Positions 1-53,723 of a DNA stretch of 53,723 nt are shown here, piece after piece. This DNA comes from Lentimonas sp. (GTDB lineage Bacteria > Pseudomonadota > Alphaproteobacteria > Rickettsiales > UBA1997). The stretch spans positions 1 to 53,723 of the forward strand of contig JBLHVR010000002.1 in the NCBI GenBank assembly GCA_047628655.1, given 5' to 3'. The position numbers and the translations under genes are program-made. Positions within the stretch are counted from its first letter, which is position 1. Every line of letters begins with the position of its first letter. The notes beneath the pieces are model-generated. The model saw only the letters and a program-made list of their open reading frames with translations, had not been told where the DNA came from and ran no database searches.

Positions 1-230
1 ATAGAGACGCAATTGAAGTTCAAGGACACAGCAGTTCTGAAGGCAGCGAGTCTTACAACAAGCTTTTATCTAAACAAAGATCAAACACTGTCGTTGAATA
101 CCTAAAGTCTAAAGGAGTTAAAAATAGCTTAACTTCTAAAGGATATGGCGAGGCTATGCCATTTGCTGACAATGCAACTAGAGAAGGCAGAATTGCCAAC
201 AGAAGAGTTGTTTTAGTTTGGGATAAATAA
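1..230 (+). CDS. OmpA-family (OmpA/MotB C-terminal peptidoglycan-binding domain) protein, 3' end only; gene begins upstream of the window
   Basis: Frame 3 is open from the window edge to TAA at 228-230. It reads ...GHSSSEGSESYNKLLSKQRSNTVVEYLKSKGV...GYGEAMPFADNATREGRIANRRVVLVWDK, a typical OmpA_C ending (NRRV). It is absent from the ORF track because no start codon lies in the window. Confidence 0.8.
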   Translation, partial: RDAIEVQGHSSSEGSESYNKLLSKQRSNTVVEYLKSKGVKNSLTSKGYGEAMPFADNATREGRIANRRVVLVWDK

Positions 231-250
231 AAACCACTGAAGTAATAAAA

Positions 251-285
251 ACCCGAACAATAATATTCTTGTTCGGGTTTTTTTA
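251..285 (+). terminator. Rho-independent terminator after the partial OmpA-family gene
   Basis: Stem acccgaaca (251-259) pairs with tgttcgggt (270-278), followed by a T-run to 285. Confidence 0.7.
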
Positions 286-294
286 ATAAAATTT

Positions 295-1281
295 ATGTTA
301 AATAAGAATAGATTCATTCTTGCCCTTTTACTGCTAATCTCACCACTTTTCCTTAGTTCCTGTTACAACAGTTTAGAAGACCTATCAAGCCGCGAGAGAG
401 AGCTTAGAAATAGGCACACAATCAATAGTTATCTAGCTTTAGAATATCTGCAATATTCCCGCGAATTAGAAAATAAAGAAAAACGCAAAGACTCACAATA
501 TTTTGCCACCAAAGGAATAATAGCTGCAAAAAACCAAGAAATATATCCCGAAGTTCCAGAAAGATGGAAATTGGACATTACTCAAATAGAACAAGCAACT
601 TTTGCTCGACAAAAACTTGTTGCCTTGCTTTACGATCAACAAGCCAAAAAATTTCTAAAACCACAATTATCTCATCTTCAATTACTTTATGATTGTTGGA
701 TTTCACGAGAAAAAGACATCAAGCAATTAGCAAGCATGTCGCGCTGTAAAATATTATTCTTTAAGCTGGAAGATGAAATTCATAAATATTTAGCCAAAGA
801 AAATTCTAGAATTGAAGATGTAAAAATTATCAAAATTATTGAACCGGAACTTTCCAAATTTGAAATTTATTTTGACCTAAATTCTCACAAATTTAACAGT
901 GCCGCTGATATAATTTTCGTCAAATTATCAAATTATCTAAGCTTTCTAAATGGTAATTACTCAATTTTAATTGTTGGAAATACCGATAGATCAGGTAAAA
1001 AGCTTTACAACGATATCCTAGCCAGGAAAAGAGCTTTGTCAGTTAAAAATAGGTTAATGAAAAATGGTATTGTGGAAGATTTAGTCACAATTCAATCTTT
1101 TGGAGAAAAAAGCCCAGAAATTGCAACTAATGCCAACGATAGAAACAGAAATAATCGCTTAGCAACAGTTTATATTCTAAAAGGAAAGGACCAAATCTCT
1201 GAGATACCCCTTCCTTTGATTGAAAATTTTATTTACAAAAAAAGAATTTTAGACGCTAGAAAACTAAGAGGTAAAAAATAG
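295..1281 (+). CDS. OmpA-domain lipoprotein (unassigned N-terminal domain plus C-terminal OmpA/MotB domain)
   Basis: Signal peptide with lipobox LFLSSC. The C-terminus reads ILIVGNTDRSGKKLYNDILARKRALSVKNRL...GEKSPEIATNANDRNRNNRLATVYI, which is OmpA_C-like. It is the second OmpA-type gene in tandem. Confidence 0.8.
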   Translation: MLNKNRFILALLLLISPLFLSSCYNSLEDLSSRERELRNRHTINSYLALEYLQYSRELENKEKRKDSQYFATKGIIAAKNQEIYPEVPERWKLDITQIEQATFARQKLVALLYDQQAKKFLKPQLSHLQLLYDCWISREKDIKQLASMSRCKILFFKLEDEIHKYLAKENSRIEDVKIIKIIEPELSKFEIYFDLNSHKFNSAADIIFVKLSNYLSFLNGNYSILIVGNTDRSGKKLYNDILARKRALSVKNRLMKNGIVEDLVTIQSFGEKSPEIATNANDRNRNNRLATVYILKGKDQISEIPLPLIENFIYKKRILDARKLRGKK

Positions 1282-1292
1282 AAAATATAAAA

Positions 1293-2369
1293 ATGTCATT
1301 TTTACAAAAAAAGAAGCGAATCGTCATCAAAATAGGATCATCTCTTTTAGTAAAATCGGGAAAACTAAAGACTGTCTGGCTTAAAAGCTTAACAGAGGAT
1401 ATCCTTAATCTGAGAAAAAATGGCACAGAAGTAATTATCGTCAGCTCTGGAGCCGTTGCACTTGGTAAAACTAAAATAAAAACCGGCAAAAGACTTAGTC
1501 TTGAACAAAAGAGGGCAGCCTCAGCAATCGGTCAAATTCACTTAATGTCTCAATATAAATCCTGTTTTGCTGAACATGATTTGAATATTGCTCAAATTCT
1601 TATTACTGACGATGATTCAGCAAATCGTGACCGCTATTTAAATATTCGAGGGACAATTAACACTTTGCTTAAAAATGGTATAATTCCAATTGTTAATGAG
1701 AATGATTCTGTCACAACTTTAGAAACTAAAATTGGCGATAATGACCGTCTTTCAGCCAGAATTGCCCAAATTGCCGTGGCAGATTTATTAATTTTGCTTT
1801 CCGATATCGACGGACTTTACAGCAAGAACCCTAAAATTGATCCATCAGCTGAATTTGTTTTTAAGGTCAATAAAATTGATAAGAAAATTGAAAAAATGGC
1901 TGGCGACGCAGTTTCCGATGTTGGAACTGGAGGCATGGTAACCAAAATTAAGGCTGCCAAAATGGCCTTCAATTTAGGGTGTGACTGCATCATTGCTTCT
2001 GGATTAAAAATGAATCCAATTAAGCACTTGGTTGCCAGTAAAAGATTCACCCTGTTTAAAGCTTCAGGAAAGAAAATTAATGCTAAAAAACAATGGATTG
2101 CGGATTGTTTAAATGCCAACGGAACAGCAATTATTAATGATAATGCAGCCTTAGCATTGCTAAAAAATTCCAGTCTATTGCCAGTTGGAGTAATAAAAAT
2201 TAAAGGCGATTTCAAAAAAGGTGATGTTATTTTTGTAAAAAATGAGAATTCTAAACATATAGCTAACGGCATTGCTAAATATGATTCGTCTACAGCAAGG
2301 CTGGCTATTGGTAAAAATAACCAAATTGAGCTAATCCACCGCGACGATTTGGTCTTGCTTTCTTTCTAG
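1293..2369 (+). CDS. proB: glutamate 5-kinase (with C-terminal PUA domain)
   Basis: IVIKIGSSLL N-terminus, NENDSV and GDNDRLSA kinase motifs, PUA-like tail (GDFKKGDVIFV). Length 358 aa. Confidence 0.93.
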   Translation: MSFLQKKKRIVIKIGSSLLVKSGKLKTVWLKSLTEDILNLRKNGTEVIIVSSGAVALGKTKIKTGKRLSLEQKRAASAIGQIHLMSQYKSCFAEHDLNIAQILITDDDSANRDRYLNIRGTINTLLKNGIIPIVNENDSVTTLETKIGDNDRLSARIAQIAVADLLILLSDIDGLYSKNPKIDPSAEFVFKVNKIDKKIEKMAGDAVSDVGTGGMVTKIKAAKMAFNLGCDCIIASGLKMNPIKHLVASKRFTLFKASGKKINAKKQWIADCLNANGTAIINDNAALALLKNSSLLPVGVIKIKGDFKKGDVIFVKNENSKHIANGIAKYDSSTARLAIGKNNQIELIHRDDLVLLSF

Positions 2370-2486
2370 CTTTACCCTACATTCCGGCCTCAAAAAAATA
2401 CCCTTAAAATCTCTTGCAGTCAGGTATCTTACAGGGCCTTTGAGCAAGGACTTTTAAAAGAATTAATAATCAACATTTTTGATAGA

Positions 2487-3104
2487 ATGACTGAAAATTT
2501 AGAATTTAAAAATGAAATCGTGTCAACATTAGTACCAATGGTTGTTGAACAAACTAATCGCGGCGAAAGATCCTACGATATTTTTTCTCGCCTTCTAAAA
2601 GAAAGAATTATTTTTGTTAGTGGCCAAGTTGAAGACCAGATGTCAACTTTAATTGTTGCTCAATTGTTGTTTCTAGAAGCGGAAGATCCAAAAAAAGATA
2701 TCTACCTTTATATCAACTCCCCTGGTGGAGTCGTAACTTCAGGTCTGGCCATTTATGACACTATGCAATATATCAAACCTGATATTTGCACTTTATGCAT
2801 TGGCCAAGCTGCCTCAATGGGTTCTCTTTTGTTAACCGCAGGAACCAAGAAAAAAAGATTCTCTCTGCCAAATTCCAGAATAATGATTCACCAGCCATCT
2901 GGTGGTTATCGAGGTCAAGCAACTGATATTGAAATTCACGCTCGCGAAACTCTGTCGATTAAAAAAAGGCTTAATGAAATTTACGTTAAACATACTGGCC
3001 AGAATCTTTCTACAGTAGAAAGCTCAATGGAGAGAGACAATTTCATGAATCCAGAAAAAGCTTTAGAATTCGGGCTAATTGATAAAATTATTGATAAAAG
3101 ATAA
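2487..3104 (+). CDS. clpP: ATP-dependent Clp protease proteolytic subunit
   Basis: [17 protein letters not shown], catalytic Ser context GQAASMGS, His context MIHQP. Length 205 aa. Confidence 0.97.
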
Positions 3105-4418
3105 ATGACTGATAATAGCGAGAACATTAACACAATCTGTTGCTCATTTTGCGGCAAGTATCAAAGTGAAGTAAAAAAGCTAATCGCCGGACCAAATGTT
3201 TTCATTTGCAACGAGTGTGTTTCCTTATGCCTTGATATCGTTAAAGAAGATAGCAAGAAATCTCCAGCAATTAATGCTGAAGGAGGAAAAATAACTCCTC
3301 AAGAAATCATCAAAATCTTAGGTGACTATGTTGTCGGACAAGAACATGCCAAAAAAGTTTTGTCAGTTGCGGTTTACAACCATTACAAAAGAATAGATTC
3401 TGGATCTAATTTAACTGATCAAGATGTTGAATTAGTTAAATCAAACATTTTACTAATTGGTCCAACTGGATGCGGTAAAACTCTTCTTGCTCAAACTTTA
3501 GCTAAAATTCTTGATGTTCCATTCACAATGGCTGATGCCACTTCACTAACTGAAGCTGGTTATGTTGGTGACGATGTTGAAAACATCATTTCCCGCTTAC
3601 TTCAAGCTTCTGAATATAATGTAGAAAAAGCTCAAAGAGGAATTATTTACATTGATGAAATCGACAAAATCACCAAAAAAAGTGAAGCTGGTGGTAGAAC
3701 TAGAGATATTTCAGGTGAAGGAGTTCAACAAGGTTTATTAAAAATAATTGAAGGAACAGTTGCTTCAGTTCCAGCTCAACCTGGTAAAAGAGGTGGAAAT
3801 CAAGAATATGTTCAAGTCGACACTAAAAATATTCTTTTCATTTGCAGTGGATCCTTCGATGGTTTAGAAAAAATCATTACTCAAAGAGGAAGAGGCACCG
3901 CGATTGGTTTCGGCGCTGATGTTCGTGAAAAAGACGAATCCAAGAAAAAAGATATTCTAAAATTGGCTGAGCCTGAAGATATTATTAAATTTGGTATCAT
4001 TCCAGAATTAGTAGGAAGATTGCCAATCATCGCCCCAATTCACGATTTAAGCGAAGAAGATTTAATTAAAATTCTTTCCGAACCTAGAAATTCACTAGTT
4101 AAGCAATATCAAAAGCTGTTCTCTTTAGACAAAGTAATTTTAAATTTTGATAAAGAATCTTTGATAGAAATTGCCAAAAAAGCTATCATTAGAAAAACTG
4201 GCGCTAGAGGACTCAGAGCAATCATGGAAAATATTCTAATGGAGGCTATGTTTGAAATTCCAGCCCAAAAGAATGTTAAGTCGGTCAATATCTTTAAAGA
4301 TGTGATTACTAAAGATAAAAAACCAAAAATTGAATTTTTTACTAAAGAGGAAATTCAAAAAAACAAAAAAGAATTAATCACTTCCCCTGCAAAAGAAATT
4401 GCAACTAAAAACACTTAA
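3105..4418 (+). CDS. clpX: ATP-dependent Clp protease ATP-binding subunit ClpX
   Basis: N-terminal zinc finger CSFCGK...CNEC, Walker A GPTGCGKT, Walker [10 protein letters not shown]. It starts directly at the clpP stop. Confidence 0.97.
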
Positions 4419-4430
4419 CTAATCAAATTA

Positions 4431-6260
4431 ATGACTGAAATAAGAAATATTGCCATCATAGCCCACGTTGATCATGGAAAAACTACTTTAATTGACGCAA
4501 TGCTTGGACAAAGCGGAACTTTCCACTCTAGGGCAGACGTTGTAACAAGAGTAATGGACAGCAACGACATTGAAAAAGAGCGTGGAATTACCATTCTAGC
4601 AAAATGTACCGCAATTGGCTGGAAAGACACTAAAATCAACATCATCGACACACCAGGACATGCCGATTTCGGTGGTGAAGTTGAAAGAGTTCTGAGCATG
4701 GCAGACAGCGCGCTTATTTTGGTTGATTCTTCCGAAGGACCGATGCCGCAAACCAAATTTGTACTTGCCAAAGCTTTGGCTCTTGGATTAGAACCAATTG
4801 TTATCATTAACAAAGTTGATAGAAATGATTCTAGATGTGACGAAGTTCTAAATGAAATTTTTGACCTCTTTGTTGCTTTGAACGCAACAGAAGCTCAGCT
4901 TGATTTCGAAGTACTTTACGCAGTAGGAAGAGACGGTTGGTGTGTACGTGACTTAGAAAATGATAAAAGAGAAAATCTTGACCCACTTCTTGATTTAATC
5001 TTAGAAAAAGTTAATCCACCAAAATTTGATGAAAAAGCACCATTCACAATGTTGGCTACTTTACTTGAGTCTAACCCATTCTTTGGCCGTGTTTTAACTG
5101 GAAGAATCTATTCTGGAACCGCAAAAGCAATGATGAATTTCAAAGCTATCGACCTTAACGGAAAAGTGGTTGAACAAGGAAGGTTAACTAAATTACAGAT
5201 CTTCAAAGGTGTTGACAGAGTTACTGTTGACGAAGCTGTTGCTGGAGACATAGTTTCAATTGCTGGACTTGAAAAAGCATCAGTTGCTGATACTTTTTGT
5301 GATTTATCAGTTATTGAACCAATTGCTTCAACTCCAATTGATCCACCAACAATGTCAATTACTCTTTCAGTGAATGACTCTCCACTTGCTGGAACAGAAG
5401 GAAGTAAAGTAACCTCTAGAATGATTCGCGATCGTTTATTGAGTGAAGCTGAAACCAACGTAGCCATCACAGTTCAAGAAAGCGAAGGAAATGACGCTTT
5501 CGAAGTTGGAGGAAGAGGAGAATTACAACTTGGAGTTTTAATTGAAAATATGAGAAGAGAAGGTTTCGAACTTTCAGTTTCAAGACCAAGAGTTCTTTTC
5601 AAAAAGGATGAAGAAGGCGCAACTTTAGAGCCAATTGAAGAAGTGGTAACTGATGTTGATGATGAATTTACTGGTTCAGTAGTTGAGAAAATTGCCATCA
5701 GAAAAGGTGAAATGACCGATATGCGTCCATCAGGAGGCGGAAAAACTAGAATAACTTTCTTGGTTCCTTCTCGTGGCCTAATTGGCTATCAAAGTGAGTT
5801 TTTAACTGATACCAAGGGAACCGGAGTTATTAACCGAATTTTCCACTCTTACGCTCCTTTTAAAGGCTCGCTTAGCTTTAAGAGAAATGGCGCACTAATT
5901 TCCATGGGTAATGGCGAAGCAGTAGCTTACGCATTATTTAACCTACAAGATCGCGGAACTATGTTCGTTAAACCAGGACAAAAAGTTTATTCTGGAATGA
6001 TTATCGGACAAAATTCTAAAGTTGGAGATATGGAAGTTAATATTCTTAAAGGAAAACAATTAACCAACGTTAGAGCTTCTGGAACTGACGAAGCGATTCG
6101 TTTAACTCCACCAAAAGAATTAACTTTGGAAGATATGATTACCTATGTTGACAATGATGAGTTGGTAGAAGTAACGCCAAAATCTCTTCGTTTACGCAAA
6201 AGATATCTCGACAGTAATGAGAGAAAAAGAATGAGCAAATCAAACAAAGCTTTCGCATAA
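4431..6260 (+). CDS. typA: translational GTPase TypA/BipA
   Basis: AIIAHVDHGKTTL, DTPGHADFGGEVER, NKVDR. Length 609 aa with EF-G-like architecture. Confidence 0.95.
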   Translation: MTEIRNIAIIAHVDHGKTTLIDAMLGQSGTFHSRADVVTRVMDSNDIEKERGITILAKCTAIGWKDTKINIIDTPGHADFGGEVERVLSMADSALILVDSSEGPMPQTKFVLAKALALGLEPIVIINKVDRNDSRCDEVLNEIFDLFVALNATEAQLDFEVLYAVGRDGWCVRDLENDKRENLDPLLDLILEKVNPPKFDEKAPFTMLATLLESNPFFGRVLTGRIYSGTAKAMMNFKAIDLNGKVVEQGRLTKLQIFKGVDRVTVDEAVAGDIVSIAGLEKASVADTFCDLSVIEPIASTPIDPPTMSITLSVNDSPLAGTEGSKVTSRMIRDRLLSEAETNVAITVQESEGNDAFEVGGRGELQLGVLIENMRREGFELSVSRPRVLFKKDEEGATLEPIEEVVTDVDDEFTGSVVEKIAIRKGEMTDMRPSGGGKTRITFLVPSRGLIGYQSEFLTDTKGTGVINRIFHSYAPFKGSLSFKRNGALISMGNGEAVAYALFNLQDRGTMFVKPGQKVYSGMIIGQNSKVGDMEVNILKGKQLTNVRASGTDEAIRLTPPKELTLEDMITYVDNDELVEVTPKSLRLRKRYLDSNERKRMSKSNKAFA

Positions 6261-6265
6261 CTTAA

Positions 6266-6300
6266 TTAGTGGATTGTCTCTCAACTTGGCAATCCACTAA
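6266..6300. terminator. 11-bp hairpin between convergent typA and trmD (possible bidirectional terminator; no clear U-tract)
   Basis: ttagtggattg (6266-6276) pairs perfectly with caatccactaa (6290-6300), with a 13-nt loop. Flanking ttaatt/aattag adds imperfect pairing. Confidence 0.45.
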
Positions 6301-6451
6301 CTAATTAGACTTACCCTCCTGCCCACAAAATTTCTACTATAAAATAATATCAAGGGGTCCACAGCTATCTAGGATTAACGATGTAAGTAATATGGTTAAT
6401 TTATTTGTAAGATTTCTTCATAAATTATTAGTTATTATGTTCTATTAATAT

Positions 6452-7180
6452 TTAATCAGAACAAGGCACCAATAAATCCCCTCTTCTCTTTTGAGTAATT
6501 TCCCTAGCTTTTTTAAGCCTCCAATCATCAATGTTTTTATGGTGACCAGAAAGTAAAACCTCTGGAACAGAACGATCTTTCCAAATTTGTGGCTTAGTGT
6601 AATGAGGATATTCTAAAAGATTGTCAAATTTACTACCATTTCCATCACCAAAACTTTCTTCTTTTAAAGAATTTTTATCACCCAGAACCCCTTCTAAATT
6701 CCTAATTACAGCATCCAAAATAACCATTGCTGGAAGCTCTCCACCGGACAAAACATAATCTCCAATTGAAATTTCCTCTATTTCATATTCATCAATAACT
6801 CGCTGATCAATCCCTTCATATCGCCCACAAATTATCGCTATTTCCTTAATTTCACTGATTTTGAAAGCTTTTTTCTGATTAAATACTGCCCCCCGAGGTG
6901 ATGGATAGAACAACTTTTCATTACCAGAAATATTATCCTCAATAGCCTTTTCTAAAACATCTGGCCGCATCAGCATTCCAGATCCACCGCCGAATATTGT
7001 ATCATCCACGGTTTTTCTGCTACCAATTCCATATTTTCTGATATCTATGATTTCTAGTTCCCAGAGACCGCTTTTCAAGGCCTCACCAATAATGGAGTGA
7101 CCTAAAACGCTAGGAAATATTTCGGGAAATAAGGTAAAGATTTTAACCTTAAAATTACTCTTCATTTTCAATTTCAACAA
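6452..7180 (-). CDS. trmD: tRNA (guanine37-N1)-methyltransferase
   Basis: IFTLFPEIF, CGRYEGIDQRV, LSGGELPAMV motifs. It overlaps the rimM 3' end; the true start may be the internal Met 5 codons downstream. Confidence 0.95.
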   Translation of the reverse strand: MLKLKMKSNFKVKIFTLFPEIFPSVLGHSIIGEALKSGLWELEIIDIRKYGIGSRKTVDDTIFGGGSGMLMRPDVLEKAIEDNISGNEKLFYPSPRGAVFNQKKAFKISEIKEIAIICGRYEGIDQRVIDEYEIEEISIGDYVLSGGELPAMVILDAVIRNLEGVLGDKNSLKEESFGDGNGSKFDNLLEYPHYTKPQIWKDRSVPEVLLSGHHKNIDDWRLKKAREITQKRRGDLLVPCSD

Positions 7181-7694
7181 TTTCTGGTATTTGGAAAGTT
7201 ACATATTTCTCTCTCAAATTGACTTCTGGGAAAATATCATCAGTAAAAGCAAAACTGCTAATTCCCAATTTATCATAAGATGAATCATTGAATTTAATTT
7301 CAACTAATCCTCCTGCTCCAAAATCATCAACTGCCATAATTTCACCAATTTTCTTACTATTATAATCTAAAACTTTCAAACCAATTAAATCACAATAGTA
7401 AAATTCATCTTCCTCATTTTCTTCTAAATCATCTCTTTTAATGAATATTTCAGTATTTCTTAGAAGTTCGGCCTGCGTTCTGCTTTCAACACCGTCAATT
7501 TTAACAGTAAATAAATCGTTATTTTTACTAGGAACCTGATTGATGATTGTAATTTTTAGAGATGGGATTTTGGGAGTAAATAATTTGTCCAAATAAATCT
7601 CAATATCTTGTGGATTAGCAGTAAAGCTAGCTAGCTTAAGATTGCCCTTGATTCCATGAACCGAGACAATTTTTGCAATTATAATATCACTCAT
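7155..7694 (-). CDS. rimM: 16S rRNA processing protein RimM
   Basis: The N-terminus IAKIVSVHGIKGNLKL is typical of RimM. Classic rimM-trmD order. Confidence 0.9.
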   Translation of the reverse strand: MSDIIIAKIVSVHGIKGNLKLASFTANPQDIEIYLDKLFTPKIPSLKITIINQVPSKNNDLFTVKIDGVESRTQAELLRNTEIFIKRDDLEENEEDEFYYCDLIGLKVLDYNSKKIGEIMAVDDFGAGGLVEIKFNDSSYDKLGISSFAFTDDIFPEVNLREKYVTFQIPEIVEIENEE

Positions 7695-7702
7695 TTGAAA
7701 TT

Positions 7703-8167
7703 TTATTTACGATTTTTATTAGCAATATTTTGTAAGATACTATTTACGAAAGTGACTTTTTTATCATCAAAAAAGCTGGCAGCTAAATCAACATATTGGC
7801 TAATTACCACTTTCAGAGGAATGTCTTTCATAAATTTAAGCTCAAAAGTTGCTAATCTTAGAATTTGAGGCATAACATCGGGAAGAGTTTCCATTTTCCA
7901 CTCATCTTTTAAAAATGGTGTAATTTCATCATCAATTTTATCTAAAACTAGCATTAATCCTGACAAAAGTGATTGTAATAATTCTTGATCAATTTTCTCT
8001 TCATAAGAACTAATTTCATCATCCTCACTAAGAAAATAATTTGCAATTAAGGTTTTGGATAAATCTTCAATGGCAATTTCTTGATTTGAAAAATCGAACT
8101 GCCAAAAAGTTTGAACTGCAATTAGCCTGCTTAAAAAGCGCTTAGGAAGATTATTTTTTTTGTTCAC
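7703..8167 (-). CDS. nusB: transcription antitermination factor NusB
   Basis: The sequence RLIAVQTFWQFDF...QILRLATFEL...VVISQYVDLA fits the NusB fold pattern. Length 154 aa. Confidence 0.85.
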   Translation of the reverse strand: MNKKNNLPKRFLSRLIAVQTFWQFDFSNQEIAIEDLSKTLIANYFLSEDDEISSYEEKIDQELLQSLLSGLMLVLDKIDDEITPFLKDEWKMETLPDVMPQILRLATFELKFMKDIPLKVVISQYVDLAASFFDDKKVTFVNSILQNIANKNRK

Positions 8168-8218
8168 TGAAAGTTTAAAAATTATTTAGAAGATAAATTG
8201 TGAATTTACTTAAGAAAT

Positions 8219-9508
8219 TTATCTGGAGTTGATTGGTTGATAATCTCTAGCTGCATATCCGGTGTAAAGTTGTCTTGGCCGGCCAATTTTAAAGCTTTCA
8301 TCTTCAACCATTTCCTTCCATTGAGCAACCCAGCCAGCAGATCTGGCAATCGCAAAAATCACAGTAAATAGATTGTTCGGAATTCCAAGCGCCTTGTAGA
8401 TTATTCCTGAATAAAAATCGACATTAGGGAAAAGTTTTCTTTTAATAAAATATTCATCATTAAGAGCAATTTTTTCTAATTCCATTGCAATTTCTAGAAA
8501 AGGATCATTCTTAATTCCAAGCTCTTGTAAAACTTCATCACAATATTTTTTAAGAACTGCAGCGCGTGGATCATAATTTTTGTAAACTCTATGTCCAAAA
8601 CCCATTAGACGGAATGAATCATCTTTGTCTTTAGCTTTAGCAATAAATTCTGGAATGCGATCTTTAGTTCCAATTTCTTGTAGCATTTCAATTACTTCCT
8701 CATTGGCTCCTCCATGAGCTGGGCCCCAAAGTGATGCAATTCCAGCTCCAATACAAGCGAAGGGATTTGCACCAGAAGAACCTGCAAGCCTAACCGTAGA
8801 AGTTGAGGCATTTTGCTCATGATCGGCGTGAAGAATTAAAATTTTCTCCATTGCTTTAGCAATTGTTGGACTAACTGTATATTTCTTCATTGGAGTTGCA
8901 AAAAGCATATGTAGTAAATTTTCCGCAAATCCAAGTTCTTCATTTGGATAAACCGAAGGTTCGCCAATAGAATATTTATAGGCCATTGCAGCAAGTGTTG
9001 GCATTTTGGCTATTATTTTGTAAGCCACATCTTCCCGACCTTCTTGGTCGTTTGATTCGGTTTCGTGATAAAAAGCTGAAAGAGATGCAACCGCTCCAAC
9101 CATAATTGCCATTGGATGAGAACGTCTTGGGAAGCCACGATAAAGAAATTGTAGCTGTTCGTGAGGCATCATATTCTTATGAATATTTTGAACGAATTTC
9201 TGGTTTTGCTCTGGGTTAGGAAGATCTCCGTTAAGTAATAAATAGCAAGTTTCCAAATAGTTACTTTTTTCTGCCAAATCTTCGATTGAATAGCCACGAT
9301 GTCTCAAAATTCCTTGTGCTCCATCAATATAAGTGATTTTTGATTCACAGGACGCAGTAGACATAAATCCAATATCGAAGGTAAACATCCCGCTTTCCTT
9401 TAAAAGTGAAGAAATATCAATCACATCTTGCCCGATTGTGGCCTTTTTAACATCGAATTTAATTTCTTTGCCATTAGGTAAAGTTAATTTAGCAGTATTG
9501 CTGGTCAT
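8219..9508 (-). CDS. gltA: citrate synthase (type II)
   Basis: [36 protein letters not shown] motifs. Length 429 aa. Confidence 0.96.
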
Positions 9509-9599
9509 TTTCTTTAAAAATAAGTTTATTTGAAAAAATAAGAAGAAGGTTTAGAGTTACGGGATTCTCTTACATCAACCCCGTAAATTCAACAACAAA

Positions 9600-10730
9600 T
9601 TGAAGCTTAATTCATTAGAAATAAACAAATCTCCAGCAGATACTAAAGTTGTAGTAGCAATGTCTGGTGGAGTTGACTCCTCGGCCGTCGCAGCTCTTCT
9701 AAAAGAGGAAGGATATGAAGTTATTGGCATCACTTTACAACTTTACGATTCTGGGAAAATAAGCTCTAAATCCAGTAAAACTTGCTGCGCTGGCGCTGAT
9801 ATTCTAGATGCCAAGAAAGTTGCCGAGCAATTTGACTTCCCGCATTACGTTCTAAATTATGAAAGCTTATTTAGAGATTCCGTAATCGATGATTTTGCCG
9901 ATAGTTATTTACGTGGTGAAACACCAATTCCATGTATTAGGTGTAATCAAAGCGTTAAATTTCAAGATTTATTAAAAGTTGCTAAAGATTTAGGAGCTGA
10001 CGCGTTGGCAACTGGACATTATGTGCAAAGAAAATTAGATGAAAATGCGGTTCCACAACTCCATAAAGGCTTTGATGAAGGCAAAGATCAAAGCTATTTT
10101 CTATTTTCTACCACCAGAGATCAACTCAATTTTCTTAGATTCCCACTTGGTGGTTGGACCAAAGAAAAAACTCGATCGGAAGCTGTAAGATTGGGTCTAG
10201 AAATTGCCGATAAGCCCGACAGCCAAGATATTTGTTTTGTTCCTGATGGAGATTATTCAAAAATAATTGAGAAAATTCGTCCATCGGCTTTTAAGAATGG
10301 AGATATTGTTGATTTAGATGGAAAAATTATTGGCTCTCACAATGGAATAATTAATTACACTATTGGACAAAGAAGAGGTCTTGGAATTTCCAGTAAAAAT
10401 CCGCTTTATGTGGTGAAAATTGATGCAAAGACTAATCAGGTAATAGTTGGAGGAGTATCAGATTTAGAGAAAAAAGAGCTTAGAATTAAGGAACTAAATT
10501 GGCTGGGAAATAAAGAATATTTAACAAAGCCAATTAAAGCACAGGTAAGACTTAGGTCTAGCCAACAGGAAGTAGAAGCGGAAATTGAAGTTAGAAGCGA
10601 TCAAACTGCAATCGTAAAATTATTTAACACCACAAAATCCATAGCTCCTGGTCAAGCCTGCGTAATTTATGATGAAGATGTTGTTTTGGGAGGAGGATGG
10701 ATTGTCAATTCATCAATAGAATCCGATTAA
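9600..10730 (+). CDS. mnmA: tRNA-specific 2-thiouridylase MnmA
   Basis: PP-loop VVVAMSGGVDSS, catalytic Cys context IPCIRCN, DSQDICF. TTG start as in the track. Confidence 0.93.
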   Translation: MKLNSLEINKSPADTKVVVAMSGGVDSSAVAALLKEEGYEVIGITLQLYDSGKISSKSSKTCCAGADILDAKKVAEQFDFPHYVLNYESLFRDSVIDDFADSYLRGETPIPCIRCNQSVKFQDLLKVAKDLGADALATGHYVQRKLDENAVPQLHKGFDEGKDQSYFLFSTTRDQLNFLRFPLGGWTKEKTRSEAVRLGLEIADKPDSQDICFVPDGDYSKIIEKIRPSAFKNGDIVDLDGKIIGSHNGIINYTIGQRRGLGISSKNPLYVVKIDAKTNQVIVGGVSDLEKKELRIKELNWLGNKEYLTKPIKAQVRLRSSQQEVEAEIEVRSDQTAIVKLFNTTKSIAPGQACVIYDEDVVLGGGWIVNSSIESD

Positions 10731-10739
10731 ACTTTGGAT

Positions 10740-10958
10740 TTATTTCGGGTTAATTTCACCAGAAGAAATTCTTGAAGAAGTACGGGATTTTATTTCCGGG
10801 TTACTGGTATCAGCCAAATCTGGCAATTCAACTTCACTGCCATCATTTTCAAACATCCAACCCACACTCTCTTTAACTTTCCCAGAATAGTTAACTCCTA
10901 AAAAGAAAGTGCAAGCTGAGAATAATAAAATGAAGATTAATTCTAAGGATTTGGTCAT
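10740..10958 (-). CDS. small hypothetical lipoprotein
   Basis: 72 aa with lipobox LLFSAC and an acidic/Ser-rich mature part. It starts 3 nt after the pdhC stop, so it is probably co-transcribed. No family assigned. Confidence 0.5.
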   Translation of the reverse strand: MTKSLELIFILLFSACTFFLGVNYSGKVKESVGWMFENDGSEVELPDLADTSNPEIKSRTSSRISSGEINPK

Positions 10959-10961
10959 ATT

Positions 10962-12197
10962 TTATGAAATTAACATTGCAATTGGGTTCTCAATAAATTT
11001 CTTTAAAGCGTTTAAAAATTCCGCCCCAACTGCTCCATCAACTGATCTGTGATCAGAAGAAAGAGTAACATTCATTATTGTAGCAATTCCAATTTCTCCA
11101 TTTTCAATTACTGGCTTTTCTTTTCCTGCTCCAACAGCTAAAATACAGCTTTGCGGCGGGTTAACAATGGCTTGAAAACTATCAATTCCAAACATACCTA
11201 AATTAGAGATACTAAATCCACCACCTTGGAATTCTTCAGGTTGTAATTTTCCATCTTTCGCTTTTTTAGCTAAAGATTTCATTTCACCAGAAATTATTTG
11301 AAGAGATTTCTGATCAGCATTGCGAATAATTGGAGTTAAAAGACCTCCATCAACAGCAACTGCAATTGAAACATCAACATTATTGTAAAGTAAAATTGCA
11401 TCATCAGACCAAGAGCTATTGGCCGCTGGAACTTTTTTAAGTGCCAAAGAAACAGCCTTAATTACCAGATCGTTGACAGAGATTTTATATTCTGGTTTGC
11501 CATTTTGGTCTTGATTTGCCAATTCATTTAATGATTTTCTAACTTCTAACAATTTGTCAATTTGCAAATCTAAACTTAGGTAGAAATGAGGAACAGTTTG
11601 CTTAGATTCTAATAATCTTTTGGCGATAATTTTGCGAATATTACTATTCTTAACAGCGGTAACTTCTTGAGGATTTCTAATTATTTGACCAGAAATTACT
11701 TGATTTGTGGCATTTAAAACATCGTCCTTAACAATTCTTCCTCTTGGTCCCGATCCTGAAATTGAACCTAAATTTAAACCTTTATCTTTAGCAATTCTTT
11801 TAGCAAGTGGGCTGGCTGCAATTCTTTCATTGCTTAAAACTTGAGGAGTGGCAACGTTTTGAATAGCTGGAGCCTCAATCTTTTTTTCTTCTTCTGGCTT
11901 ATAATCTACTTTTTTAGCTGGAGATTGGTAAGAATCTAAGATCTTTTTATCTTCACCATCTTCTAAAATTAAGGCAATTAAGTCATTAATAGGAACATTT
12001 TCGGCCCCTTCTTCAACTAGAATTTTTCCCAAAGTTCCTTCATCAACCGCTTCAACTTCCATAGTTGCTTTATCGGTTTCAATTTCAGCAATAATGTCTC
12101 CGGCCTTTACCGTATCGCCTTCTTTTTTAATCCATTTAGCGAGATTTCCTTCTTTCATTGTTGGGGAAAGTGCAGGCATTAAAACTTCAATTGGCAT
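10962..12197 (-). CDS. pdhC: pyruvate dehydrogenase complex dihydrolipoamide acetyltransferase (E2)
   Basis: Alphaproteobacterial PDH-E2 N-terminus MPIEVLMPALSPTMKEGNLAKW, lipoyl motif ETDKATMEVEA, E3-binding SPLAKRIA, catalytic DHRSVDGA. Confidence 0.9.
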   Translation of the reverse strand: MPIEVLMPALSPTMKEGNLAKWIKKEGDTVKAGDIIAEIETDKATMEVEAVDEGTLGKILVEEGAENVPINDLIALILEDGEDKKILDSYQSPAKKVDYKPEEEKKIEAPAIQNVATPQVLSNERIAASPLAKRIAKDKGLNLGSISGSGPRGRIVKDDVLNATNQVISGQIIRNPQEVTAVKNSNIRKIIAKRLLESKQTVPHFYLSLDLQIDKLLEVRKSLNELANQDQNGKPEYKISVNDLVIKAVSLALKKVPAANSSWSDDAILLYNNVDVSIAVAVDGGLLTPIIRNADQKSLQIISGEMKSLAKKAKDGKLQPEEFQGGGFSISNLGMFGIDSFQAIVNPPQSCILAVGAGKEKPVIENGEIGIATIMNVTLSSDHRSVDGAVGAEFLNALKKFIENPIAMLIS

Positions 12198-12274
12198 AGA
12201 TATTTAATTTTAAATTTAATTTTTTGTTAAGGAATCTGTAGGGCCGGCAGTTTATTTATTGATGATTGAAATGT

Positions 12275-12541
12275 CTATAAAATTTGCCCCAAATCATGAA
12301 ACTTTCTAATTTCCGCAATTAAAAATAGATATTCTTCCGGAGTGGAAGATTTATTTAGAATCCAATCATAAATCATTGCGTCATCTTCATTAATTAATTT
12401 AGAATAAATGTTTAATTTTACATCATCAAAATTATTAATTTCACTTTGAGCAAACTTACCCAGCAGGATATCGGTTTCTTTGCATCCGCGATGAAGTGAG
12501 CGATAAAGAGCGGTTTTGATCAATAATTCTTTGTTTGGCAT
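12275..12541 (-). CDS. sdhE: succinate dehydrogenase flavinylation factor SdhE/SDHAF2 family
   Basis: 88 aa. HRGCKETDILLGKF matches the R-G-x-x-E-x-D-x-x-L motif of the family, followed by NEDDAMIYDWI. Confidence 0.75.
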   Translation of the reverse strand: MPNKELLIKTALYRSLHRGCKETDILLGKFAQSEINNFDDVKLNIYSKLINEDDAMIYDWILNKSSTPEEYLFLIAEIRKFHDLGQIL

Positions 12542-12548
12542 CAGCTAT

Positions 12549-13181
12549 TTAAAAAAATAAGTTTAAGAACCAGTCTTTAACTAGAACAATTGCTTCTACG
12601 CCTAGCAAAATTGTTAAAGTTGTCATTAATACTCCAAGACAGCCAAGCAAAAGACCAATTAAAATAATTACTCCGTCTTTACTTAAAAGACCAAAGGAGG
12701 CAATCATCACCCCAACACCTGGAATAAAGTTAGAAAAAGGAATAGGAATTAAAATTGATGCTGAAAAAACAAAGCAAAATAAGCCAATTACTTGACTAAA
12801 AAATGGTGAACTCAGAGGAGATAATCTTGGCTTCACAAAGCTTTCAGCTTTCCTTAAATAAGGAGCGCTTTTCTCAACCATCTTAGCCAATAAACTTCTT
12901 TTAATTGACATATTAGTAATTCTTTTCGGCAATTTTGGCGAGTGATAGCCAAGAATCATTTGAAATGAAAAGAACATCATGGGAATGGCAATTAAACTAG
13001 GAAGCGGAGGTGGTAAGGGGACAAAAATTGGCAAGGAAAAAATTGTCATCACTAAACCAAATCCTCCAACATCCATTGCAACTAGCAAATCTTTTATTAA
13101 AATTCGGTCATTAGTTGTTTTAACGACATTTTGCAGAATTTCAGTTGTGACGGTTTTTTTCTTTTTAAACTTATCAATCAC
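12549..13181 (-). CDS. ExoD-family (exopolysaccharide synthesis) membrane protein
   Basis: GGFGLVMTIFSLPIFVPLPPPLPSLIAIPMMFFSFQMILG is typical of ExoD. Multiple TM segments; GTG start. Confidence 0.8.
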   Translation of the reverse strand: MIDKFKKKKTVTTEILQNVVKTTNDRILIKDLLVAMDVGGFGLVMTIFSLPIFVPLPPPLPSLIAIPMMFFSFQMILGYHSPKLPKRITNMSIKRSLLAKMVEKSAPYLRKAESFVKPRLSPLSSPFFSQVIGLFCFVFSASILIPIPFSNFIPGVGVMIASFGLLSKDGVIILIGLLLGCLGVLMTTLTILLGVEAIVLVKDWFLNLFF

Positions 13182-13185
13182 CTAT

Positions 13186-13362
13186 TTATTTTTCTTGATT
13201 TTTGTCTTCGATATTTTTTGCATCCGATCCTTCATCTTTAACATTTTTGCGGAAATTTTTAATTCCTTTGCCTAAATCTCCCATTAAATTGGGAATCTTT
13301 CCAGCACCAAAAATTACAACAATTATTACCAAAATTAAAACTAATTGTAAGGGTCCTAACAT
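13186..13362 (-). CDS. tatA: twin-arginine translocase subunit TatA/E
   Basis: My own translation gives [58 protein letters not shown]. This is one TM segment followed by the FGxxKxPxLxxxLGxxIxxF motif. ATG at 13362-13360, TAA at 13188-13186. At 58 codons it falls below the ORF-track cut-off. Confidence 0.85.
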
Positions 13363-13371
13363 ATTTTTTAT

Positions 13372-14364
13372 TTAATTAAGGTTGAATGTTTTTTCAAGCT
13401 CACTCCACTCTCTTTGGCTCAAACCACTTCCTTCTTGGGTAACATTTTCACCTTTCAGTTTTCTCTTTAGAACTTCAACAGCAGGACCAGAAAATTCTTT
13501 ACCAGATTGGCGATATTTCACAAAAGCTTCATAACAATGTGGAACCCATTTTTTGGTGATTTCTAACATTATACTAGCATATTCGCGAATTTCATATTGA
13601 GCGTGAGAATCAGCCCTTAAGAACAAAAAGTTTAGAAGATTATGTAAATCAATTTTCCAATACCACTGCGTGTAACAATTAATTGGCAAATTCATTCTAG
13701 CTAGTTCTCTGGCTAAGCCATCTTTTGATTCATCAACAATTTCGCCATTTCTATCTTGATTGATCATATCTAAATAATGATCGTAACATTGTTTGGCATC
13801 AGATTTAAGAAGATCTAAAACTTTTTTTTGCTGGTCTATAGTTAATTCCTTACTTTCATCACGACCTTGATGATTAATTTTAGATTGCGGGGCCAAAGAC
13901 ACAGCTTTTGGAATGTAGAATTCATCTTCCATAATTGAATATCTAGCAGAATATTCATTTACTGAAGCAGTTCTGTGACGAATCCATTGTCTTGCAATAA
14001 AAATTGGTAGCTTGATGTGAAATTTAATTTCACACATTTCAAAAGGAGTAGTGTGGCGATGAGCAAGAAGATAATTAACTAAACCTTTATCAGCATTTAC
14101 TTTTTTGGTTCCGGCGCCATAAGAAACGCGCGCAGCTTGAACAACTGAAGAATCATTTCCCATGTAATCAACAACGCGGACAAATCCATGATCCAAAACT
14201 TCAAACGGTGTATATAAAATTTCTTCTAATTCTTGCGAGACAGGACGAATAGTTGTAGATTTTACATTGCGTAAATCTTTGATTTCTTCTAATTGTTCTG
14301 GTTTGATTGTCATTTTTAAAAGAGTGGAATGATTGATTTTTTTGAAGTCAAAAATTCTATTCAA
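13372..14364 (-). CDS. thyX: flavin-dependent thymidylate synthase ThyX
   Basis: ThyX signature [14 protein letters not shown]. The start may be the internal Met at 14310 (MTIKPEQ), which would leave room for divergent promoters with uvrC. Confidence 0.93.
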
Positions 14365-14388
14365 GCAGCGCTAAAAATCTAGTAATAA

Positions 14389-16167
14389 ATGTTAGAAGAA
14401 ATAAAAAACCAAATTCTAAAATCAACTAAATCTGCCGGGGTTTATCAGTTCCTAGACGACGCCAATAAAGCGCTTTATGTGGGTAAAGCGAAGAATTTAA
14501 GAAATCGCCTAAAAAATTATTTAGATCAATCAAGGCTTGGAAGTAGAATTAGAATTATGACATCCAAAGCGACAAAATTAGAGATAATTACCACCAAAAC
14601 TGAGGCAGATGCTTTGCTTTTAGAATGTAATTTGATAAAAAAATTAATGCCGCGCTACAATATTTTACTGCGCGATGACAAATCCTTTGCCAATATTATG
14701 GTCGATACATCTCATCAATTTCCGTCAATTTCAAGGCATCGTGGTAAAAAAATTATTAAGGGAAAATATTTTGGTCCTTTTGCCAGTGGTCTTGCTGTTG
14801 GTGAAACGATTGATCATTTAAAGAAAAGTTTTCTACTTAGAAGCTGCTCAGATAATGAGTTTAAGAATAGAAAGAAACCCTGCCTGGAATATCAAATTAA
14901 AAGATGCAGCGCGCCTTGTGTCTCTTTAGTTAGTGCCAAAGAATATGACAAATTAATCACTCAGGTTTTAAACTTTCTGAGTGGAAAAAGCTCCAATTTA
15001 CAAGAAGAATTGGCGCAAAAAATGCAGGAATTTAGCAATGATTTAGAATTTGAACAATCCCGAATTCTACGCGACCGAATTAGAGCATTGTCGGCCATTC
15101 AAGCCAAGCAACATATCCATTTACCAAAAGATGAGAATATTGATTTTATTGCTCTTACCAGAAATGAGAATTTAGCTTGTATTGTGGTGTCATTTTTCAG
15201 AAATGGTAATAATTATGGATCTAAGCCATATTTTTTAAATATTGCCAATGATGATAAAGAAGAGGAAATTTTAAATGCATTTTTAGAACAATTTTATTCC
15301 GATAACGCATTGCCCGATTTTATCATAAATAACATTCTAGATTGCCGCATTGACCTTGGAATAGCTAAATTAAAAATAACCAACCCCAAGCAAGGTTTAA
15401 AATTCAACCTTTTGCAAGATTATTTAAAATTAGCAACAGAGCATCTTAATAAAAAACTAAATACTCAAATTAAAGATTTAGAAATGCTAATTGAGATTAA
15501 AAATCTCTTTGATTTACCGAAAATTCCCCAAAGAATTGAAATTTACGATAATAGTCACATTTCAGGTAGTTTTGCTGTGGGAGCTTTTGTGGTTTCTGGG
15601 AAAGATGGATTTATCAAAAGTTCTTACCGAAAATTTAATATTAAATTAGAGGAATTAGATAAAAAAGATGACACCGGTTTTTTAAAACAGGTTTTGGCTA
15701 GAAGGTTTAAAAAAAGCGAAGAACAAATTATTCCAGATTTAATAATTATTGATGGTGGAAAAGGTCAATTAAGCGCTGCCCATGAAGTTTTTAGCGATCT
15801 TAGTGTGGATGTAAATTTTGTTGCAATGTCGAAGGGGAAAGATCGCAATGCTGGAGAAGAGTTTTTTCACAGAGTTGGGAAGTCCAGCTTCACCTTAGAT
15901 AAAAATTCGCCTCTAATGTTTTATTTACAGCGCTTAAGAGATGAAGCTCATCGTTTTGCCATTGGTTTTAATCGCGCCAAAAGAGCAAAAGCAATTACTA
16001 AATCAGAGCTTGATGAAATACCTAATATTGGCCCCAAAAGAAAATCTCTATTATTAAATCATTTTGGTTCAGTTTCCGCAATTAAACAGGCCAGCGAAGA
16101 AGATTTGACTATGGTTAAGGGAATTAACAAAAATTTTGCTAATAAAATTGTCGCTTTCTTTGGTTAA
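14389..16167 (+). CDS. uvrC: excinuclease ABC subunit C
   Basis: GIY-YIG N-terminus (GVYQFLD...LYVGKAKNLRNR), UVR domain, C-terminal (HhH)2 region. Length 592 aa. Confidence 0.95.
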   Translation: MLEEIKNQILKSTKSAGVYQFLDDANKALYVGKAKNLRNRLKNYLDQSRLGSRIRIMTSKATKLEIITTKTEADALLLECNLIKKLMPRYNILLRDDKSFANIMVDTSHQFPSISRHRGKKIIKGKYFGPFASGLAVGETIDHLKKSFLLRSCSDNEFKNRKKPCLEYQIKRCSAPCVSLVSAKEYDKLITQVLNFLSGKSSNLQEELAQKMQEFSNDLEFEQSRILRDRIRALSAIQAKQHIHLPKDENIDFIALTRNENLACIVVSFFRNGNNYGSKPYFLNIANDDKEEEILNAFLEQFYSDNALPDFIINNILDCRIDLGIAKLKITNPKQGLKFNLLQDYLKLATEHLNKKLNTQIKDLEMLIEIKNLFDLPKIPQRIEIYDNSHISGSFAVGAFVVSGKDGFIKSSYRKFNIKLEELDKKDDTGFLKQVLARRFKKSEEQIIPDLIIIDGGKGQLSAAHEVFSDLSVDVNFVAMSKGKDRNAGEEFFHRVGKSSFTLDKNSPLMFYLQRLRDEAHRFAIGFNRAKRAKAITKSELDEIPNIGPKRKSLLLNHFGSVSAIKQASEEDLTMVKGINKNFANKIVAFFG

Positions 16168-16221
16168 TCTATAAAAAACCAGTTCGAGCGACAATTCAAT
16201 TTTTAGAATAAAAGCGCTAAA

Positions 16222-18024
16222 TTAACCAACTTGACTTTGTGGCAAAGTTTTTTTCTGTCTTAGTGAAATTCCAAGCTCTTTTAACTGCTGCTCTGAAACT
16301 TCCGCTGGAGCGTCCATCATTAAATCTTGTGCTTTACCATTCATTGGAAAAGGAGTTACTTCGCGAATATTTTCTTCATCAGCCAAAAGCATGATAATTC
16401 GATCAATTCCAGGAGCAATTCCACCATGAGGAGGAGCGCCAAATTTGAAAGCTTCCAACATTGCGCCAAATTCTTTTTCCACTGTTTCTTTGCCATATCC
16501 TGCAATTTCAAAAGCTTTATACATAATTTCTGGTTTATGATTTCTAATTGCGCCAGATGAAAGTTCAACACCATTACAAACCACATCATATTGGAAAGCT
16601 TTAATTTCTAATGGATTTTTGGAATGTAAATCATCCATTCCACCTTGAGGCATTGAAAATGGATTATGTGAGAAATCAATTTTCCCAGTTTTTTCATCTT
16701 TTTCATACATTGGGAAGTCGGTAATCCAGCAGAATTTATAAACTCCTTCTTCAATTAAACCTAAATCTTGGCCTAATTTAATACGAACTTGTCCAGCAAT
16801 TCTAACGGCCTCGCTTTCCTGTCCACAAGAGAAGAAAACTGCATCGCCATTATTTAATCCTGCAGTTTCTTTAAGCTCTGCCAATTTTTCAGGACTTAAA
16901 AATTTAGCGATTGGGCCTTTTCCTAAACCATTTTCGTCAAAAATTATGTAAGCTAACCCTTTAGCGCCATTACTTTGAGCAAATTCAATTGTTTTATCAA
17001 AGAATGATCGTGGTTTGGAAGCACATTTTGGAGCTGGAATTGCTCTAATTAATGACCCTGATTCAATGGCGCGAGTGAAAATTGAAAAACCTGACCCCAC
17101 AAAAATGTCGTTAGCCGCAGAAATGATGATTGGATTTCTTAAATCTGGTTTATCAATTCCATATCTTAACATGGATTCGCGATATGGAATATGCGGGAAA
17201 TCACCAGCTGTAACTTTTTTAACTCCATATTTTTCAAAAATATCACGCAGAAGAGGCTCTACAATAGCAAAAACATCTGCTTGAGTGGCAAAGGACATTT
17301 CCAAATCGAGCTGATAAAATTCAGGAGCGCGATCAGATCTTAAATCTTCGTCACGAAAACAAGGGGCAATTTGAAAATATTTATCAAAACCCGCAACCAT
17401 TAAAAGCTGTTTAAATTGTTGTGGAGCTTGTGGAAGCGCATAAAATTTACCATGATGTAAGCGAGATGGCACTAGATAATCTCTTGCTCCTTCTGGGCTG
17501 GAAGCGGTTAAAATTGGAGTTTGAATTTCAAGAAAATTAAGCGCCGTCATTTGCGATCTGATGAAACTAATAACTTGTGACCTTAAAATTATATTATTGT
17601 GAGTTTTTTCACGACGTAGATCTAAAAAGCGATATTTTAAGCGTAAATCTTCAGGATAATGTTCATTTTTATCATTAATTTGGAAAGGTATTTGCTTGGC
17701 GGCAGATTCAATAAATAATTGATCAATTTTAATTTCAATTTCTCCAGTTCCAATATTTGGATTAATTGCTTCATCAGCTCTTTTTACAACATTTCCAATA
17801 ATTGTAATTACAGATTCTAATTTAATTGAAGAAATTTCATCAATGTTCAAACCTGTGTTTGCACTGTCAATAACACATTGCGTAAGACCGAAATGATCTC
17901 TTAAATCAATAAAAATTAAACTTCCATGATCTCTTTTTGAGTGAACCCAGCCAGATAATTTAACTTGTTGATTAATTTGGGAAATAGTTAATTGGCCACA
18001 ATTATGGGTGCGATATTTATGCAT
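16222..18024 (-). CDS. aspS: aspartate--tRNA ligase (bacterial type)
   Basis: OB-fold N-terminus, motif 2 [10 protein letters not shown], motif 3 [13 protein letters not shown]. Length 600 aa. Confidence 0.97.
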
Positions 18025-18095
18025 GTTGATTGATGATAATATTATTAAATAATTTTGTGAAAATAGTTGGTTTTTTTGATATTGATTTGGATATT

Positions 18096-18392
18096 CTAAT
18101 AAACATCGTAAGAATTAGTTCCGCCATGATATAACTTATTGCGGCAAATACTACATTTAGAATTTTTAACTAGAAACAGCTCCATTGCTCGTGGCTCTTT
18201 TAAACATAAAAGCCAAAATACTCCGTGAACCGCAGGCAGGATAACAAGAAGATAGATGAATTTGCTGGTAATAATAAATGCAAGTAGTGAAATCAATAAA
18301 TTCAAAGTTGCTAAAGTATAACTTACGCCCATCAACATTGGTGGTCTAGTTAAACCTAGAAATAGAGGGTCGGCTCCGATTGATCCTGACAT
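18096..18392 (-). CDS. virB3: type IV secretion system protein VirB3/TrbD family
   Basis: 98 aa. [32 protein letters not shown] matches the VirB3 signature (L-x-x-x-T-R-P-x-M-x-x-G-V), followed by two TM helices. Confidence 0.8.
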
Positions 18393-18535
18393 GCTAAAGT
18401 GATTATTTATTGGTTAATAATTAATTATGCTGTGTCTATTTAAGAATTCAATTAGACAAAAGCTTTTTAATTGTTTTTTTAAAAGAAATTATTATTATGC
18501 CGCGCTCTTTTGATTAACGAAATATACCAAATATT

Positions 18536-19741
18536 ATGTCTTTTTTAGCAAAAAATTTAGCCAATATTAAACCATCTCCAACCATTGCGGTTAGCATGAA
18601 AGCAGCAGAATTGAAAGCTGCCGGTAAAAACATTATAAGCCTTGGAATGGGTGAGCCAGATTTTGACACTCCAGACAATGTTAAAGAAGCTGGAATTGCC
18701 GCTATTAGAAATGGCCAAACTAAATATACTGCTGTTGACGGAACTCCAGATCTTAAAAAAGCAATCATCTCAAAACTAAAAAGAGATAATGGTTTAGAAT
18801 ATGCTGCAAATGAAATAATGGTTTCCACTGGCGCTAAACAAGTAATTTACAATGCCCTAATGGCAACTTTAAATGAAGGTGACGAAGTTATTATTCCTGC
18901 GCCTTATTGGGTTTCTTATCCAGATATGGTTCTTTTAGGTTGCGGTGTTCCTGTGGCAATTGAAGCTAGCGCTGCTAATGACTTTAAAATTACTCCGGAA
19001 GATTTACAAAGATCAATTACCCCAAAAACTAAATGGATTATTCTAAATTCTCCAAGCAACCCGACTGGAAGTTGTTATGATGCGGAAGATTTGCGTGGCT
19101 TGGCCGATGTTTTATTGAAAAACCCACAAGTTCACATTCTATCTGATGACATTTACGAACATTTAATTTTTGAAGGATCCAAATTCTCAAACATAGTTGA
19201 AGTTGAGCCAAAATTGAAAAAAAGAACCTTGGTAGTAAATGGCGTTTCTAAAGCCTATTCAATGACTGGTTGGAGAATTGGTTATTGTGCAGGTGACGTT
19301 TCATTAATTAAAGCGATGTCTAAAATTCAATCTCAAAGCACCTCTTCTCCATCTTCAGTGGGTCAGGCTGCTGCGGTTGAGGCTTTAAATGGCGATCAAT
19401 CTTACATCGAATATTCTGTTAAAGTTTTTCAATCAAGACGTGACATGGTGGTAAAAATGTTAAATGAAATTGACGGAATTTCTTGCAACATTCCAAGTGG
19501 CGCTTTCTATGTTTTCCCTTCTTGTGAAGGTGTATTTGGCAAAAAAACTCCAGATGGAAAAATTATTGAAAATTCAACTGATTTTTCAACTTACATTCTA
19601 GAACACGCTCTTGTTGCAACGGTTCCAGGAATTGCTTTTGGCAGTGAAGGTTTTTTCAGAGCTTCTTACGCAGCATCAGAAGATTTCTTGAAGGATGCGA
19701 TGAATAGAATTTCCGATGCTTGTAAAAAGTTATCTTCATAA
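18536..19741 (+). CDS. aspartate/aromatic aminotransferase (class I PLP enzyme)
   Basis: IISLGMGEPDFDTP, NPTG, PLP-lysine context SKAYSMTGWRIGY. Length 401 aa. Confidence 0.9.
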   Translation: MSFLAKNLANIKPSPTIAVSMKAAELKAAGKNIISLGMGEPDFDTPDNVKEAGIAAIRNGQTKYTAVDGTPDLKKAIISKLKRDNGLEYAANEIMVSTGAKQVIYNALMATLNEGDEVIIPAPYWVSYPDMVLLGCGVPVAIEASAANDFKITPEDLQRSITPKTKWIILNSPSNPTGSCYDAEDLRGLADVLLKNPQVHILSDDIYEHLIFEGSKFSNIVEVEPKLKKRTLVVNGVSKAYSMTGWRIGYCAGDVSLIKAMSKIQSQSTSSPSSVGQAAAVEALNGDQSYIEYSVKVFQSRRDMVVKMLNEIDGISCNIPSGAFYVFPSCEGVFGKKTPDGKIIENSTDFSTYILEHALVATVPGIAFGSEGFFRASYAASEDFLKDAMNRISDACKKLSS

Positions 19742-19777
19742 GTGTGAATTCCAAACAACAAATTAATCCATTAACTC

Positions 19778-20533
19778 ATGCTTCTCGCAATCGATATTGG
19801 TAACACAAATATTGTCTTTGGCATTTTCCAAGAAGATAAATTATTGCATAAATTTCGCCTTGAAACTGTGTTTCAAAAATCAGAGGAAGATTATGCGGTA
19901 GAAATTGTTGAAGCGTTTTTAAATCAAAAGATTGATTGCTTGAAGATTCTTAAAGTTGTGATTTCTTCTGTTGTTCCAAATTTAACATCTATAATTGAAA
20001 AAGCGGTTCATAAATTTTACAGCAGCGATGTTTTTACCGTTGGCTCAAACTTAAAATTAAAAATCAACAACACCCTACAGAACAAACAGGAAGTTGGTTT
20101 TGATCGCCTTTTAAATTCCATAGCTGGTTATAAAAAATTTGGTGGAAATTTAATAATTGTTGATTTTGGCACTGCTACAACCTTCGATATTGTCGGAAAA
20201 GATGGTGAATATCTTGGCGGCATAATTGCTCCCGGAGTTGATCTATCCATTAAAGCTTTACATGAAGCAACGGCTCAACTTCCTAAAATTCAATTAAAAT
20301 CACAAAATAATGTCATTGGAAAATCTACCAGTGAGGCGATGAATTCAGGAATTTATTTTGGATATATCAGCCTAATTGAAGGCCTGGTTGAAAAAATTAA
20401 GGTTGAACTTGGTTGCGATGTTAAACTAATTCTTACTGGCGGACTTTCTAACTTATTTAAAGATTTAGCCAAAAATAAAGATCATATTCAGCCAGATTTA
20501 ACCCTGGAAGGCCTAAGATTAGCAGTTTTATAG
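19778..20533 (+). CDS. coaX: type III pantothenate kinase
   Basis: MLLAIDIGNTNIVFG, VDFGTATTFD, LTGGLS motifs. Length 251 aa. Confidence 0.92.
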   Translation: MLLAIDIGNTNIVFGIFQEDKLLHKFRLETVFQKSEEDYAVEIVEAFLNQKIDCLKILKVVISSVVPNLTSIIEKAVHKFYSSDVFTVGSNLKLKINNTLQNKQEVGFDRLLNSIAGYKKFGGNLIIVDFGTATTFDIVGKDGEYLGGIIAPGVDLSIKALHEATAQLPKIQLKSQNNVIGKSTSEAMNSGIYFGYISLIEGLVEKIKVELGCDVKLILTGGLSNLFKDLAKNKDHIQPDLTLEGLRLAVL

Positions 20534-20574
20534 CGGCATTTATCCCGCAAAATTCTCAAAAATAATTATATTAA

Positions 20575-21918
20575 ATGTTCGATAACATAACCAATAGCCT
20601 CACGAGAGCTTTCGACAGTCTTTCTGGTAAGAAATTCATTTCAGAAGACCACCTAAATGATGCAATGCGCGAGATTAGAATTGCGCTTCTAGAAGCTGAT
20701 GTTTCCTTGCCAATTGCCAAGGAATTTATCGCAAAAGTTAAAATTGAGGCCGCAGGTCAACAAGTAATTAAGTCGGTTTCTCCGGCGCAAATGATTACCA
20801 AAATCGTCCATGATGAAATGGTTAAATTGCTTGGAAGCGAGAAATCGGAAATTAATCTTAGCATAAAACCTCCTGTAACTTTATTAATGGTTGGTTTGCA
20901 AGGTGCTGGAAAAACCACTAGTGCAGCAAAATTGGCTCACCATCTTTACAATAAATTTGGTAAAAAACGCATTTTACTAGCTTCAATTGACACCAACCGA
21001 CCAGCAGCTCAAGAGCAATTAGAAGTTTTGGCGCAGAAAGCAGGAGTTGATTCTTTAGAAATTATTAAAGGTCAAAGCCCAGAAAAAATTACCAAAAGAG
21101 CAGTAAAACAAGCAACAGAGCTTAATTACGATGTTCTAATTTTAGATAGTGCGGGAAGAATTCACATTGACGATGAATTAATGAAAGAACTCTCGCAGGT
21201 TAAGAAACTTTCTAATCCCACTGAAACACTTTTGGTTGTTGATGCATTAATTGGTCAAGATGCCATTAATGTTGCTAATAATTTCCAAGAAAAACTGGGA
21301 ATTAATGGAATAATTCTCACCAGAATTGATGGAGATTCTCGCGGTGGAGCAGCAATTACCATGAAAATGGCGACAGGTTGCCCGATAAAATTTTTAGGAT
21401 CTGGTGAAAAAATTGATGAATTAGAAGTTTTTGATCCAACAAGAATTGCTGGCAGAATTTTGGGAATGGGAGATGTGGTTTCCTTGGTTGAAAAAGCAGC
21501 CGAAAGCCTTGATCAAGCAGAACTTGAAAAGACTGAGAAAAAATTCCGCAAAGGAAAATTTGATTTGAATGATTTACTTTCTCAAATTAAAAATATGAAA
21601 AAAATGGGTGGCTTAGGATCAATTCTTAAATTCCTACCCGGAGCTGGAAAAATTAAAGAACAACTTTCTGACCCGAAAGTGGAAAAAGAAGTTAAAAAAC
21701 AAGAAGCATTAATTAATTCCATGACTCTTTTAGAGCGTTCAAAACCAGAAACTCTTAATTCTTCACGCAAAAGAAGGATTGCCGCCGGATCTGGCGGAAC
21801 TATGCAGGAAGTGAATAGTTTACTTAAAAAACTAAAAATGATGCAAAAAATGATGGGAAAAGTTGGGAAAATGGATGAAGATTCAATGAAGCAAATGATG
21901 AATAAACTAGATAGATAA
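20575..21918 (+). CDS. ffh: signal recognition particle protein Ffh
   Basis: NG domain with GLQGAGKTT, DTNRPAA, DSAGR, TRIDGDSRGG. Met-rich M domain at the C-terminus. Confidence 0.96.
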   Translation: MFDNITNSLTRAFDSLSGKKFISEDHLNDAMREIRIALLEADVSLPIAKEFIAKVKIEAAGQQVIKSVSPAQMITKIVHDEMVKLLGSEKSEINLSIKPPVTLLMVGLQGAGKTTSAAKLAHHLYNKFGKKRILLASIDTNRPAAQEQLEVLAQKAGVDSLEIIKGQSPEKITKRAVKQATELNYDVLILDSAGRIHIDDELMKELSQVKKLSNPTETLLVVDALIGQDAINVANNFQEKLGINGIILTRIDGDSRGGAAITMKMATGCPIKFLGSGEKIDELEVFDPTRIAGRILGMGDVVSLVEKAAESLDQAELEKTEKKFRKGKFDLNDLLSQIKNMKKMGGLGSILKFLPGAGKIKEQLSDPKVEKEVKKQEALINSMTLLERSKPETLNSSRKRRIAAGSGGTMQEVNSLLKKLKMMQKMMGKVGKMDEDSMKQMMNKLDR

Positions 21919-21942
21919 ATAGCAATTATAAATAATTAAGAA

Positions 21943-31707: not shown

Positions 31708-34700
31708 TTAATCATTAGGTTTTGTAACATCACTTACAAACTTATCAACATTGGATTTTCTGGCTCTTTCTAATGATTTTGAGGCGTAGCTTCCTTTGTT
31801 TATTGCTGATCCCATTGTTCTCCTTGTGTTATTTAGGGTGTTATTTGCTAAATTATATGGGGTTGAATGGCCTTCATTTCTATGATCTTTAGTTACTGAT
31901 TTTGCAGCACTCCATGCTTTACCTGGAGCTGATCTTGCGGAAGTAAATGCATTCCCAGGGGATGAAATAGCTCTATTTGCTCCGTATTGAATTCCTCTGG
32001 CTACGCGCATTGGATCAGTTACGGCACTTCCAACGCTTTTTGAGCCTCTATAAGCAGCTCCTGGTGCTTTACTTAGGCTATGTGCCATTCTGTCTTTTAA
32101 GCCAACACTAACATTTAGATCTTTATTTTTTATAGCACTACCGATATTTGATCTATCTTCATTACTAGCTCCTTTCATAGATTCTTTTAATTGGCTTCCA
32201 GTAATTTTGGAGTTGGCCTTGTCTGGTGACATGTATGAATCATATTTACTTTTAATTTTATTACTTCCCAACTCACTCAAAGTCGCGCTTGCTAATCTAC
32301 TCCTTTCAGTCATGATTTGTTTTGCACCATCGGCAGATAGGCCAAGAGAAAGTCCTTTTCCTAGTTTTGCATTATCTTTTACACCCTGCAGTATTTTTTT
32401 CTGATCTGCGCCAGTTTTAGCTCCTGATAATTGTTTAATTCCTGCTGTCGAATTTTTAAATTTATCTACCGCTTTATCACCAGCTTTATTCATTTCTTTT
32501 CTTTGTGAATCTTCTTTCGCATATTGTTCTTTTGCTTCTTTTTTGCTTTTTTCAGCTTTTTTACCAGAATTGAATAATGCTCTATCAACAGATTGTGTCA
32601 CTCCACTTAATTTACCTCCAATAGCTCCTTTAGCATTTTTAAGTGTTCCTTCTGCTGCCGATTTAATTCCTCCGGATAGCTGACTAGCCCTAATTGAGCC
32701 ACCAATAGCCGCTGCAAGATCGGTTATAAAACCAACAAAACTGTGCATTATTGAGGCAATAATCCATATAAATAAAATTGAAAATAAGGATGGAATTCCT
32801 TCTGGATTCCCAATATTACCCATTTCCCCTTGAGATCCCATAGATGAGGGTAGGGAAGGTAATGTCCAGAAAGATAATAGGCTTATTCTGCTTATTCCCA
32901 TATCAATTACCCACACTTCATCCCAACAGACTCTATATCCAAGTGACATTTTTATTACCTCATACATCATCATATTGAAGAATGCCAAGGTTGTTAATAG
33001 GAAGACTTGCTGCAATGAAAAACCGATTAATTCAGAAAGCCATTTATCGAAGGTTTCTTTGGTTTGATTAAATAGGAGCATGATAAAGAATATTGGCCCC
33101 AATATGAATAAAATTGAAATAAAGACTTGCGCAGTTAGATAAAGTAAGACGGCGTTAGCAACCGCATATATGTAGAGTAAAATACTCATGCCAACTATGT
33201 AGAGATATACCGGACCAAAAAGACTTGCGAAGAGCAAGGCTTGGATTTTTATTAGAGTTGGATCAGAGAATATTAGACCTAGAACCTTATCAACACTGCT
33301 GAATAATATGGCTTTGTCACTATAATCACCACTGGCAATGGCTGAGCTTAATTCAGGCGATTGATCAAATGAGCTAGCCATTAAGAATGTTAGATAATTG
33401 GAACCCTCTTTGAAGAAGTTGACAAATAATGCGTCAAACCACTCCCATCCACCTGGACTGATAAATAGATATACTATGCCAATTTTAATGATTCTGGTAA
33501 TGATTTCTCCTTGAGAGAACTCACTTACGCCCATTAAATATCCGACTCCATAAAAGGTAATCATTAAAATGACGGATATTTGGATGATTGCTTGAAATCT
33601 TGCATCACTGGTAACTTGCTTATATATTCTTTCGGCTTGCCCGATTTTACCTGCTTCTGTTGCACTATTTGGGTCTCCGTCCATTATTTCAATTACTGGA
33701 GAAACAACTTGGTCAACAATGCCAGAGAATTTATAATTATCATTTTCAACCTGAACAATAACTTGGTAACTTCCACTATTATTGTGATATGTATTGGCAC
33801 AATAATATTGTTTTTTGCAATCACTTGATCCCGAACCTATTGACGTCGTACATATTTGACCACTATTGCCCACAATAGCACTTTCGAAAAAGTCGTTATC
33901 TGTTATAACTCCATCACATGCAGTTCCAGAGCAAGAATTTACTAGGTTTGGAGCATTTATTGCGCAATTTCCTATTTCTGGATCTTTGATTTTGAAACTA
34001 ATTCTTAATTTATCTCCACTAGAACAATAGAACTCTCCATTACAACTAGTAACGTCTGCACAAATAAGTCCTTGGTTCAATTTTGATGTAGAGGAATCAT
34101 CGATATAATTTGAACTACGAGCTATAAAACCGCAATTTGAACCTATGCCTCCACAATCAGTATTAGCACTTAAAGTTATATTTGAAGTTGCATCAAGATT
34201 ACAAGATCCCCACTGACTACTACTGCCATGGTTATGGCGATAGAATTTATCTCCATCAAATGTTTCAAATTCAAGGGCAGAATTTGGATTGATGCCTGCG
34301 GATGAATTAGAATTGTTAAATCTTATTAGATCTCCACTTTCATCAAATTTATAATAGCTCTCTATTTCCGGATCTTGAGCTGTTGTGGTTGGGTTTTTAA
34401 TTTTAACTATGTTTGGCTGGTTACCAATTTGAATTGGTATAGTATCAGAAGAGCAATTTACACTAGTGTTGTCCTCTTCTAGGCATAATATTGCTTCTAA
34501 CCATTGACCGTTCTTAAATTCTTGCCTTCCAGATAAATCTACTTTGTAGCCATTTACTCCGTTATATGATGCGCTGTTGCTGGTGACAATATTATCAAAC
34601 GAATCGCCTTTTAAAATTAAGAATGATGCTCTGCCACTAATTTCAGGCATTATAGGATATCTTGATTGATAAATTATGTTGTTATTGTAGGCAGCTCCTT

Positions 34701-37023
34701 CTTTCGAGCCGGTTTTTGAAAAACTAGAAAAATTACCATATGAACCGTTAAATGTCTCCAGCCTTACAGCTCCTTTATATTTAGAATCATCCGCCAAATC
34801 AGAATCTGAAATTCCTGTGGCTGCAGAAATTTTACTAACTTTTCCTTCATAATTTTCTAAATTGTAACATTGGTCCACATCAACAGCAATTGTGGTTGAT
34901 GTTGGGGTATCTCTGTTTTGGGCGGATAAGCAAGAGCTACAAGTTACTGATGTGACGGATGGAGTAATTTGGTCGCATGTGTCAGCATCATAGGTAGATT
35001 GACAACTTTCAATTGGACAAAATGCACTGTCTAAATATGGAGAATCAAAAGCTGCATTATATCCACAATCTGCAGAATATTCTTTACAAAATTTTGTCCC
35101 ATTCGAATTAAATTGAATTATACAATTTGGATTATCAACATTTTCTGGAGCAACTCCTCGACACAGAAAAGCTGGCTTATCGAGAATTATTTGATTTGTA
35201 AAATCATAACCACCAACTTTCATAGCCATACCAACACCGCACCGCCTATTCAAGCCGCTGGTTGCTGTCCACTCGCCTTCCCAGCTTGATGGATCAAAAC
35301 GAAGAATTTGTCCTCTCCTAACATAAATTGTACTAGACCATGTTTTTTGTGGATTACTTGATACTGGTATTGATAAATTTCTTAAAGGATCAGATGTAGA
35401 TGTGGAAAAAGACTCATATTCGTAAAATTCATTATTAACGCCAGAGATTCTATCTCCCAAAGGATTAATGACTCTTCCCTTCAGAACACAGCTTTGACCA
35501 CCAAAACTAGCCGCAGAAGAACCTTGTCCAATAGAAGTAAAGCTGACAAATCCGGATTTATCGATTTTAATATCATGAATTTTGTCACGACGATAAGCTG
35601 TTACCGTTCCACAATTAGTTGTGCCGCCAGCATTGGTGTCATTGGAGGATATGGTAATTGAATCTCCCGATTCTAGAGAGATGTAATTACTGCTCCAACC
35701 AGAATTATTTGTTTCAATGTTGTGATTATTAAGAATATTATTGCCGCTATCCTTTACAGTTGCTACCAGTGGAGATGATGATGTTAAGTCACAAGCATTT
35801 GTGGATAACAGGCTTTTAAAGCTAATTTTAACGGCGTAAGTTTCATTGTTGGTAATTGAAATTGCCGCCGTTGAAATATCTCCAACTATCGCACCTAATG
35901 TAGGGCCGGGAAGTGAGCTACAAGTTGGGCTACAAACCGCACCACTACTTGCGAAGGGGTCACTTGAAAAAGGTGTTAAACCATCTAATTCCCACCTAAT
36001 CATCCCCCCAATACTACCTAAATTATTCATTTTAATTCTCGAATCAATCGCATAATAGGACTGAGCTATTGTGTTGTCGGTTGATGGGTAGCCACTGGCA
36101 GTATTGTAGGTTAGGCTGTTGCATGAAGATTGTGTCTTATCAACAGACCCTGAGTAACTACAAGCCCACAACCTGTCATCAGCAAAAAGGGGGGTTCCTG
36201 TGGTTCCTAATTGTTCGAATGAAGCATCTTTATCAAAGCTGTAACCTAATGGATGAGGAGTTATGAATGCGGCGAGTCTTTTAGCGCCGTTAACAACATC
36301 AGATCTTTGGGAAACAATATCCACATCTCCACCATATTTTATGGCGCTGTTGGTGGGGTCTGTCCAAGACCCACTGAATTGGACTTGTTTTGATATGCCC
36401 TGCGTTAAATCAAGAAATTTATTATCAAAACCAAGCTCTCTAGAATGTTGAGTGTTGTCGGTGCTAAATGCGAATATATTATTTAATATTCCTCCACCAA
36501 GAACAATATTTCCAAAGGCTTTAATACGAATTTTAGACTCGGGACTTATGGTTATTCCAGAATTTCTGCCGGGAATTCGTCTTGTAGTTGAAGTCCAATA
36601 TGGTTCAGAACCTCCCGATGTTGCACTAGAATTATTAGCACAAACTATTCTACATTCTTCAATACAAATTCTTTGAGCAGTACTATTCTCATCAAAACCG
36701 TCACAACCCTTACTATCCTCATTGGAGTAAACCGTACCGCTTGTATCTGTAACGCTAACAGTTCCCATGGTAAAGCAAGATGTTAGTCCGGAACCTTGAG
36801 AATAGTCGCTAACTGGTTTTCCAGAAATATATTCGCAACTCTGGCTCTGAGCGTTAGCTTGGATAGTTAATACTTCTTGCTCATATTCTCCAAAATTTTC
36901 AGCCTCAATACATCCCTCATTACTACAAGAAGAATAGGAGAATAGGAGGAGCAATAGCAATAACGACCTGCCTAAAGTGGTTTTTAGATATTTAGATTGA
37001 ATTAAAGAAAATAATTTTCGCAA
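31708..37023 (-). CDS. giant (1771 aa) VirB6/TrbL-like type IV secretion inner-membrane protein with a large Cys-rich exported N-terminal domain and a basic low-complexity C-terminal tail
   Basis: TTG start and signal peptide (LLLLLLLFSYSSC). Residues ~1141-1445 are polytopic and include LGPIFFIMLLFNQTKETFDKWLSELIGFSLQQVFLL, matching the conserved TrbL/VirB6 core. Residues ~34-1140 are hydrophilic S/T/N/G/C-rich. Residues ~1446-1771 are K/S/A/G-rich. The ORF itself is certain; the family call rests on motif recognition. Confidence 0.75.
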   Translation of the reverse strand: MRKLFSLIQSKYLKTTLGRSLLLLLLLFSYSSCSNEGCIEAENFGEYEQEVLTIQANAQSQSCEYISGKPVSDYSQGSGLTSCFTMGTVSVTDTSGTVYSNEDSKGCDGFDENSTAQRICIEECRIVCANNSSATSGGSEPYWTSTTRRIPGRNSGITISPESKIRIKAFGNIVLGGGILNNIFAFSTDNTQHSRELGFDNKFLDLTQGISKQVQFSGSWTDPTNSAIKYGGDVDIVSQRSDVVNGAKRLAAFITPHPLGYSFDKDASFEQLGTTGTPLFADDRLWACSYSGSVDKTQSSCNSLTYNTASGYPSTDNTIAQSYYAIDSRIKMNNLGSIGGMIRWELDGLTPFSSDPFASSGAVCSPTCSSLPGPTLGAIVGDISTAAISITNNETYAVKISFKSLLSTNACDLTSSSPLVATVKDSGNNILNNHNIETNNSGWSSNYISLESGDSITISSNDTNAGGTTNCGTVTAYRRDKIHDIKIDKSGFVSFTSIGQGSSAASFGGQSCVLKGRVINPLGDRISGVNNEFYEYESFSTSTSDPLRNLSIPVSSNPQKTWSSTIYVRRGQILRFDPSSWEGEWTATSGLNRRCGVGMAMKVGGYDFTNQIILDKPAFLCRGVAPENVDNPNCIIQFNSNGTKFCKEYSADCGYNAAFDSPYLDSAFCPIESCQSTYDADTCDQITPSVTSVTCSSCLSAQNRDTPTSTTIAVDVDQCYNLENYEGKVSKISAATGISDSDLADDSKYKGAVRLETFNGSYGNFSSFSKTGSKEGAAYNNNIIYQSRYPIMPEISGRASFLILKGDSFDNIVTSNSASYNGVNGYKVDLSGRQEFKNGQWLEAILCLEEDNTSVNCSSDTIPIQIGNQPNIVKIKNPTTTAQDPEIESYYKFDESGDLIRFNNSNSSAGINPNSALEFETFDGDKFYRHNHGSSSQWGSCNLDATSNITLSANTDCGGIGSNCGFIARSSNYIDDSSTSKLNQGLICADVTSCNGEFYCSSGDKLRISFKIKDPEIGNCAINAPNLVNSCSGTACDGVITDNDFFESAIVGNSGQICTTSIGSGSSDCKKQYYCANTYHNNSGSYQVIVQVENDNYKFSGIVDQVVSPVIEIMDGDPNSATEAGKIGQAERIYKQVTSDARFQAIIQISVILMITFYGVGYLMGVSEFSQGEIITRIIKIGIVYLFISPGGWEWFDALFVNFFKEGSNYLTFLMASSFDQSPELSSAIASGDYSDKAILFSSVDKVLGLIFSDPTLIKIQALLFASLFGPVYLYIVGMSILLYIYAVANAVLLYLTAQVFISILFILGPIFFIMLLFNQTKETFDKWLSELIGFSLQQVFLLTTLAFFNMMMYEVIKMSLGYRVCWDEVWVIDMGISRISLLSFWTLPSLPSSMGSQGEMGNIGNPEGIPSLFSILFIWIIASIMHSFVGFITDLAAAIGGSIRASQLSGGIKSAAEGTLKNAKGAIGGKLSGVTQSVDRALFNSGKKAEKSKKEAKEQYAKEDSQRKEMNKAGDKAVDKFKNSTAGIKQLSGAKTGADQKKILQGVKDNAKLGKGLSLGLSADGAKQIMTERSRLASATLSELGSNKIKSKYDSYMSPDKANSKITGSQLKESMKGASNEDRSNIGSAIKNKDLNVSVGLKDRMAHSLSKAPGAAYRGSKSVGSAVTDPMRVARGIQYGANRAISSPGNAFTSARSAPGKAWSAAKSVTKDHRNEGHSTPYNLANNTLNNTRRTMGSAINKGSYASKSLERARKSNVDKFVSDVTKPND

Positions 37024-37031
37024 AAATCGCC

Positions 37032-38036
37032 TTAAATTTGTTTTATAATTACATCAGCTAATCTTTGAGATTCAGCTAACTTCTTCGAGTTAGCAAAGAC
37101 TAGCGTTTTTCCATCTAATTTTCCATCTAATTTTCCATCTAATTTTTTTGCAAATCCCTTCTCAAACAAATTATTTAAGAATTTTCGATGTTTTAAAGAA
37201 CAAATTTCTGGTGAATCAAAGATATAAATTGACTTTCCAAGAGAACAAATCTCGCAGCACATTGTAATGGAATCACCAGTGGCAATAATTAAATCAGACG
37301 AATAAAGAGCTGCAAAATAAGGGTTGATTTCCTGACATTCTTGCCATTTGAAAAAAGTCTTAGAAAAATTTCCAATTAAATTCTGATCTAAAATTTCACT
37401 AATTTCATTACCGGTTCTTCTACTATCAAAAATAAATAAATGACCATTTAAATTAGAGGATATTTTACTAACCATTTTTCCTAAGTTTTTAGCGGTTTGA
37501 GTAGTAAATTTCCTTGTTTTAGAAGATCCGCCAACCAATAAAGAAATTCTAGGCTTTAGGTTAGTTTCTAAGATATCGGAGAATTTTTCATATTCCTCCT
37601 TAAGCAAATCTTCTTTAATTCGGGTTAATGATCCTAAAATTCTGATGACATTTTTTGCATCATTCTTTCTGTCATGATCTGGTAAGGCCACTAAATTGAA
37701 CTTTTTAAAATTCAAATTTGGGTGCATTATTTGAATTGTAAAAGCTTGGTAATATTTTTTTAGGAAAGCACAAAGGGGAGCGGTTTTTCTGCCGGCAGAA
37801 ATGATGATGTCAGGTTTAGATTTTTGATTGAACAGTTCAAACTTGGAAGATGATTTAATTCCCAATAATCCATTAATTTTTAGAAAATTGGGTATTTTTG
37901 CCCAAAAATTGTAATTAATTTCTTTGATTTTAATTTTACTTTCTGGCAATTTCCTCCAAATAGCCTCTGCAAGACCAAGAGCTTGAGAATAATTTCCAGC
38001 ACGATCATCTTTTAAAACCCAGATTATTTTACTCAT
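37032..38036 (-). CDS. ELM1/DUF1022-family protein (mitochondrial fission ELM1 homolog, putative glycosyltransferase-like)
   Basis: The N-terminus IWVLKDDRAGNYSQALGLAEAI is characteristic of the family. 334 aa. It overlaps coaD by 4 nt and ends 8 nt before the giant gene. Confidence 0.8.
   Translation of the reverse strand: MSKIIWVLKDDRAGNYSQALGLAEAIWRKLPESKIKIKEINYNFWAKIPNFLKINGLLGIKSSSKFELFNQKSKPDIIISAGRKTAPLCAFLKKYYQAFTIQIMHPNLNFKKFNLVALPDHDRKNDAKNVIRILGSLTRIKEDLLKEEYEKFSDILETNLKPRISLLVGGSSKTRKFTTQTAKNLGKMVSKISSNLNGHLFIFDSRRTGNEISEILDQNLIGNFSKTFFKWQECQEINPYFAALYSSDLIIATGDSITMCCEICSLGKSIYIFDSPEICSLKHRKFLNNLFEKGFAKKLDGKLDGKLDGKTLVFANSKKLAESQRLADVIIKQI
37111..37146. repeat. perfect 3 x 12-nt tandem repeat (ccatctaatttt) inside the ELM1-family gene, encoding (KLDG)3
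   Basis: Units at 37111-37122, 37123-37134 and 37135-37146 are identical. The protein reads KKLDGKLDGKLDGKTL. Confidence 0.95.
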
Positions 38037-38533
38037 TTTTGTAAAATTTTATTCAACTCTTGCTCAACATTCTTTGAAACAAATCCTGAAACATCTCCAC
38101 CTAATCTGGCAACTTCTTTAACCAATTTTGAAGCAATAAAATGGTTAGATTCTGATGCTGGAAGAAAAATAGTTTGAATTTCAGAATTAAGCTTAGAATT
38201 CATTCCAGACATTTGAAATTCATATTCAAAATCAGAAACAGCTCTAAGGCCACGAATAATGATGTTAGATTGTTTTTCCTTAGCAAAATTAATCAACAAA
38301 CCTTCAAAACCAACAACTTCCACGGTTTTATTTGGGTCGAGATTCTTTATGTCTTCTTCAATTAATTTAATTCTTTGCTGAACTGAAAAAATTGGGCTTT
38401 TGGAAGTGTCCTTAGCAACTCCAATAACTAGGTGATCGACAATTTTTAAAGTTCGCTTAATAATGTCTAAATGGCCAAAAGTAATGGGGTCAAAAGTTCC
38501 AGGATAAATGGCTTTTGTAATTGAATGATTCAT
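38033..38533 (-). CDS. coaD: phosphopantetheine adenylyltransferase
   Basis: AIYPGTFDPITFGHLDII (T/HxGH motif). Length 166 aa. Confidence 0.95.
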   Translation of the reverse strand: MNHSITKAIYPGTFDPITFGHLDIIKRTLKIVDHLVIGVAKDTSKSPIFSVQQRIKLIEEDIKNLDPNKTVEVVGFEGLLINFAKEKQSNIIIRGLRAVSDFEYEFQMSGMNSKLNSEIQTIFLPASESNHFIASKLVKEVARLGGDVSGFVSKNVEQELNKILQK

Positions 38534-38592
38534 TTTTAATTAGATTTATTAAATGGATTTTGCATTATTAATTTTCACTAAACTAAACACAA

Positions 38593-39054
38593 ATGAAAAT
38601 CACAATAATTTCCATCGGTAAATTTTCTAAAAATGATCCTAATTTAGAATTATTCTCAAAATATCAAAAACGCTTGCCCTGGAAAGTGGAATTGAAAGAG
38701 CTAGAAGTAAAAGGAAACTTAAAAGGTGAGGTTTTAAAGGCTAAAGAAGCAGAAACTCTTTTAAACGCAGTGCCAAATGGCGCAAAAATAATTGCTTTAG
38801 ATGAAAAAGGAGAGGAATTTTCCAGTGTTAAATTTTCCCAGAAACTTGAAAAGTTTGGTAATTGTGGAGATAGTAATTTGGCTTTTATTATTGGCGGAGC
38901 TGATGGATTAAGCGCGGATTTAAAGAAGAAAGCCAGTTTACTAATTTCATTTAGTAAAATGACTTTCCCACACATGATGGTCCGCAGTTTTTTAATTGAG
39001 CAAATTTACCGCGCTTACAGCATTATTAATAATCACCCTTATCACAGAATCTAG
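38593..39054 (+). CDS. rlmH: 23S rRNA (pseudouridine1915-N3)-methyltransferase RlmH
   Basis: 153 aa SPOUT protein. IALDEKGEEFSS, FIIGGADGL, SFSKMTFPHMMVR, EQIYRAYSI motifs. Confidence 0.9.
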   Translation: MKITIISIGKFSKNDPNLELFSKYQKRLPWKVELKELEVKGNLKGEVLKAKEAETLLNAVPNGAKIIALDEKGEEFSSVKFSQKLEKFGNCGDSNLAFIIGGADGLSADLKKKASLLISFSKMTFPHMMVRSFLIEQIYRAYSIINNHPYHRI

Positions 39055-40790
39055 ATTATTTTAACAATCACTTCAATCATTGGTCTTTTACCGGTTAAAT
39101 CACCGATATTTTTTCTCAATTTATTTCTAATTGCCTTGGTAATTGACTCAATGGTTTTGTTGTTAGATTTACTGCTTTGGCTTTTTTCTTTTCCAAAAAT
39201 TTTATCTTTAAAACTTTTACCTTTAAATAAGCCTTTTGAACTGCTTTTAACGGCAATTCGCACATCTTGCTTAAGTAAATCTAAGGTTTTTTGATCTTTA
39301 GAAAAATCAATTGAACCGGGAGTTAAAATATCGACATTACCCACAATTTCACCGCTATTACCATTAATAACAATTGAGGTTATAACAATTCCAGCATTTT
39401 GAAGTTTGTATCTGGTTTTAATGATTTCACCTTCCAAAGGAATGATTTGTTTACCGTCAATCCCGAAATATCCGGTTGGAACTTCGCCGATCATTTTACT
39501 TTCTTCATTTTTAGAAAGCTTAACAACAGAACCATTTTGAACAGGAATTGCCTGAGGAACTCCCCATTCTTTAGTTAAAAAGCTATGCTGTCTTAAATGA
39601 ACGAATTCTCCGTGAACAGGAATCGCAATTTGAGGCTTGGCAAGATCGTACATTTCTTTAAGTTCATCTTGGTTGGGATGGCCAGAAACATGAACGAAAT
39701 GATCTTTTTCGGTAATAACTTCAATTTTTCTTTTGGCAAATAAATTAAACAAACCAAAAATTGATTTTTCATTCCCAGGAATAATTTTAGAAGAGAAAAT
39801 TACGGTATCTCCCGCCTTAAATTTAATGGTTGGATGTTTTCCGGTGGCAATTTTCATTGTTCCCGCGTTGGATTCTCCTTGGCAACCAGTAGAAATGATT
39901 AAAACTTCTGAAGGTGCATGATATTTTAATTCTTTGTCAGAAAGAAAGGGCGGAAGATCTTTGAAATATCCAGTTGTAATGGCAATTTCTTTCAGTCTTT
40001 GAAGAGAAAAACCAGTCATACAAACCTTTCTGCCACAAGCTTCGGCCACTTTAACAATGGTAAAAACGCGAGCAATGTTAGAGGCAAAAGTTGTAACTCC
40101 AACTAATTGTTTACAATCTTTAACAATAGATTTTAGGCTTTCAAAAAGTTCACCTTCTGAACCAGAATGACCGGGAGAAAGCGAGTTGGTCGAATCGCAA
40201 ACTAAAGCCAAAATTTCACCTTTGTCGCCGTAAGCTTTAATTTTTTCTTTTTCAGAAATATTTCCTACAACTGGGCTTGGGTCAAATTTCCAATCTCCAC
40301 TGTGAAGAACATTTCCGTGACGAGTTTTAATCATCAAAGCGTTCATTTCAGGAACTGAGTGAGTTAGGCCGATAAATTCAATGTTAAAAGAACCAAGTTT
40401 TAATTCTTGATCTTCCTTAATAATGTTAATTTTAACTTGTGAACCGTAGGAATATTCTTGCAATTTTGCTCTTAAAAAATGAGCTGCAAAGTTGGAAGTA
40501 TAAACTGGGGCGCCAAGATCTTGCCACAAATGCTGAATTGCACCTAAATGATCTTCGTGAATATGGGTAACGATAATTCCAAGCAAGTCTTTTTTGCGAG
40601 CTTTAATGAAAGAAATATCGGCGCAGATCATGTCTACTCCAGGAACTTCATGAGCAAATCCAAGGCCACAATCGACCATAATCCACTTACCATCAAGATG
40701 GTAAAGATTGACATTCATGCCAATTTCGCTGGCTCCGCCAAGTGGTGCAAATAATAGGTCTTCTCTGTGTTTTTGTAAATTTAATTGCAT
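39051..40790 (-). CDS. rnj: ribonuclease J (metallo-beta-lactamase / beta-CASP family)
   Basis: VTHIHEDHLGA (HxHxDH), beta-CASP region, HVSGH. 579 aa with a basic C-terminal tail. Confidence 0.88.
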   Translation of the reverse strand: MQLNLQKHREDLLFAPLGGASEIGMNVNLYHLDGKWIMVDCGLGFAHEVPGVDMICADISFIKARKKDLLGIIVTHIHEDHLGAIQHLWQDLGAPVYTSNFAAHFLRAKLQEYSYGSQVKINIIKEDQELKLGSFNIEFIGLTHSVPEMNALMIKTRHGNVLHSGDWKFDPSPVVGNISEKEKIKAYGDKGEILALVCDSTNSLSPGHSGSEGELFESLKSIVKDCKQLVGVTTFASNIARVFTIVKVAEACGRKVCMTGFSLQRLKEIAITTGYFKDLPPFLSDKELKYHAPSEVLIISTGCQGESNAGTMKIATGKHPTIKFKAGDTVIFSSKIIPGNEKSIFGLFNLFAKRKIEVITEKDHFVHVSGHPNQDELKEMYDLAKPQIAIPVHGEFVHLRQHSFLTKEWGVPQAIPVQNGSVVKLSKNEESKMIGEVPTGYFGIDGKQIIPLEGEIIKTRYKLQNAGIVITSIVINGNSGEIVGNVDILTPGSIDFSKDQKTLDLLKQDVRIAVKSSSKGLFKGKSFKDKIFGKEKSQSSKSNNKTIESITKAIRNKLRKNIGDLTGKRPMIEVIVKII

Positions 40791-40931
40791 TTAATTTTGA
40801 TTTTGATTTTTAATTTTAAGAGATAATGGAAGGTGGGTTTTGTGGTGCAGAATTCCGCAAGAGCGCTAATTACACATATTTCATTATTTGGAGCAAGTAA
40901 AATATTAGTTAATCCAGAAACGGGATATTAA

Positions 40932-41249
40932 TTAATTCTTTCTTTTAAAAAATTTTCCTAGAATAAAATTTTCCTTTTCAAGGCCAAAAAGAGAGTTAGA
41001 GACTTTAATGAATAAAACCGTTCCAGCCAGAAGGAAGGTGATTCCATTGGCAATAATCATTGGCCAATTGTGAATTAAAGCTCCGAATATTCCCCAAAAT
41101 AAAACGCCCAACACAAACATGAAATACATCAATAAAGAAATTCCTGAAGTTTCTCTAGTTTTGATGGTTTTAATGGCTTGGGGAATAAAACTTAATGTAG
41201 TGAGGCAGGCGCCGAGAACATTAAAAATTAGGATCAAATTGGCTTCCAT
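40932..41249 (-). CDS. PQ-loop / SemiSWEET-type small membrane transporter
   Basis: 105 aa with 3 TM helices and a PQ motif in TM1 (SFIPQAIKTIKTRETSGIS). Confidence 0.75.
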   Translation of the reverse strand: MEANLILIFNVLGACLTTLSFIPQAIKTIKTRETSGISLLMYFMFVLGVLFWGIFGALIHNWPMIIANGITFLLAGTVLFIKVSNSLFGLEKENFILGKFFKRKN

Positions 41250-41254
41250 TGTAA

Positions 41255-43261
41255 TTAAAGTAGATTTTTAAGTAAGTTTGTTGCCACTGCAATTCCGTCT
41301 TGTTTAGAACCGCCACACATGGCTAAATCTGGTTTTCCACCACCGCCTTTGCCGCCAATTTTTTCGGAAATTTGGGGGATTATTTTTCCAGCATGAAACT
41401 TGGAAGTTAAATTTTGGCTAATTGCCAAAACTGCGGAAACTTTTTCATTTTCAGAACCAAAAAAGAGAATGATCGAGTTTTCTTGGTAATCTTTTTGATT
41501 CTTAGTTTCGGTGGCTAAATCGCGAACTTCTTTGGCGTTGGCGCCTTCAAAGAAATGATTAATGAAATTAATTTCACCAATTTTTTGAACAGAAAAATTA
41601 CTGGAATTAGCTAATTTCTCTTTTTTCAGTTTATCAACTTCCTTTTGAAGCACTTTAATTTCACCAATTTTACCCTCGCCAAGCTGATAAATTTTATTTA
41701 CTGCATTTTTCATTGAGGCAATTTCTCCGGCGCTCACAACTTCATTTTCAATGTTTTCATCGCTAAAAAAACTTAATTGGTCAAAGCCTTTTTTGGCGTT
41801 GTGAAATTCGTTTGCAGGCATTTGAACTTCTTCAAATTGCTGTTTAACTTTTAATGATTCAATTAAAGACTGTAATTTTCTTTCCTGAAGCCTTGAATAT
41901 TCCAGCGCAAAAAAACCGGTTTTAGCTTCAATTCTTCTAATTCCAGCCGCAATTCCTTTTTCTGAAATAATTTTAAAAGCACCAATATTTCCAGTAGATT
42001 TGGCATGAGTTCCGCCACAAAGCTCAATGGATTCTCCAATTTGTAAAACTCGCACTACATCGTCATATTTTTCACCAAAAAGCGCCATGGCGCCTTTTTC
42101 TCTGGCCTGCTCAATTGGTAAAATTTCGGTAGTAATTGGGCTGTTTTGACGAATAAGAAAATTGACTAAATCTTCAATTTGGTCCACTTCTACTTGAGTT
42201 AAAGCCTTATTGTGATTGAAGTCGAAAGTGAAGGCAGAATCATCAACATTTGAACCTTTTTGGCTAATGTGAGAACCGAGAACTTGCTTTAAAACAAAAT
42301 GCAAAAGGTGAGTTGCCGAGTGGTTTTGAGACCTAAATTGACGACTGCGATTGTTTACTAGTGCAATTATTTCATCGCCAACTTTAAACTTTCCACGAAT
42401 TTCTAAGGCGTGATGAATGAATAAATCTTCCGCTGCTTTTTTGGCTTCAAAAACATCGATGACATTTTCAAGATTAGAGTAATTTATTAATGCATTTTCC
42501 TTAAATTCAGACTTTAAAATTAAATTACCATCATCACCTTTTTGACCACCAGAAGTTGCGTAAAAAGGAGTTTGATCAAGAATTATTTCAATATTCTTGT
42601 CACTTTCTTTAGCTTCCATAACCTCTTCACCATTTTGCAAAATACTTAAAATTGTGGCAGATGATTTGGTAGATTTGTAACCCAAAAACTGAGTTTTTGG
42701 TAATTTATTTTTCAACTCGAAATAAATGTTGTTGTCTGCGACTTCACCGCTTCCTGTCCAATTTTCTGAACTGCGTTTTTTCTGTTTCTCCATCGCCAAA
42801 TTAAAACCTTCAATATCAACATCAATTTGTTTTTCTTTGAGAATATCTTGCGTTAAATCGAGTGGAAAACCGTAAGTGTCGTAAAGTTTAAAGGCAATTT
42901 CTCCGGAAAATTTGTTAGTTTTTAAGTCAATCTTTCCAATTTCTTCACTTAAAATTTTCATTCCATCGCCAAGAGTTTTTTGAAATCTTTCTTCTTCGGT
43001 TTTTAAAGTGTCAATAATTGTGGCCTGCGCGCGAACTAACTCTGGAAAAGCTTCACCCATTTCAGCAATTAAAGCTGGAACTAGCTGGTGCATTACTGGA
43101 TTTTTAGAGCCTAATTTGTGAATGTGGCGCATGGCGCGGCGCATTATTCGGCGTAAAACATAACCGCGACCCTCATTGGAAGGCATAACACCATCAGCGA
43201 TGATGAATGATGAAGACCGAAGATGATCGGTTATTACTTTGTAAGATGGATTGATTTTCAT
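41255..43261 (-). CDS. alaS: alanine--tRNA ligase lacking the N-terminal ~230-240 residues (no motif 1/2 catalytic core); retains the rest of the aminoacylation domain, the tRNA-recognition and editing domains, and C-Ala/DHHA1
   Basis: It starts MKINPSYKVITDHLRSSSFIIADGVMPSNEGRGYVLRRIMRRAMRH, which aligns to about residue 235 of canonical AlaRS. Editing-domain motifs HSATHLLH and CGGTH are present, and the C-terminus has GGGGKPDLA. An in-frame TAA lies at 43288-43286. Confidence 0.85.
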   Translation of the reverse strand: MKINPSYKVITDHLRSSSFIIADGVMPSNEGRGYVLRRIMRRAMRHIHKLGSKNPVMHQLVPALIAEMGEAFPELVRAQATIIDTLKTEEERFQKTLGDGMKILSEEIGKIDLKTNKFSGEIAFKLYDTYGFPLDLTQDILKEKQIDVDIEGFNLAMEKQKKRSSENWTGSGEVADNNIYFELKNKLPKTQFLGYKSTKSSATILSILQNGEEVMEAKESDKNIEIILDQTPFYATSGGQKGDDGNLILKSEFKENALINYSNLENVIDVFEAKKAAEDLFIHHALEIRGKFKVGDEIIALVNNRSRQFRSQNHSATHLLHFVLKQVLGSHISQKGSNVDDSAFTFDFNHNKALTQVEVDQIEDLVNFLIRQNSPITTEILPIEQAREKGAMALFGEKYDDVVRVLQIGESIELCGGTHAKSTGNIGAFKIISEKGIAAGIRRIEAKTGFFALEYSRLQERKLQSLIESLKVKQQFEEVQMPANEFHNAKKGFDQLSFFSDENIENEVVSAGEIASMKNAVNKIYQLGEGKIGEIKVLQKEVDKLKKEKLANSSNFSVQKIGEINFINHFFEGANAKEVRDLATETKNQKDYQENSIILFFGSENEKVSAVLAISQNLTSKFHAGKIIPQISEKIGGKGGGGKPDLAMCGGSKQDGIAVATNLLKNLL

Positions 43262-43415
43262 TTTATTTAAACTAACAAAGATTGATTAATTATATTTTCT
43301 TTTTTCAAGAGCCCCGTTCTTTCACTCACTTGCCTAAGAATAATGCGCTTCTCAATTGTAATTTTGGGAGAATCGGGTTGTTTTTATTTCTCTAGCATGG
43401 AAAACTCTATTGTCA

Positions 43416-44624
43416 TTAACTAACCAGATTCTTAATTTTACTAACAGCGTTTATCATTCCTTCTTTATCGTGAATGAGTGAAATTCTAACATATCCTTCC
43501 CCATTTGAGCCAAAACTTGAGCCTGCTGCGAAGACAACTCCTGATTTTAGAATTAATTCTTTGCAAAAACCAAAACAACTTGTTGTTTTGGTTTTGTCAA
43601 ATAAATGGTCTGGAATCTTACCCCACAAAAACATGCTGGCTTTAGGCATTGGAATTTTCCAATTTAATTCTTCTTTGAATAATTTGACGAAATACTGGGC
43701 GCGTTTTAAATAAATTATTCTTAATTCTTTCAAATATTCGTCACTTTTTGGCGAAAGAGCGTCTATTGCTGCCAACTGTAAAGGTTCGAAAGATCCGTAA
43801 TCGAGGTAAGATTTAACTTTGTAAAGAGCTGAGATTAATTCCTTATTTCCAACGGCAAAACCAACGCGGAAGCCGGCCATTGAATAGCTTTTAGAAACCG
43901 AAGAAAATTCAATGGCAATTTCTTTGGCGCCTTGAATTTCAAAAATTGAATGAGGCTTGGTTTTTTCGTCAAAATAAATTTCGCTGTAGGCGATGTCGGA
44001 AATGATGTAAATTTCTTTTTGACGGCAAAAATCGACCAAATTTTGATAAAAATCTAAATCAACAATTTGTGAAGTAGGGTTGCTGGGGTAATTAACAATA
44101 ACGGCAATAGGCTTTTTTTGACGATTATTTTCAGTGTCAATTACGAAATCTTTAAATTTTTCCAGAAAATCTTGCGGATTAATGGCCTTAATTGGCATTA
44201 AATTACTTTTGGCGATGATGAAGGCAAAAGTATGGATTGGATATCCTGGATTAGCCACACAAACAAAATCGTCTGGCGCGCTAATGGCGGCGGCAATGCT
44301 GGCGATTCCTTCTTTGGCACCAATAGTGACCAAACATTCAGTTTTTGGATTTAATTTAACATCAAAACGGCGTTGGTAATATTTGGCTAATGCGGTTTTT
44401 AAATCGCTAATTCCACCAACAGTGGAATAGCCGTAAAGTTTGGGGTTTTTGGTTAATTCCGAGAGTTTATCACTAACATGTTGTGGTGGTGGACAATCTG
44501 GGTTTCCCATTCCAAAATCTAGAATTTCAAGACCATTTTCAGCTGCCTCAAGCTTTAATTTGTGAATTTCGGCGAATATGTAAGGCGGGAGCTTGTCAGC
44601 TAAGTAGAATTTATTCTGTTGCAT
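43416..44624 (-). CDS. class I PLP aminotransferase, AlaC (glutamate-pyruvate transaminase)-like
   Basis: DKLPPYIFAEI..ILDFGMGNPD...YGYS...NPGYPIH...YPSNPT...SVSKSYSMAGFRVGF is close to E. coli AlaC/YfdZ as I recall it. I prefer ATG at 44624 (MQQNKFY) over the track's TTG at 44666. Confidence 0.85.
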   Translation of the reverse strand: MQQNKFYLADKLPPYIFAEIHKLKLEAAENGLEILDFGMGNPDCPPPQHVSDKLSELTKNPKLYGYSTVGGISDLKTALAKYYQRRFDVKLNPKTECLVTIGAKEGIASIAAAISAPDDFVCVANPGYPIHTFAFIIAKSNLMPIKAINPQDFLEKFKDFVIDTENNRQKKPIAVIVNYPSNPTSQIVDLDFYQNLVDFCRQKEIYIISDIAYSEIYFDEKTKPHSIFEIQGAKEIAIEFSSVSKSYSMAGFRVGFAVGNKELISALYKVKSYLDYGSFEPLQLAAIDALSPKSDEYLKELRIIYLKRAQYFVKLFKEELNWKIPMPKASMFLWGKIPDHLFDKTKTTSCFGFCKELILKSGVVFAAGSSFGSNGEGYVRISLIHDKEGMINAVSKIKNLVS

Positions 44625-45288
44625 TACGATTGTTAATTCAGGTTCTGAACGAATGAAAACGCGCAATTTAAGGCTAAAGTGCTATTTAAATCAATATTAA
44701 ATATTACGCCGATGACCTTTAAGGGCATTTGTCCAATGTTTAGATTTTAGTTAATAGTCATTATTGCCCAGATCTTGAGTTCTGGTTTTTTATTAAATTT
44801 TTGGAGTTTAGGAATTATGAGAAATGGTAGTGGAAATGGCAGCGAATCGAGAGATAGTGAGGTTTTTTATGTTGGGTCTTTGCCCGAGGAAGAAAAAAGA
44901 TAAATGTGGAGTTAGAGGAATTCTATTCCCCAGCTCCTACCACTAAAAAAACAACAACTCAGAATAGGTAAAATTCACTTGAAGAAGAAATTTTACCGGT
45001 AAATATAATTGCAAGTCCTCCGATGCCGATTACTCCGCGTACAGTAAAATGGAGAAAAAAAGCAGTAAATTCGTCTGACTCGGCGGAAACAGAACAGCTA
45101 GCACAGCAAGACATTGCGGCAACAAGAACTTCTTCATCTGTGGATAAAAGAATTTCTTCCCCTAATATAAACGAAGGATTAAATGAACCATTATTAGATG
45201 AACAAAAATCTAACGAACCAAATTCTAGCTTCAGCTGTTCTGGAGCCATTAAAAAATTAGCCGAAAAGGCTGTTAGTTGTTTAAGGGG

Positions 45289-45771
45289 TTAATTTCTTAC
45301 CTGCCTAATCGCCTCCCCCAAAACCATTGCGCCAGAAATTGCTACATTTAATGAGCGCATTTCTTTTTGCATTAAAATGGTGATTTTGGCGTGGCATTTT
45401 TCAGAAACCTGATCTGGAACGCCGGCGCTTTCTCTTCCTAATAGCAAAATGTCATTTTCCTTAAATTTAAATTCGGTGTAGGAATCGTTAGTTTTTGTGG
45501 TTAATAAAACAAGGCGATTTTGGGAATTATTGGTAATTTGATCTTGATAAAAATCGTCAAAAGAATCGTGCCTAAAAAGTTTAACGAAATGAAAATAATC
45601 GAGGGCAGATTTTCTAATTTTTTGCACATCAAAAACGAATCCACAAGGTTCAATAATGTGCAACTCGACTCCAAGGCAGGCGCAGGTTCTCATGATTGTT
45701 CCAACATTTCCAGCAATGTCAGGTTGAAAAAGTGCTATTTTAAGGGTATTTTTTGTCATTGGTTCTTGCAA
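45289..45771 (-). CDS. trmL: tRNA (cytidine/uridine-2'-O-)-methyltransferase TrmL (SpoU/TrmH family)
   Basis: LKIALFQPDIAGNVGTIMRTCACLG...LLLGRESAGVP...SLNVAISGAMVLGEA. Length 160 aa. Confidence 0.88.
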   Translation of the reverse strand: MQEPMTKNTLKIALFQPDIAGNVGTIMRTCACLGVELHIIEPCGFVFDVQKIRKSALDYFHFVKLFRHDSFDDFYQDQITNNSQNRLVLLTTKTNDSYTEFKFKENDILLLGRESAGVPDQVSEKCHAKITILMQKEMRSLNVAISGAMVLGEAIRQVRN

Positions 45772-45838
45772 AATTACTTAATTAATTTAAATTTTCGCCA
45801 ATTATTCTCCAATCTATTTAACAAATCTATTTAAAATC

Positions 45839-46174
45839 ATGGCTGAAACAGTAAAAATTATCTTTATTTGCAAAGGTGAGAAGAAAGAATTTGATGTTCC
45901 AGTTGGAACAACAGTGCTAGAAGCAGCTCACAATAACGACATTAACCTAGAAGGTGCTTGCGAAGGATCTCTTGCTTGCTCGACTTGTCATGTAATTGTT
46001 GAAGACCAATATTTTGGAAAGCTAGAAGAGCCTTCAGAAGACGAAGAAGACATGTTAGATTTAGCATTTGGATTAACAGCTACTTCTAGACTTGGTTGCC
46101 AAATCATCATGACCACAGAATTAGACGGTTTTACAGTTACAGTTCCTGATGAAACAAGAAATATTTCAGTTTAA
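45839..46174 (+). CDS. fdx: 2Fe-2S ferredoxin, adrenodoxin type
   Basis: Cys ligand pattern GACEGSLACSTCHV ... GCQI. Length 111 aa. Confidence 0.9.
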   Translation: MAETVKIIFICKGEKKEFDVPVGTTVLEAAHNNDINLEGACEGSLACSTCHVIVEDQYFGKLEEPSEDEEDMLDLAFGLTATSRLGCQIIMTTELDGFTVTVPDETRNISV

Positions 46175-46190
46175 ATTTATTTAATAAATT

Positions 46191-47720
46191 ATGACCAAGA
46201 AAATAGTTCTGTCTTTTATAACCATTACAATTATTTCTTTTGCTGCTTTTGGTGCTTTTTGGTTGGTTAAAACCAACACAATAAAAAAGCATCTTGCCGC
46301 TTTTCAGGCGCCTGGATTTTTTCTTACATCCTCTTCAGTGTCGGTTAGCGGTTTTCCTTTGAAACAAAATTTCTCTGTTAAAAACCTCATCATTAAACCA
46401 AGCGCTCCAGAATATTTAGATGACAATCTAGATATTGACAAAGATAAGAAAAGTGCATTGAACAATAATTCTTTAAACATTCCGTCTTTGAATTTATCCG
46501 CTGGAATTTTCTCCAATAATTTCTCTCTTACCATTAAAGATGATTTAAAAATTGGTGAAGAGAATGAAATGTACGATGTTAAATTTAATCAAATTCCCCT
46601 TGCTAATATTATTATTGAAGGCACAGAAGTAACAAGATTTTCTTACCAAGGCCAAGGTTACAAAATTTCAGATGCGGAAAATAATGTGGTTTTTGAAAAT
46701 GGCAGCTCCAAGATTGATTTTTCATTAATTGTTGTAGAAAATCAGAAAATTGCCAAATTGTTGGCCGATTTTAAAGAAATGGGAGATTTATTCTCATTAG
46801 AACAATTGGATTCTGAGATGAAGCGTCAATCTGATCTTTTAGAAATTGTTAATTCAATTGATAAAAATGCAGAAACGAATTCCCCAGAAGATAAAAATGA
46901 AATGGAACAAATATTATTAGATATTACAGAAGCTCGTACTGACAAAACTTTAAACTATCAAGATCTTACTATTAGAAATATTCATTTAGATTTGGAATTA
47001 TTCTTAGAAAATAATTCCAATAAAAATTCTAATTTACCAGATTTGGGAAATGGCAGCACTGATAATCTTACTCCTTTTGAGCACAACGCCATTAAATCAG
47101 TTAAAATTAATAATGTGGAATTATCTAACCCTATTTACAAATTTAATATTAATGGAAATCTAAGTAATTTAGACAGTAAGGATTCTGAGCCATCTTTTAA
47201 TTTGTCACTTAAAGTTGAAGAATATGAAACCGTTCTAACCTATTTGCAGCAAGCTGTGAATAATTTTGAGAATTTGATGCATTACATTTCCAAAAAAGAA
47301 TCTGAAGATAAAAATTTGGAAGAAATAATTGCTGTTGCTCCTGCAGAATTGCCGGAAGTTTCTGAGCAATTAATAGAAGAATCTACTTCGCAAATTGAAG
47401 ATCAAAATATTACTCCTGAAGAAGACGGCATTGGATTTGATGTTGTTAAAACGATTCGCGAAGTTGCTCAGAAAAATATTGCTACGGGTGAAAGAATTGC
47501 CATTTTTGATTTTGGACAAGATGCAAACGGAAGCGTAATTATTAATAACATTCCGTTCTTAGAAATAATGTTGCGTTCAATTACAGCAGCTGCTGATGAA
47601 GCTGGAGTTAATGAATCTTCCGATCCTACTTTAGATGATTTTGCTATTGATCCTGTATTAATTGAAAATTCAGCTCCAATTCCACAGCTCACCCCTATTA
47701 AAATCTCTCCAACCAATTAG
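46191..47720 (+). CDS. membrane-anchored hypothetical protein (possibly DUF2125 family)
   Basis: 509 aa with one N-terminal TM segment, then VSVSGFPLKQNFSVKNL, reminiscent of alphaproteobacterial DUF2125 proteins. The central region is acidic/Asn-rich. The family call is tentative. Confidence 0.6.
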   Translation: MTKKIVLSFITITIISFAAFGAFWLVKTNTIKKHLAAFQAPGFFLTSSSVSVSGFPLKQNFSVKNLIIKPSAPEYLDDNLDIDKDKKSALNNNSLNIPSLNLSAGIFSNNFSLTIKDDLKIGEENEMYDVKFNQIPLANIIIEGTEVTRFSYQGQGYKISDAENNVVFENGSSKIDFSLIVVENQKIAKLLADFKEMGDLFSLEQLDSEMKRQSDLLEIVNSIDKNAETNSPEDKNEMEQILLDITEARTDKTLNYQDLTIRNIHLDLELFLENNSNKNSNLPDLGNGSTDNLTPFEHNAIKSVKINNVELSNPIYKFNINGNLSNLDSKDSEPSFNLSLKVEEYETVLTYLQQAVNNFENLMHYISKKESEDKNLEEIIAVAPAELPEVSEQLIEESTSQIEDQNITPEEDGIGFDVVKTIREVAQKNIATGERIAIFDFGQDANGSVIINNIPFLEIMLRSITAAADEAGVNESSDPTLDDFAIDPVLIENSAPIPQLTPIKISPTN

Positions 47721-48040
47721 TTAAATCTGCCATCCTTAAGCTGACACAAGAATGCCAAATCTCACGGCTCCTTTGTTTGCAAGTTATTAACTTTTTAAAG
47801 CTATTTATACCATTTCCCATCTTCAGAAATGCGTAATAAAAACATGTATCGGACCAAGAAGTATTTTTCCAATAGAATTTTAGTTTTGGTGAAATTTAAG
47901 GGTTTAAAAAAAGATATATATTGAGAGGGATCTTTGTGCAGATTAGTTTGCTGGAAGATCTCAGACAATTTAGAGTAAATCTTCTGAGATCATTCGCGAA
48001 TTTGATGCCGCTATTAGCGCGGCACTTTAAATAGTAAATA

Positions 48041-49246
48041 TTAGAAGTTAATTTGAGCTCTTAACAAGAAGGCATCGAAATCTTTATCATCTTGACCTTT
48101 TTCTTCAGTAGAAGATTGAACATAATTGGCCATTAAACGAATATTATTGTTTAAATACCAATTTACACCAAGGGTAATTTGACTAGATTCCCCTTCAATA
48201 AGAAGCGTTCCTTCATCATCATTTCTGTCATTTTTAGAAAATCTGGCTGCCAATTCCCAAGCTCCAATTCCACCATTCTTACCGACTGGTTTTTCAACTT
48301 TAACACCTTTGAAAGTTCCAGATTTAACCTGATAAACTCTATTTTCTCCAGTTAATATGTAAGAAATTTGAGCGTAATAGCTGTCATATGTGGTTGATTG
48401 GTTGGCTGTTGTGGCAGAACCATCCTTGTCATAATTGGTTTTATTGATGATATATTCACCTTGAAGTGACCAAGAATTTAGCCCAAGCGCAATCTCTGCA
48501 CCGAAAAGATTCTCTCTGTCAATTTTTTCTGGCGTTCCTGAATTATCCCTATCTTTAGAAGATGTTGTAGCAGCAAGACCTAAATGAACTAGTTTTCCAT
48601 CAGAATTAACTGGGGCGATGGAAGCACGAATTGAAGCTGAATATTTACTGTCATCACTTCTGCTCTCGTTTCCGGTTGATTCACCAAAAATTCCAGCAGC
48701 AATTTGCCAATTTTTACCGTAAGTTTGAACTCCCAAACCAACTGCTCTAGAAGGCGCAGCATCTACAGCGGCAGATCTGTTCATAAAAGTAATATTGTTT
48801 GAGCTAGTTAATTCTTCCAAAGAGAAAAATTGCTTAAATTGACCAACTTTAAATTGGGTATTTTTTAAGCCGTCATAAGCAATGAATGCGTCTTTAATTT
48901 TTGAACCATTTTTAGCAAAATCATTTTCGAATTTGTAGCTAAAATTTTCTGAAAGCTTGCCTTGTATGCCAAGTCTGGCTCTGGTGATGTCGAATCCATC
49001 TTGTCTATTATCTCCTAGACCTGAATTTTCATCATAAAACTCTGCGTCAACATGAAGACGACCGGTAATTTTAGCGGTTTTAAATGCTTTTAATAATGGA
49101 GCTGGAAGACTAGCTGAAGTTTCTTCGAATTTTGATTCTAATGCTTTTAATCTGGCTTCAAAGTCAGAATCTTTGTCAGCAAATGCCGAACTTGATACAC
49201 CAATCATTGAGGCACAAATTGTGGTAGTTGCTAATATTATTTTCAT
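48041..49246 (-). CDS. phosphate-selective porin O/P family outer-membrane protein
   Basis: Signal peptide, N-terminal coiled-coil segment (FEARLKALESKFEE), alternating beta-strand pattern and C-terminal Phe (AQINF). Length 401 aa. Confidence 0.85.
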   Translation of the reverse strand: MKIILATTTICASMIGVSSSAFADKDSDFEARLKALESKFEETSASLPAPLLKAFKTAKITGRLHVDAEFYDENSGLGDNRQDGFDITRARLGIQGKLSENFSYKFENDFAKNGSKIKDAFIAYDGLKNTQFKVGQFKQFFSLEELTSSNNITFMNRSAAVDAAPSRAVGLGVQTYGKNWQIAAGIFGESTGNESRSDDSKYSASIRASIAPVNSDGKLVHLGLAATTSSKDRDNSGTPEKIDRENLFGAEIALGLNSWSLQGEYIINKTNYDKDGSATTANQSTTYDSYYAQISYILTGENRVYQVKSGTFKGVKVEKPVGKNGGIGAWELAARFSKNDRNDDEGTLLIEGESSQITLGVNWYLNNNIRLMANYVQSSTEEKGQDDKDFDAFLLRAQINF

Positions 49247-49347
49247 GATTTCGATGAGATTTTTTTGATAAAAAATAAATAGTTTAAAAAAGTTGAAATT
49301 AAAATAATTACTTCTACCTTGCTGTCAATTAAATACTTCAATTTTTA

Positions 49348-49680
49348 TTGAATAATAAAATGAACAACCAAATAGCGGTAAATTTATTAAGTATTTTAGG
49401 AAGTGATGTTCGATTACCAATCTTCAAAATGTTAATTCAAGCTGGAGAAAAAGGATTAAATCCTAAATATATTTCTGATGAATTGGCAATAAAGCCAAAT
49501 AAGCTTTCATTTCACCTAAATGGCTTGAAAAAGTCGGAATTAATTAGGTGCGTGAAAAAAGGACGGGAGATGGTTTATTACGCAAATTATCAAACAACTA
49601 GAAATTTAGTTGAATATTTATTTGATAATTGCTGTAACGACGACGAAACAGATTGTTTGGATGTAAATCTTTGTAATTAA
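49348..49680 (+). CDS. arsR: ArsR/SmtB-family transcriptional regulator with C-terminal Cys cluster
   Basis: Winged-HTH core (RLPIFKMLIQAGEKGLNPKYISDELAIKPNKLSFHLNGLKKSELI). The alpha3 CxC site is absent. The C-terminus is FDNCCNDDETDCLDVNLCN. The start is TTG at 49348 or ATG at 49360. Confidence 0.8.
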   Translation: MNNKMNNQIAVNLLSILGSDVRLPIFKMLIQAGEKGLNPKYISDELAIKPNKLSFHLNGLKKSELIRCVKKGREMVYYANYQTTRNLVEYLFDNCCNDDETDCLDVNLCN

Positions 49681-49804
49681 AAATTTGCATCTTAAAAATA
49701 CGACCCTATAAAACGCGACCATCAAAGCTACATACTTTGATTAATTGGCAAATTTAACTGCCTTCTAATTTTTTTATTTATTAACTTTAATTAGCAGTTA
49801 CCTT

Positions 49805-50815
49805 ATGTCTAAAATTATAAAAACCTCCATATTTATCTTCCTTCTTTTCTCCCAAAATTCCTTTGCTCGTGACTACATCCGCATGGCTGGATCTTCAACA
49901 GTTTACCCTTTTGCCAGAAGTATTGCTGAAGAATTTGGCAATAATAGTAAATTCAGAACTCCAATTGTTGAAGCAACTGGAACTGGTGGCGGAATTAAAT
50001 TATTTTGCTCTGGAGCTGGTGAAAAATTTGTCGATTTTGCTAACGCATCCAGACAAATAAAAGAAACCGAAGTGAAAGTTTGCAACAGAAACGGCGTTAA
50101 AAATATCGTTGAAATAAAAATTGGTTATGACGGAATTGTTATTGCAAATTCTAAGGAATCTGCAGCCTTTTCTTTAACTAAAGAACATCTCTTCTTGGCT
50201 TTGGCCAATGAAATTTCTCAAAATGGTAAATTAATCAAAAACCCTAATGAGAAATGGAGCGATGTTGATAAATCATTTCCTAACAATCCAATCGTTGTTT
50301 ATGGACCTCCTCCAAGCTCAGGAACTAGAGACGCTTTTGTAGAATTAGTTTTGGAAAAAGCTTGTGTTAAAAAGCCAGCCTTTATCGCCGCTTATCCAGA
50401 CAAGAAAAATCGTAAAAAGAAATGTCACATCGTTAGAAGTGACGGAAAATTTGTTGAAGCTGGCGAGAATGATAATTTAATCATTCAAAAACTAACAAAC
50501 AACAAAGATGCTTTGGGTATTTTCGGATTTAGCTTCCTAGAGCAAAATGCTGGAATAATTCAAGGTGCCAAAATTGATGGTTCTTATCCAACCTTTGAAA
50601 ACATAGCTTCTGGTAAATATCACATTAGCCGCCCTCTATTTATTTACTTTAAAACAGAGCAGCTTCCATTTGCTAAAGGCTTAAAAGAATTCATCGCTGA
50701 AATTGTTAGTGAAAATGCAATCGGTGAAGATGGATATCTAGTTGAGAAAGGATTAATTCCACTAGAATCAGATGTAATATCTAAGATGGAAAAAGACATT
50801 TTGAGCGGTTTGTAA
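49805..50815 (+). CDS. pstS: PstS-family phosphate ABC transporter substrate-binding protein
   Basis: Signal peptide, then IRMAGSSTVYPFARSIAEEF...ATGTGGGIKLFC...GPPPSSGTRD, typical of the PstS/PBP-like-2 family. No pstCAB follows. Confidence 0.88.
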   Translation: MSKIIKTSIFIFLLFSQNSFARDYIRMAGSSTVYPFARSIAEEFGNNSKFRTPIVEATGTGGGIKLFCSGAGEKFVDFANASRQIKETEVKVCNRNGVKNIVEIKIGYDGIVIANSKESAAFSLTKEHLFLALANEISQNGKLIKNPNEKWSDVDKSFPNNPIVVYGPPPSSGTRDAFVELVLEKACVKKPAFIAAYPDKKNRKKKCHIVRSDGKFVEAGENDNLIIQKLTNNKDALGIFGFSFLEQNAGIIQGAKIDGSYPTFENIASGKYHISRPLFIYFKTEQLPFAKGLKEFIAEIVSENAIGEDGYLVEKGLIPLESDVISKMEKDILSGL

Positions 50816-50838
50816 TTAATTTTACTTACTACCCAAAA

Positions 50839-50868
50839 TTACTATGCGGCCTTAAAACCACATAGTAA
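50839..50868 (+). terminator. hairpin 24 nt after pstS (candidate terminator, no clear U-tract)
   Basis: ttactatgcgg (50839-50849) pairs with ccacatagtaa (50858-50868): 10 bp with one mismatch and an 8-nt loop. Confidence 0.4.
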
Positions 50869-50965
50869 GTTAAGTGATAATTCAGTTAACTAAACATAAC
50901 ATTACGCTATGATTTTTGTACCATTAGCAGCTATTATCTTGTTATCTTTAGTAGCATAGCACTGA

Positions 50966-50993
50966 GCTAAATCACCAAATTTGGTGATTTAGC
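50966..50993. repeat. perfect 28-nt palindrome gctaaatcaccaaatttggtgatttagc
   Basis: Checked base by base: position 50966 pairs with 50993, and so on inward to 50979/50980. Confidence 0.9.
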
Positions 50994-51038
50994 CGAACTA
51001 TTATCATTTAATTGATAAAGTTGCGATTTTAAATCGCT

Positions 51039-51070
51039 TCTGGTGGCAGAACTCAGAATCTGTCACCAGA
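51039..51070. repeat. 12-bp inverted repeat / hairpin (tctggtggcaga ... tctgtcaccaga)
   Basis: 51039-51050 pairs with 51059-51070: 11 Watson-Crick pairs plus one G-T/G-U position, with an 8-nt loop. Confidence 0.85.
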
Positions 51071-51198
51071 AATCAAAGCACCAAATCATAAATTATTTCC
51101 CCCCAAAATCGCAAGTAGTTTTATTTTGATCTTTTCTTTACGGATCATATTATTACAATTACTGCAAATTAATTTCCGCGAAACATCTTTAATCTCCA

Positions 51199-52248
51199 AT
51201 GAACTACTCATTTTTAAAACCTTTACTTTTTAGGATAGACCCAGAGAAAGCACATAATTTGGCAATTTCCGCTTTAAAACTTGGCCTGGTTCTAAACCCC
51301 AAAACTAAAGAATATTCTTCTCTGCAAAATAAAGTTCTAGGAATTAACTTCAAAAACCCCATCGGAATGGCGGCAGGTTTTGACAAAAATGCCCAAATTT
51401 TTAATAATTTATTCAGATTCGGTTTTGGTTTTGTAGAAGTTGGAACCGTAACTCCCGAGCCACAAATTGGTAATGAAAAGCCGCGAATTTTCAGACTTGA
51501 AGAAGATCAGGCAATTATTAACCGCCTGGGTTTTAATAATTTGGGAATTGAAAGATTTTTGCAGAATATTAAGAAAAGCAAGAAAAATGGCATTCTAGGA
51601 ATTAACATTGGCAAGAATAAAGACACCAAAAACGCGATTGATGATTACCTTCTATTACTTGAGAAAACCGCCAATAAAGGTAATTACATCACTATTAACA
51701 TCTCTTCACCTAATACGAAGAATTTACGAGATTTACAAAAAGCAGATGAGCTTGATGTTTTTTTAAAAACAATATTTAACAAAAAAAAGGAGCTTAAAGT
51801 CAACACTCCAATTTTACTTAAAATCGCTCCAGATTTAACAAAAGAAGAGCAAGAATCTATCGCCCAAATTGCTCTTAAAAACAAAATTGATGGTTTAATA
51901 ATTTCTAATACCACAATTTCTCGTCCAGAAAATCTACGAAGCAAATTCAAGTCTGAAACTGGTGGCCTAAGCGGAAAGCCATTATTAAAAGACTCTAATC
52001 AAGTTTTAAGCAATATTTACCAATTAACTCAAGGACAAATTCCAATAATCGCCGTTGGTGGAATTTCCTGCGCGGGAGATGTTTATGAAAAATTAAAACT
52101 CGGAGCATCTTTAGTTCAAATTTACTCAGCCTTCATTTATCAAGGATTTGATTTAGTTGAAAAAATAAAAGAAGAATTAGATGAGATGATTAGGAAAGAT
52201 GGTTTTAAGAATGTGAGAGATGTTATTGGAATAAATTTCACCAAATAA
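51199..52248 (+). CDS. pyrD: dihydroorotate dehydrogenase (quinone), class 2
   Basis: PIGMAAGFDKNA, GFGFVEVGTVTP, NRLGFNN, NISSPNT, ISNTT, GGLSG, AVGGI motifs. Length 349 aa. Confidence 0.95.
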   Translation: MNYSFLKPLLFRIDPEKAHNLAISALKLGLVLNPKTKEYSSLQNKVLGINFKNPIGMAAGFDKNAQIFNNLFRFGFGFVEVGTVTPEPQIGNEKPRIFRLEEDQAIINRLGFNNLGIERFLQNIKKSKKNGILGINIGKNKDTKNAIDDYLLLLEKTANKGNYITINISSPNTKNLRDLQKADELDVFLKTIFNKKKELKVNTPILLKIAPDLTKEEQESIAQIALKNKIDGLIISNTTISRPENLRSKFKSETGGLSGKPLLKDSNQVLSNIYQLTQGQIPIIAVGGISCAGDVYEKLKLGASLVQIYSAFIYQGFDLVEKIKEELDEMIRKDGFKNVRDVIGINFTK

Positions 52249-52267
52249 ACAAGATCTTAAGGGTATA

Positions 52268-52840
52268 GTGACGGTTAAAAAAAGGCTTCACAATATTTAC
52301 AAACCAACCCATAAAATGTCCCATGGGACACTGATAGTTTTTATCATAAAAACTGTCCGAAAAAATGTAGCCACATCACAACAAGCCCAAACCGAAAACT
52401 GGAGCAAAGAACACCTACTCTTCGCCATTAAAAGAGCCAAAAGACCAATCGACCCCAACCAAACCACAATCCTAAAACGCCCCACCGATCCAACTTTCCT
52501 TTATGAAGCTGAAATAATCGAAGTAATCGACGGCGACACCCTCCTCCTAAACATCGACCTCGGATTCGGAACCGCCCGAAAACAAAGAGTCCGCCTATCC
52601 AGCCTAAACTGCCCAGAAATCAACACCCAAAAAGGCCAAGATTCCTACCACTTCCTACGCGACAAAATGTCACAAATAACCACAATCATGATCAAAACCC
52701 GAAAAATAGACATCTACGGCCGATATCTTGGCCACATCTTCTACGACGAAACAGGAATGATGGAAAGAGGTGAGGTTTTTAATGAAGGGGTTTATTTGAA
52801 TGAGGAGATTCTGGTGGAAGATTTAGCTGAGGTGGTTTAG
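52268..52840 (+). CDS. thermonuclease (staphylococcal nuclease, SNase-fold) family protein with atypical base composition
   Basis: VIDGDTLLL, RVRLSSLNCPE (compare RLxGIDxPE) and IDIYGRYLGHIF (compare DxYGRxL) are SNase-fold motifs. GTG start in the track; ATG at 52316 is an alternative. Confidence 0.75.
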   Translation: MTVKKRLHNIYKPTHKMSHGTLIVFIIKTVRKNVATSQQAQTENWSKEHLLFAIKRAKRPIDPNQTTILKRPTDPTFLYEAEIIEVIDGDTLLLNIDLGFGTARKQRVRLSSLNCPEINTQKGQDSYHFLRDKMSQITTIMIKTRKIDIYGRYLGHIFYDETGMMERGEVFNEGVYLNEEILVEDLAEVV

Positions 52841-52955
52841 AGAGGTTTATGGTTAATAGAAAGAGCATGACCCATCTGCTTTTTTAATTTTACGAAAGTA
52901 TCGCTAAAAATAAAGAGGTCAGGCCACTTTTATATTCAGATTAAATTTTTCTTTA

Positions 52956-53723
52956 TCACGCATCTTTCAGGATTTTTATCACAAATCTTTTTGTGTATTG
53001 ATCGTATTGATACCAATCTCCATTTTCATCTTGAAAATATCCTGTCATGTGACCATTTCCTCCTGCTCCATCTCGATCAATTCTAAAAGCAATAGCATTA
53101 TTCTCCGCCGCATTCTTCCCAATCATCTGCCCTGAGAATATATTATCTGCAATTTCTTCATCACTCAACCCAACTGCGTTACCTGTAAAGATAGAAGAAT
53201 AACCTCCAATTAAGCCAGATAGTTCTATTATTTGCGCATTACTTAACCCACCAAAGTTGTTATCTAATATTTCCGCACCTAATTCTCCAGCAACCCCACT
53301 AACGGCTCCACTAGCACAATCATTTCCTCCAGCTTCTGCCATTCCACAACCCAAGATGGCATGAAGTGCCAATTGTTTTGTTTTGCCAATCTCTCCAAGT
53401 TTATAATCTGTTCCAATCTTATTGGCAGCCAAACTTCCAGCCACAGCAATAACCATATTAAACAATTGGTCTGTGAATGCTTCACTAAATGAATCGCCGT
53501 TAATAGCAGATTGTACAGCACTGCTAGATGCACTGGAAACAACAGCTCTTGCTGCAATTCCAGTGTTACTACCAGAAGAAATAGCCCCACTTAAAAGATT
53601 AGTATCAACCCAATTCGTAGCACCTAAAGTTAATGCCGCAGTTGCACCAGCAACAGCGTAACTTTCAAAAGCTTCTCTGCTAGTTGTTGCATCCCAAGTT
53701 GCTTTGTTAATGTCCTTAACTTG
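52956..53723 (-). CDS. C-terminal end of a large polymorphic toxin / filamentous-hemagglutinin (CdiA/FhaB-like) protein, with pre-toxin VENN-type motif; gene continues beyond the window
   Basis: I translated the frame upstream of the track's TTG start and it stays open to position 53723 (...QVKDINKATWDATTSREAFESYAVAGATAALTLGATNWVDTNLLSGAISS...). LALHAILGCGMAEAGGNDCASGAVSGVAGELGAE and GKNAAENN (AENN at 53108-53097) are typical of the PT-VENN region. 46 aa follow the motif. Confidence 0.8.
   Translation of the reverse strand, partial: QVKDINKATWDATTSREAFESYAVAGATAALTLGATNWVDTNLLSGAISSGSNTGIAARAVVSSASSSAVQSAINGDSFSEAFTDQLFNMVIAVAGSLAANKIGTDYKLGEIGKTKQLALHAILGCGMAEAGGNDCASGAVSGVAGELGAEILDNNFGGLSNAQIIELSGLIGGYSSIFTGNAVGLSDEEIADNIFSGQMIGKNAAENNAIAFRIDRDGAGGNGHMTGYFQDENGDWYQYDQYTKRFVIKILKDA

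Follow-up and report, generated by a model that had tools for sequence, protein, structure and literature searches.

Results

Gene content of the window

The 53.7-kb stretch of DNA analyzed here (the window) has no Ns, is densely coding, and carries three open reading frames (ORFs) that Pfam and NCBIfam profile searches assign to the VirB3, TrbC/VirB2, and TrbL/VirB6 families of type IV secretion system (T4SS) proteins, all above the Pfam curated cut-offs. The remaining ~46 ORFs scanned in the window are housekeeping genes or have no family match, and neither a tRNA scan nor an Rfam scan gave a match there. A profile scan of the ORFs found no VirB4, VirB8–11, or VirD4 in the window, nor was there a match to VirB5. 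GC3 z-scores, calculated against 45 window genes, were 0.72 for virB3, −0.11 for the virB2-like gene, and 0.00 for the virB6-like gene (hereafter virB6L), indicating no compositional anomaly; recent acquisition of the three genes was rejected as their GC3 is native. A preliminary description of this DNA had named these three families, noted that each gene is isolated among housekeeping genes (aspS for virB3, proS/rpmB for the pilin gene, and sucA/coaD for virB6L), and reported neither compositional oddity nor any VirB4, VirB11, VirD4, or VirB8–10 in the window; each of these points is borne out by the profile searches, the ORF family scan, and the GC3 values.

virB3 beside aspS

The virB3 gene (positions 18096–18392, minus strand) encodes a protein of 98 aa, within the ~95–100 aa expected of the family, that scores 87 bits against PF05101 (cut-off 23.9) and 128 bits against the NCBIfam VirB3 equivalog NF010474 (cut-off 74). 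Its N-terminal region is hydrophobic, with two hydrophobic segments within residues 19–66, and both motifs given for VirB3, (G/A/T)L(S/T)RP and GV (PMC2653234), are present as GLTRP at residues 13–17 and GV at residues 22–23. The gene is separated by a 143-nt gap from the divergent aatA (aspartate aminotransferase), and its conserved downstream partner, the same-strand aspS (16222–18024, minus strand; tRNA-synt_2, GAD, and OB domains), lies 71 nt downstream.

This order, with aatA divergent from virB3 and aspS, was found again in six MAGs and more than 40 independent metagenome contigs; the context is kept in JAZKFV01, CAMDOL01, JBLHNE01, JBLHTM01, JBLHSZ01, and CAYWVI01. Five contigs carry an identical VirB3 protein in the same context, and distant relatives at 65–71% identity keep it as well (P0160, on 24+ contigs; P0202, on 12 contigs; and P0257). 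VirB3 identity among relatives ranges from 65% to 89%, and aspS is adjacent in the relatives examined with the exception of CAMDOL01, in which a restriction-modification pair sits between virB3 and aspS, indicating that the two genes are separable. With dN/dS of ~0.05–0.14 and saturated dS, VirB3 is under strong purifying selection. virB3 is probably co-transcribed with aspS; this and the operon proposed below for coaD, elm1, and virB6L are based on intergenic gaps of 8–71 nt. A scan for sigma-70 promoters and terminators around virB3 and the virB2-like gene returned fewer hits than shuffled sequence, and is thus uninformative with respect to operons.

A virB2-like pilin gene between proS and rpmB

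The virB2/trbC-like gene (23820–24317, plus strand) encodes a 165-aa protein scoring 38.8 bits against PF04956 (cut-off 27.9). The predicted layout starts with a Sec signal peptide (aa 1–22), continues with a hypervariable, Cys-rich extension (aa 23 to ~88), and closes with a pilin core of ~70 aa (aa 89–165) that has two hydrophobic helices (segments 112–131 and 133–158). The last 70 residues align with the T-pilin of Agrobacterium tumefaciens (PDB 8exh, E 3.8e-5), and also with 8cue. The score against the Agrobacterium-type equivalog NF010431 is 30.6 bits (cut-off 103), so the protein belongs to the PF04956 family and not to that equivalog. The order proS–virB2-like–rpmB is also present in related genomes (L001/L014 and L015), and comparison with the counterparts in L014/L015 shows a nearly invariant core and an extension that varies except for its Cys residues.

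A giant virB6-like gene downstream of coaD and elm1

virB6L (31708–37023, minus strand) is a solitary gene encoding 1771 aa. PF04610 matches aa 1152–1357 at 56.6 bits (cut-off 25.9), covering profile positions 2–184 of 215, and the match falls on a polytopic membrane domain with at least three strongly hydrophobic stretches, in keeping with assignment to VirB6/TrbL. The gene starts with TTG 8 nt past the stop of an Elm1-family gene (elm1; 37032–38036, minus strand; PF06258), which in turn overlaps the upstream coaD (38033–38533, minus strand; PF01467) by 4 nt; coaD, elm1, and virB6L probably form one operon. sucA begins 100 nt downstream of virB6L, and the sucA-sucB pair (27543–31607, minus strand), identified by Pfam, follows directly. 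The full order coaD-elm1-virB6L-sucA-sucB is kept in two relatives (L011 and L096) and coaD-elm1-virB6L in L012/L013, and the context is shared by relatives down to 40% identity. The sucA-sucB pair of L196 shows a different arrangement, in which it is followed by a second virB4.

Full-length homologs of VirB6L (n = 21) span 1435–2197 aa, and PF04610 is detected in 21/21. The protein diverges fast, at 40–50% identity where SucA is 75% identical. Its signal peptide ends with FSYSSC, a conserved motif that may represent a lipobox. The exported N-terminal domain (33604–36924, minus strand; aa 34–1140) is Cys- and beta-rich, with ~20 Cys invariant in the 21 homologs. An AF2 model of this domain (pLDDT 69.6, pTM 0.58) consists mainly of strands, and a Foldseek search of the model against the PDB returned nothing at E ≤ 1e-3; weak matches to CBM-, CUB-, and jelly-roll-like folds were not interpretable. 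Among 1.84 billion cluster representatives, only ~105 contain the N-domain; almost all of these are proteins of 1.5–3.4 kaa, and none matched outside the giant VirB6L family, to which the domain thus appears specific. Given that it has no recognizable fold relative, an adhesin role is speculative.

The VirB6/TrbL membrane domain (32689–33603, minus strand; aa ~1141–1445) is polytopic, with hydrophobic segments at 1143–1167, 1260–1322, and 1407–1440, and is the sole part resembling the VirB6 encoded next to virB4 in related MAGs (21–26% identity). It is followed by a hydrophilic C-terminal tail (31711–32688, minus strand; aa 1446–1771) that is Lys/Ser-rich in composition. The VirB6 of A. tumefaciens has an N-out/C-in topology, and by analogy this tail is presumably cytoplasmic.

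virB4 loci of the freshwater clade

An earlier virB4 scan using a broad alignment had returned, among the matches listed, at least three loci lacking virB3, none of them from the clade of the window; these three loci guided a second virB4 scan. Its freshwater clade takes in MAGs titled "UBA1997" and two MAGs with a solitary virB3. Among the matches listed, virB3 adjoins virB4 in 0/55 freshwater-clade loci, compared with 92/93 loci of other Rickettsiales, and one virB6 copy lies downstream of virB4 in the freshwater clade, compared with 2–4 in other Rickettsiales; a lone virB6 follows virB4 in 24 of 25 freshwater-clade loci. Some of these loci lie on contigs of 0.2–1.2 Mb, and virB3 is never upstream. 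The detachment of virB3 from virB4, previously described for the window, is thus clade-wide.

The virB4-virB6 pair was seen in related MAGs only: JBLHSZ01, with 79% identity in Ffh, and CAYWVI01, which is less closely related. In two MAGs that also have the solitary virB3 (L200 and L220), the pair sits among ssb, nuoG, and asparaginase genes or among trxB-like and pgk genes. The virB4-adjacent VirB6 is ~1000 aa long and, together with the 1771-aa VirB6L, makes two divergent, non-tandem paralogs in the clade. A second VirB4 of 824 aa, ~30% identical, is present in two family members (L196 and L185), a duplication that is a hallmark of rvh (Rickettsiales vir homolog) systems, but was not located in the clade of the window itself. 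Neither the window nor the annotated virB4 flanks contain virB8–11 or virD4, and virB1 and virB7 were likewise not located for the lineage.

In a neighbor-joining (NJ) tree calculated without support values, VirB4 of the solitary-virB3 MAGs nests inside Rickettsiales VirB4, with JBLHSZ01 as the basal branch of the clade. The titles of related MAGs name Rickettsiales, UBA1997, or Rickettsiaceae. Based on these titles and the unbootstrapped tree, the host lineage is likely an uncultured freshwater Rickettsiales in or next to the GTDB family UBA1997.

Discussion

Comparison with known systems

Gillespie et al. (2009, PMC2653234) portray the Rickettsiales vir homolog (rvh) T4SS of Rickettsia as an "archipelago of five islets," and virB2, virB1, and virB4b each form single-gene islets there. 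The layout reported here shares with it a chromosomal location, vertical inheritance, and dispersal among housekeeping genes, with virB2 as a single-gene islet; the islet trait is evident both in the three single-gene islets of the window and in the separate virB4-virB6 islet of related MAGs. VirB4 is likewise duplicated in Rickettsia (RvhB4-I and RvhB4-II), as in L196 and L185. However, islet A of Rickettsia comprises virB3-virB4a-virB6a–e, whereas in the freshwater lineage virB3 stands alone at aspS and virB4 is accompanied by one virB6. The five VirB6 proteins of R. typhi measure 668–1154 aa (PMC2653234); VirB6L is larger, at 1771 aa, and lies alone after coaD-elm1. Classical rvh systems have 3–5 tandem VirB6 copies; the freshwater clade has more than one copy but no tandem array. 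Other traits of rvh systems are duplicated VirB8 and VirB9, the possession of VirB10, VirB11, and VirD4, and the lack of a VirB5 homolog.

The rvh systems of Anaplasmataceae (Wolbachia, Ehrlichia, Neoehrlichia) are also distributed over several loci and have multiple divergent VirB6 as well as VirB2 paralogs. For Wolbachia, observation of a pilus has been reported (bioRxiv 10.1101/2025.08.29.673095). In the Anaplasmataceae loci surveyed (L159, L162, L164–L166, L169–L171, and L173), virB3 directly precedes virB4, after which come 3–4 virB6 copies, unlike the arrangement here. An uncultured Rickettsiales (L094, JAGWLJ01) resembles VirB6L in fusing a large exported N-domain to a TrbL/VirB6 membrane domain. 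The N-domain of that protein, however, is of the cadherin/Big_9 type and its gene lies in a normal virB3-virB4-virB6 array, whereas VirB6L has a novel domain and is solitary. The presence of cadherin/Big_9 domains N-terminal to TrbL in L094 indicates that adhesin-like VirB6 N-extensions exist in Rickettsiales.

The VirB/VirD4 system of A. tumefaciens is encoded by a single plasmid operon with one ~295-aa VirB6 and one VirB5. The genes reported here encode homologs of its VirB2, VirB3, and VirB6, and the pilin core aligns with its T-pilin; they differ in being single and chromosomal, in a VirB6 that is six times longer, and in a pilin whose ordinary Sec signal peptide is followed by a Cys-rich extension.

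Three features appear to be undescribed: virB3 on its own, the loss of the virB6 tandem array, and the solitary giant VirB6 paralog. Schön (2022) and Verhoeve (2024) contain no passage on virB3 detachment, and the preprint describing UBA1997 members as extracellular, evolutionarily "transitional" epibionts of cryptophyte algae contains no T4SS analysis (bioRxiv 10.1101/2023.01.31.526412). The preliminary description held that single-gene scattering goes beyond the known rvh islets; this stands for virB3 but not for the virB2-like gene, as single-gene islets are already known in Rickettsia (PMC2653234). Its suggestion of an old, domesticated system finds support in the native GC3, the deep conservation of synteny, and the low dN/dS of VirB3.

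Alternative explanations

The scattering could conceivably be an assembly or binning artefact, with a chimeric contig obscuring a true genome that has a normal vir cluster. In favor of this, the window is of metagenome-contig type, and among the related records, which are MAGs, several are mistitled ("Rickettsia typhi," "Rhizobium sp. Q54"). Yet the virB3 and virB6L junctions recur in contigs assembled independently from many samples and projects, the window is uninterrupted and coding-dense, and the virB4 loci of the clade, some of them on contigs of 0.2–1.2 Mb, do not have virB3 upstream; we consider an artefact vanishingly improbable. Decay is a somewhat better candidate, though still a very unlikely one: the three genes would then be relics of a T4SS that is no longer built as a secretion machine, as might be suggested by the lack of ATPase and core-complex genes in the window, the absence of virB8–11 and virD4 from both the window and the annotated virB4 flanks, and the shrinkage of the virB6 array from 3–5 copies to one plus one. 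Against this, all three ORFs are intact, VirB3 remains 65–89% identical family-wide at the low dN/dS given above, the pilin core hardly varies, 21 homologs conserve both the VirB6 membrane domain and ~20 N-domain Cys, and the same MAGs carry an intact virB4-virB6 pair.

The third possibility concerns VirB6L, which might act mostly apart from the T4SS, as an adhesin, a cell-shape factor, or another protein of the envelope or surface that is held by its VirB6-type membrane domain and expressed together with coaD-elm1, leaving the virB4-adjacent VirB6 alone to serve the channel. The gene stands alone in close linkage with housekeeping genes, its protein resembles the virB4-adjacent VirB6 in the membrane domain alone and at low identity, its N-domain is confined to the giant family, and it evolves much faster than SucA. 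However, we know of no independent function for the VirB6 domain, and that domain exceeds the Pfam cut-off in every one of the 21 homologs. Extended and divergent VirB6 paralogs are, moreover, a recognized feature of rvh systems (PMC8035066; PMC2653234). On balance this account seems unlikely, if less so than decay.

A proposed dispersed rvh system

We favor, with a probability of roughly 0.8, the interpretation that the three genes encode inner-membrane and pilus components of a single rvh-type P-type T4SS, which is carried on the chromosome and inherited vertically, and the ancestral block of which was broken up in a freshwater Rickettsiales lineage. The recurrent gene orders indicate that this broken-up layout is an old and conserved trait of the whole lineage. 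The starting state would have been an ancestral virB3-virB4-virB6(×N) block: virB3 would have relocated to the side of aspS, virB4 would have retained one ~1000-aa virB6 as a two-gene islet elsewhere, the second and very divergent VirB6 paralog would have come to lie at the end of the coaD-elm1 operon upstream of sucAB, and the pilin gene stands alone between proS and rpmB. The scattered products would assemble in trans into a single machine, in which an inner-membrane complex would contain VirB3 together with VirB4, the VirB2-like protein would build a pilus or channel, and the VirB6 proteins would supply the stalk base, where pilin is loaded. A periplasmic or surface structure would be formed by the exported, disulfide-rich domain of VirB6L (1100 aa) and the Cys-rich pilin extension; these may replace a presumably missing VirB5 and may contact a eukaryotic partner.

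A more far-reaching version, which we regard as doubtful but less so than the alternatives above, is that the rvh system has been re-engineered, with the tandem VirB6 array collapsed, one paralog enlarged into the 1771-aa VirB6L, VirB6L and the pilin extension acting as a VirB5-like tip or adhesin toward the cryptophyte host, and virB3 and virB6L expressed constitutively from essential operons. If so, the VirB6L domain and pilin extension would serve to attach the cell to that host or to deliver effectors into it, and the placement of virB3 with aspS and of virB6L with coaD-elm1 would make these machine parts constitutive.

The rvh T4SS is the hallmark machinery through which Rickettsiales interact with their hosts, and the duplication and scattering of its genes, as well as its function without VirB5, are open questions (PMC8035066; bioRxiv 10.1101/2025.08.29.673095). 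The present finding is one of descriptive comparative genomics and not of a new mechanism. It identifies the freshwater lineage as a natural variant in which virB3 is separated from virB4 and there are only two VirB6 paralogs, including a giant one. The combination of virB3 at aspS with no virB3 before virB4 provides a clean synapomorphy for spotting the clade in metagenomes, and a lineage with two VirB6 paralogs offers a simpler system in which to study the roles of these paralogs. These data also provide evidence that VirB3 retention does not need virB3-virB4 linkage or fusion.

Three isolated T4SS genes

Profile searches of the 53.7-kb window (~34% G+C, no Ns, high coding density) agreed with all three family assignments of the preliminary description. 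The virB3 gene (18096–18392, minus strand) encodes 98 aa and matches PF05101 at 87 bits and the NCBIfam equivalog NF010474 at 128 bits, against a cut-off of 74; its product carries the GLTRP and GV motifs, of a type conserved in VirB3 (PMC2653234). The virB2-like gene (23820–24317, plus strand) encodes a pilin precursor of the TrbC/VirB2 type (165 aa; PF04956 at 38.8 bits), the C-terminal 70 residues of which align with the A. tumefaciens T-pilin (PDB 8exh). The giant virB6-like gene, virB6L (31708–37023, minus strand), encodes 1771 aa with a TrbL/VirB6 domain at residues 1152–1357 (PF04610, 56.6 bits). As described from the sequence, each gene is isolated among housekeeping genes (aspS/aatA, proS/rpmB, and elm1/sucA, respectively), and none shows compositional oddity: GC3 z-scores of 0.72, −0.11, and 0.00 do not distinguish them from their neighbors. 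The reported lack of T4SS ATPase and core-complex genes also held, since profile searches for VirB4, VirB8–11, and VirD4 found none among the ORFs scanned in the window. Scans for tRNAs and Rfam families returned no matches.

The remaining scanned ORFs are housekeeping genes or lack a family assignment. Family matches in the 5′ part run ompA-like, proB, clpP, clpX, typA, trmD, rimM, nusB, gltA, mnmA, an E2 acyltransferase gene, an Sdh5-family flavinator gene, exoD, thyX, and uvrC; beside or between the three T4SS genes lie aspS, aatA, coaX, ffh, a polyketide-cyclase-family gene, proS, rpmB, prfB, holA, sucB, and sucA, and the 3′ part holds the elm1-family gene, coaD, rlmH, the RNase J gene, alaS, pyrD, and a phosphate-binding PBP-like gene, among others. 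The prfB ORF (24837–25781, minus strand) begins at PCRF profile position 28, as would be expected from the programmed +1 frameshift that prfB usually carries close to its 5′ end. The alaS gene (41255–43261, minus strand) encodes only 668 aa, its start matching residue ~267–277 of E. coli AlaRS; it lacks the class II catalytic core, and a 154-nt gap followed by an aminotransferase gene leaves no room upstream. The N-terminal half was not found within the window, and alaS is equally short in relatives (593–632 aa, beside RNase J); AlaRS may be split or truncated family-wide. A 509-aa ORF (46191–47720, plus strand) between ferredoxin and phosphate-porin genes has no Pfam family, its best match, DUF648 (E = 0.004), falling under the cut-off.

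Conservation of gene order in related genomes

The order aatA–virB3–aspS, with aatA divergent, recurs in MAG contigs JAZKFV01, CAMDOL01, JBLHNE01, JBLHTM01, JBLHSZ01, and CAYWVI01, and five contigs from separate samples combine it with an identical VirB3. More distant VirB3 proteins (65%–71% identical) occupy the same setting: P0160 (at least 24 contigs), P0202 (12 contigs), and P0257. The virB3–aspS gap is 71 nt in the window and 39–94 nt in relatives; only in CAMDOL01 (CAMDOL010000001.1, 5442–7000) do methyltransferase and putative endonuclease ORFs separate the two genes. The insert consists of a 307-aa ORF similar to C5 cytosine methyltransferases and an adjoining 212-aa ORF, and resembles a type II restriction–modification pair. 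Closer MAGs retain coaX–ffh–…–proS–virB2L–rpmB. The order coaD–elm1–virB6L–sucA–sucB is kept in loci L011 (JAJTCH01, titled "Rickettsiaceae bacterium") and L096 (40% identity), and coaD–elm1–virB6L in L012 and L013; a homolog at 34% identity is likewise solitary among housekeeping genes. Misassembly, under which these genes would sit beside a complete vir cluster in a correct assembly, is effectively ruled out by the same junctions in independent MAGs and samples.

Many MAGs of this freshwater group are misnamed (L002, L026, L133, L185, L189, L021, L251, and others, as "Rickettsia typhi", "Rhizobium sp. Q54", "Ulvibacter sp.", or "Janthinobacterium lividum"), and name-based searching overlooks or mislabels the clade.

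Features of the encoded proteins

Purifying selection on VirB3 is strong (dN 0.10–0.24; dS saturated; dN/dS ~0.05–0.14 where calculable). The pilin precursor comprises an ordinary Sec-type signal peptide, a Cys-rich extension of ~65 residues, and the pilin core; the core is almost invariant among close relatives and the extension hypervariable, cysteines excepted.

VirB6L has four parts: a signal peptide whose conserved terminal motif, FSYSSC, may be a lipobox; an exported N-domain of ~1100 residues with ~20 invariant cysteines; the polytopic VirB6 domain; and a Lys/Ser-rich tail of ~330 residues. An AlphaFold2 model of the N-domain is beta-rich and moderately confident (pLDDT 69.6, pTM 0.58), and a PDB search with it returned no significant neighbor. 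Exhaustive phmmer searching recovered this domain in only 105 cluster representatives, nearly all proteins of 1.5–3.4 kaa. Resemblance to the virB4-adjacent VirB6 of related MAGs is confined to the membrane domain, at 21%–26% identity, indicating old, divergent paralogs. The virB6L start is a TTG 8 nt past the elm1 stop, preceded by AAGG, and the N-terminus contains no ATG; these sequence features suggest a coaD–elm1–virB6L operon.

virB4 loci across Rickettsiales

Two scans, using one genome per bacterial species, yielded ~155 Rickettsiales virB4 loci among the matches listed, which we divided by VirB4 identity to locus L144; the freshwater clade comprises 58 loci (one contig counted twice) at ≥62%. 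Among these matches, virB3 lies directly 5′ of virB4 in 92/93 classical and other environmental loci with enough upstream sequence (including Rickettsia, Tisiphia, Megaira, Orientia, Wolbachia, Ehrlichia, Neoehrlichia, Fokinia, Jidaibacter, and UBA6178), compared with 0/55 informative freshwater-clade loci, bearing out the detachment of virB3 proposed from the window. In those other Rickettsiales, virB4 is followed by 2–4 virB6 genes inside the 10-kb flank. The usual upstream gene in the freshwater clade is an MFS transporter, and exactly one virB6 (~950–1080 aa) follows virB4 in 24 of the 25 loci listed with at least 8 kb downstream.

Two MAGs titled "Rickettsiales bacterium UBA1997" belong to the clade. 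So do JBLHSZ01, from the window's own genus-level group, and the more distant CAYWVI01, in which virB3 also adjoins aspS. In JBLHSZ01 and CAYWVI01 the two-gene virB4–virB6 islet has housekeeping neighbors: in the former, a trxB-like gene and pgk; in the latter, ssb, nuoG, and an asparaginase gene. A VirB4 neighbor-joining tree without support values places JBLHSZ01 at the clade base and CAYWVI01 inside it. A second virB4 (~30% identical, 824 aa) occurs in family members L196 and L185; in L196 (CAIQBQ01, 481–6955) it lies directly 3′ of sucA–sucB, ~6 kb from virB4-I–virB6, as also noted for L185. Within the family, sucAB is thus flanked by T4SS genes in two arrangements: giant virB6L precedes it in the window, and the second virB4 follows it in L196 and L185. 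Outside the main clade, L174 (CAMCQG010000022.1, 28% G+C) has virB4 without virB3 upstream or virB6 downstream, among a DUF1543 gene, ccmE, and ORFs of no known function; it is another, independent break-up of islet A.

A probable dismantling of islet A

Hallmarks of rvh are duplication of VirB4 and of VirB8/9 and the absence of VirB5. In Rickettsia, islet A is virB3–virB4a–virB6a–e, B is virB2 alone, C is virB9a–virB8a–virB7–virB8b–virB9b–virB10–virB11–virD4, D is virB1, and E is virB4b (Gillespie et al., 2009, PMC2653234). The proposal that scattering here exceeds known rvh islets therefore stands only in part. Single-gene islets, especially solitary virB2, were already known, and in family members L196 and L185 the second divergent virB4 matches the rvh duplication hallmark. 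Unlike islet A, however, virB3 is solitary, one virB6 follows virB4, and a giant VirB6 paralog, its N-domain specific to the family, stands alone; the rvh literature examined describes none of these three features.

The arrangement is best explained by vertical inheritance of an rvh-type T4SS whose ancestral virB3–virB4–virB6xN block was dismantled in one freshwater lineage. The clade-wide layout, native GC3, and purifying selection on VirB3 support the earlier interpretation of an old, domesticated system. By usual function, VirB3 would join VirB4 in the inner-membrane complex, VirB2 would serve as pilus or channel, and VirB6 would form the stalk base; more speculatively, the exported domains of VirB6L and the pilin may be candidates for periplasmic or surface roles filled by VirB5 elsewhere. 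Adhesin-like VirB6 extensions do exist in Rickettsiales: in another uncultured lineage of the order (L094, JAGWLJ010000028.1, 3085–7975), two VirB6 paralogs of a canonical virB3–virB4–virB6 array carry Cadherin_4/Cadherin_5/Big_9 domains N-terminal to TrbL.

Candidate effectors were also observed near these genes in relatives. L011 (JAJTCH010000006.1, 22603–25217) has three Peptidase_C58 genes (YopT-like cysteine proteases) in tandem ~7 kb 3′ of virB6L–sucAB, encoding candidate secreted effectors. In L257 (6680–8704), a large ankyrin-repeat protein, a candidate T4SS effector, is encoded 4 kb 3′ of virB3–aspS; it exceeds 808 aa and is truncated where the contig stops.

Members of family UBA1997 have been described as small rods attached to cryptophyte algae and as "transitional" between the free-living and the intracellular Rickettsiales, in a preprint that includes no secretion-system analysis (bioRxiv 10.1101/2023.01.31.526412). 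The layout is a clade-wide, ancient organizational variant of a known system. The mechanism is not new; the layout is of use for marking the lineage and offers a simpler natural variant of rvh.

What the first reader, a model, noticed from the sequence alone, without database searches (positions are those of the whole stretch)
31708..37023. 1771-aa VirB6/TrbL-like protein with a ~1100-aa cysteine-rich exported head and a ~325-aa basic tail
This is the largest gene in the window, about 10% of it, and it falls into three parts.

- **Membrane core.** Residues ~1141-1445 (nt ~32689-33603) form a polytopic block of at least 5 hydrophobic segments. It contains LGPIFFIMLLFNQTKETFDKWLSELIGFSLQQVFLL, which I recognise as the conserved TrbL/VirB6 core.
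- **Exported head.** After a signal peptide come ~1100 residues with no TM segment, rich in S/T/N/G. By hand count they hold about 40 cysteines, an even number, in clusters such as CIEECRIVC, CSPTC, CSSC and CNGEFYC. That fits a disulfide-stabilised periplasmic or surface domain.
- **Tail.** About 325 residues are K/S/A/G-rich and low-complexity.

Canonical VirB6 is about 300 aa. Enlarged VirB6 paralogs are known in the Rickettsiales rvh system, but I cannot assign the Cys-rich head to any family I know. It could be a secretion-channel subunit fused to an adhesin or receptor-binding module.
Basis: partly seen in the sequence, partly recalled or inferred. Interest (0 to 1): 0.78.

Follow-up and report, generated by a model that had tools for sequence, protein, structure and literature searches.

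The report
Giant lipoprotein-headed VirB6 secretion subunit
This is a real 1771-residue membrane protein of an uncultured freshwater Rickettsiales-like bacterium, in which an ordinary VirB6 type IV secretion core carries a large, cysteine-rich exported domain of no known family; it is an undescribed variant of the "extended VirB6" proteins already known in Rickettsiales.

Summary
ORF 31708-37023 (-) encodes 1771 aa: a signal peptide, a ~1100-aa S/T/N/G-rich head with 40 Cys, a polytopic core that passes Pfam TrbL/VirB6 (E=4e-15), and a 326-aa K/S/A/G-rich tail.

**Corrections**
- The signal is lipoprotein-type; Cys33 and a small -1 residue are conserved in ~50 orthologs.
- The net-basic tail is not a family trait.

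**New findings**
- The head has no Pfam or PDB sequence match, no Foldseek match and no internal repeats.
- An exhaustive profile search of 1.84 billion proteins found 171 clusters. The long hits carry the head N-terminally, and all 23 Pfam-checked carry TrbL.
- The 57 genome loci are all MAGs, mostly labelled Rickettsiales and many from lakes.
- The gene always stands alone among housekeeping genes, usually behind coaD and an ELM1-like gene.
- The window also holds solitary VirB3 and VirB2 genes, so a scattered rvh-like T4SS exists.

**Most likely reading:** a VirB6 inner-membrane subunit whose periplasmic N-terminus carries a disulfide-rich head. The head may form stalk or contact structures in a VirB5-less system, but this function is inferred.

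**Verdict:** a new variant of the known extended VirB6 proteins; lipobox-bearing VirB6-3 exists in Anaplasmataceae. Interest is moderate.

The parts
31708..37023 (-). Whole gene: 1771-aa extended VirB6-like lipoprotein (TTG start at 37023, stop at 31708-31710)
   Evidence: ORF list. There are 20 full-length homologs and 57 genomic loci.
36925..37023 (-). Lipoprotein signal peptide, residues 1-33 (basic n-region, Leu-rich h-region, lipobox-like YSS|C with Cys33)
   Evidence: Cys33 is invariant. The -1 residue is always S, A or G, and the hydrophobic h-region is kept in about 50 orthologs. Distant members have canonical lipoboxes such as LAAC, LSSC and IAGC.
33604..36924 (-). Exported head, residues 34-1140: beta-rich, S/T/N/G-rich, 39 Cys, no TM segment, no repeats
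   Evidence: - Composition and Cys count.
- About 30 invariant or nearly invariant Cys.
- AF2 model with pLDDT 69.6 and pTM 0.58, mostly strands.
- No internal repeats.
- No Pfam, PDB or Foldseek match.
- 171 clusters in the exhaustive search; the long hits carry the head N-terminally, and all 23 Pfam-checked carry TrbL.
34024..34173 (-). Ortholog-specific Cys-rich insertion in the head, residues about 951-1000
   Evidence: Column conservation is 0.08 across 21 homologs. pLDDT is below 50 in the model.
32689..33603 (-). Polytopic VirB6/TrbL core, residues 1141-1445, about 7 hydrophobic segments
   Evidence: - Pfam PF04610, residues 1152-1357.
- 25% identity, E=7e-14, to the VirB6 gene of a complete Mesorhizobium virB1-virB11 operon.
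- Hydropathy profile.
- The core is 305 aa in 17 of 21 homologs and 298-304 aa in the other four.
32995..33102 (-). Most conserved VirB6 motif, residues 1308-1343, including invariant P1310, T1321 and W1328 (F1325 is also invariant)
   Evidence: Positions. Invariant columns. W1328 aligns with the Trp of canonical VirB6.
31711..32688 (-). Low-complexity K/S/A/G-rich C-terminal tail, residues 1446-1771, presumed cytoplasmic
   Evidence: Composition. It is the least conserved part. Length is 330-660 aa in orthologs.
37032..38036 (-). ELM1-like (PF06258) gene immediately upstream; its stop is 8 nt before the TTG start, so it is probably co-transcribed
   Evidence: Pfam E=2e-63. A homolog lies upstream on the same strand in 39 of 57 loci. 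Junction sequence.
38033..38533 (-). coaD (pantetheine-phosphate adenylyltransferase), first gene of the conserved coaD / ELM1-like / virB6-like string
   Evidence: NCBIfam TIGR01510, 190 bits. Conserved upstream in 37 loci.
23820..24317 (+). Solitary VirB2/TrbC pilin gene (165 aa) with a Cys-rich N-terminal extension
   Evidence: Pfam PF04956, E=1e-9. NCBIfam VirB2. Homologs lie 3.5-4.5 kb downstream of the giant gene in 5 other loci.
18096..18392 (-). Solitary VirB3 gene (98 aa)
   Evidence: Pfam PF05101, E=1e-24. NCBIfam NF010474, 128 bits against a cut-off of 74.

Best explanation
**What it is.** The gene encodes an 'extended VirB6' subunit of a chromosomal, scattered (rvh-like) type IV secretion system. 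The host is an uncultured, probably freshwater, Rickettsiales-like alphaproteobacterium.

**Shown**
- A lipoprotein-type signal peptide.
- A ~1100-residue, non-repetitive, beta-rich head with about 30 conserved cysteines.
- A VirB6/TrbL polytopic core.
- A poorly conserved charged tail.
- The architecture is kept across the family's 171 sequence clusters.

**Inferred from VirB6 topology.** A. tumefaciens VirB6 has a periplasmic N-terminus and a cytoplasmic C-terminus (PMC7648143). About 7 hydrophobic segments are seen here. Together these imply:
- the head is exported by Sec;
- it is acylated at Cys33 and oxidatively folded in the periplasm;
- it sits on the periplasmic face of the VirB6 platform;
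- the tail is cytoplasmic.

**Proposed mechanism (inference only).**
- In minimized T4SSs a VirB6 pentamer carries the VirB5 pentamer and forms the stalk on which VirB2 pilin is assembled. This rests on my knowledge of the R388 structure.
- Rickettsiales rvh systems lack VirB5.
- Here the fused head would supply the periplasmic stalk or tip, or a contact structure, in cis. It may reach the outer-membrane complex or the cell surface.
- It may help these epibiont-type bacteria engage their eukaryotic partners.
For: **The core is VirB6**
- Pfam TrbL scores above its cut-off.
- 35 plasmid VirB6 genes match only residues 1134-1406.
- The best-annotated one sits in the VirB6 slot of a complete virB operon, with pairwise E=7e-14.
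- Its residue 47 aligns with residue 1153 here, so the head is a pure N-terminal addition.

**Lipobox and head**
- The lipobox is conserved in about 50 orthologs.
- Head cysteines are invariant, which fits an oxidising compartment.

**Topology**
- The large 1191-1258 loop is acidic, and the residues after the last TM are K-rich. This fits N-out, C-in.

**A T4SS exists in this genome**
- VirB3 and VirB2 each stand alone among housekeeping genes in the same 54-kb window.
- This resembles the Rickettsiales rvh 'archipelago' (PMC2653234).
- VirB2 lies 3.5-4.5 kb from the giant gene in 5 other genomes.
- Tandem duplicates occur (L058), as with rvhB6 arrays.

**Literature**
- rvh systems lack VirB5 and have extended VirB6 paralogs. 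VirB6-3 of Anaplasma, Ehrlichia and Wolbachia is a predicted lipoprotein with TrbL towards the C-terminus, and surface exposure has been reported.
- How VirB2 polymerises without VirB5 is unresolved.
- Rickettsiales family UBA1997, the label on locus L044, comprises freshwater epibionts of cryptophytes.
- One family member has added SUEL lectin domains to the head.
Against: - In none of 57+ loci is the gene next to virB4, virB8-11 or virD4. Its conserved neighbours are housekeeping genes (coaD, ELM1-like, rlmH, thiC in distant members).
- I could not inventory a whole genome. It is therefore unknown whether other, ordinary VirB6 paralogs, VirB4/8-11, or a VirB5 exist.
- The head is predicted beta-rich, unlike helical VirB5.
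- The head model has only moderate confidence, and the core model is poor. No structural confirmation of the VirB6 fold was obtained.
- Homology of the head to the extensions of classical RvhB6/VirB6-3 was not tested.
- There is no expression data.
Confidence: 0.55

Rival explanations
1. It is a T4SS-independent envelope protein. The VirB6-like membrane domain has been exapted as an anchor or channel for a large periplasmic, disulfide-rich lipoprotein module. That module would serve cell-envelope architecture or another housekeeping envelope function, co-expressed with the ELM1-like protein.
For: - The gene is always solitary among core housekeeping genes.
- Its strongly conserved neighbourhood is rlmH | coaD, ELM1-like, then the gene (35-40 of 57 loci).
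- It is only 8 nt downstream of the ELM1-like gene.
- Distant members sit next to thiC, again with no T4SS genes.
- It is usually single-copy at its locus in the 57 species-level genomes found, as expected of a core function.
Against: - Rickettsiales T4SS genes are typically scattered, so missing linkage is weak evidence.
- The same window has lone VirB3 and VirB2 genes.
- VirB6 residues conserved in canonical T4SS proteins, including W1328, are invariant.
- No TrbL-domain protein with a non-T4SS role is known to me.
Confidence: 0.2
2. The head is mainly a host-attachment adhesin or lectin. It would be displayed on the cell surface through the T4SS outer-membrane complex, or by Lol-type sorting of the lipidated N-terminus, or after proteolytic release. 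It would tether the epibiont to algal or protist cells, and secretion-channel work would be secondary.
For: - Surface exposure is reported for extended VirB6 proteins of Anaplasma, Wolbachia and Rickettsia.
- UBA1997 Rickettsiales are surface epibionts of cryptophytes.
- P0074 carries three SUEL galactose/rhamnose-lectin stretches N-terminal to the head.
- The head is less conserved than the core (about 0.55 against 0.8 column identity) and has lineage-specific insertions.
- The weak Foldseek neighbours are CBM, CUB and jelly-roll sandwiches.
Against: - There is no significant match to any adhesin, lectin or CBM family in this protein.
- There are no repeats.
- The polypeptide is tied to the inner membrane by about 7 TM segments, so surface display needs an unproven route or cleavage.
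- The many invariant residues and cysteines argue for a conserved structural role rather than a fast-evolving receptor binder.
Confidence: 0.2
3. It is an artefact: a chimeric ORF from misassembly, a read-through of two genes, or a decaying pseudogene.
For: - The window is not identified for me, and every homolog found comes from a MAG or metagenome.
- The gene has an unusual TTG start.
Against: - The same continuous architecture appears in more than 100 independent assemblies from many studies. These include a 1.2-Mb contig and contigs of 240-370 kb.
- The N-terminus and the head-core junction are conserved.
- There are no frameshifts.
Confidence: 0.01

Closest known systems
Extended VirB6-like proteins of Rickettsiales (Rickettsia RvhB6a-e; Anaplasma/Ehrlichia/Wolbachia VirB6-1 to -4, especially the lipoprotein VirB6-3)
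   Same: - A TrbL/VirB6 core flanked by large hydrophilic extensions.
- A predicted lipobox, with TrbL placed towards the C-terminus, as in VirB6-3 (PMC7648143).
- The host is labelled Rickettsiales.
- T4SS genes are scattered.
- Occasional tandem duplication.
   Different: - It is not in a virB3-virB4-virB6 array. It stands alone behind coaD and an ELM1-like gene.
- The head is ~1100 aa with about 30 conserved cysteines and no repeats.
- In an exhaustive search the head family was found only in environmental sequences. None of 30 clusters looked up carried a cultured organism's name.
- Rickettsia RvhB6 proteins are 674-1154 aa.
Canonical VirB6/TrbL (A. tumefaciens VirB6, R388 TrwI; about 300-380 aa)
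   Same: - Pfam PF04610 match.
- 25% identity over 233 aa to the VirB6 of a Mesorhizobium virB operon.
- Conserved P/F/T/W motif.
- Polytopic core with a large acidic loop.
   Different: - It is 5-6 times longer.
- It has an N-terminal lipoprotein signal plus a 1100-aa head, and a 326-aa tail.
- It is not in an operon.
F-type/ICE TraG (VirB6-like domain fused to a large periplasmic domain)
   Same: The concept is the same: a VirB6-like polytopic domain fused to a large extracytoplasmic domain that works in cell-cell contact (mating-pair stabilisation and entry exclusion).
   Different: - The domain order is reversed. In TraG the hydrophilic domain is C-terminal.
- There was no sequence match to plasmid TraG outside the core.
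- The head here is Cys-rich.
VirB5 (stalk/pilus-tip minor pilin) and VirB7 (small OM lipoprotein)
   Same: - Possible functional analogy only.
- Like VirB5, it is a periplasmic module sitting on VirB6.
- Like VirB7, it has an N-terminal lipidated Cys.
- rvh systems lack VirB5, and no VirB7 was found in Deianiraea.
   Different: - There is no sequence or fold similarity.
- VirB5 is a helical bundle, whereas the head is predicted beta-rich.

Membership tests
TrbL/VirB6 (PF04610) | Profile score above the curated gathering threshold | tested here: met
   56.6 bits against a cut-off of 25.9, E=4.1e-15, residues 1152-1357. All 20 divergent family members scanned also hit TrbL.
TrbL/VirB6 (PF04610) | Similarity to a VirB6 gene located in a bona fide virB operon | tested here: met
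   tblastn hits 35 plasmid 'type IV secretion system protein' genes. H3 lies between the virB5-position genes and virB8 of a complete virB1-11 operon. Pairwise BLASTP gives E=7e-14.
TrbL/VirB6 (PF04610) | Polytopic membrane core with at least 5 TM segments, a large periplasmic loop and a conserved central Trp | tested here: met
   About 7 hydrophobic segments and an acidic 68-aa loop. W1328 is invariant in 17 family cores and in the Mesorhizobium VirB6. Equating it with the 'essential Trp' of A. tumefaciens is inferred.
TrbL/VirB6 (PF04610) | Fold agreement with solved VirB6 (R388 TrwI) | tested here: inconclusive
   The core AF2 model is poor (pLDDT 57.6, pTM 0.27). Foldseek against PDB gave nothing below E=1. 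The PDB sequence search found no VirB6.
TrbL/VirB6 (PF04610) | Genomic association with other T4SS genes | tested here: inconclusive
   There is no adjacent T4SS gene in 57+ loci. However, VirB3 lies 13 kb away and VirB2 7.4 kb away in the window, and VirB2 lies within 4.5 kb in 5 loci.
NCBIfam VirB6 equivalog NF010426 | Score above the equivalog cut-off (206 bits) | tested here: not met
   15.9 bits, E=0.006. It is not an equivalog of the ~295-position VirB6 model NF010426.
Rickettsiales extended VirB6 (rvhB6 type) | Large hydrophilic extensions flanking TrbL; lipobox in some paralogs (VirB6-3) | tested here: met
   The literature description is.
Rickettsiales extended VirB6 (rvhB6 type) | Tandem array downstream of virB3-virB4 | tested here: not met
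   The gene stands alone after coaD and the ELM1-like gene. virB3 is 13 kb away and is followed by aspS, not virB4. Two tandem copies occur in L058, still behind the ELM1-like gene.
Rickettsiales extended VirB6 (rvhB6 type) | Sequence relatedness of core or extensions to named RvhB6/VirB6-1..4 proteins | not tested
   No reference RvhB6 sequence could be retrieved. Word-based searches returned only fragments or Hyphomicrobiales VirB6.
Rickettsiales extended VirB6 (rvhB6 type) | Genome has the rvh hallmarks (duplicated VirB4/8/9, no VirB5) | not testable with these tools
   Only 54 kb of this genome and +/-10 kb of the others could be read.
Bacterial lipoprotein | Signal peptide ending in a lipobox with invariant Cys | tested here: met
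   There is an h-region followed by [S/A/G]-C in about 50 orthologs, and distant members have canonical L-[AS]-[AGS]-C. This ortholog's -3 residue is Tyr, which is non-canonical. Processing was not tested experimentally.
Repeat adhesins / known lectin or CBM families | Internal repeats or a profile match in the head | tested here: not met
   There is no self-match. There is no Pfam hit at E<=1 other than TrbL. Foldseek best E is 0.011 with TM below 0.1.
F-type TraG | VirB6-like domain N-terminal, periplasmic domain C-terminal | tested here: not met
   The order is reversed, and the C-terminal tail is low-complexity.
VirB5 | Helical-bundle fold or a VirB5 profile match | tested here: not met
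   The head is predicted to be mostly beta, and there is no VirB5 Pfam hit.

The most novel reading that the evidence does not exclude
The giant protein is a three-in-one T4SS part. One polypeptide would combine a VirB7-like lipid anchor, a VirB5-replacing periplasmic stalk or tip, and the VirB6 inner-membrane platform. As a pentamer it would bridge the inner membrane to the outer-membrane complex or the cell surface. That would show how VirB5-less Rickettsiales-type systems build a stalk or pilus and contact eukaryotic hosts from outside the cell.
Probability: 0.15. Interest if true: 0.8.

Novelty: new variant of a known kind. Interest (0 to 1): 0.55.

Why it matters
- Rickettsiales rvh secretion systems lack VirB5 and carry puzzling multiple 'extended VirB6' paralogs whose extensions have no assigned role. 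How these machines form a stalk or pilus and touch host cells is an open question.
- This family offers a large, well-conserved, foldable periplasmic extension, with 171 clusters available for covariation and structure work.
- It comes from extracellular, epibiont-type relatives of the intracellular pathogens. It could therefore be a tractable window on what VirB6 extensions do, and on host contact at the free-living to host-associated transition.
- If the protein turns out to be independent of the T4SS, it would be the first TrbL-domain protein with another role.

Tried and rejected
**Searches on the head that found nothing**
1. Pfam and NCBIfam found only TrbL.
2. A PDB sequence search with the family profile gave only low-complexity noise in the tail.
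3. The AF2 head model (pLDDT 69.6) searched with Foldseek against PDB and BFVD gave nothing below E=0.003, TM-scores below 0.1, and only generic beta-sandwich or jelly-roll neighbours.
4. A self-BLAST for internal repeats found none.

**Searches on the core that led nowhere**
5. The AF2 core model was too poor (pLDDT 57.6) and Foldseek was meaningless.
6. A core-only homolog search returned only fragments.
7. The core-profile search was swamped by Hyphomicrobiales VirB6, because I included the Mesorhizobium sequence. The relation to classical RvhB6 paralogs therefore stayed untested.

**Ideas tested and dropped**
8. Glycosylation operon: I considered that the upstream cytidylyltransferase-like and ELM1-like genes form an ADP-heptose or glycosylation unit acting on the S/T/N-rich head.
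   - The first gene is a true coaD.
   - N-x-S/T sequons are not enriched, 16 seen against about 19 expected.
   - I dropped the idea, and the role of the ELM1-like protein remains unknown.
9. Mobile-element origin: GC content is uniform at about 0.32-0.37 across the window. All flanks are housekeeping genes, and plasmids match only the core. Rejected.
10. Looking up names for 30 family clusters, hoping for a cultured organism, returned only MAG or metagenome entries.
Full report
**1. Observation**

The ORF at 31708..37023 (minus strand, TTG start) encodes 1771 aa and is the largest in the window.

| Part | Residues | Main features |
|---|---|---|
| Signal | 1-33 | N-terminal hydrophobic signal |
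| Head | 34-1140 | No hydrophobic segment; S 14%, G 8.9%, N 8.1%, T 7.5%; 39 Cys plus Cys33 |
| Core | 1141-1445 | Hydrophobic, polytopic |
| Tail | 1446-1771 (326 aa) | K/S/A/G-rich; K+R 60 against D+E 29 |

- Pfam TrbL/VirB6 (PF04610) matches residues 1152-1357 at E=4.1e-15, with 56.6 bits against a cut-off of 25.9.
- The feature is not an artefact:
  - 20 full-length homologs at 40-50% identity;
  - 57 loci in species-representative genomes;
  - 171 clusters in an exhaustive search. The long hits have the head at the N-terminus, and the 23 I checked with Pfam all carry TrbL.

**2. Refinements of the anatomy**

*(a) The signal peptide is lipoprotein-type.*
- In about 50 orthologs an h-region is followed by [S/A/G]-Cys and then xDQGCIEADDFGEY.
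- Cys33 is invariant.
- Distant members have textbook lipoboxes such as LAAC, LSSC and IAGC.

*(b) The head is a single-copy, non-repetitive module.*
- Self-BLAST finds no repeats.
- About 30 Cys are invariant or nearly invariant.
- Residues about 951-1000 are a Cys-rich insertion private to this ortholog.
- AlphaFold2 with a 21-sequence alignment gives a mostly beta model of moderate confidence (pLDDT 69.6, pTM 0.58).

*(c) The core is nearly constant in length.*
- It is 305 aa in 17 of 21 homologs and 298-304 aa in the rest, and it is the most conserved part.
- Averaged hydropathy over 17 cores gives:
  - segments at 1143-1167 and 1172-1190;
  - a 64-residue block at 1259-1322, about three spans;
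  - segments at 1331-1357 and 1407-1434.
- That is about 7 spans, with an acidic 68-aa loop at 1191-1258.
- This fits the published VirB6 topology of a periplasmic N-terminus and a cytoplasmic C-terminus (PMC7648143).
- The head would therefore be periplasmic and the tail cytoplasmic. This is inferred, not shown.

*(d) The tail is the least conserved part.*
- It varies from 330 to 660 aa.
- In most orthologs it is mixed-charge rather than basic.

**3. Is the core really VirB6?**

- tblastn against 72,556 plasmids gave 35 hits. All fall within residues 1134-1406, and those listed are annotated 'type IV secretion system protein' (one record is unannotated).
- One hit lies in the VirB6 slot of a complete Mesorhizobium virB1-virB11 operon.
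- Pairwise BLASTP gives 25% identity over 233 aa, E=7e-14. Canonical residue 47 aligns with residue 1153 here.
- The head is therefore a pure N-terminal add-on to an otherwise ordinary VirB6.
- The motif P1310...F1312...T1321...W1328 is invariant across 17 family cores and the canonical protein.
- Structural confirmation failed. The core model was poor and Foldseek found nothing.

**4. What is the head?**

- It matches nothing known:
  - Pfam and NCBIfam;
  - Pfam on 20 divergent members;
  - PDB sequences;
  - Foldseek against PDB (best E 0.011, TM below 0.1, generic CBM/CUB/jelly-roll sandwiches);
  - Foldseek against BFVD;
  - plasmids.
- A head-only profile searched against 1.84 billion representative proteins found 171 clusters (149 at E<=1e-10).
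  - The long hits are 1500-2700 aa with the head starting at residues about 10-60.
  - The short hits look like fragments.
- All 23 members tested carry TrbL.
- One member, P0074, is exceptional. It is 3387 aa, comes from a Lake Biwa MAG, and has SUEL-lectin and glycine-rich domains in front of the head.
- So the head is, as far as can be detected, exclusive to this fusion.

**5. Context and host**

*Neighbours in the window*
- All neighbours are housekeeping genes. sucA and sucB lie downstream. Upstream on the same strand are an ELM1-like gene (stop 8 nt before the TTG) and a true coaD, with a divergent rlmH beyond.

*Synteny in other genomes*
- The string rlmH | coaD, ELM1-like, giant gene recurs in 35-40 of 57 loci. 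Downstream genes vary.
- L058 has two giant paralogs in tandem behind the ELM1-like gene.
- Distant members sit next to thiC or other core genes.
- No T4SS ATPase or VirB8-11 gene lies within 10 kb in any locus.

*Other T4SS genes in the window*
- A lone VirB3 lies at 18096-18392 (PF05101, E=1e-24; NF010474, 128 bits).
- A lone VirB2 pilin lies at 23820-24317 (PF04956, E=1e-9).
- VirB2 lies 3.5-4.5 kb from the giant gene in five other genomes.
- Singly scattered vir genes are the hallmark of the Rickettsiales rvh system (PMC2653234).

*Host*
- The loci are all MAGs. About 41 of 57 are labelled Rickettsiales, Rickettsiaceae or Rickettsia, and the rest Alphaproteobacteria, Pseudomonadota or (uncultured) Rhizobium/Rhizobiaceae. 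Many isolate names point to lake surveys.
- One locus is on a 1.2-Mb contig labelled Rickettsiales UBA1997.
- UBA1997 is described as a freshwater family of small-genome epibionts on cryptophyte algae (bioRxiv 10.1101/2023.01.31.526412).
- The related Deianiraea has an rvh system with three VirB6 copies, no VirB5 and no detected VirB7.
- The window's GC content (0.32-0.37) is uniform, with no island signature.

**6. Mechanism**

- Best supported: it is a VirB6-type inner-membrane T4SS subunit. Its periplasmic N-terminus carries a lipid-anchored, disulfide-stabilised head, and its C-terminus carries a disordered cytoplasmic tail.
- Background from my own knowledge of the R388 T4SS structure: a VirB6 pentamer carries the VirB5 pentamer to form the stalk on which VirB2 is polymerised.
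- rvh systems lack VirB5, and how they polymerise VirB2 is unresolved.
- I therefore propose that the head supplies stalk, tip or contact functions in cis.
- It may reach the outer-membrane complex or the surface, as surface exposure is reported for extended VirB6 proteins in Anaplasma.

| Step | My confidence | Status |
|---|---|---|
| Architecture and export | about 0.9 | shown or strongly inferred |
| T4SS membership | about 0.65 | inferred from the domain and the scattered VirB2/VirB3 genes |
| Stalk or contact role | about 0.3 | speculation |

Rivals:
- a T4SS-independent envelope protein, supported by the housekeeping synteny;
- a primarily adhesive surface module, supported by the epibiont lifestyle and the SUEL-lectin variant;
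- an artefact, which is excluded.

**7. Comparison with the known, and novelty**

- Extended VirB6-like proteins are a recognised subtype in Rickettsiales.
  - Rickettsia RvhB6a-e are 674-1154 aa.
  - Anaplasma VirB6-3 and VirB6-4 are much larger.
  - VirB6-3 of Anaplasma, Ehrlichia and Wolbachia is a predicted lipoprotein with TrbL near the C-terminus.
- The general plan is therefore known, and orthologs are already auto-annotated 'VirB6-like'.
- What appears undescribed:
  - this particular ~1100-aa Cys-rich head;
  - its wide conservation (171 clusters);
  - its fixed housekeeping synteny with the ELM1-like gene;
  - its restriction to environmental, probably extracellular, Rickettsiales-like lineages.
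- My literature searches found no description of it.
- I could not test whether the head is homologous to the extensions of classical RvhB6 or VirB6-3.
- Verdict: a new variant of a known kind, of moderate interest (0.55).

Noticed in passing
window 18096-18392 (-): A 98-aa VirB3 gene (PF05101, E=1e-24; NCBIfam NF010474, 128 bits) stands alone upstream of aspS. No virB4 follows it, unlike the classical virB3-virB4-virB6 arrangement.
   Followed up: partly
window 23820-24317 (+): A 165-aa VirB2/TrbC pilin has a signal peptide and an unusual ~60-residue N-terminal extension. The extension carries 8 of the protein's 10 cysteines and is S/T/N-rich, like the giant protein's head. Orthologs in L023, L030, L031, L037 and L041 align only over the C-terminal pilin part.
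   Followed up: partly
window 41255-43261 (-): The alaS ORF (668 aa) matches the AlaRS models only from position about 268 onward (Pfam PF01411 267-550; TIGR00344 268-771). Only 154 nt separate it from the next gene, so the catalytic N-terminal part is not encoded here. The gene may be split or truncated.
   Followed up: partly
window 37032-38036 (-); L058 3118-4137: A bacterial homolog of the mitochondrial fission factor ELM1 (PF06258, E=2e-63) lies immediately upstream of the giant VirB6-like gene in 39 of 57 loci. In the window the gap is only 8 nt. It has no NCBIfam match and its function is unknown.
   Followed up: partly
L058 4139-9967 and 10001-16810: Two giant VirB6-like paralogs (1942 and 2269 aa) lie in tandem behind coaD and the ELM1-like gene in one metagenomic contig. 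P0177 and P0306 also share a 61.7-kb contig length, which suggests a second case.
   Followed up: partly
P0074 (GDX35531.1, Lake Biwa MAG LBMAG18; 3387 aa): This family member has an extra ~2000-aa N-terminal region containing three SUEL (galactose/rhamnose) lectin stretches and a glycine-rich domain, ahead of the head and the TrbL core.
   Followed up: partly
window 46191-47720 (+): A 509-aa ORF with no Pfam or NCBIfam family. The only hit is a weak, sub-threshold DUF648 match (E=0.004).
   Followed up: no
window 52956-53465 (-): A 169-aa ORF at the window edge with a weak, sub-threshold DUF637 ('possible hemagglutinin') match (E=2e-4). It could be a fragment of a filamentous-hemagglutinin or CdiA-like gene.
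   Followed up: no
window 10740-10958 (-): A 72-aa ORF with a lipobox-like N-terminus (LLFSAC) and no family match. It is a small lipoprotein of VirB7-like size, but there is no evidence linking it to the T4SS.
   Followed up: no
window 24837-25781 (-): The prfB (RF2) ORF starts at Pfam PCRF position 28. This is consistent with the usual programmed +1 frameshift near the 5' end of RF2 genes.
   Followed up: no

Follow-up and report, generated by a model that had tools for sequence, protein, structure and literature searches.

Results

A CdiA-type gene runs off the contig edge

The window, by which we mean the whole stretch of DNA analysed here, is an entire contig of 53,723 bp, and the gene under study is cut by the end of this assembly at nt 53723. 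On the minus strand, 52956-53723 forms a single frame of 255 codons closed by a TGA stop at 52956-52958 and open to the window edge, in agreement with the initial annotation. De Bruijn unitigs from four public ice-metagenome runs extended the sequence by 170 to 389 nt past nt 53723. The features recognised along the frame and in the adjoining region are collected in Table 1.

Table 1 Features of the cdiA-type 3′ end and of the region into which it reads
Feature	Position (nt)	Strand	Evidence and remarks
DUF637 ('possible hemagglutinin') pre-toxin region of a CdiA-type protein	53298..53699	-	Residues 9-142; PF04830, E 5.8e-13
PT-VENN-like block ending in AENN	53094..53204	-	Residues 174-210; PT-VENN 16.9 bits; P0017 and P0011 pass at the aligned place
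Retained N-terminus of the toxin domain, 33 residues AIAFRIDRDGAGGNGHMTGYFQDENGDWYQYDQ, 'His box'	52998..53096	-	tblastn, alignment A2, AF2 model
13 unrelated codons YTKRFVIKILKDA and TGA stop	52956..52997	-	Past the breakpoint; unlike any full-length CT after YDQ
AT-rich spacer, 115 nt, 29.6% G+C, no gene	52841..52955	.	Site expected for the remainder of the toxin and the immunity gene
Convergent SNase-like nuclease gene	52268..52840	+	Pfam SNase, 23.6 bits; bounds the locus, outside the toxin system

The Pfam match of the 255-residue fragment to DUF637 (49.4 bits; cut-off 26.6 bits) is far outside chance. The PT-VENN score given in Table 1 was obtained with an isolated 66-residue segment (PF04829, E 0.007) and lies under the 20.3-bit cut-off, the whole fragment being unmatched. 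Two homologs of the window protein, P0017 (26.7 bits; 48% identical) and P0011 (22.1 bits; likewise about half identical), pass this cut-off at the position aligned to the window block. The conserved part and the variable tip meet at this block, their recombination boundary. The AENN motif itself occupies residues 206-209 (nt 53097-53108) and is followed by exactly 46 residues (nt 52959-53096), the count made previously.

Besides the window's own protein, 27 homologs of the fragment were recovered, most of them with DUF637, and homologs were located on contigs of ~1.5 Mb. In locus L001, a long array of DUF637-VENN-tip modules stands behind a TPS/Fil_haemagg_2 protein of 3152 aa; small ORFs are interspersed among the modules, several of which are frameshifted or cut. 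When the L001 proteins were searched against the window, matches were confined to 53091-53723. We assign the fragment to the CdiA type because it combines DUF637 with a PT-VENN-like block that has homologs above the PT-VENN cut-off, and because its homologs are arrayed behind a TPS protein. The earlier proposal of a CdiA/FhaB-type 3′ end was thus upheld. The TPS domain, the FHA repeats and the cdiB partner of this gene would lie past nt 53723.

The tip is the beginning of a longer toxin domain

The first 33 residues of the tip (AIAFRI...GHMTGYFQDENGDWYQYDQ) aligned with the start of a toxin domain of ~145 residues. In the 432-aa homolog P0003, which is 63% identical to the window protein across the PT-VENN-plus-tip stretch, AVAFRLEPSSDPRNPYGHMSGYFQDKNGQWYKYDQ stands directly after the ANN motif, matches the retained residues of the window and is followed by ~125 further residues. 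The tblastn alignment of the P0003 CT with the window ran through YDQ (nt 52998) and then ended, which places the breakpoint of the truncation between nt 52998 and 52997; the rest of this CT past YDQ was absent from the whole window in every frame. With 33 of the ~145 domain residues present, about three quarters of the toxin domain are gone from the window copy.

The conserved His is residue 225 (nt 53049-53051), within a GHM at residues 224-226 that aligned to the invariant GH of alignment A2 and to His24 of the structural model described below. All family-invariant positions in the N-part of A2, namely G-H, Q-D and W, are kept in the window, and both motifs of the C-part, Y[RN]LxTNNCxDAxQ and PxPNxYFxxLK, are missing from it. 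The homology ends 81 residues short of the Cys position, and no remnant of the nucleophile Cys (TNNC or 'NC' motif) was detected in any frame of the window. A simple frameshift or nonsense mutation was ruled out, as tblastn over the whole window found no toxin remnant past YDQ and no immunity remnant in any frame; the loss therefore occurred by deletion or rearrangement.

Distribution and predicted fold of the intact domain

Pfam and NCBIfam searches with the tip and with the full CT returned no family, chance-level matches aside. By phmmer, the P0003 CT, which comprises residues ~274-432, retrieved 99 relatives at E<=1e-3 from 1.84 billion representative proteins, most of which spanned query positions ~8-22 to ~150-166. 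The domain was found at the C-termini of TPS/Fil_haemagg proteins (P0034, 3828 aa; P0030; P0047) and right after the DPxGRD core end in Rhs proteins (P0038, P0041, P0044, P0053, P0054 and P0063); it is therefore a portable polymorphic-toxin tip, carried by both CdiA and Rhs scaffolds. The family is widespread and lacks Pfam coverage; weak Pfam matches to Lnb_N (DUF4105) were seen in two of its members, at the region of the YRLxTNNC Cys motif.

Among the 99 relatives, query positions 1-41 alone were matched only by the window protein and by P0004, a homolog treated below. Since nearly all relatives match across the whole domain, the 33 residues are an integral N-terminal piece and not a domain of their own. 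A word-indexed profile search with A2 returned 12 proteins and no additional short alleles, and a DNA-pattern scan of metagenome contigs for HM[ST]GYFQD gave two more full-length copies (L017 and L019), six chance matches and no additional truncated copy.

The AF2 model of the intact domain, built on alignment A2 with P0003 as proxy, reached a pLDDT of 89.6 and a pTM of 0.87. Its strands at 7-13, 24-30 and 36-43, the first three beta-strands, make up the part homologous to the window. In the model, strand 2 begins with His24, and Cys122 occupies the N-terminal end of a helix, a predicted placement that is a papain-like hallmark. The best Foldseek match in the PDB was TseH (6v98; E 3.6e-4, prob 1.0, TM 0.57/0.52), with the H-box/NC proteins CLN5 and Aichivirus 2A as the next hits; all three are permuted, His-first folds of the papain/NlpC-P60 type. 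At the sequence level, the family profile searched against PDB sequences did not match TseH and gave only a non-significant hit to the His box of USP (E 0.18).

The toxicity of TseH is confined to the periplasm and is neutralised by TsiH (PMC4453574). Among the permuted NlpC/P60 enzymes, TseH, Tox-Act1 and DUF4105 each form a clade; the phospholipase Tox-Act1 acts in the periplasm, and either a His-to-Ala or a Cys-to-Ala exchange ends its toxicity (PMC12994826). The best explanation for the modelled fold is that the intact domain would be a papain-like His/Cys hydrolase with a permuted NlpC/P60 fold, of the TseH, Tox-Act1 and DUF4105 kind. By analogy with these enzymes, it may act in the target periplasm on an acyl-ester or amide bond, in phospholipid or in the cell wall. 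On the strength of the relatives and of the AF2/Foldseek comparison of the P0003 CT, the tip, which the initial annotation could not place in a family, can be assigned to a TseH-like family with a permuted NlpC/P60 fold.

The cognate immunity gene is missing from the window

In all three full-length loci checked (L002, L017 and L019), the start of a gene for a lipoprotein of 135-149 aa overlaps the toxin stop; in L002 this gene occupies 1344-1793. These proteins have a signal peptide and a lipobox-like Cys, are 38-53% identical between loci and, from their sequences, would be the expected periplasm-facing immunity partners of the intact toxin. Searched together with the CT against the whole window by tblastn, the three cognate immunity proteins revealed no immunity homolog (best E 0.8). 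The absence of an immunity gene downstream on the same strand, noted from the start, was therefore confirmed: the three lipoproteins are unmatched, and the stop codon is followed by the 115-nt spacer, in which no terminator-like site was found, and then by the convergent gene. The accompanying claim that the longest downstream minus-strand ORF has 12 codons was slightly off, as one of 29 codons lies at 52779-52868; the minus-strand ORFs near the stop are all of <=29 codons and run antisense into the SNase-like gene.

The SNase-like gene (Pfam cut-off 21 bits) has 43% G+C against 34.6% for the window. It looks resident because a 40%-identical homolog adjoins pstS in the related Rickettsiales MAG L006. 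Its earlier description as a convergent, foreign-looking nuclease was accurate as to orientation and kind, whereas a foreign origin is not clearly indicated in view of the L006 homolog, its G+C content notwithstanding. No tRNA was found near the break, and the 160 nt past the break, compared with the rest of the window and with the related loci examined, showed no repeat or mobile-element match above chance.

The closest pyrD genes (74-75% identity) belong to MAGs labelled Rickettsiales bacterium; in these relatives pyrD is followed by dxr and not by the SNase-like gene and cdiA, and no orthologous copy of the window junction was found in them through pyrD synteny. The genes just beyond dxr in L006, including proS, lie at 21.9-24.3 kb in the window, and dxr is absent from it. 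The displacement of the proS-region genes and the missing dxr indicate that the region is rearranged relative to those MAGs.

The junction is real DNA in a mixed population

In run X1, a single unbranched unitig of 383 nt covered 52741-53123 with 0 differences to the window, spanning the 3′ end of the SNase-like gene, the spacer, the break, the tip and the IGKNAAENN-coding part. One unbranched unitig across the break means that the truncation junction is real DNA and no join made by the assembler. An assembly artefact, in which unrelated pieces would have been joined into a chimera at a repeat, was considered in view of three observations. The VENN-coding 31-mer at 53094-53124 is common to at least two other contigs with other tips and other upstream parts (depth 37-55, against 9); the unitig depth in X1 was 5.3x for the tip and 9.1x for its flanks; and runs X2, X3 and X5 held the upstream part at 100% identity without the window's tip. 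Such an artefact is nevertheless highly improbable given the X1 unitig, and mis-pairing could affect only the combination of the tip with the DUF637 part upstream of nt 53124, leaving the verdict of truncation untouched.

The window tip is paired with the window DUF637 part in only part of the population. The depth gap and the tip-free runs indicate that the population is polymorphic at the junction, which is what a toxin locus undergoing recombination should show. The same metagenome contains at least two other VENN-bearing contigs at similar depth (about 10-11x), which suggests several VENN modules per genome.

A second truncated tip shares the breakpoint

P0004, encoded on contig L003 from another metagenome, is an orphan module that starts on the stop of an immunity-like ORF, itself homologous to ORFs that follow other modules. 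Its tip ends in ...WYQYDQ, followed by TAA, and leaves the full-length genes at the same nucleotide as the window (GATCAATA|...). Past the break, where only 23 nt were available for comparison, the similarity of the window to L003 was not above that of shuffles (p=0.62).

Between the window and L003, the PT-VENN part (43 codons, 76% nucleotide identity) had 20 synonymous-only and 5 non-synonymous changes, and the tip (33 codons, 84% nucleotide identity) had 4 and 7, respectively. The non-synonymous/synonymous ratio is thus raised in the tip relative to the PT-VENN part (Fisher p=0.02), which is consistent with relaxed constraint on the tip. None of the tip substitutions between the window and P0004 fell at a family-invariant position, all being confined to family-variable ones. 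The two tips go back to a more recent common ancestor than the flanking pre-toxin regions, which implies exchange at the VENN boundary. The shared breakpoint is most simply read as a single truncation that was inherited and then rearranged further, a recurrent break at this site being a less simple alternative.

Given the shared end, the 33-residue piece could be a maintained unit rather than debris. We regard it as quite unlikely that the His-box stub is a recurrent or maintained end state, marking a preferred recombination or deletion site that disarms CdiA or serving as a landing pad for a new tip-plus-immunity cassette. Were the stub maintained, Rickettsiales-like genomes of ~1.5 Mb would retain a disarmed CdiA filament for adhesion and not for killing.

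The idea that the 46-residue tail works as a very small effector, or is maintained as a terminus without enzymatic role, draws on the same two diverged alleles, which end at the same position with the invariant tip residues conserved. Against this, the 33 residues are three strands of a larger fold with no active site in the absence of Cys122, P0004 lacks the window's 13-residue tail, and the copy has neither a hydrophobic segment nor an immunity gene; of the 99 family clusters only 2 are short, and the raised ratio in the tip points the same way. This explanation is barely credible. Of the two options offered by the initial annotation, truncation of the tip therefore stands, with 33 of ~145 residues left and neither Cys nor immunity gene, and a small novel effector is very unlikely.

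Orphan module or main cdiA gene

The homologs on long contigs are all modules of 217-439 aa, typically starting with M(K)MNAEGDIFKQVKDISK, 8 codons upstream of the window edge. In locus L024, the last module of the array, P0020, is degenerate, with a tip of ~36 residues and a gap of about 600 nt to the next gene. Some orphan cdiA-CT fragments are known to be degenerate and to lack cdiI (Poole et al. 2011, PMC3150448).

Judged from these arrangements, the window copy is probably a decayed orphan cdiA-CT module, the last of a CDI array and situated at its distal edge. A terminal orphan is favoured over a disarmed main cdiA because a convergent gene adjoins the copy where the locus ends and because other VENN-bearing contigs occur at similar depth.

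The gene could instead be the main, full-length cdiA, its tip disarmed and the filament kept for CDI-independent roles such as adhesion and aggregation. No stop closes the frame before the contig end and the unitigs run on upstream for at least 389 nt unbranched, the fragment retains more upstream cdiA homology than some orphans (e.g. P0004), and the PT-VENN part is under strong purifying selection, as the counts of 20 and 5 above indicate. We nonetheless find a main cdiA unlikely: in relatives, long arrays trail the main TPS protein and the module beside the flanking genes is an orphan, the module starts in the long-contig homologs lie just beyond the window edge, and the additional VENN-bearing contigs of the same metagenome suggest several modules per genome. 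In the usual gene order, cdiBAI, cdiB is upstream of cdiA. Searches with the L001 proteins found no cdiB/TPS gene in the 53.7-kb window, a result to be read with the reservation that this order would put cdiB past the edge anyway.

Discussion

We consider it highly probable that what is seen here is the end of a CdiA-type gene on its 3′ side, its toxin tip deleted from residue 34 on and its cognate immunity gene lost, in other words a disarmed cdiA-CT remnant. In its intact form, the tip would be a His/Cys hydrolase of ~145 residues, blocked by the small lipoprotein encoded immediately downstream. A deletion or rearrangement would have removed the tip from residue 34 together with the immunity gene, leaving the window copy with three predicted beta-strands and the His, and without the nucleophile Cys helix and the remaining fold. 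By analogy with Tox-Act1 and TseH, a copy without the Cys helix and the rest of the fold would be catalytically inactive, and a cell carrying an inactive toxin would need no immunity gene; the loss of function of the window copy is deduced in this way from the missing residues. The remnant would probably be the terminal orphan module of a CDI array, abutting a housekeeping-type gene.

For annotation, the value of this analysis is that the 46-residue tail is not to be called a novel mini-toxin. It also provides a signature of a disarmed CdiA tip, in which the His box is present and the Cys helix and the immunity gene are absent. In uncultured Rickettsiales-like bacteria whose genomes measure about 1.5 Mb, tens of kilobases are given over to CdiA and to orphan arrays that are visibly turning over. 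Such large CdiA arrays are unexpected in streamlined genomes, and suggest strong kin competition in the ice or freshwater habitat. Of modest interest as by-products are the intact tip family, the lipoprotein paired with it and the breakpoint that the two short alleles share; the intact domain and the lipoprotein form a clean candidate pair for asking whether this clade attacks lipids or the cell wall.

The window copy adds one more case to a known phenomenon, the decay of polymorphic-toxin loci. Like the orphan cdiA-CT/cdiI modules described previously (PMC3150448), it is a cdiA fragment with a pre-toxin region and a VENN-type motif before a variable tip, and its homologs likewise stand in tandem arrays behind a TPS/FHA protein. 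Unlike those modules, it has AENN in place of VENN, its tip is cut at the 3′ side after 33 residues and it has no cdiI.

The best structural match to the intact tip, TseH of Vibrio cholerae (VCA0285, 6v98), shares with it the GH motif and the permuted, papain-like order His...Cys; its site of action is the periplasm, and the gene for its immunity protein, TsiH, lies directly downstream (PMC4453574). TseH is, however, delivered by a T6SS and not by CdiA and has no sequence-level match to the tip family, of whose fold the window holds the His-box quarter. Tox-Act1 and DUF4105 (Lnb) have a His-first, Cys-second catalytic core (PMC12994826), as does the predicted fold of the tip family. The immunity protein of Tox-Act1 has two transmembrane helices, whereas the cognate partner of the tip family is a lipoprotein; a place of the tip family in the Tox-Act1 clade would be putative, and phospholipase activity is reported for Tox-Act1. 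The Rhs-CT toxins carry the identical domain as full-length copies on a different delivery scaffold.

Rearranged surroundings of the cdiA fragment

Set against the related Rickettsiales MAG L006, the segments 21940-24314 and 48041-52840 of the window have a gene order unlike that of the closest MAGs, in which dxr directly follows pyrD and the SNase gene lies beside pstS. In the window, dxr is absent, proS and the other genes that come after dxr in L006 lie about 28 kb away, and the porin-pstS block is inverted. The SNase-like gene convergent with the cdiA fragment (52268-52840) has a G+C content of 43%; the value of the window is 34.6% and that of the adjoining pyrD 32.7%. G+C is also higher, at 41%, in the part of the cdiA fragment that precedes the tip.

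Towards the 5' end of the SNase ORF, a segment of about 45 nt (52338-52382) had a unitig depth of 64-103x versus about 3-9x in its flanks in three ice-metagenome runs, with loose unitig ends at either side, so its sequence also occurs in DNA of far higher abundance. This segment does not correspond to a tRNA. In the SNase ORF as annotated, approximately the first 78 codons had no homology and may be non-coding. A similar short segment of high depth (57-80x), located within pyrD (51508-51540), is probably a conserved k-mer common to abundant relatives.

A second short allele and the CdiA arrays of relatives

The tip of P0004, a second short allele found as an orphan module on a contig of another metagenome (L003), terminates in YQYDQ-TAA, at the nucleotide identical to the breakpoint of the window tip, beyond which the two sequences differ. 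An ATG one base past the P0004 stop starts MFYKFII, and the contig ends thereafter.

In relatives, CdiA orphan arrays repeatedly contained, or ended with, a Rotamase_2 gene of 168-288 aa, which occurred twice in one of them and may serve there as chaperone, immunity factor or cargo. The large TPS/Fil_haemagg_2 protein of L001 has no VENN motif at its end, and the C-terminal part of a 384-aa ORF that overlaps it is similar to the toxin tip of P0017, a close homolog of the window fragment. Together these suggest that the main cdiA of L001 has a frameshift, which is either genuine or an error of the long-read assembly.

Features of toxin loci in relatives and other metagenomes
Feature	Locus	Position	Remark
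Parvulin-type rotamase gene (Rotamase_2)	L001	14341-15207	
Parvulin-type rotamase gene (Rotamase_2)	L004	1219-2085 and 11674-12540	
Parvulin-type rotamase gene (Rotamase_2)	L024	4467-4973	
3152-aa TPS/Fil_haemagg_2 protein and overlapping ORF	L001	1-5104	related ~1.5-Mb contig
ParD/ParE toxin-antitoxin pair	L004	13141-13673	just past CdiA array end in related contigs
P0004, second short allele, orphan module	L003	232-973	
Intact tip domain and lipoprotein gene	L002	65-1793	
Intact tip domain and lipoprotein gene	L017	3-1119	
Intact tip domain and lipoprotein gene	L019	3717-5619	minus strand

The intact toxin domain and its lipoprotein partner

The intact form of the window tip is a toxin domain, about 145 residues long, that is widespread, is borne on CdiA and Rhs scaffolds and lacks a model in Pfam. 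A conserved gene for a lipoprotein of 135-149 aa, likely the immunity gene, overlaps the stop of the domain in every case (L002, L017 and L019). The domain carries GH...TNNC motifs and is predicted to be a TseH-like permuted NlpC/P60 fold. Its His box, GHxxxYxxxxNGQWYxYD (positions 19-45 of family alignment A2), resembles, at a non-significant E of about 0.2, that of the ubiquitin-specific proteases USP36 and USP4, a likeness that may reflect convergence among papain-like enzymes.
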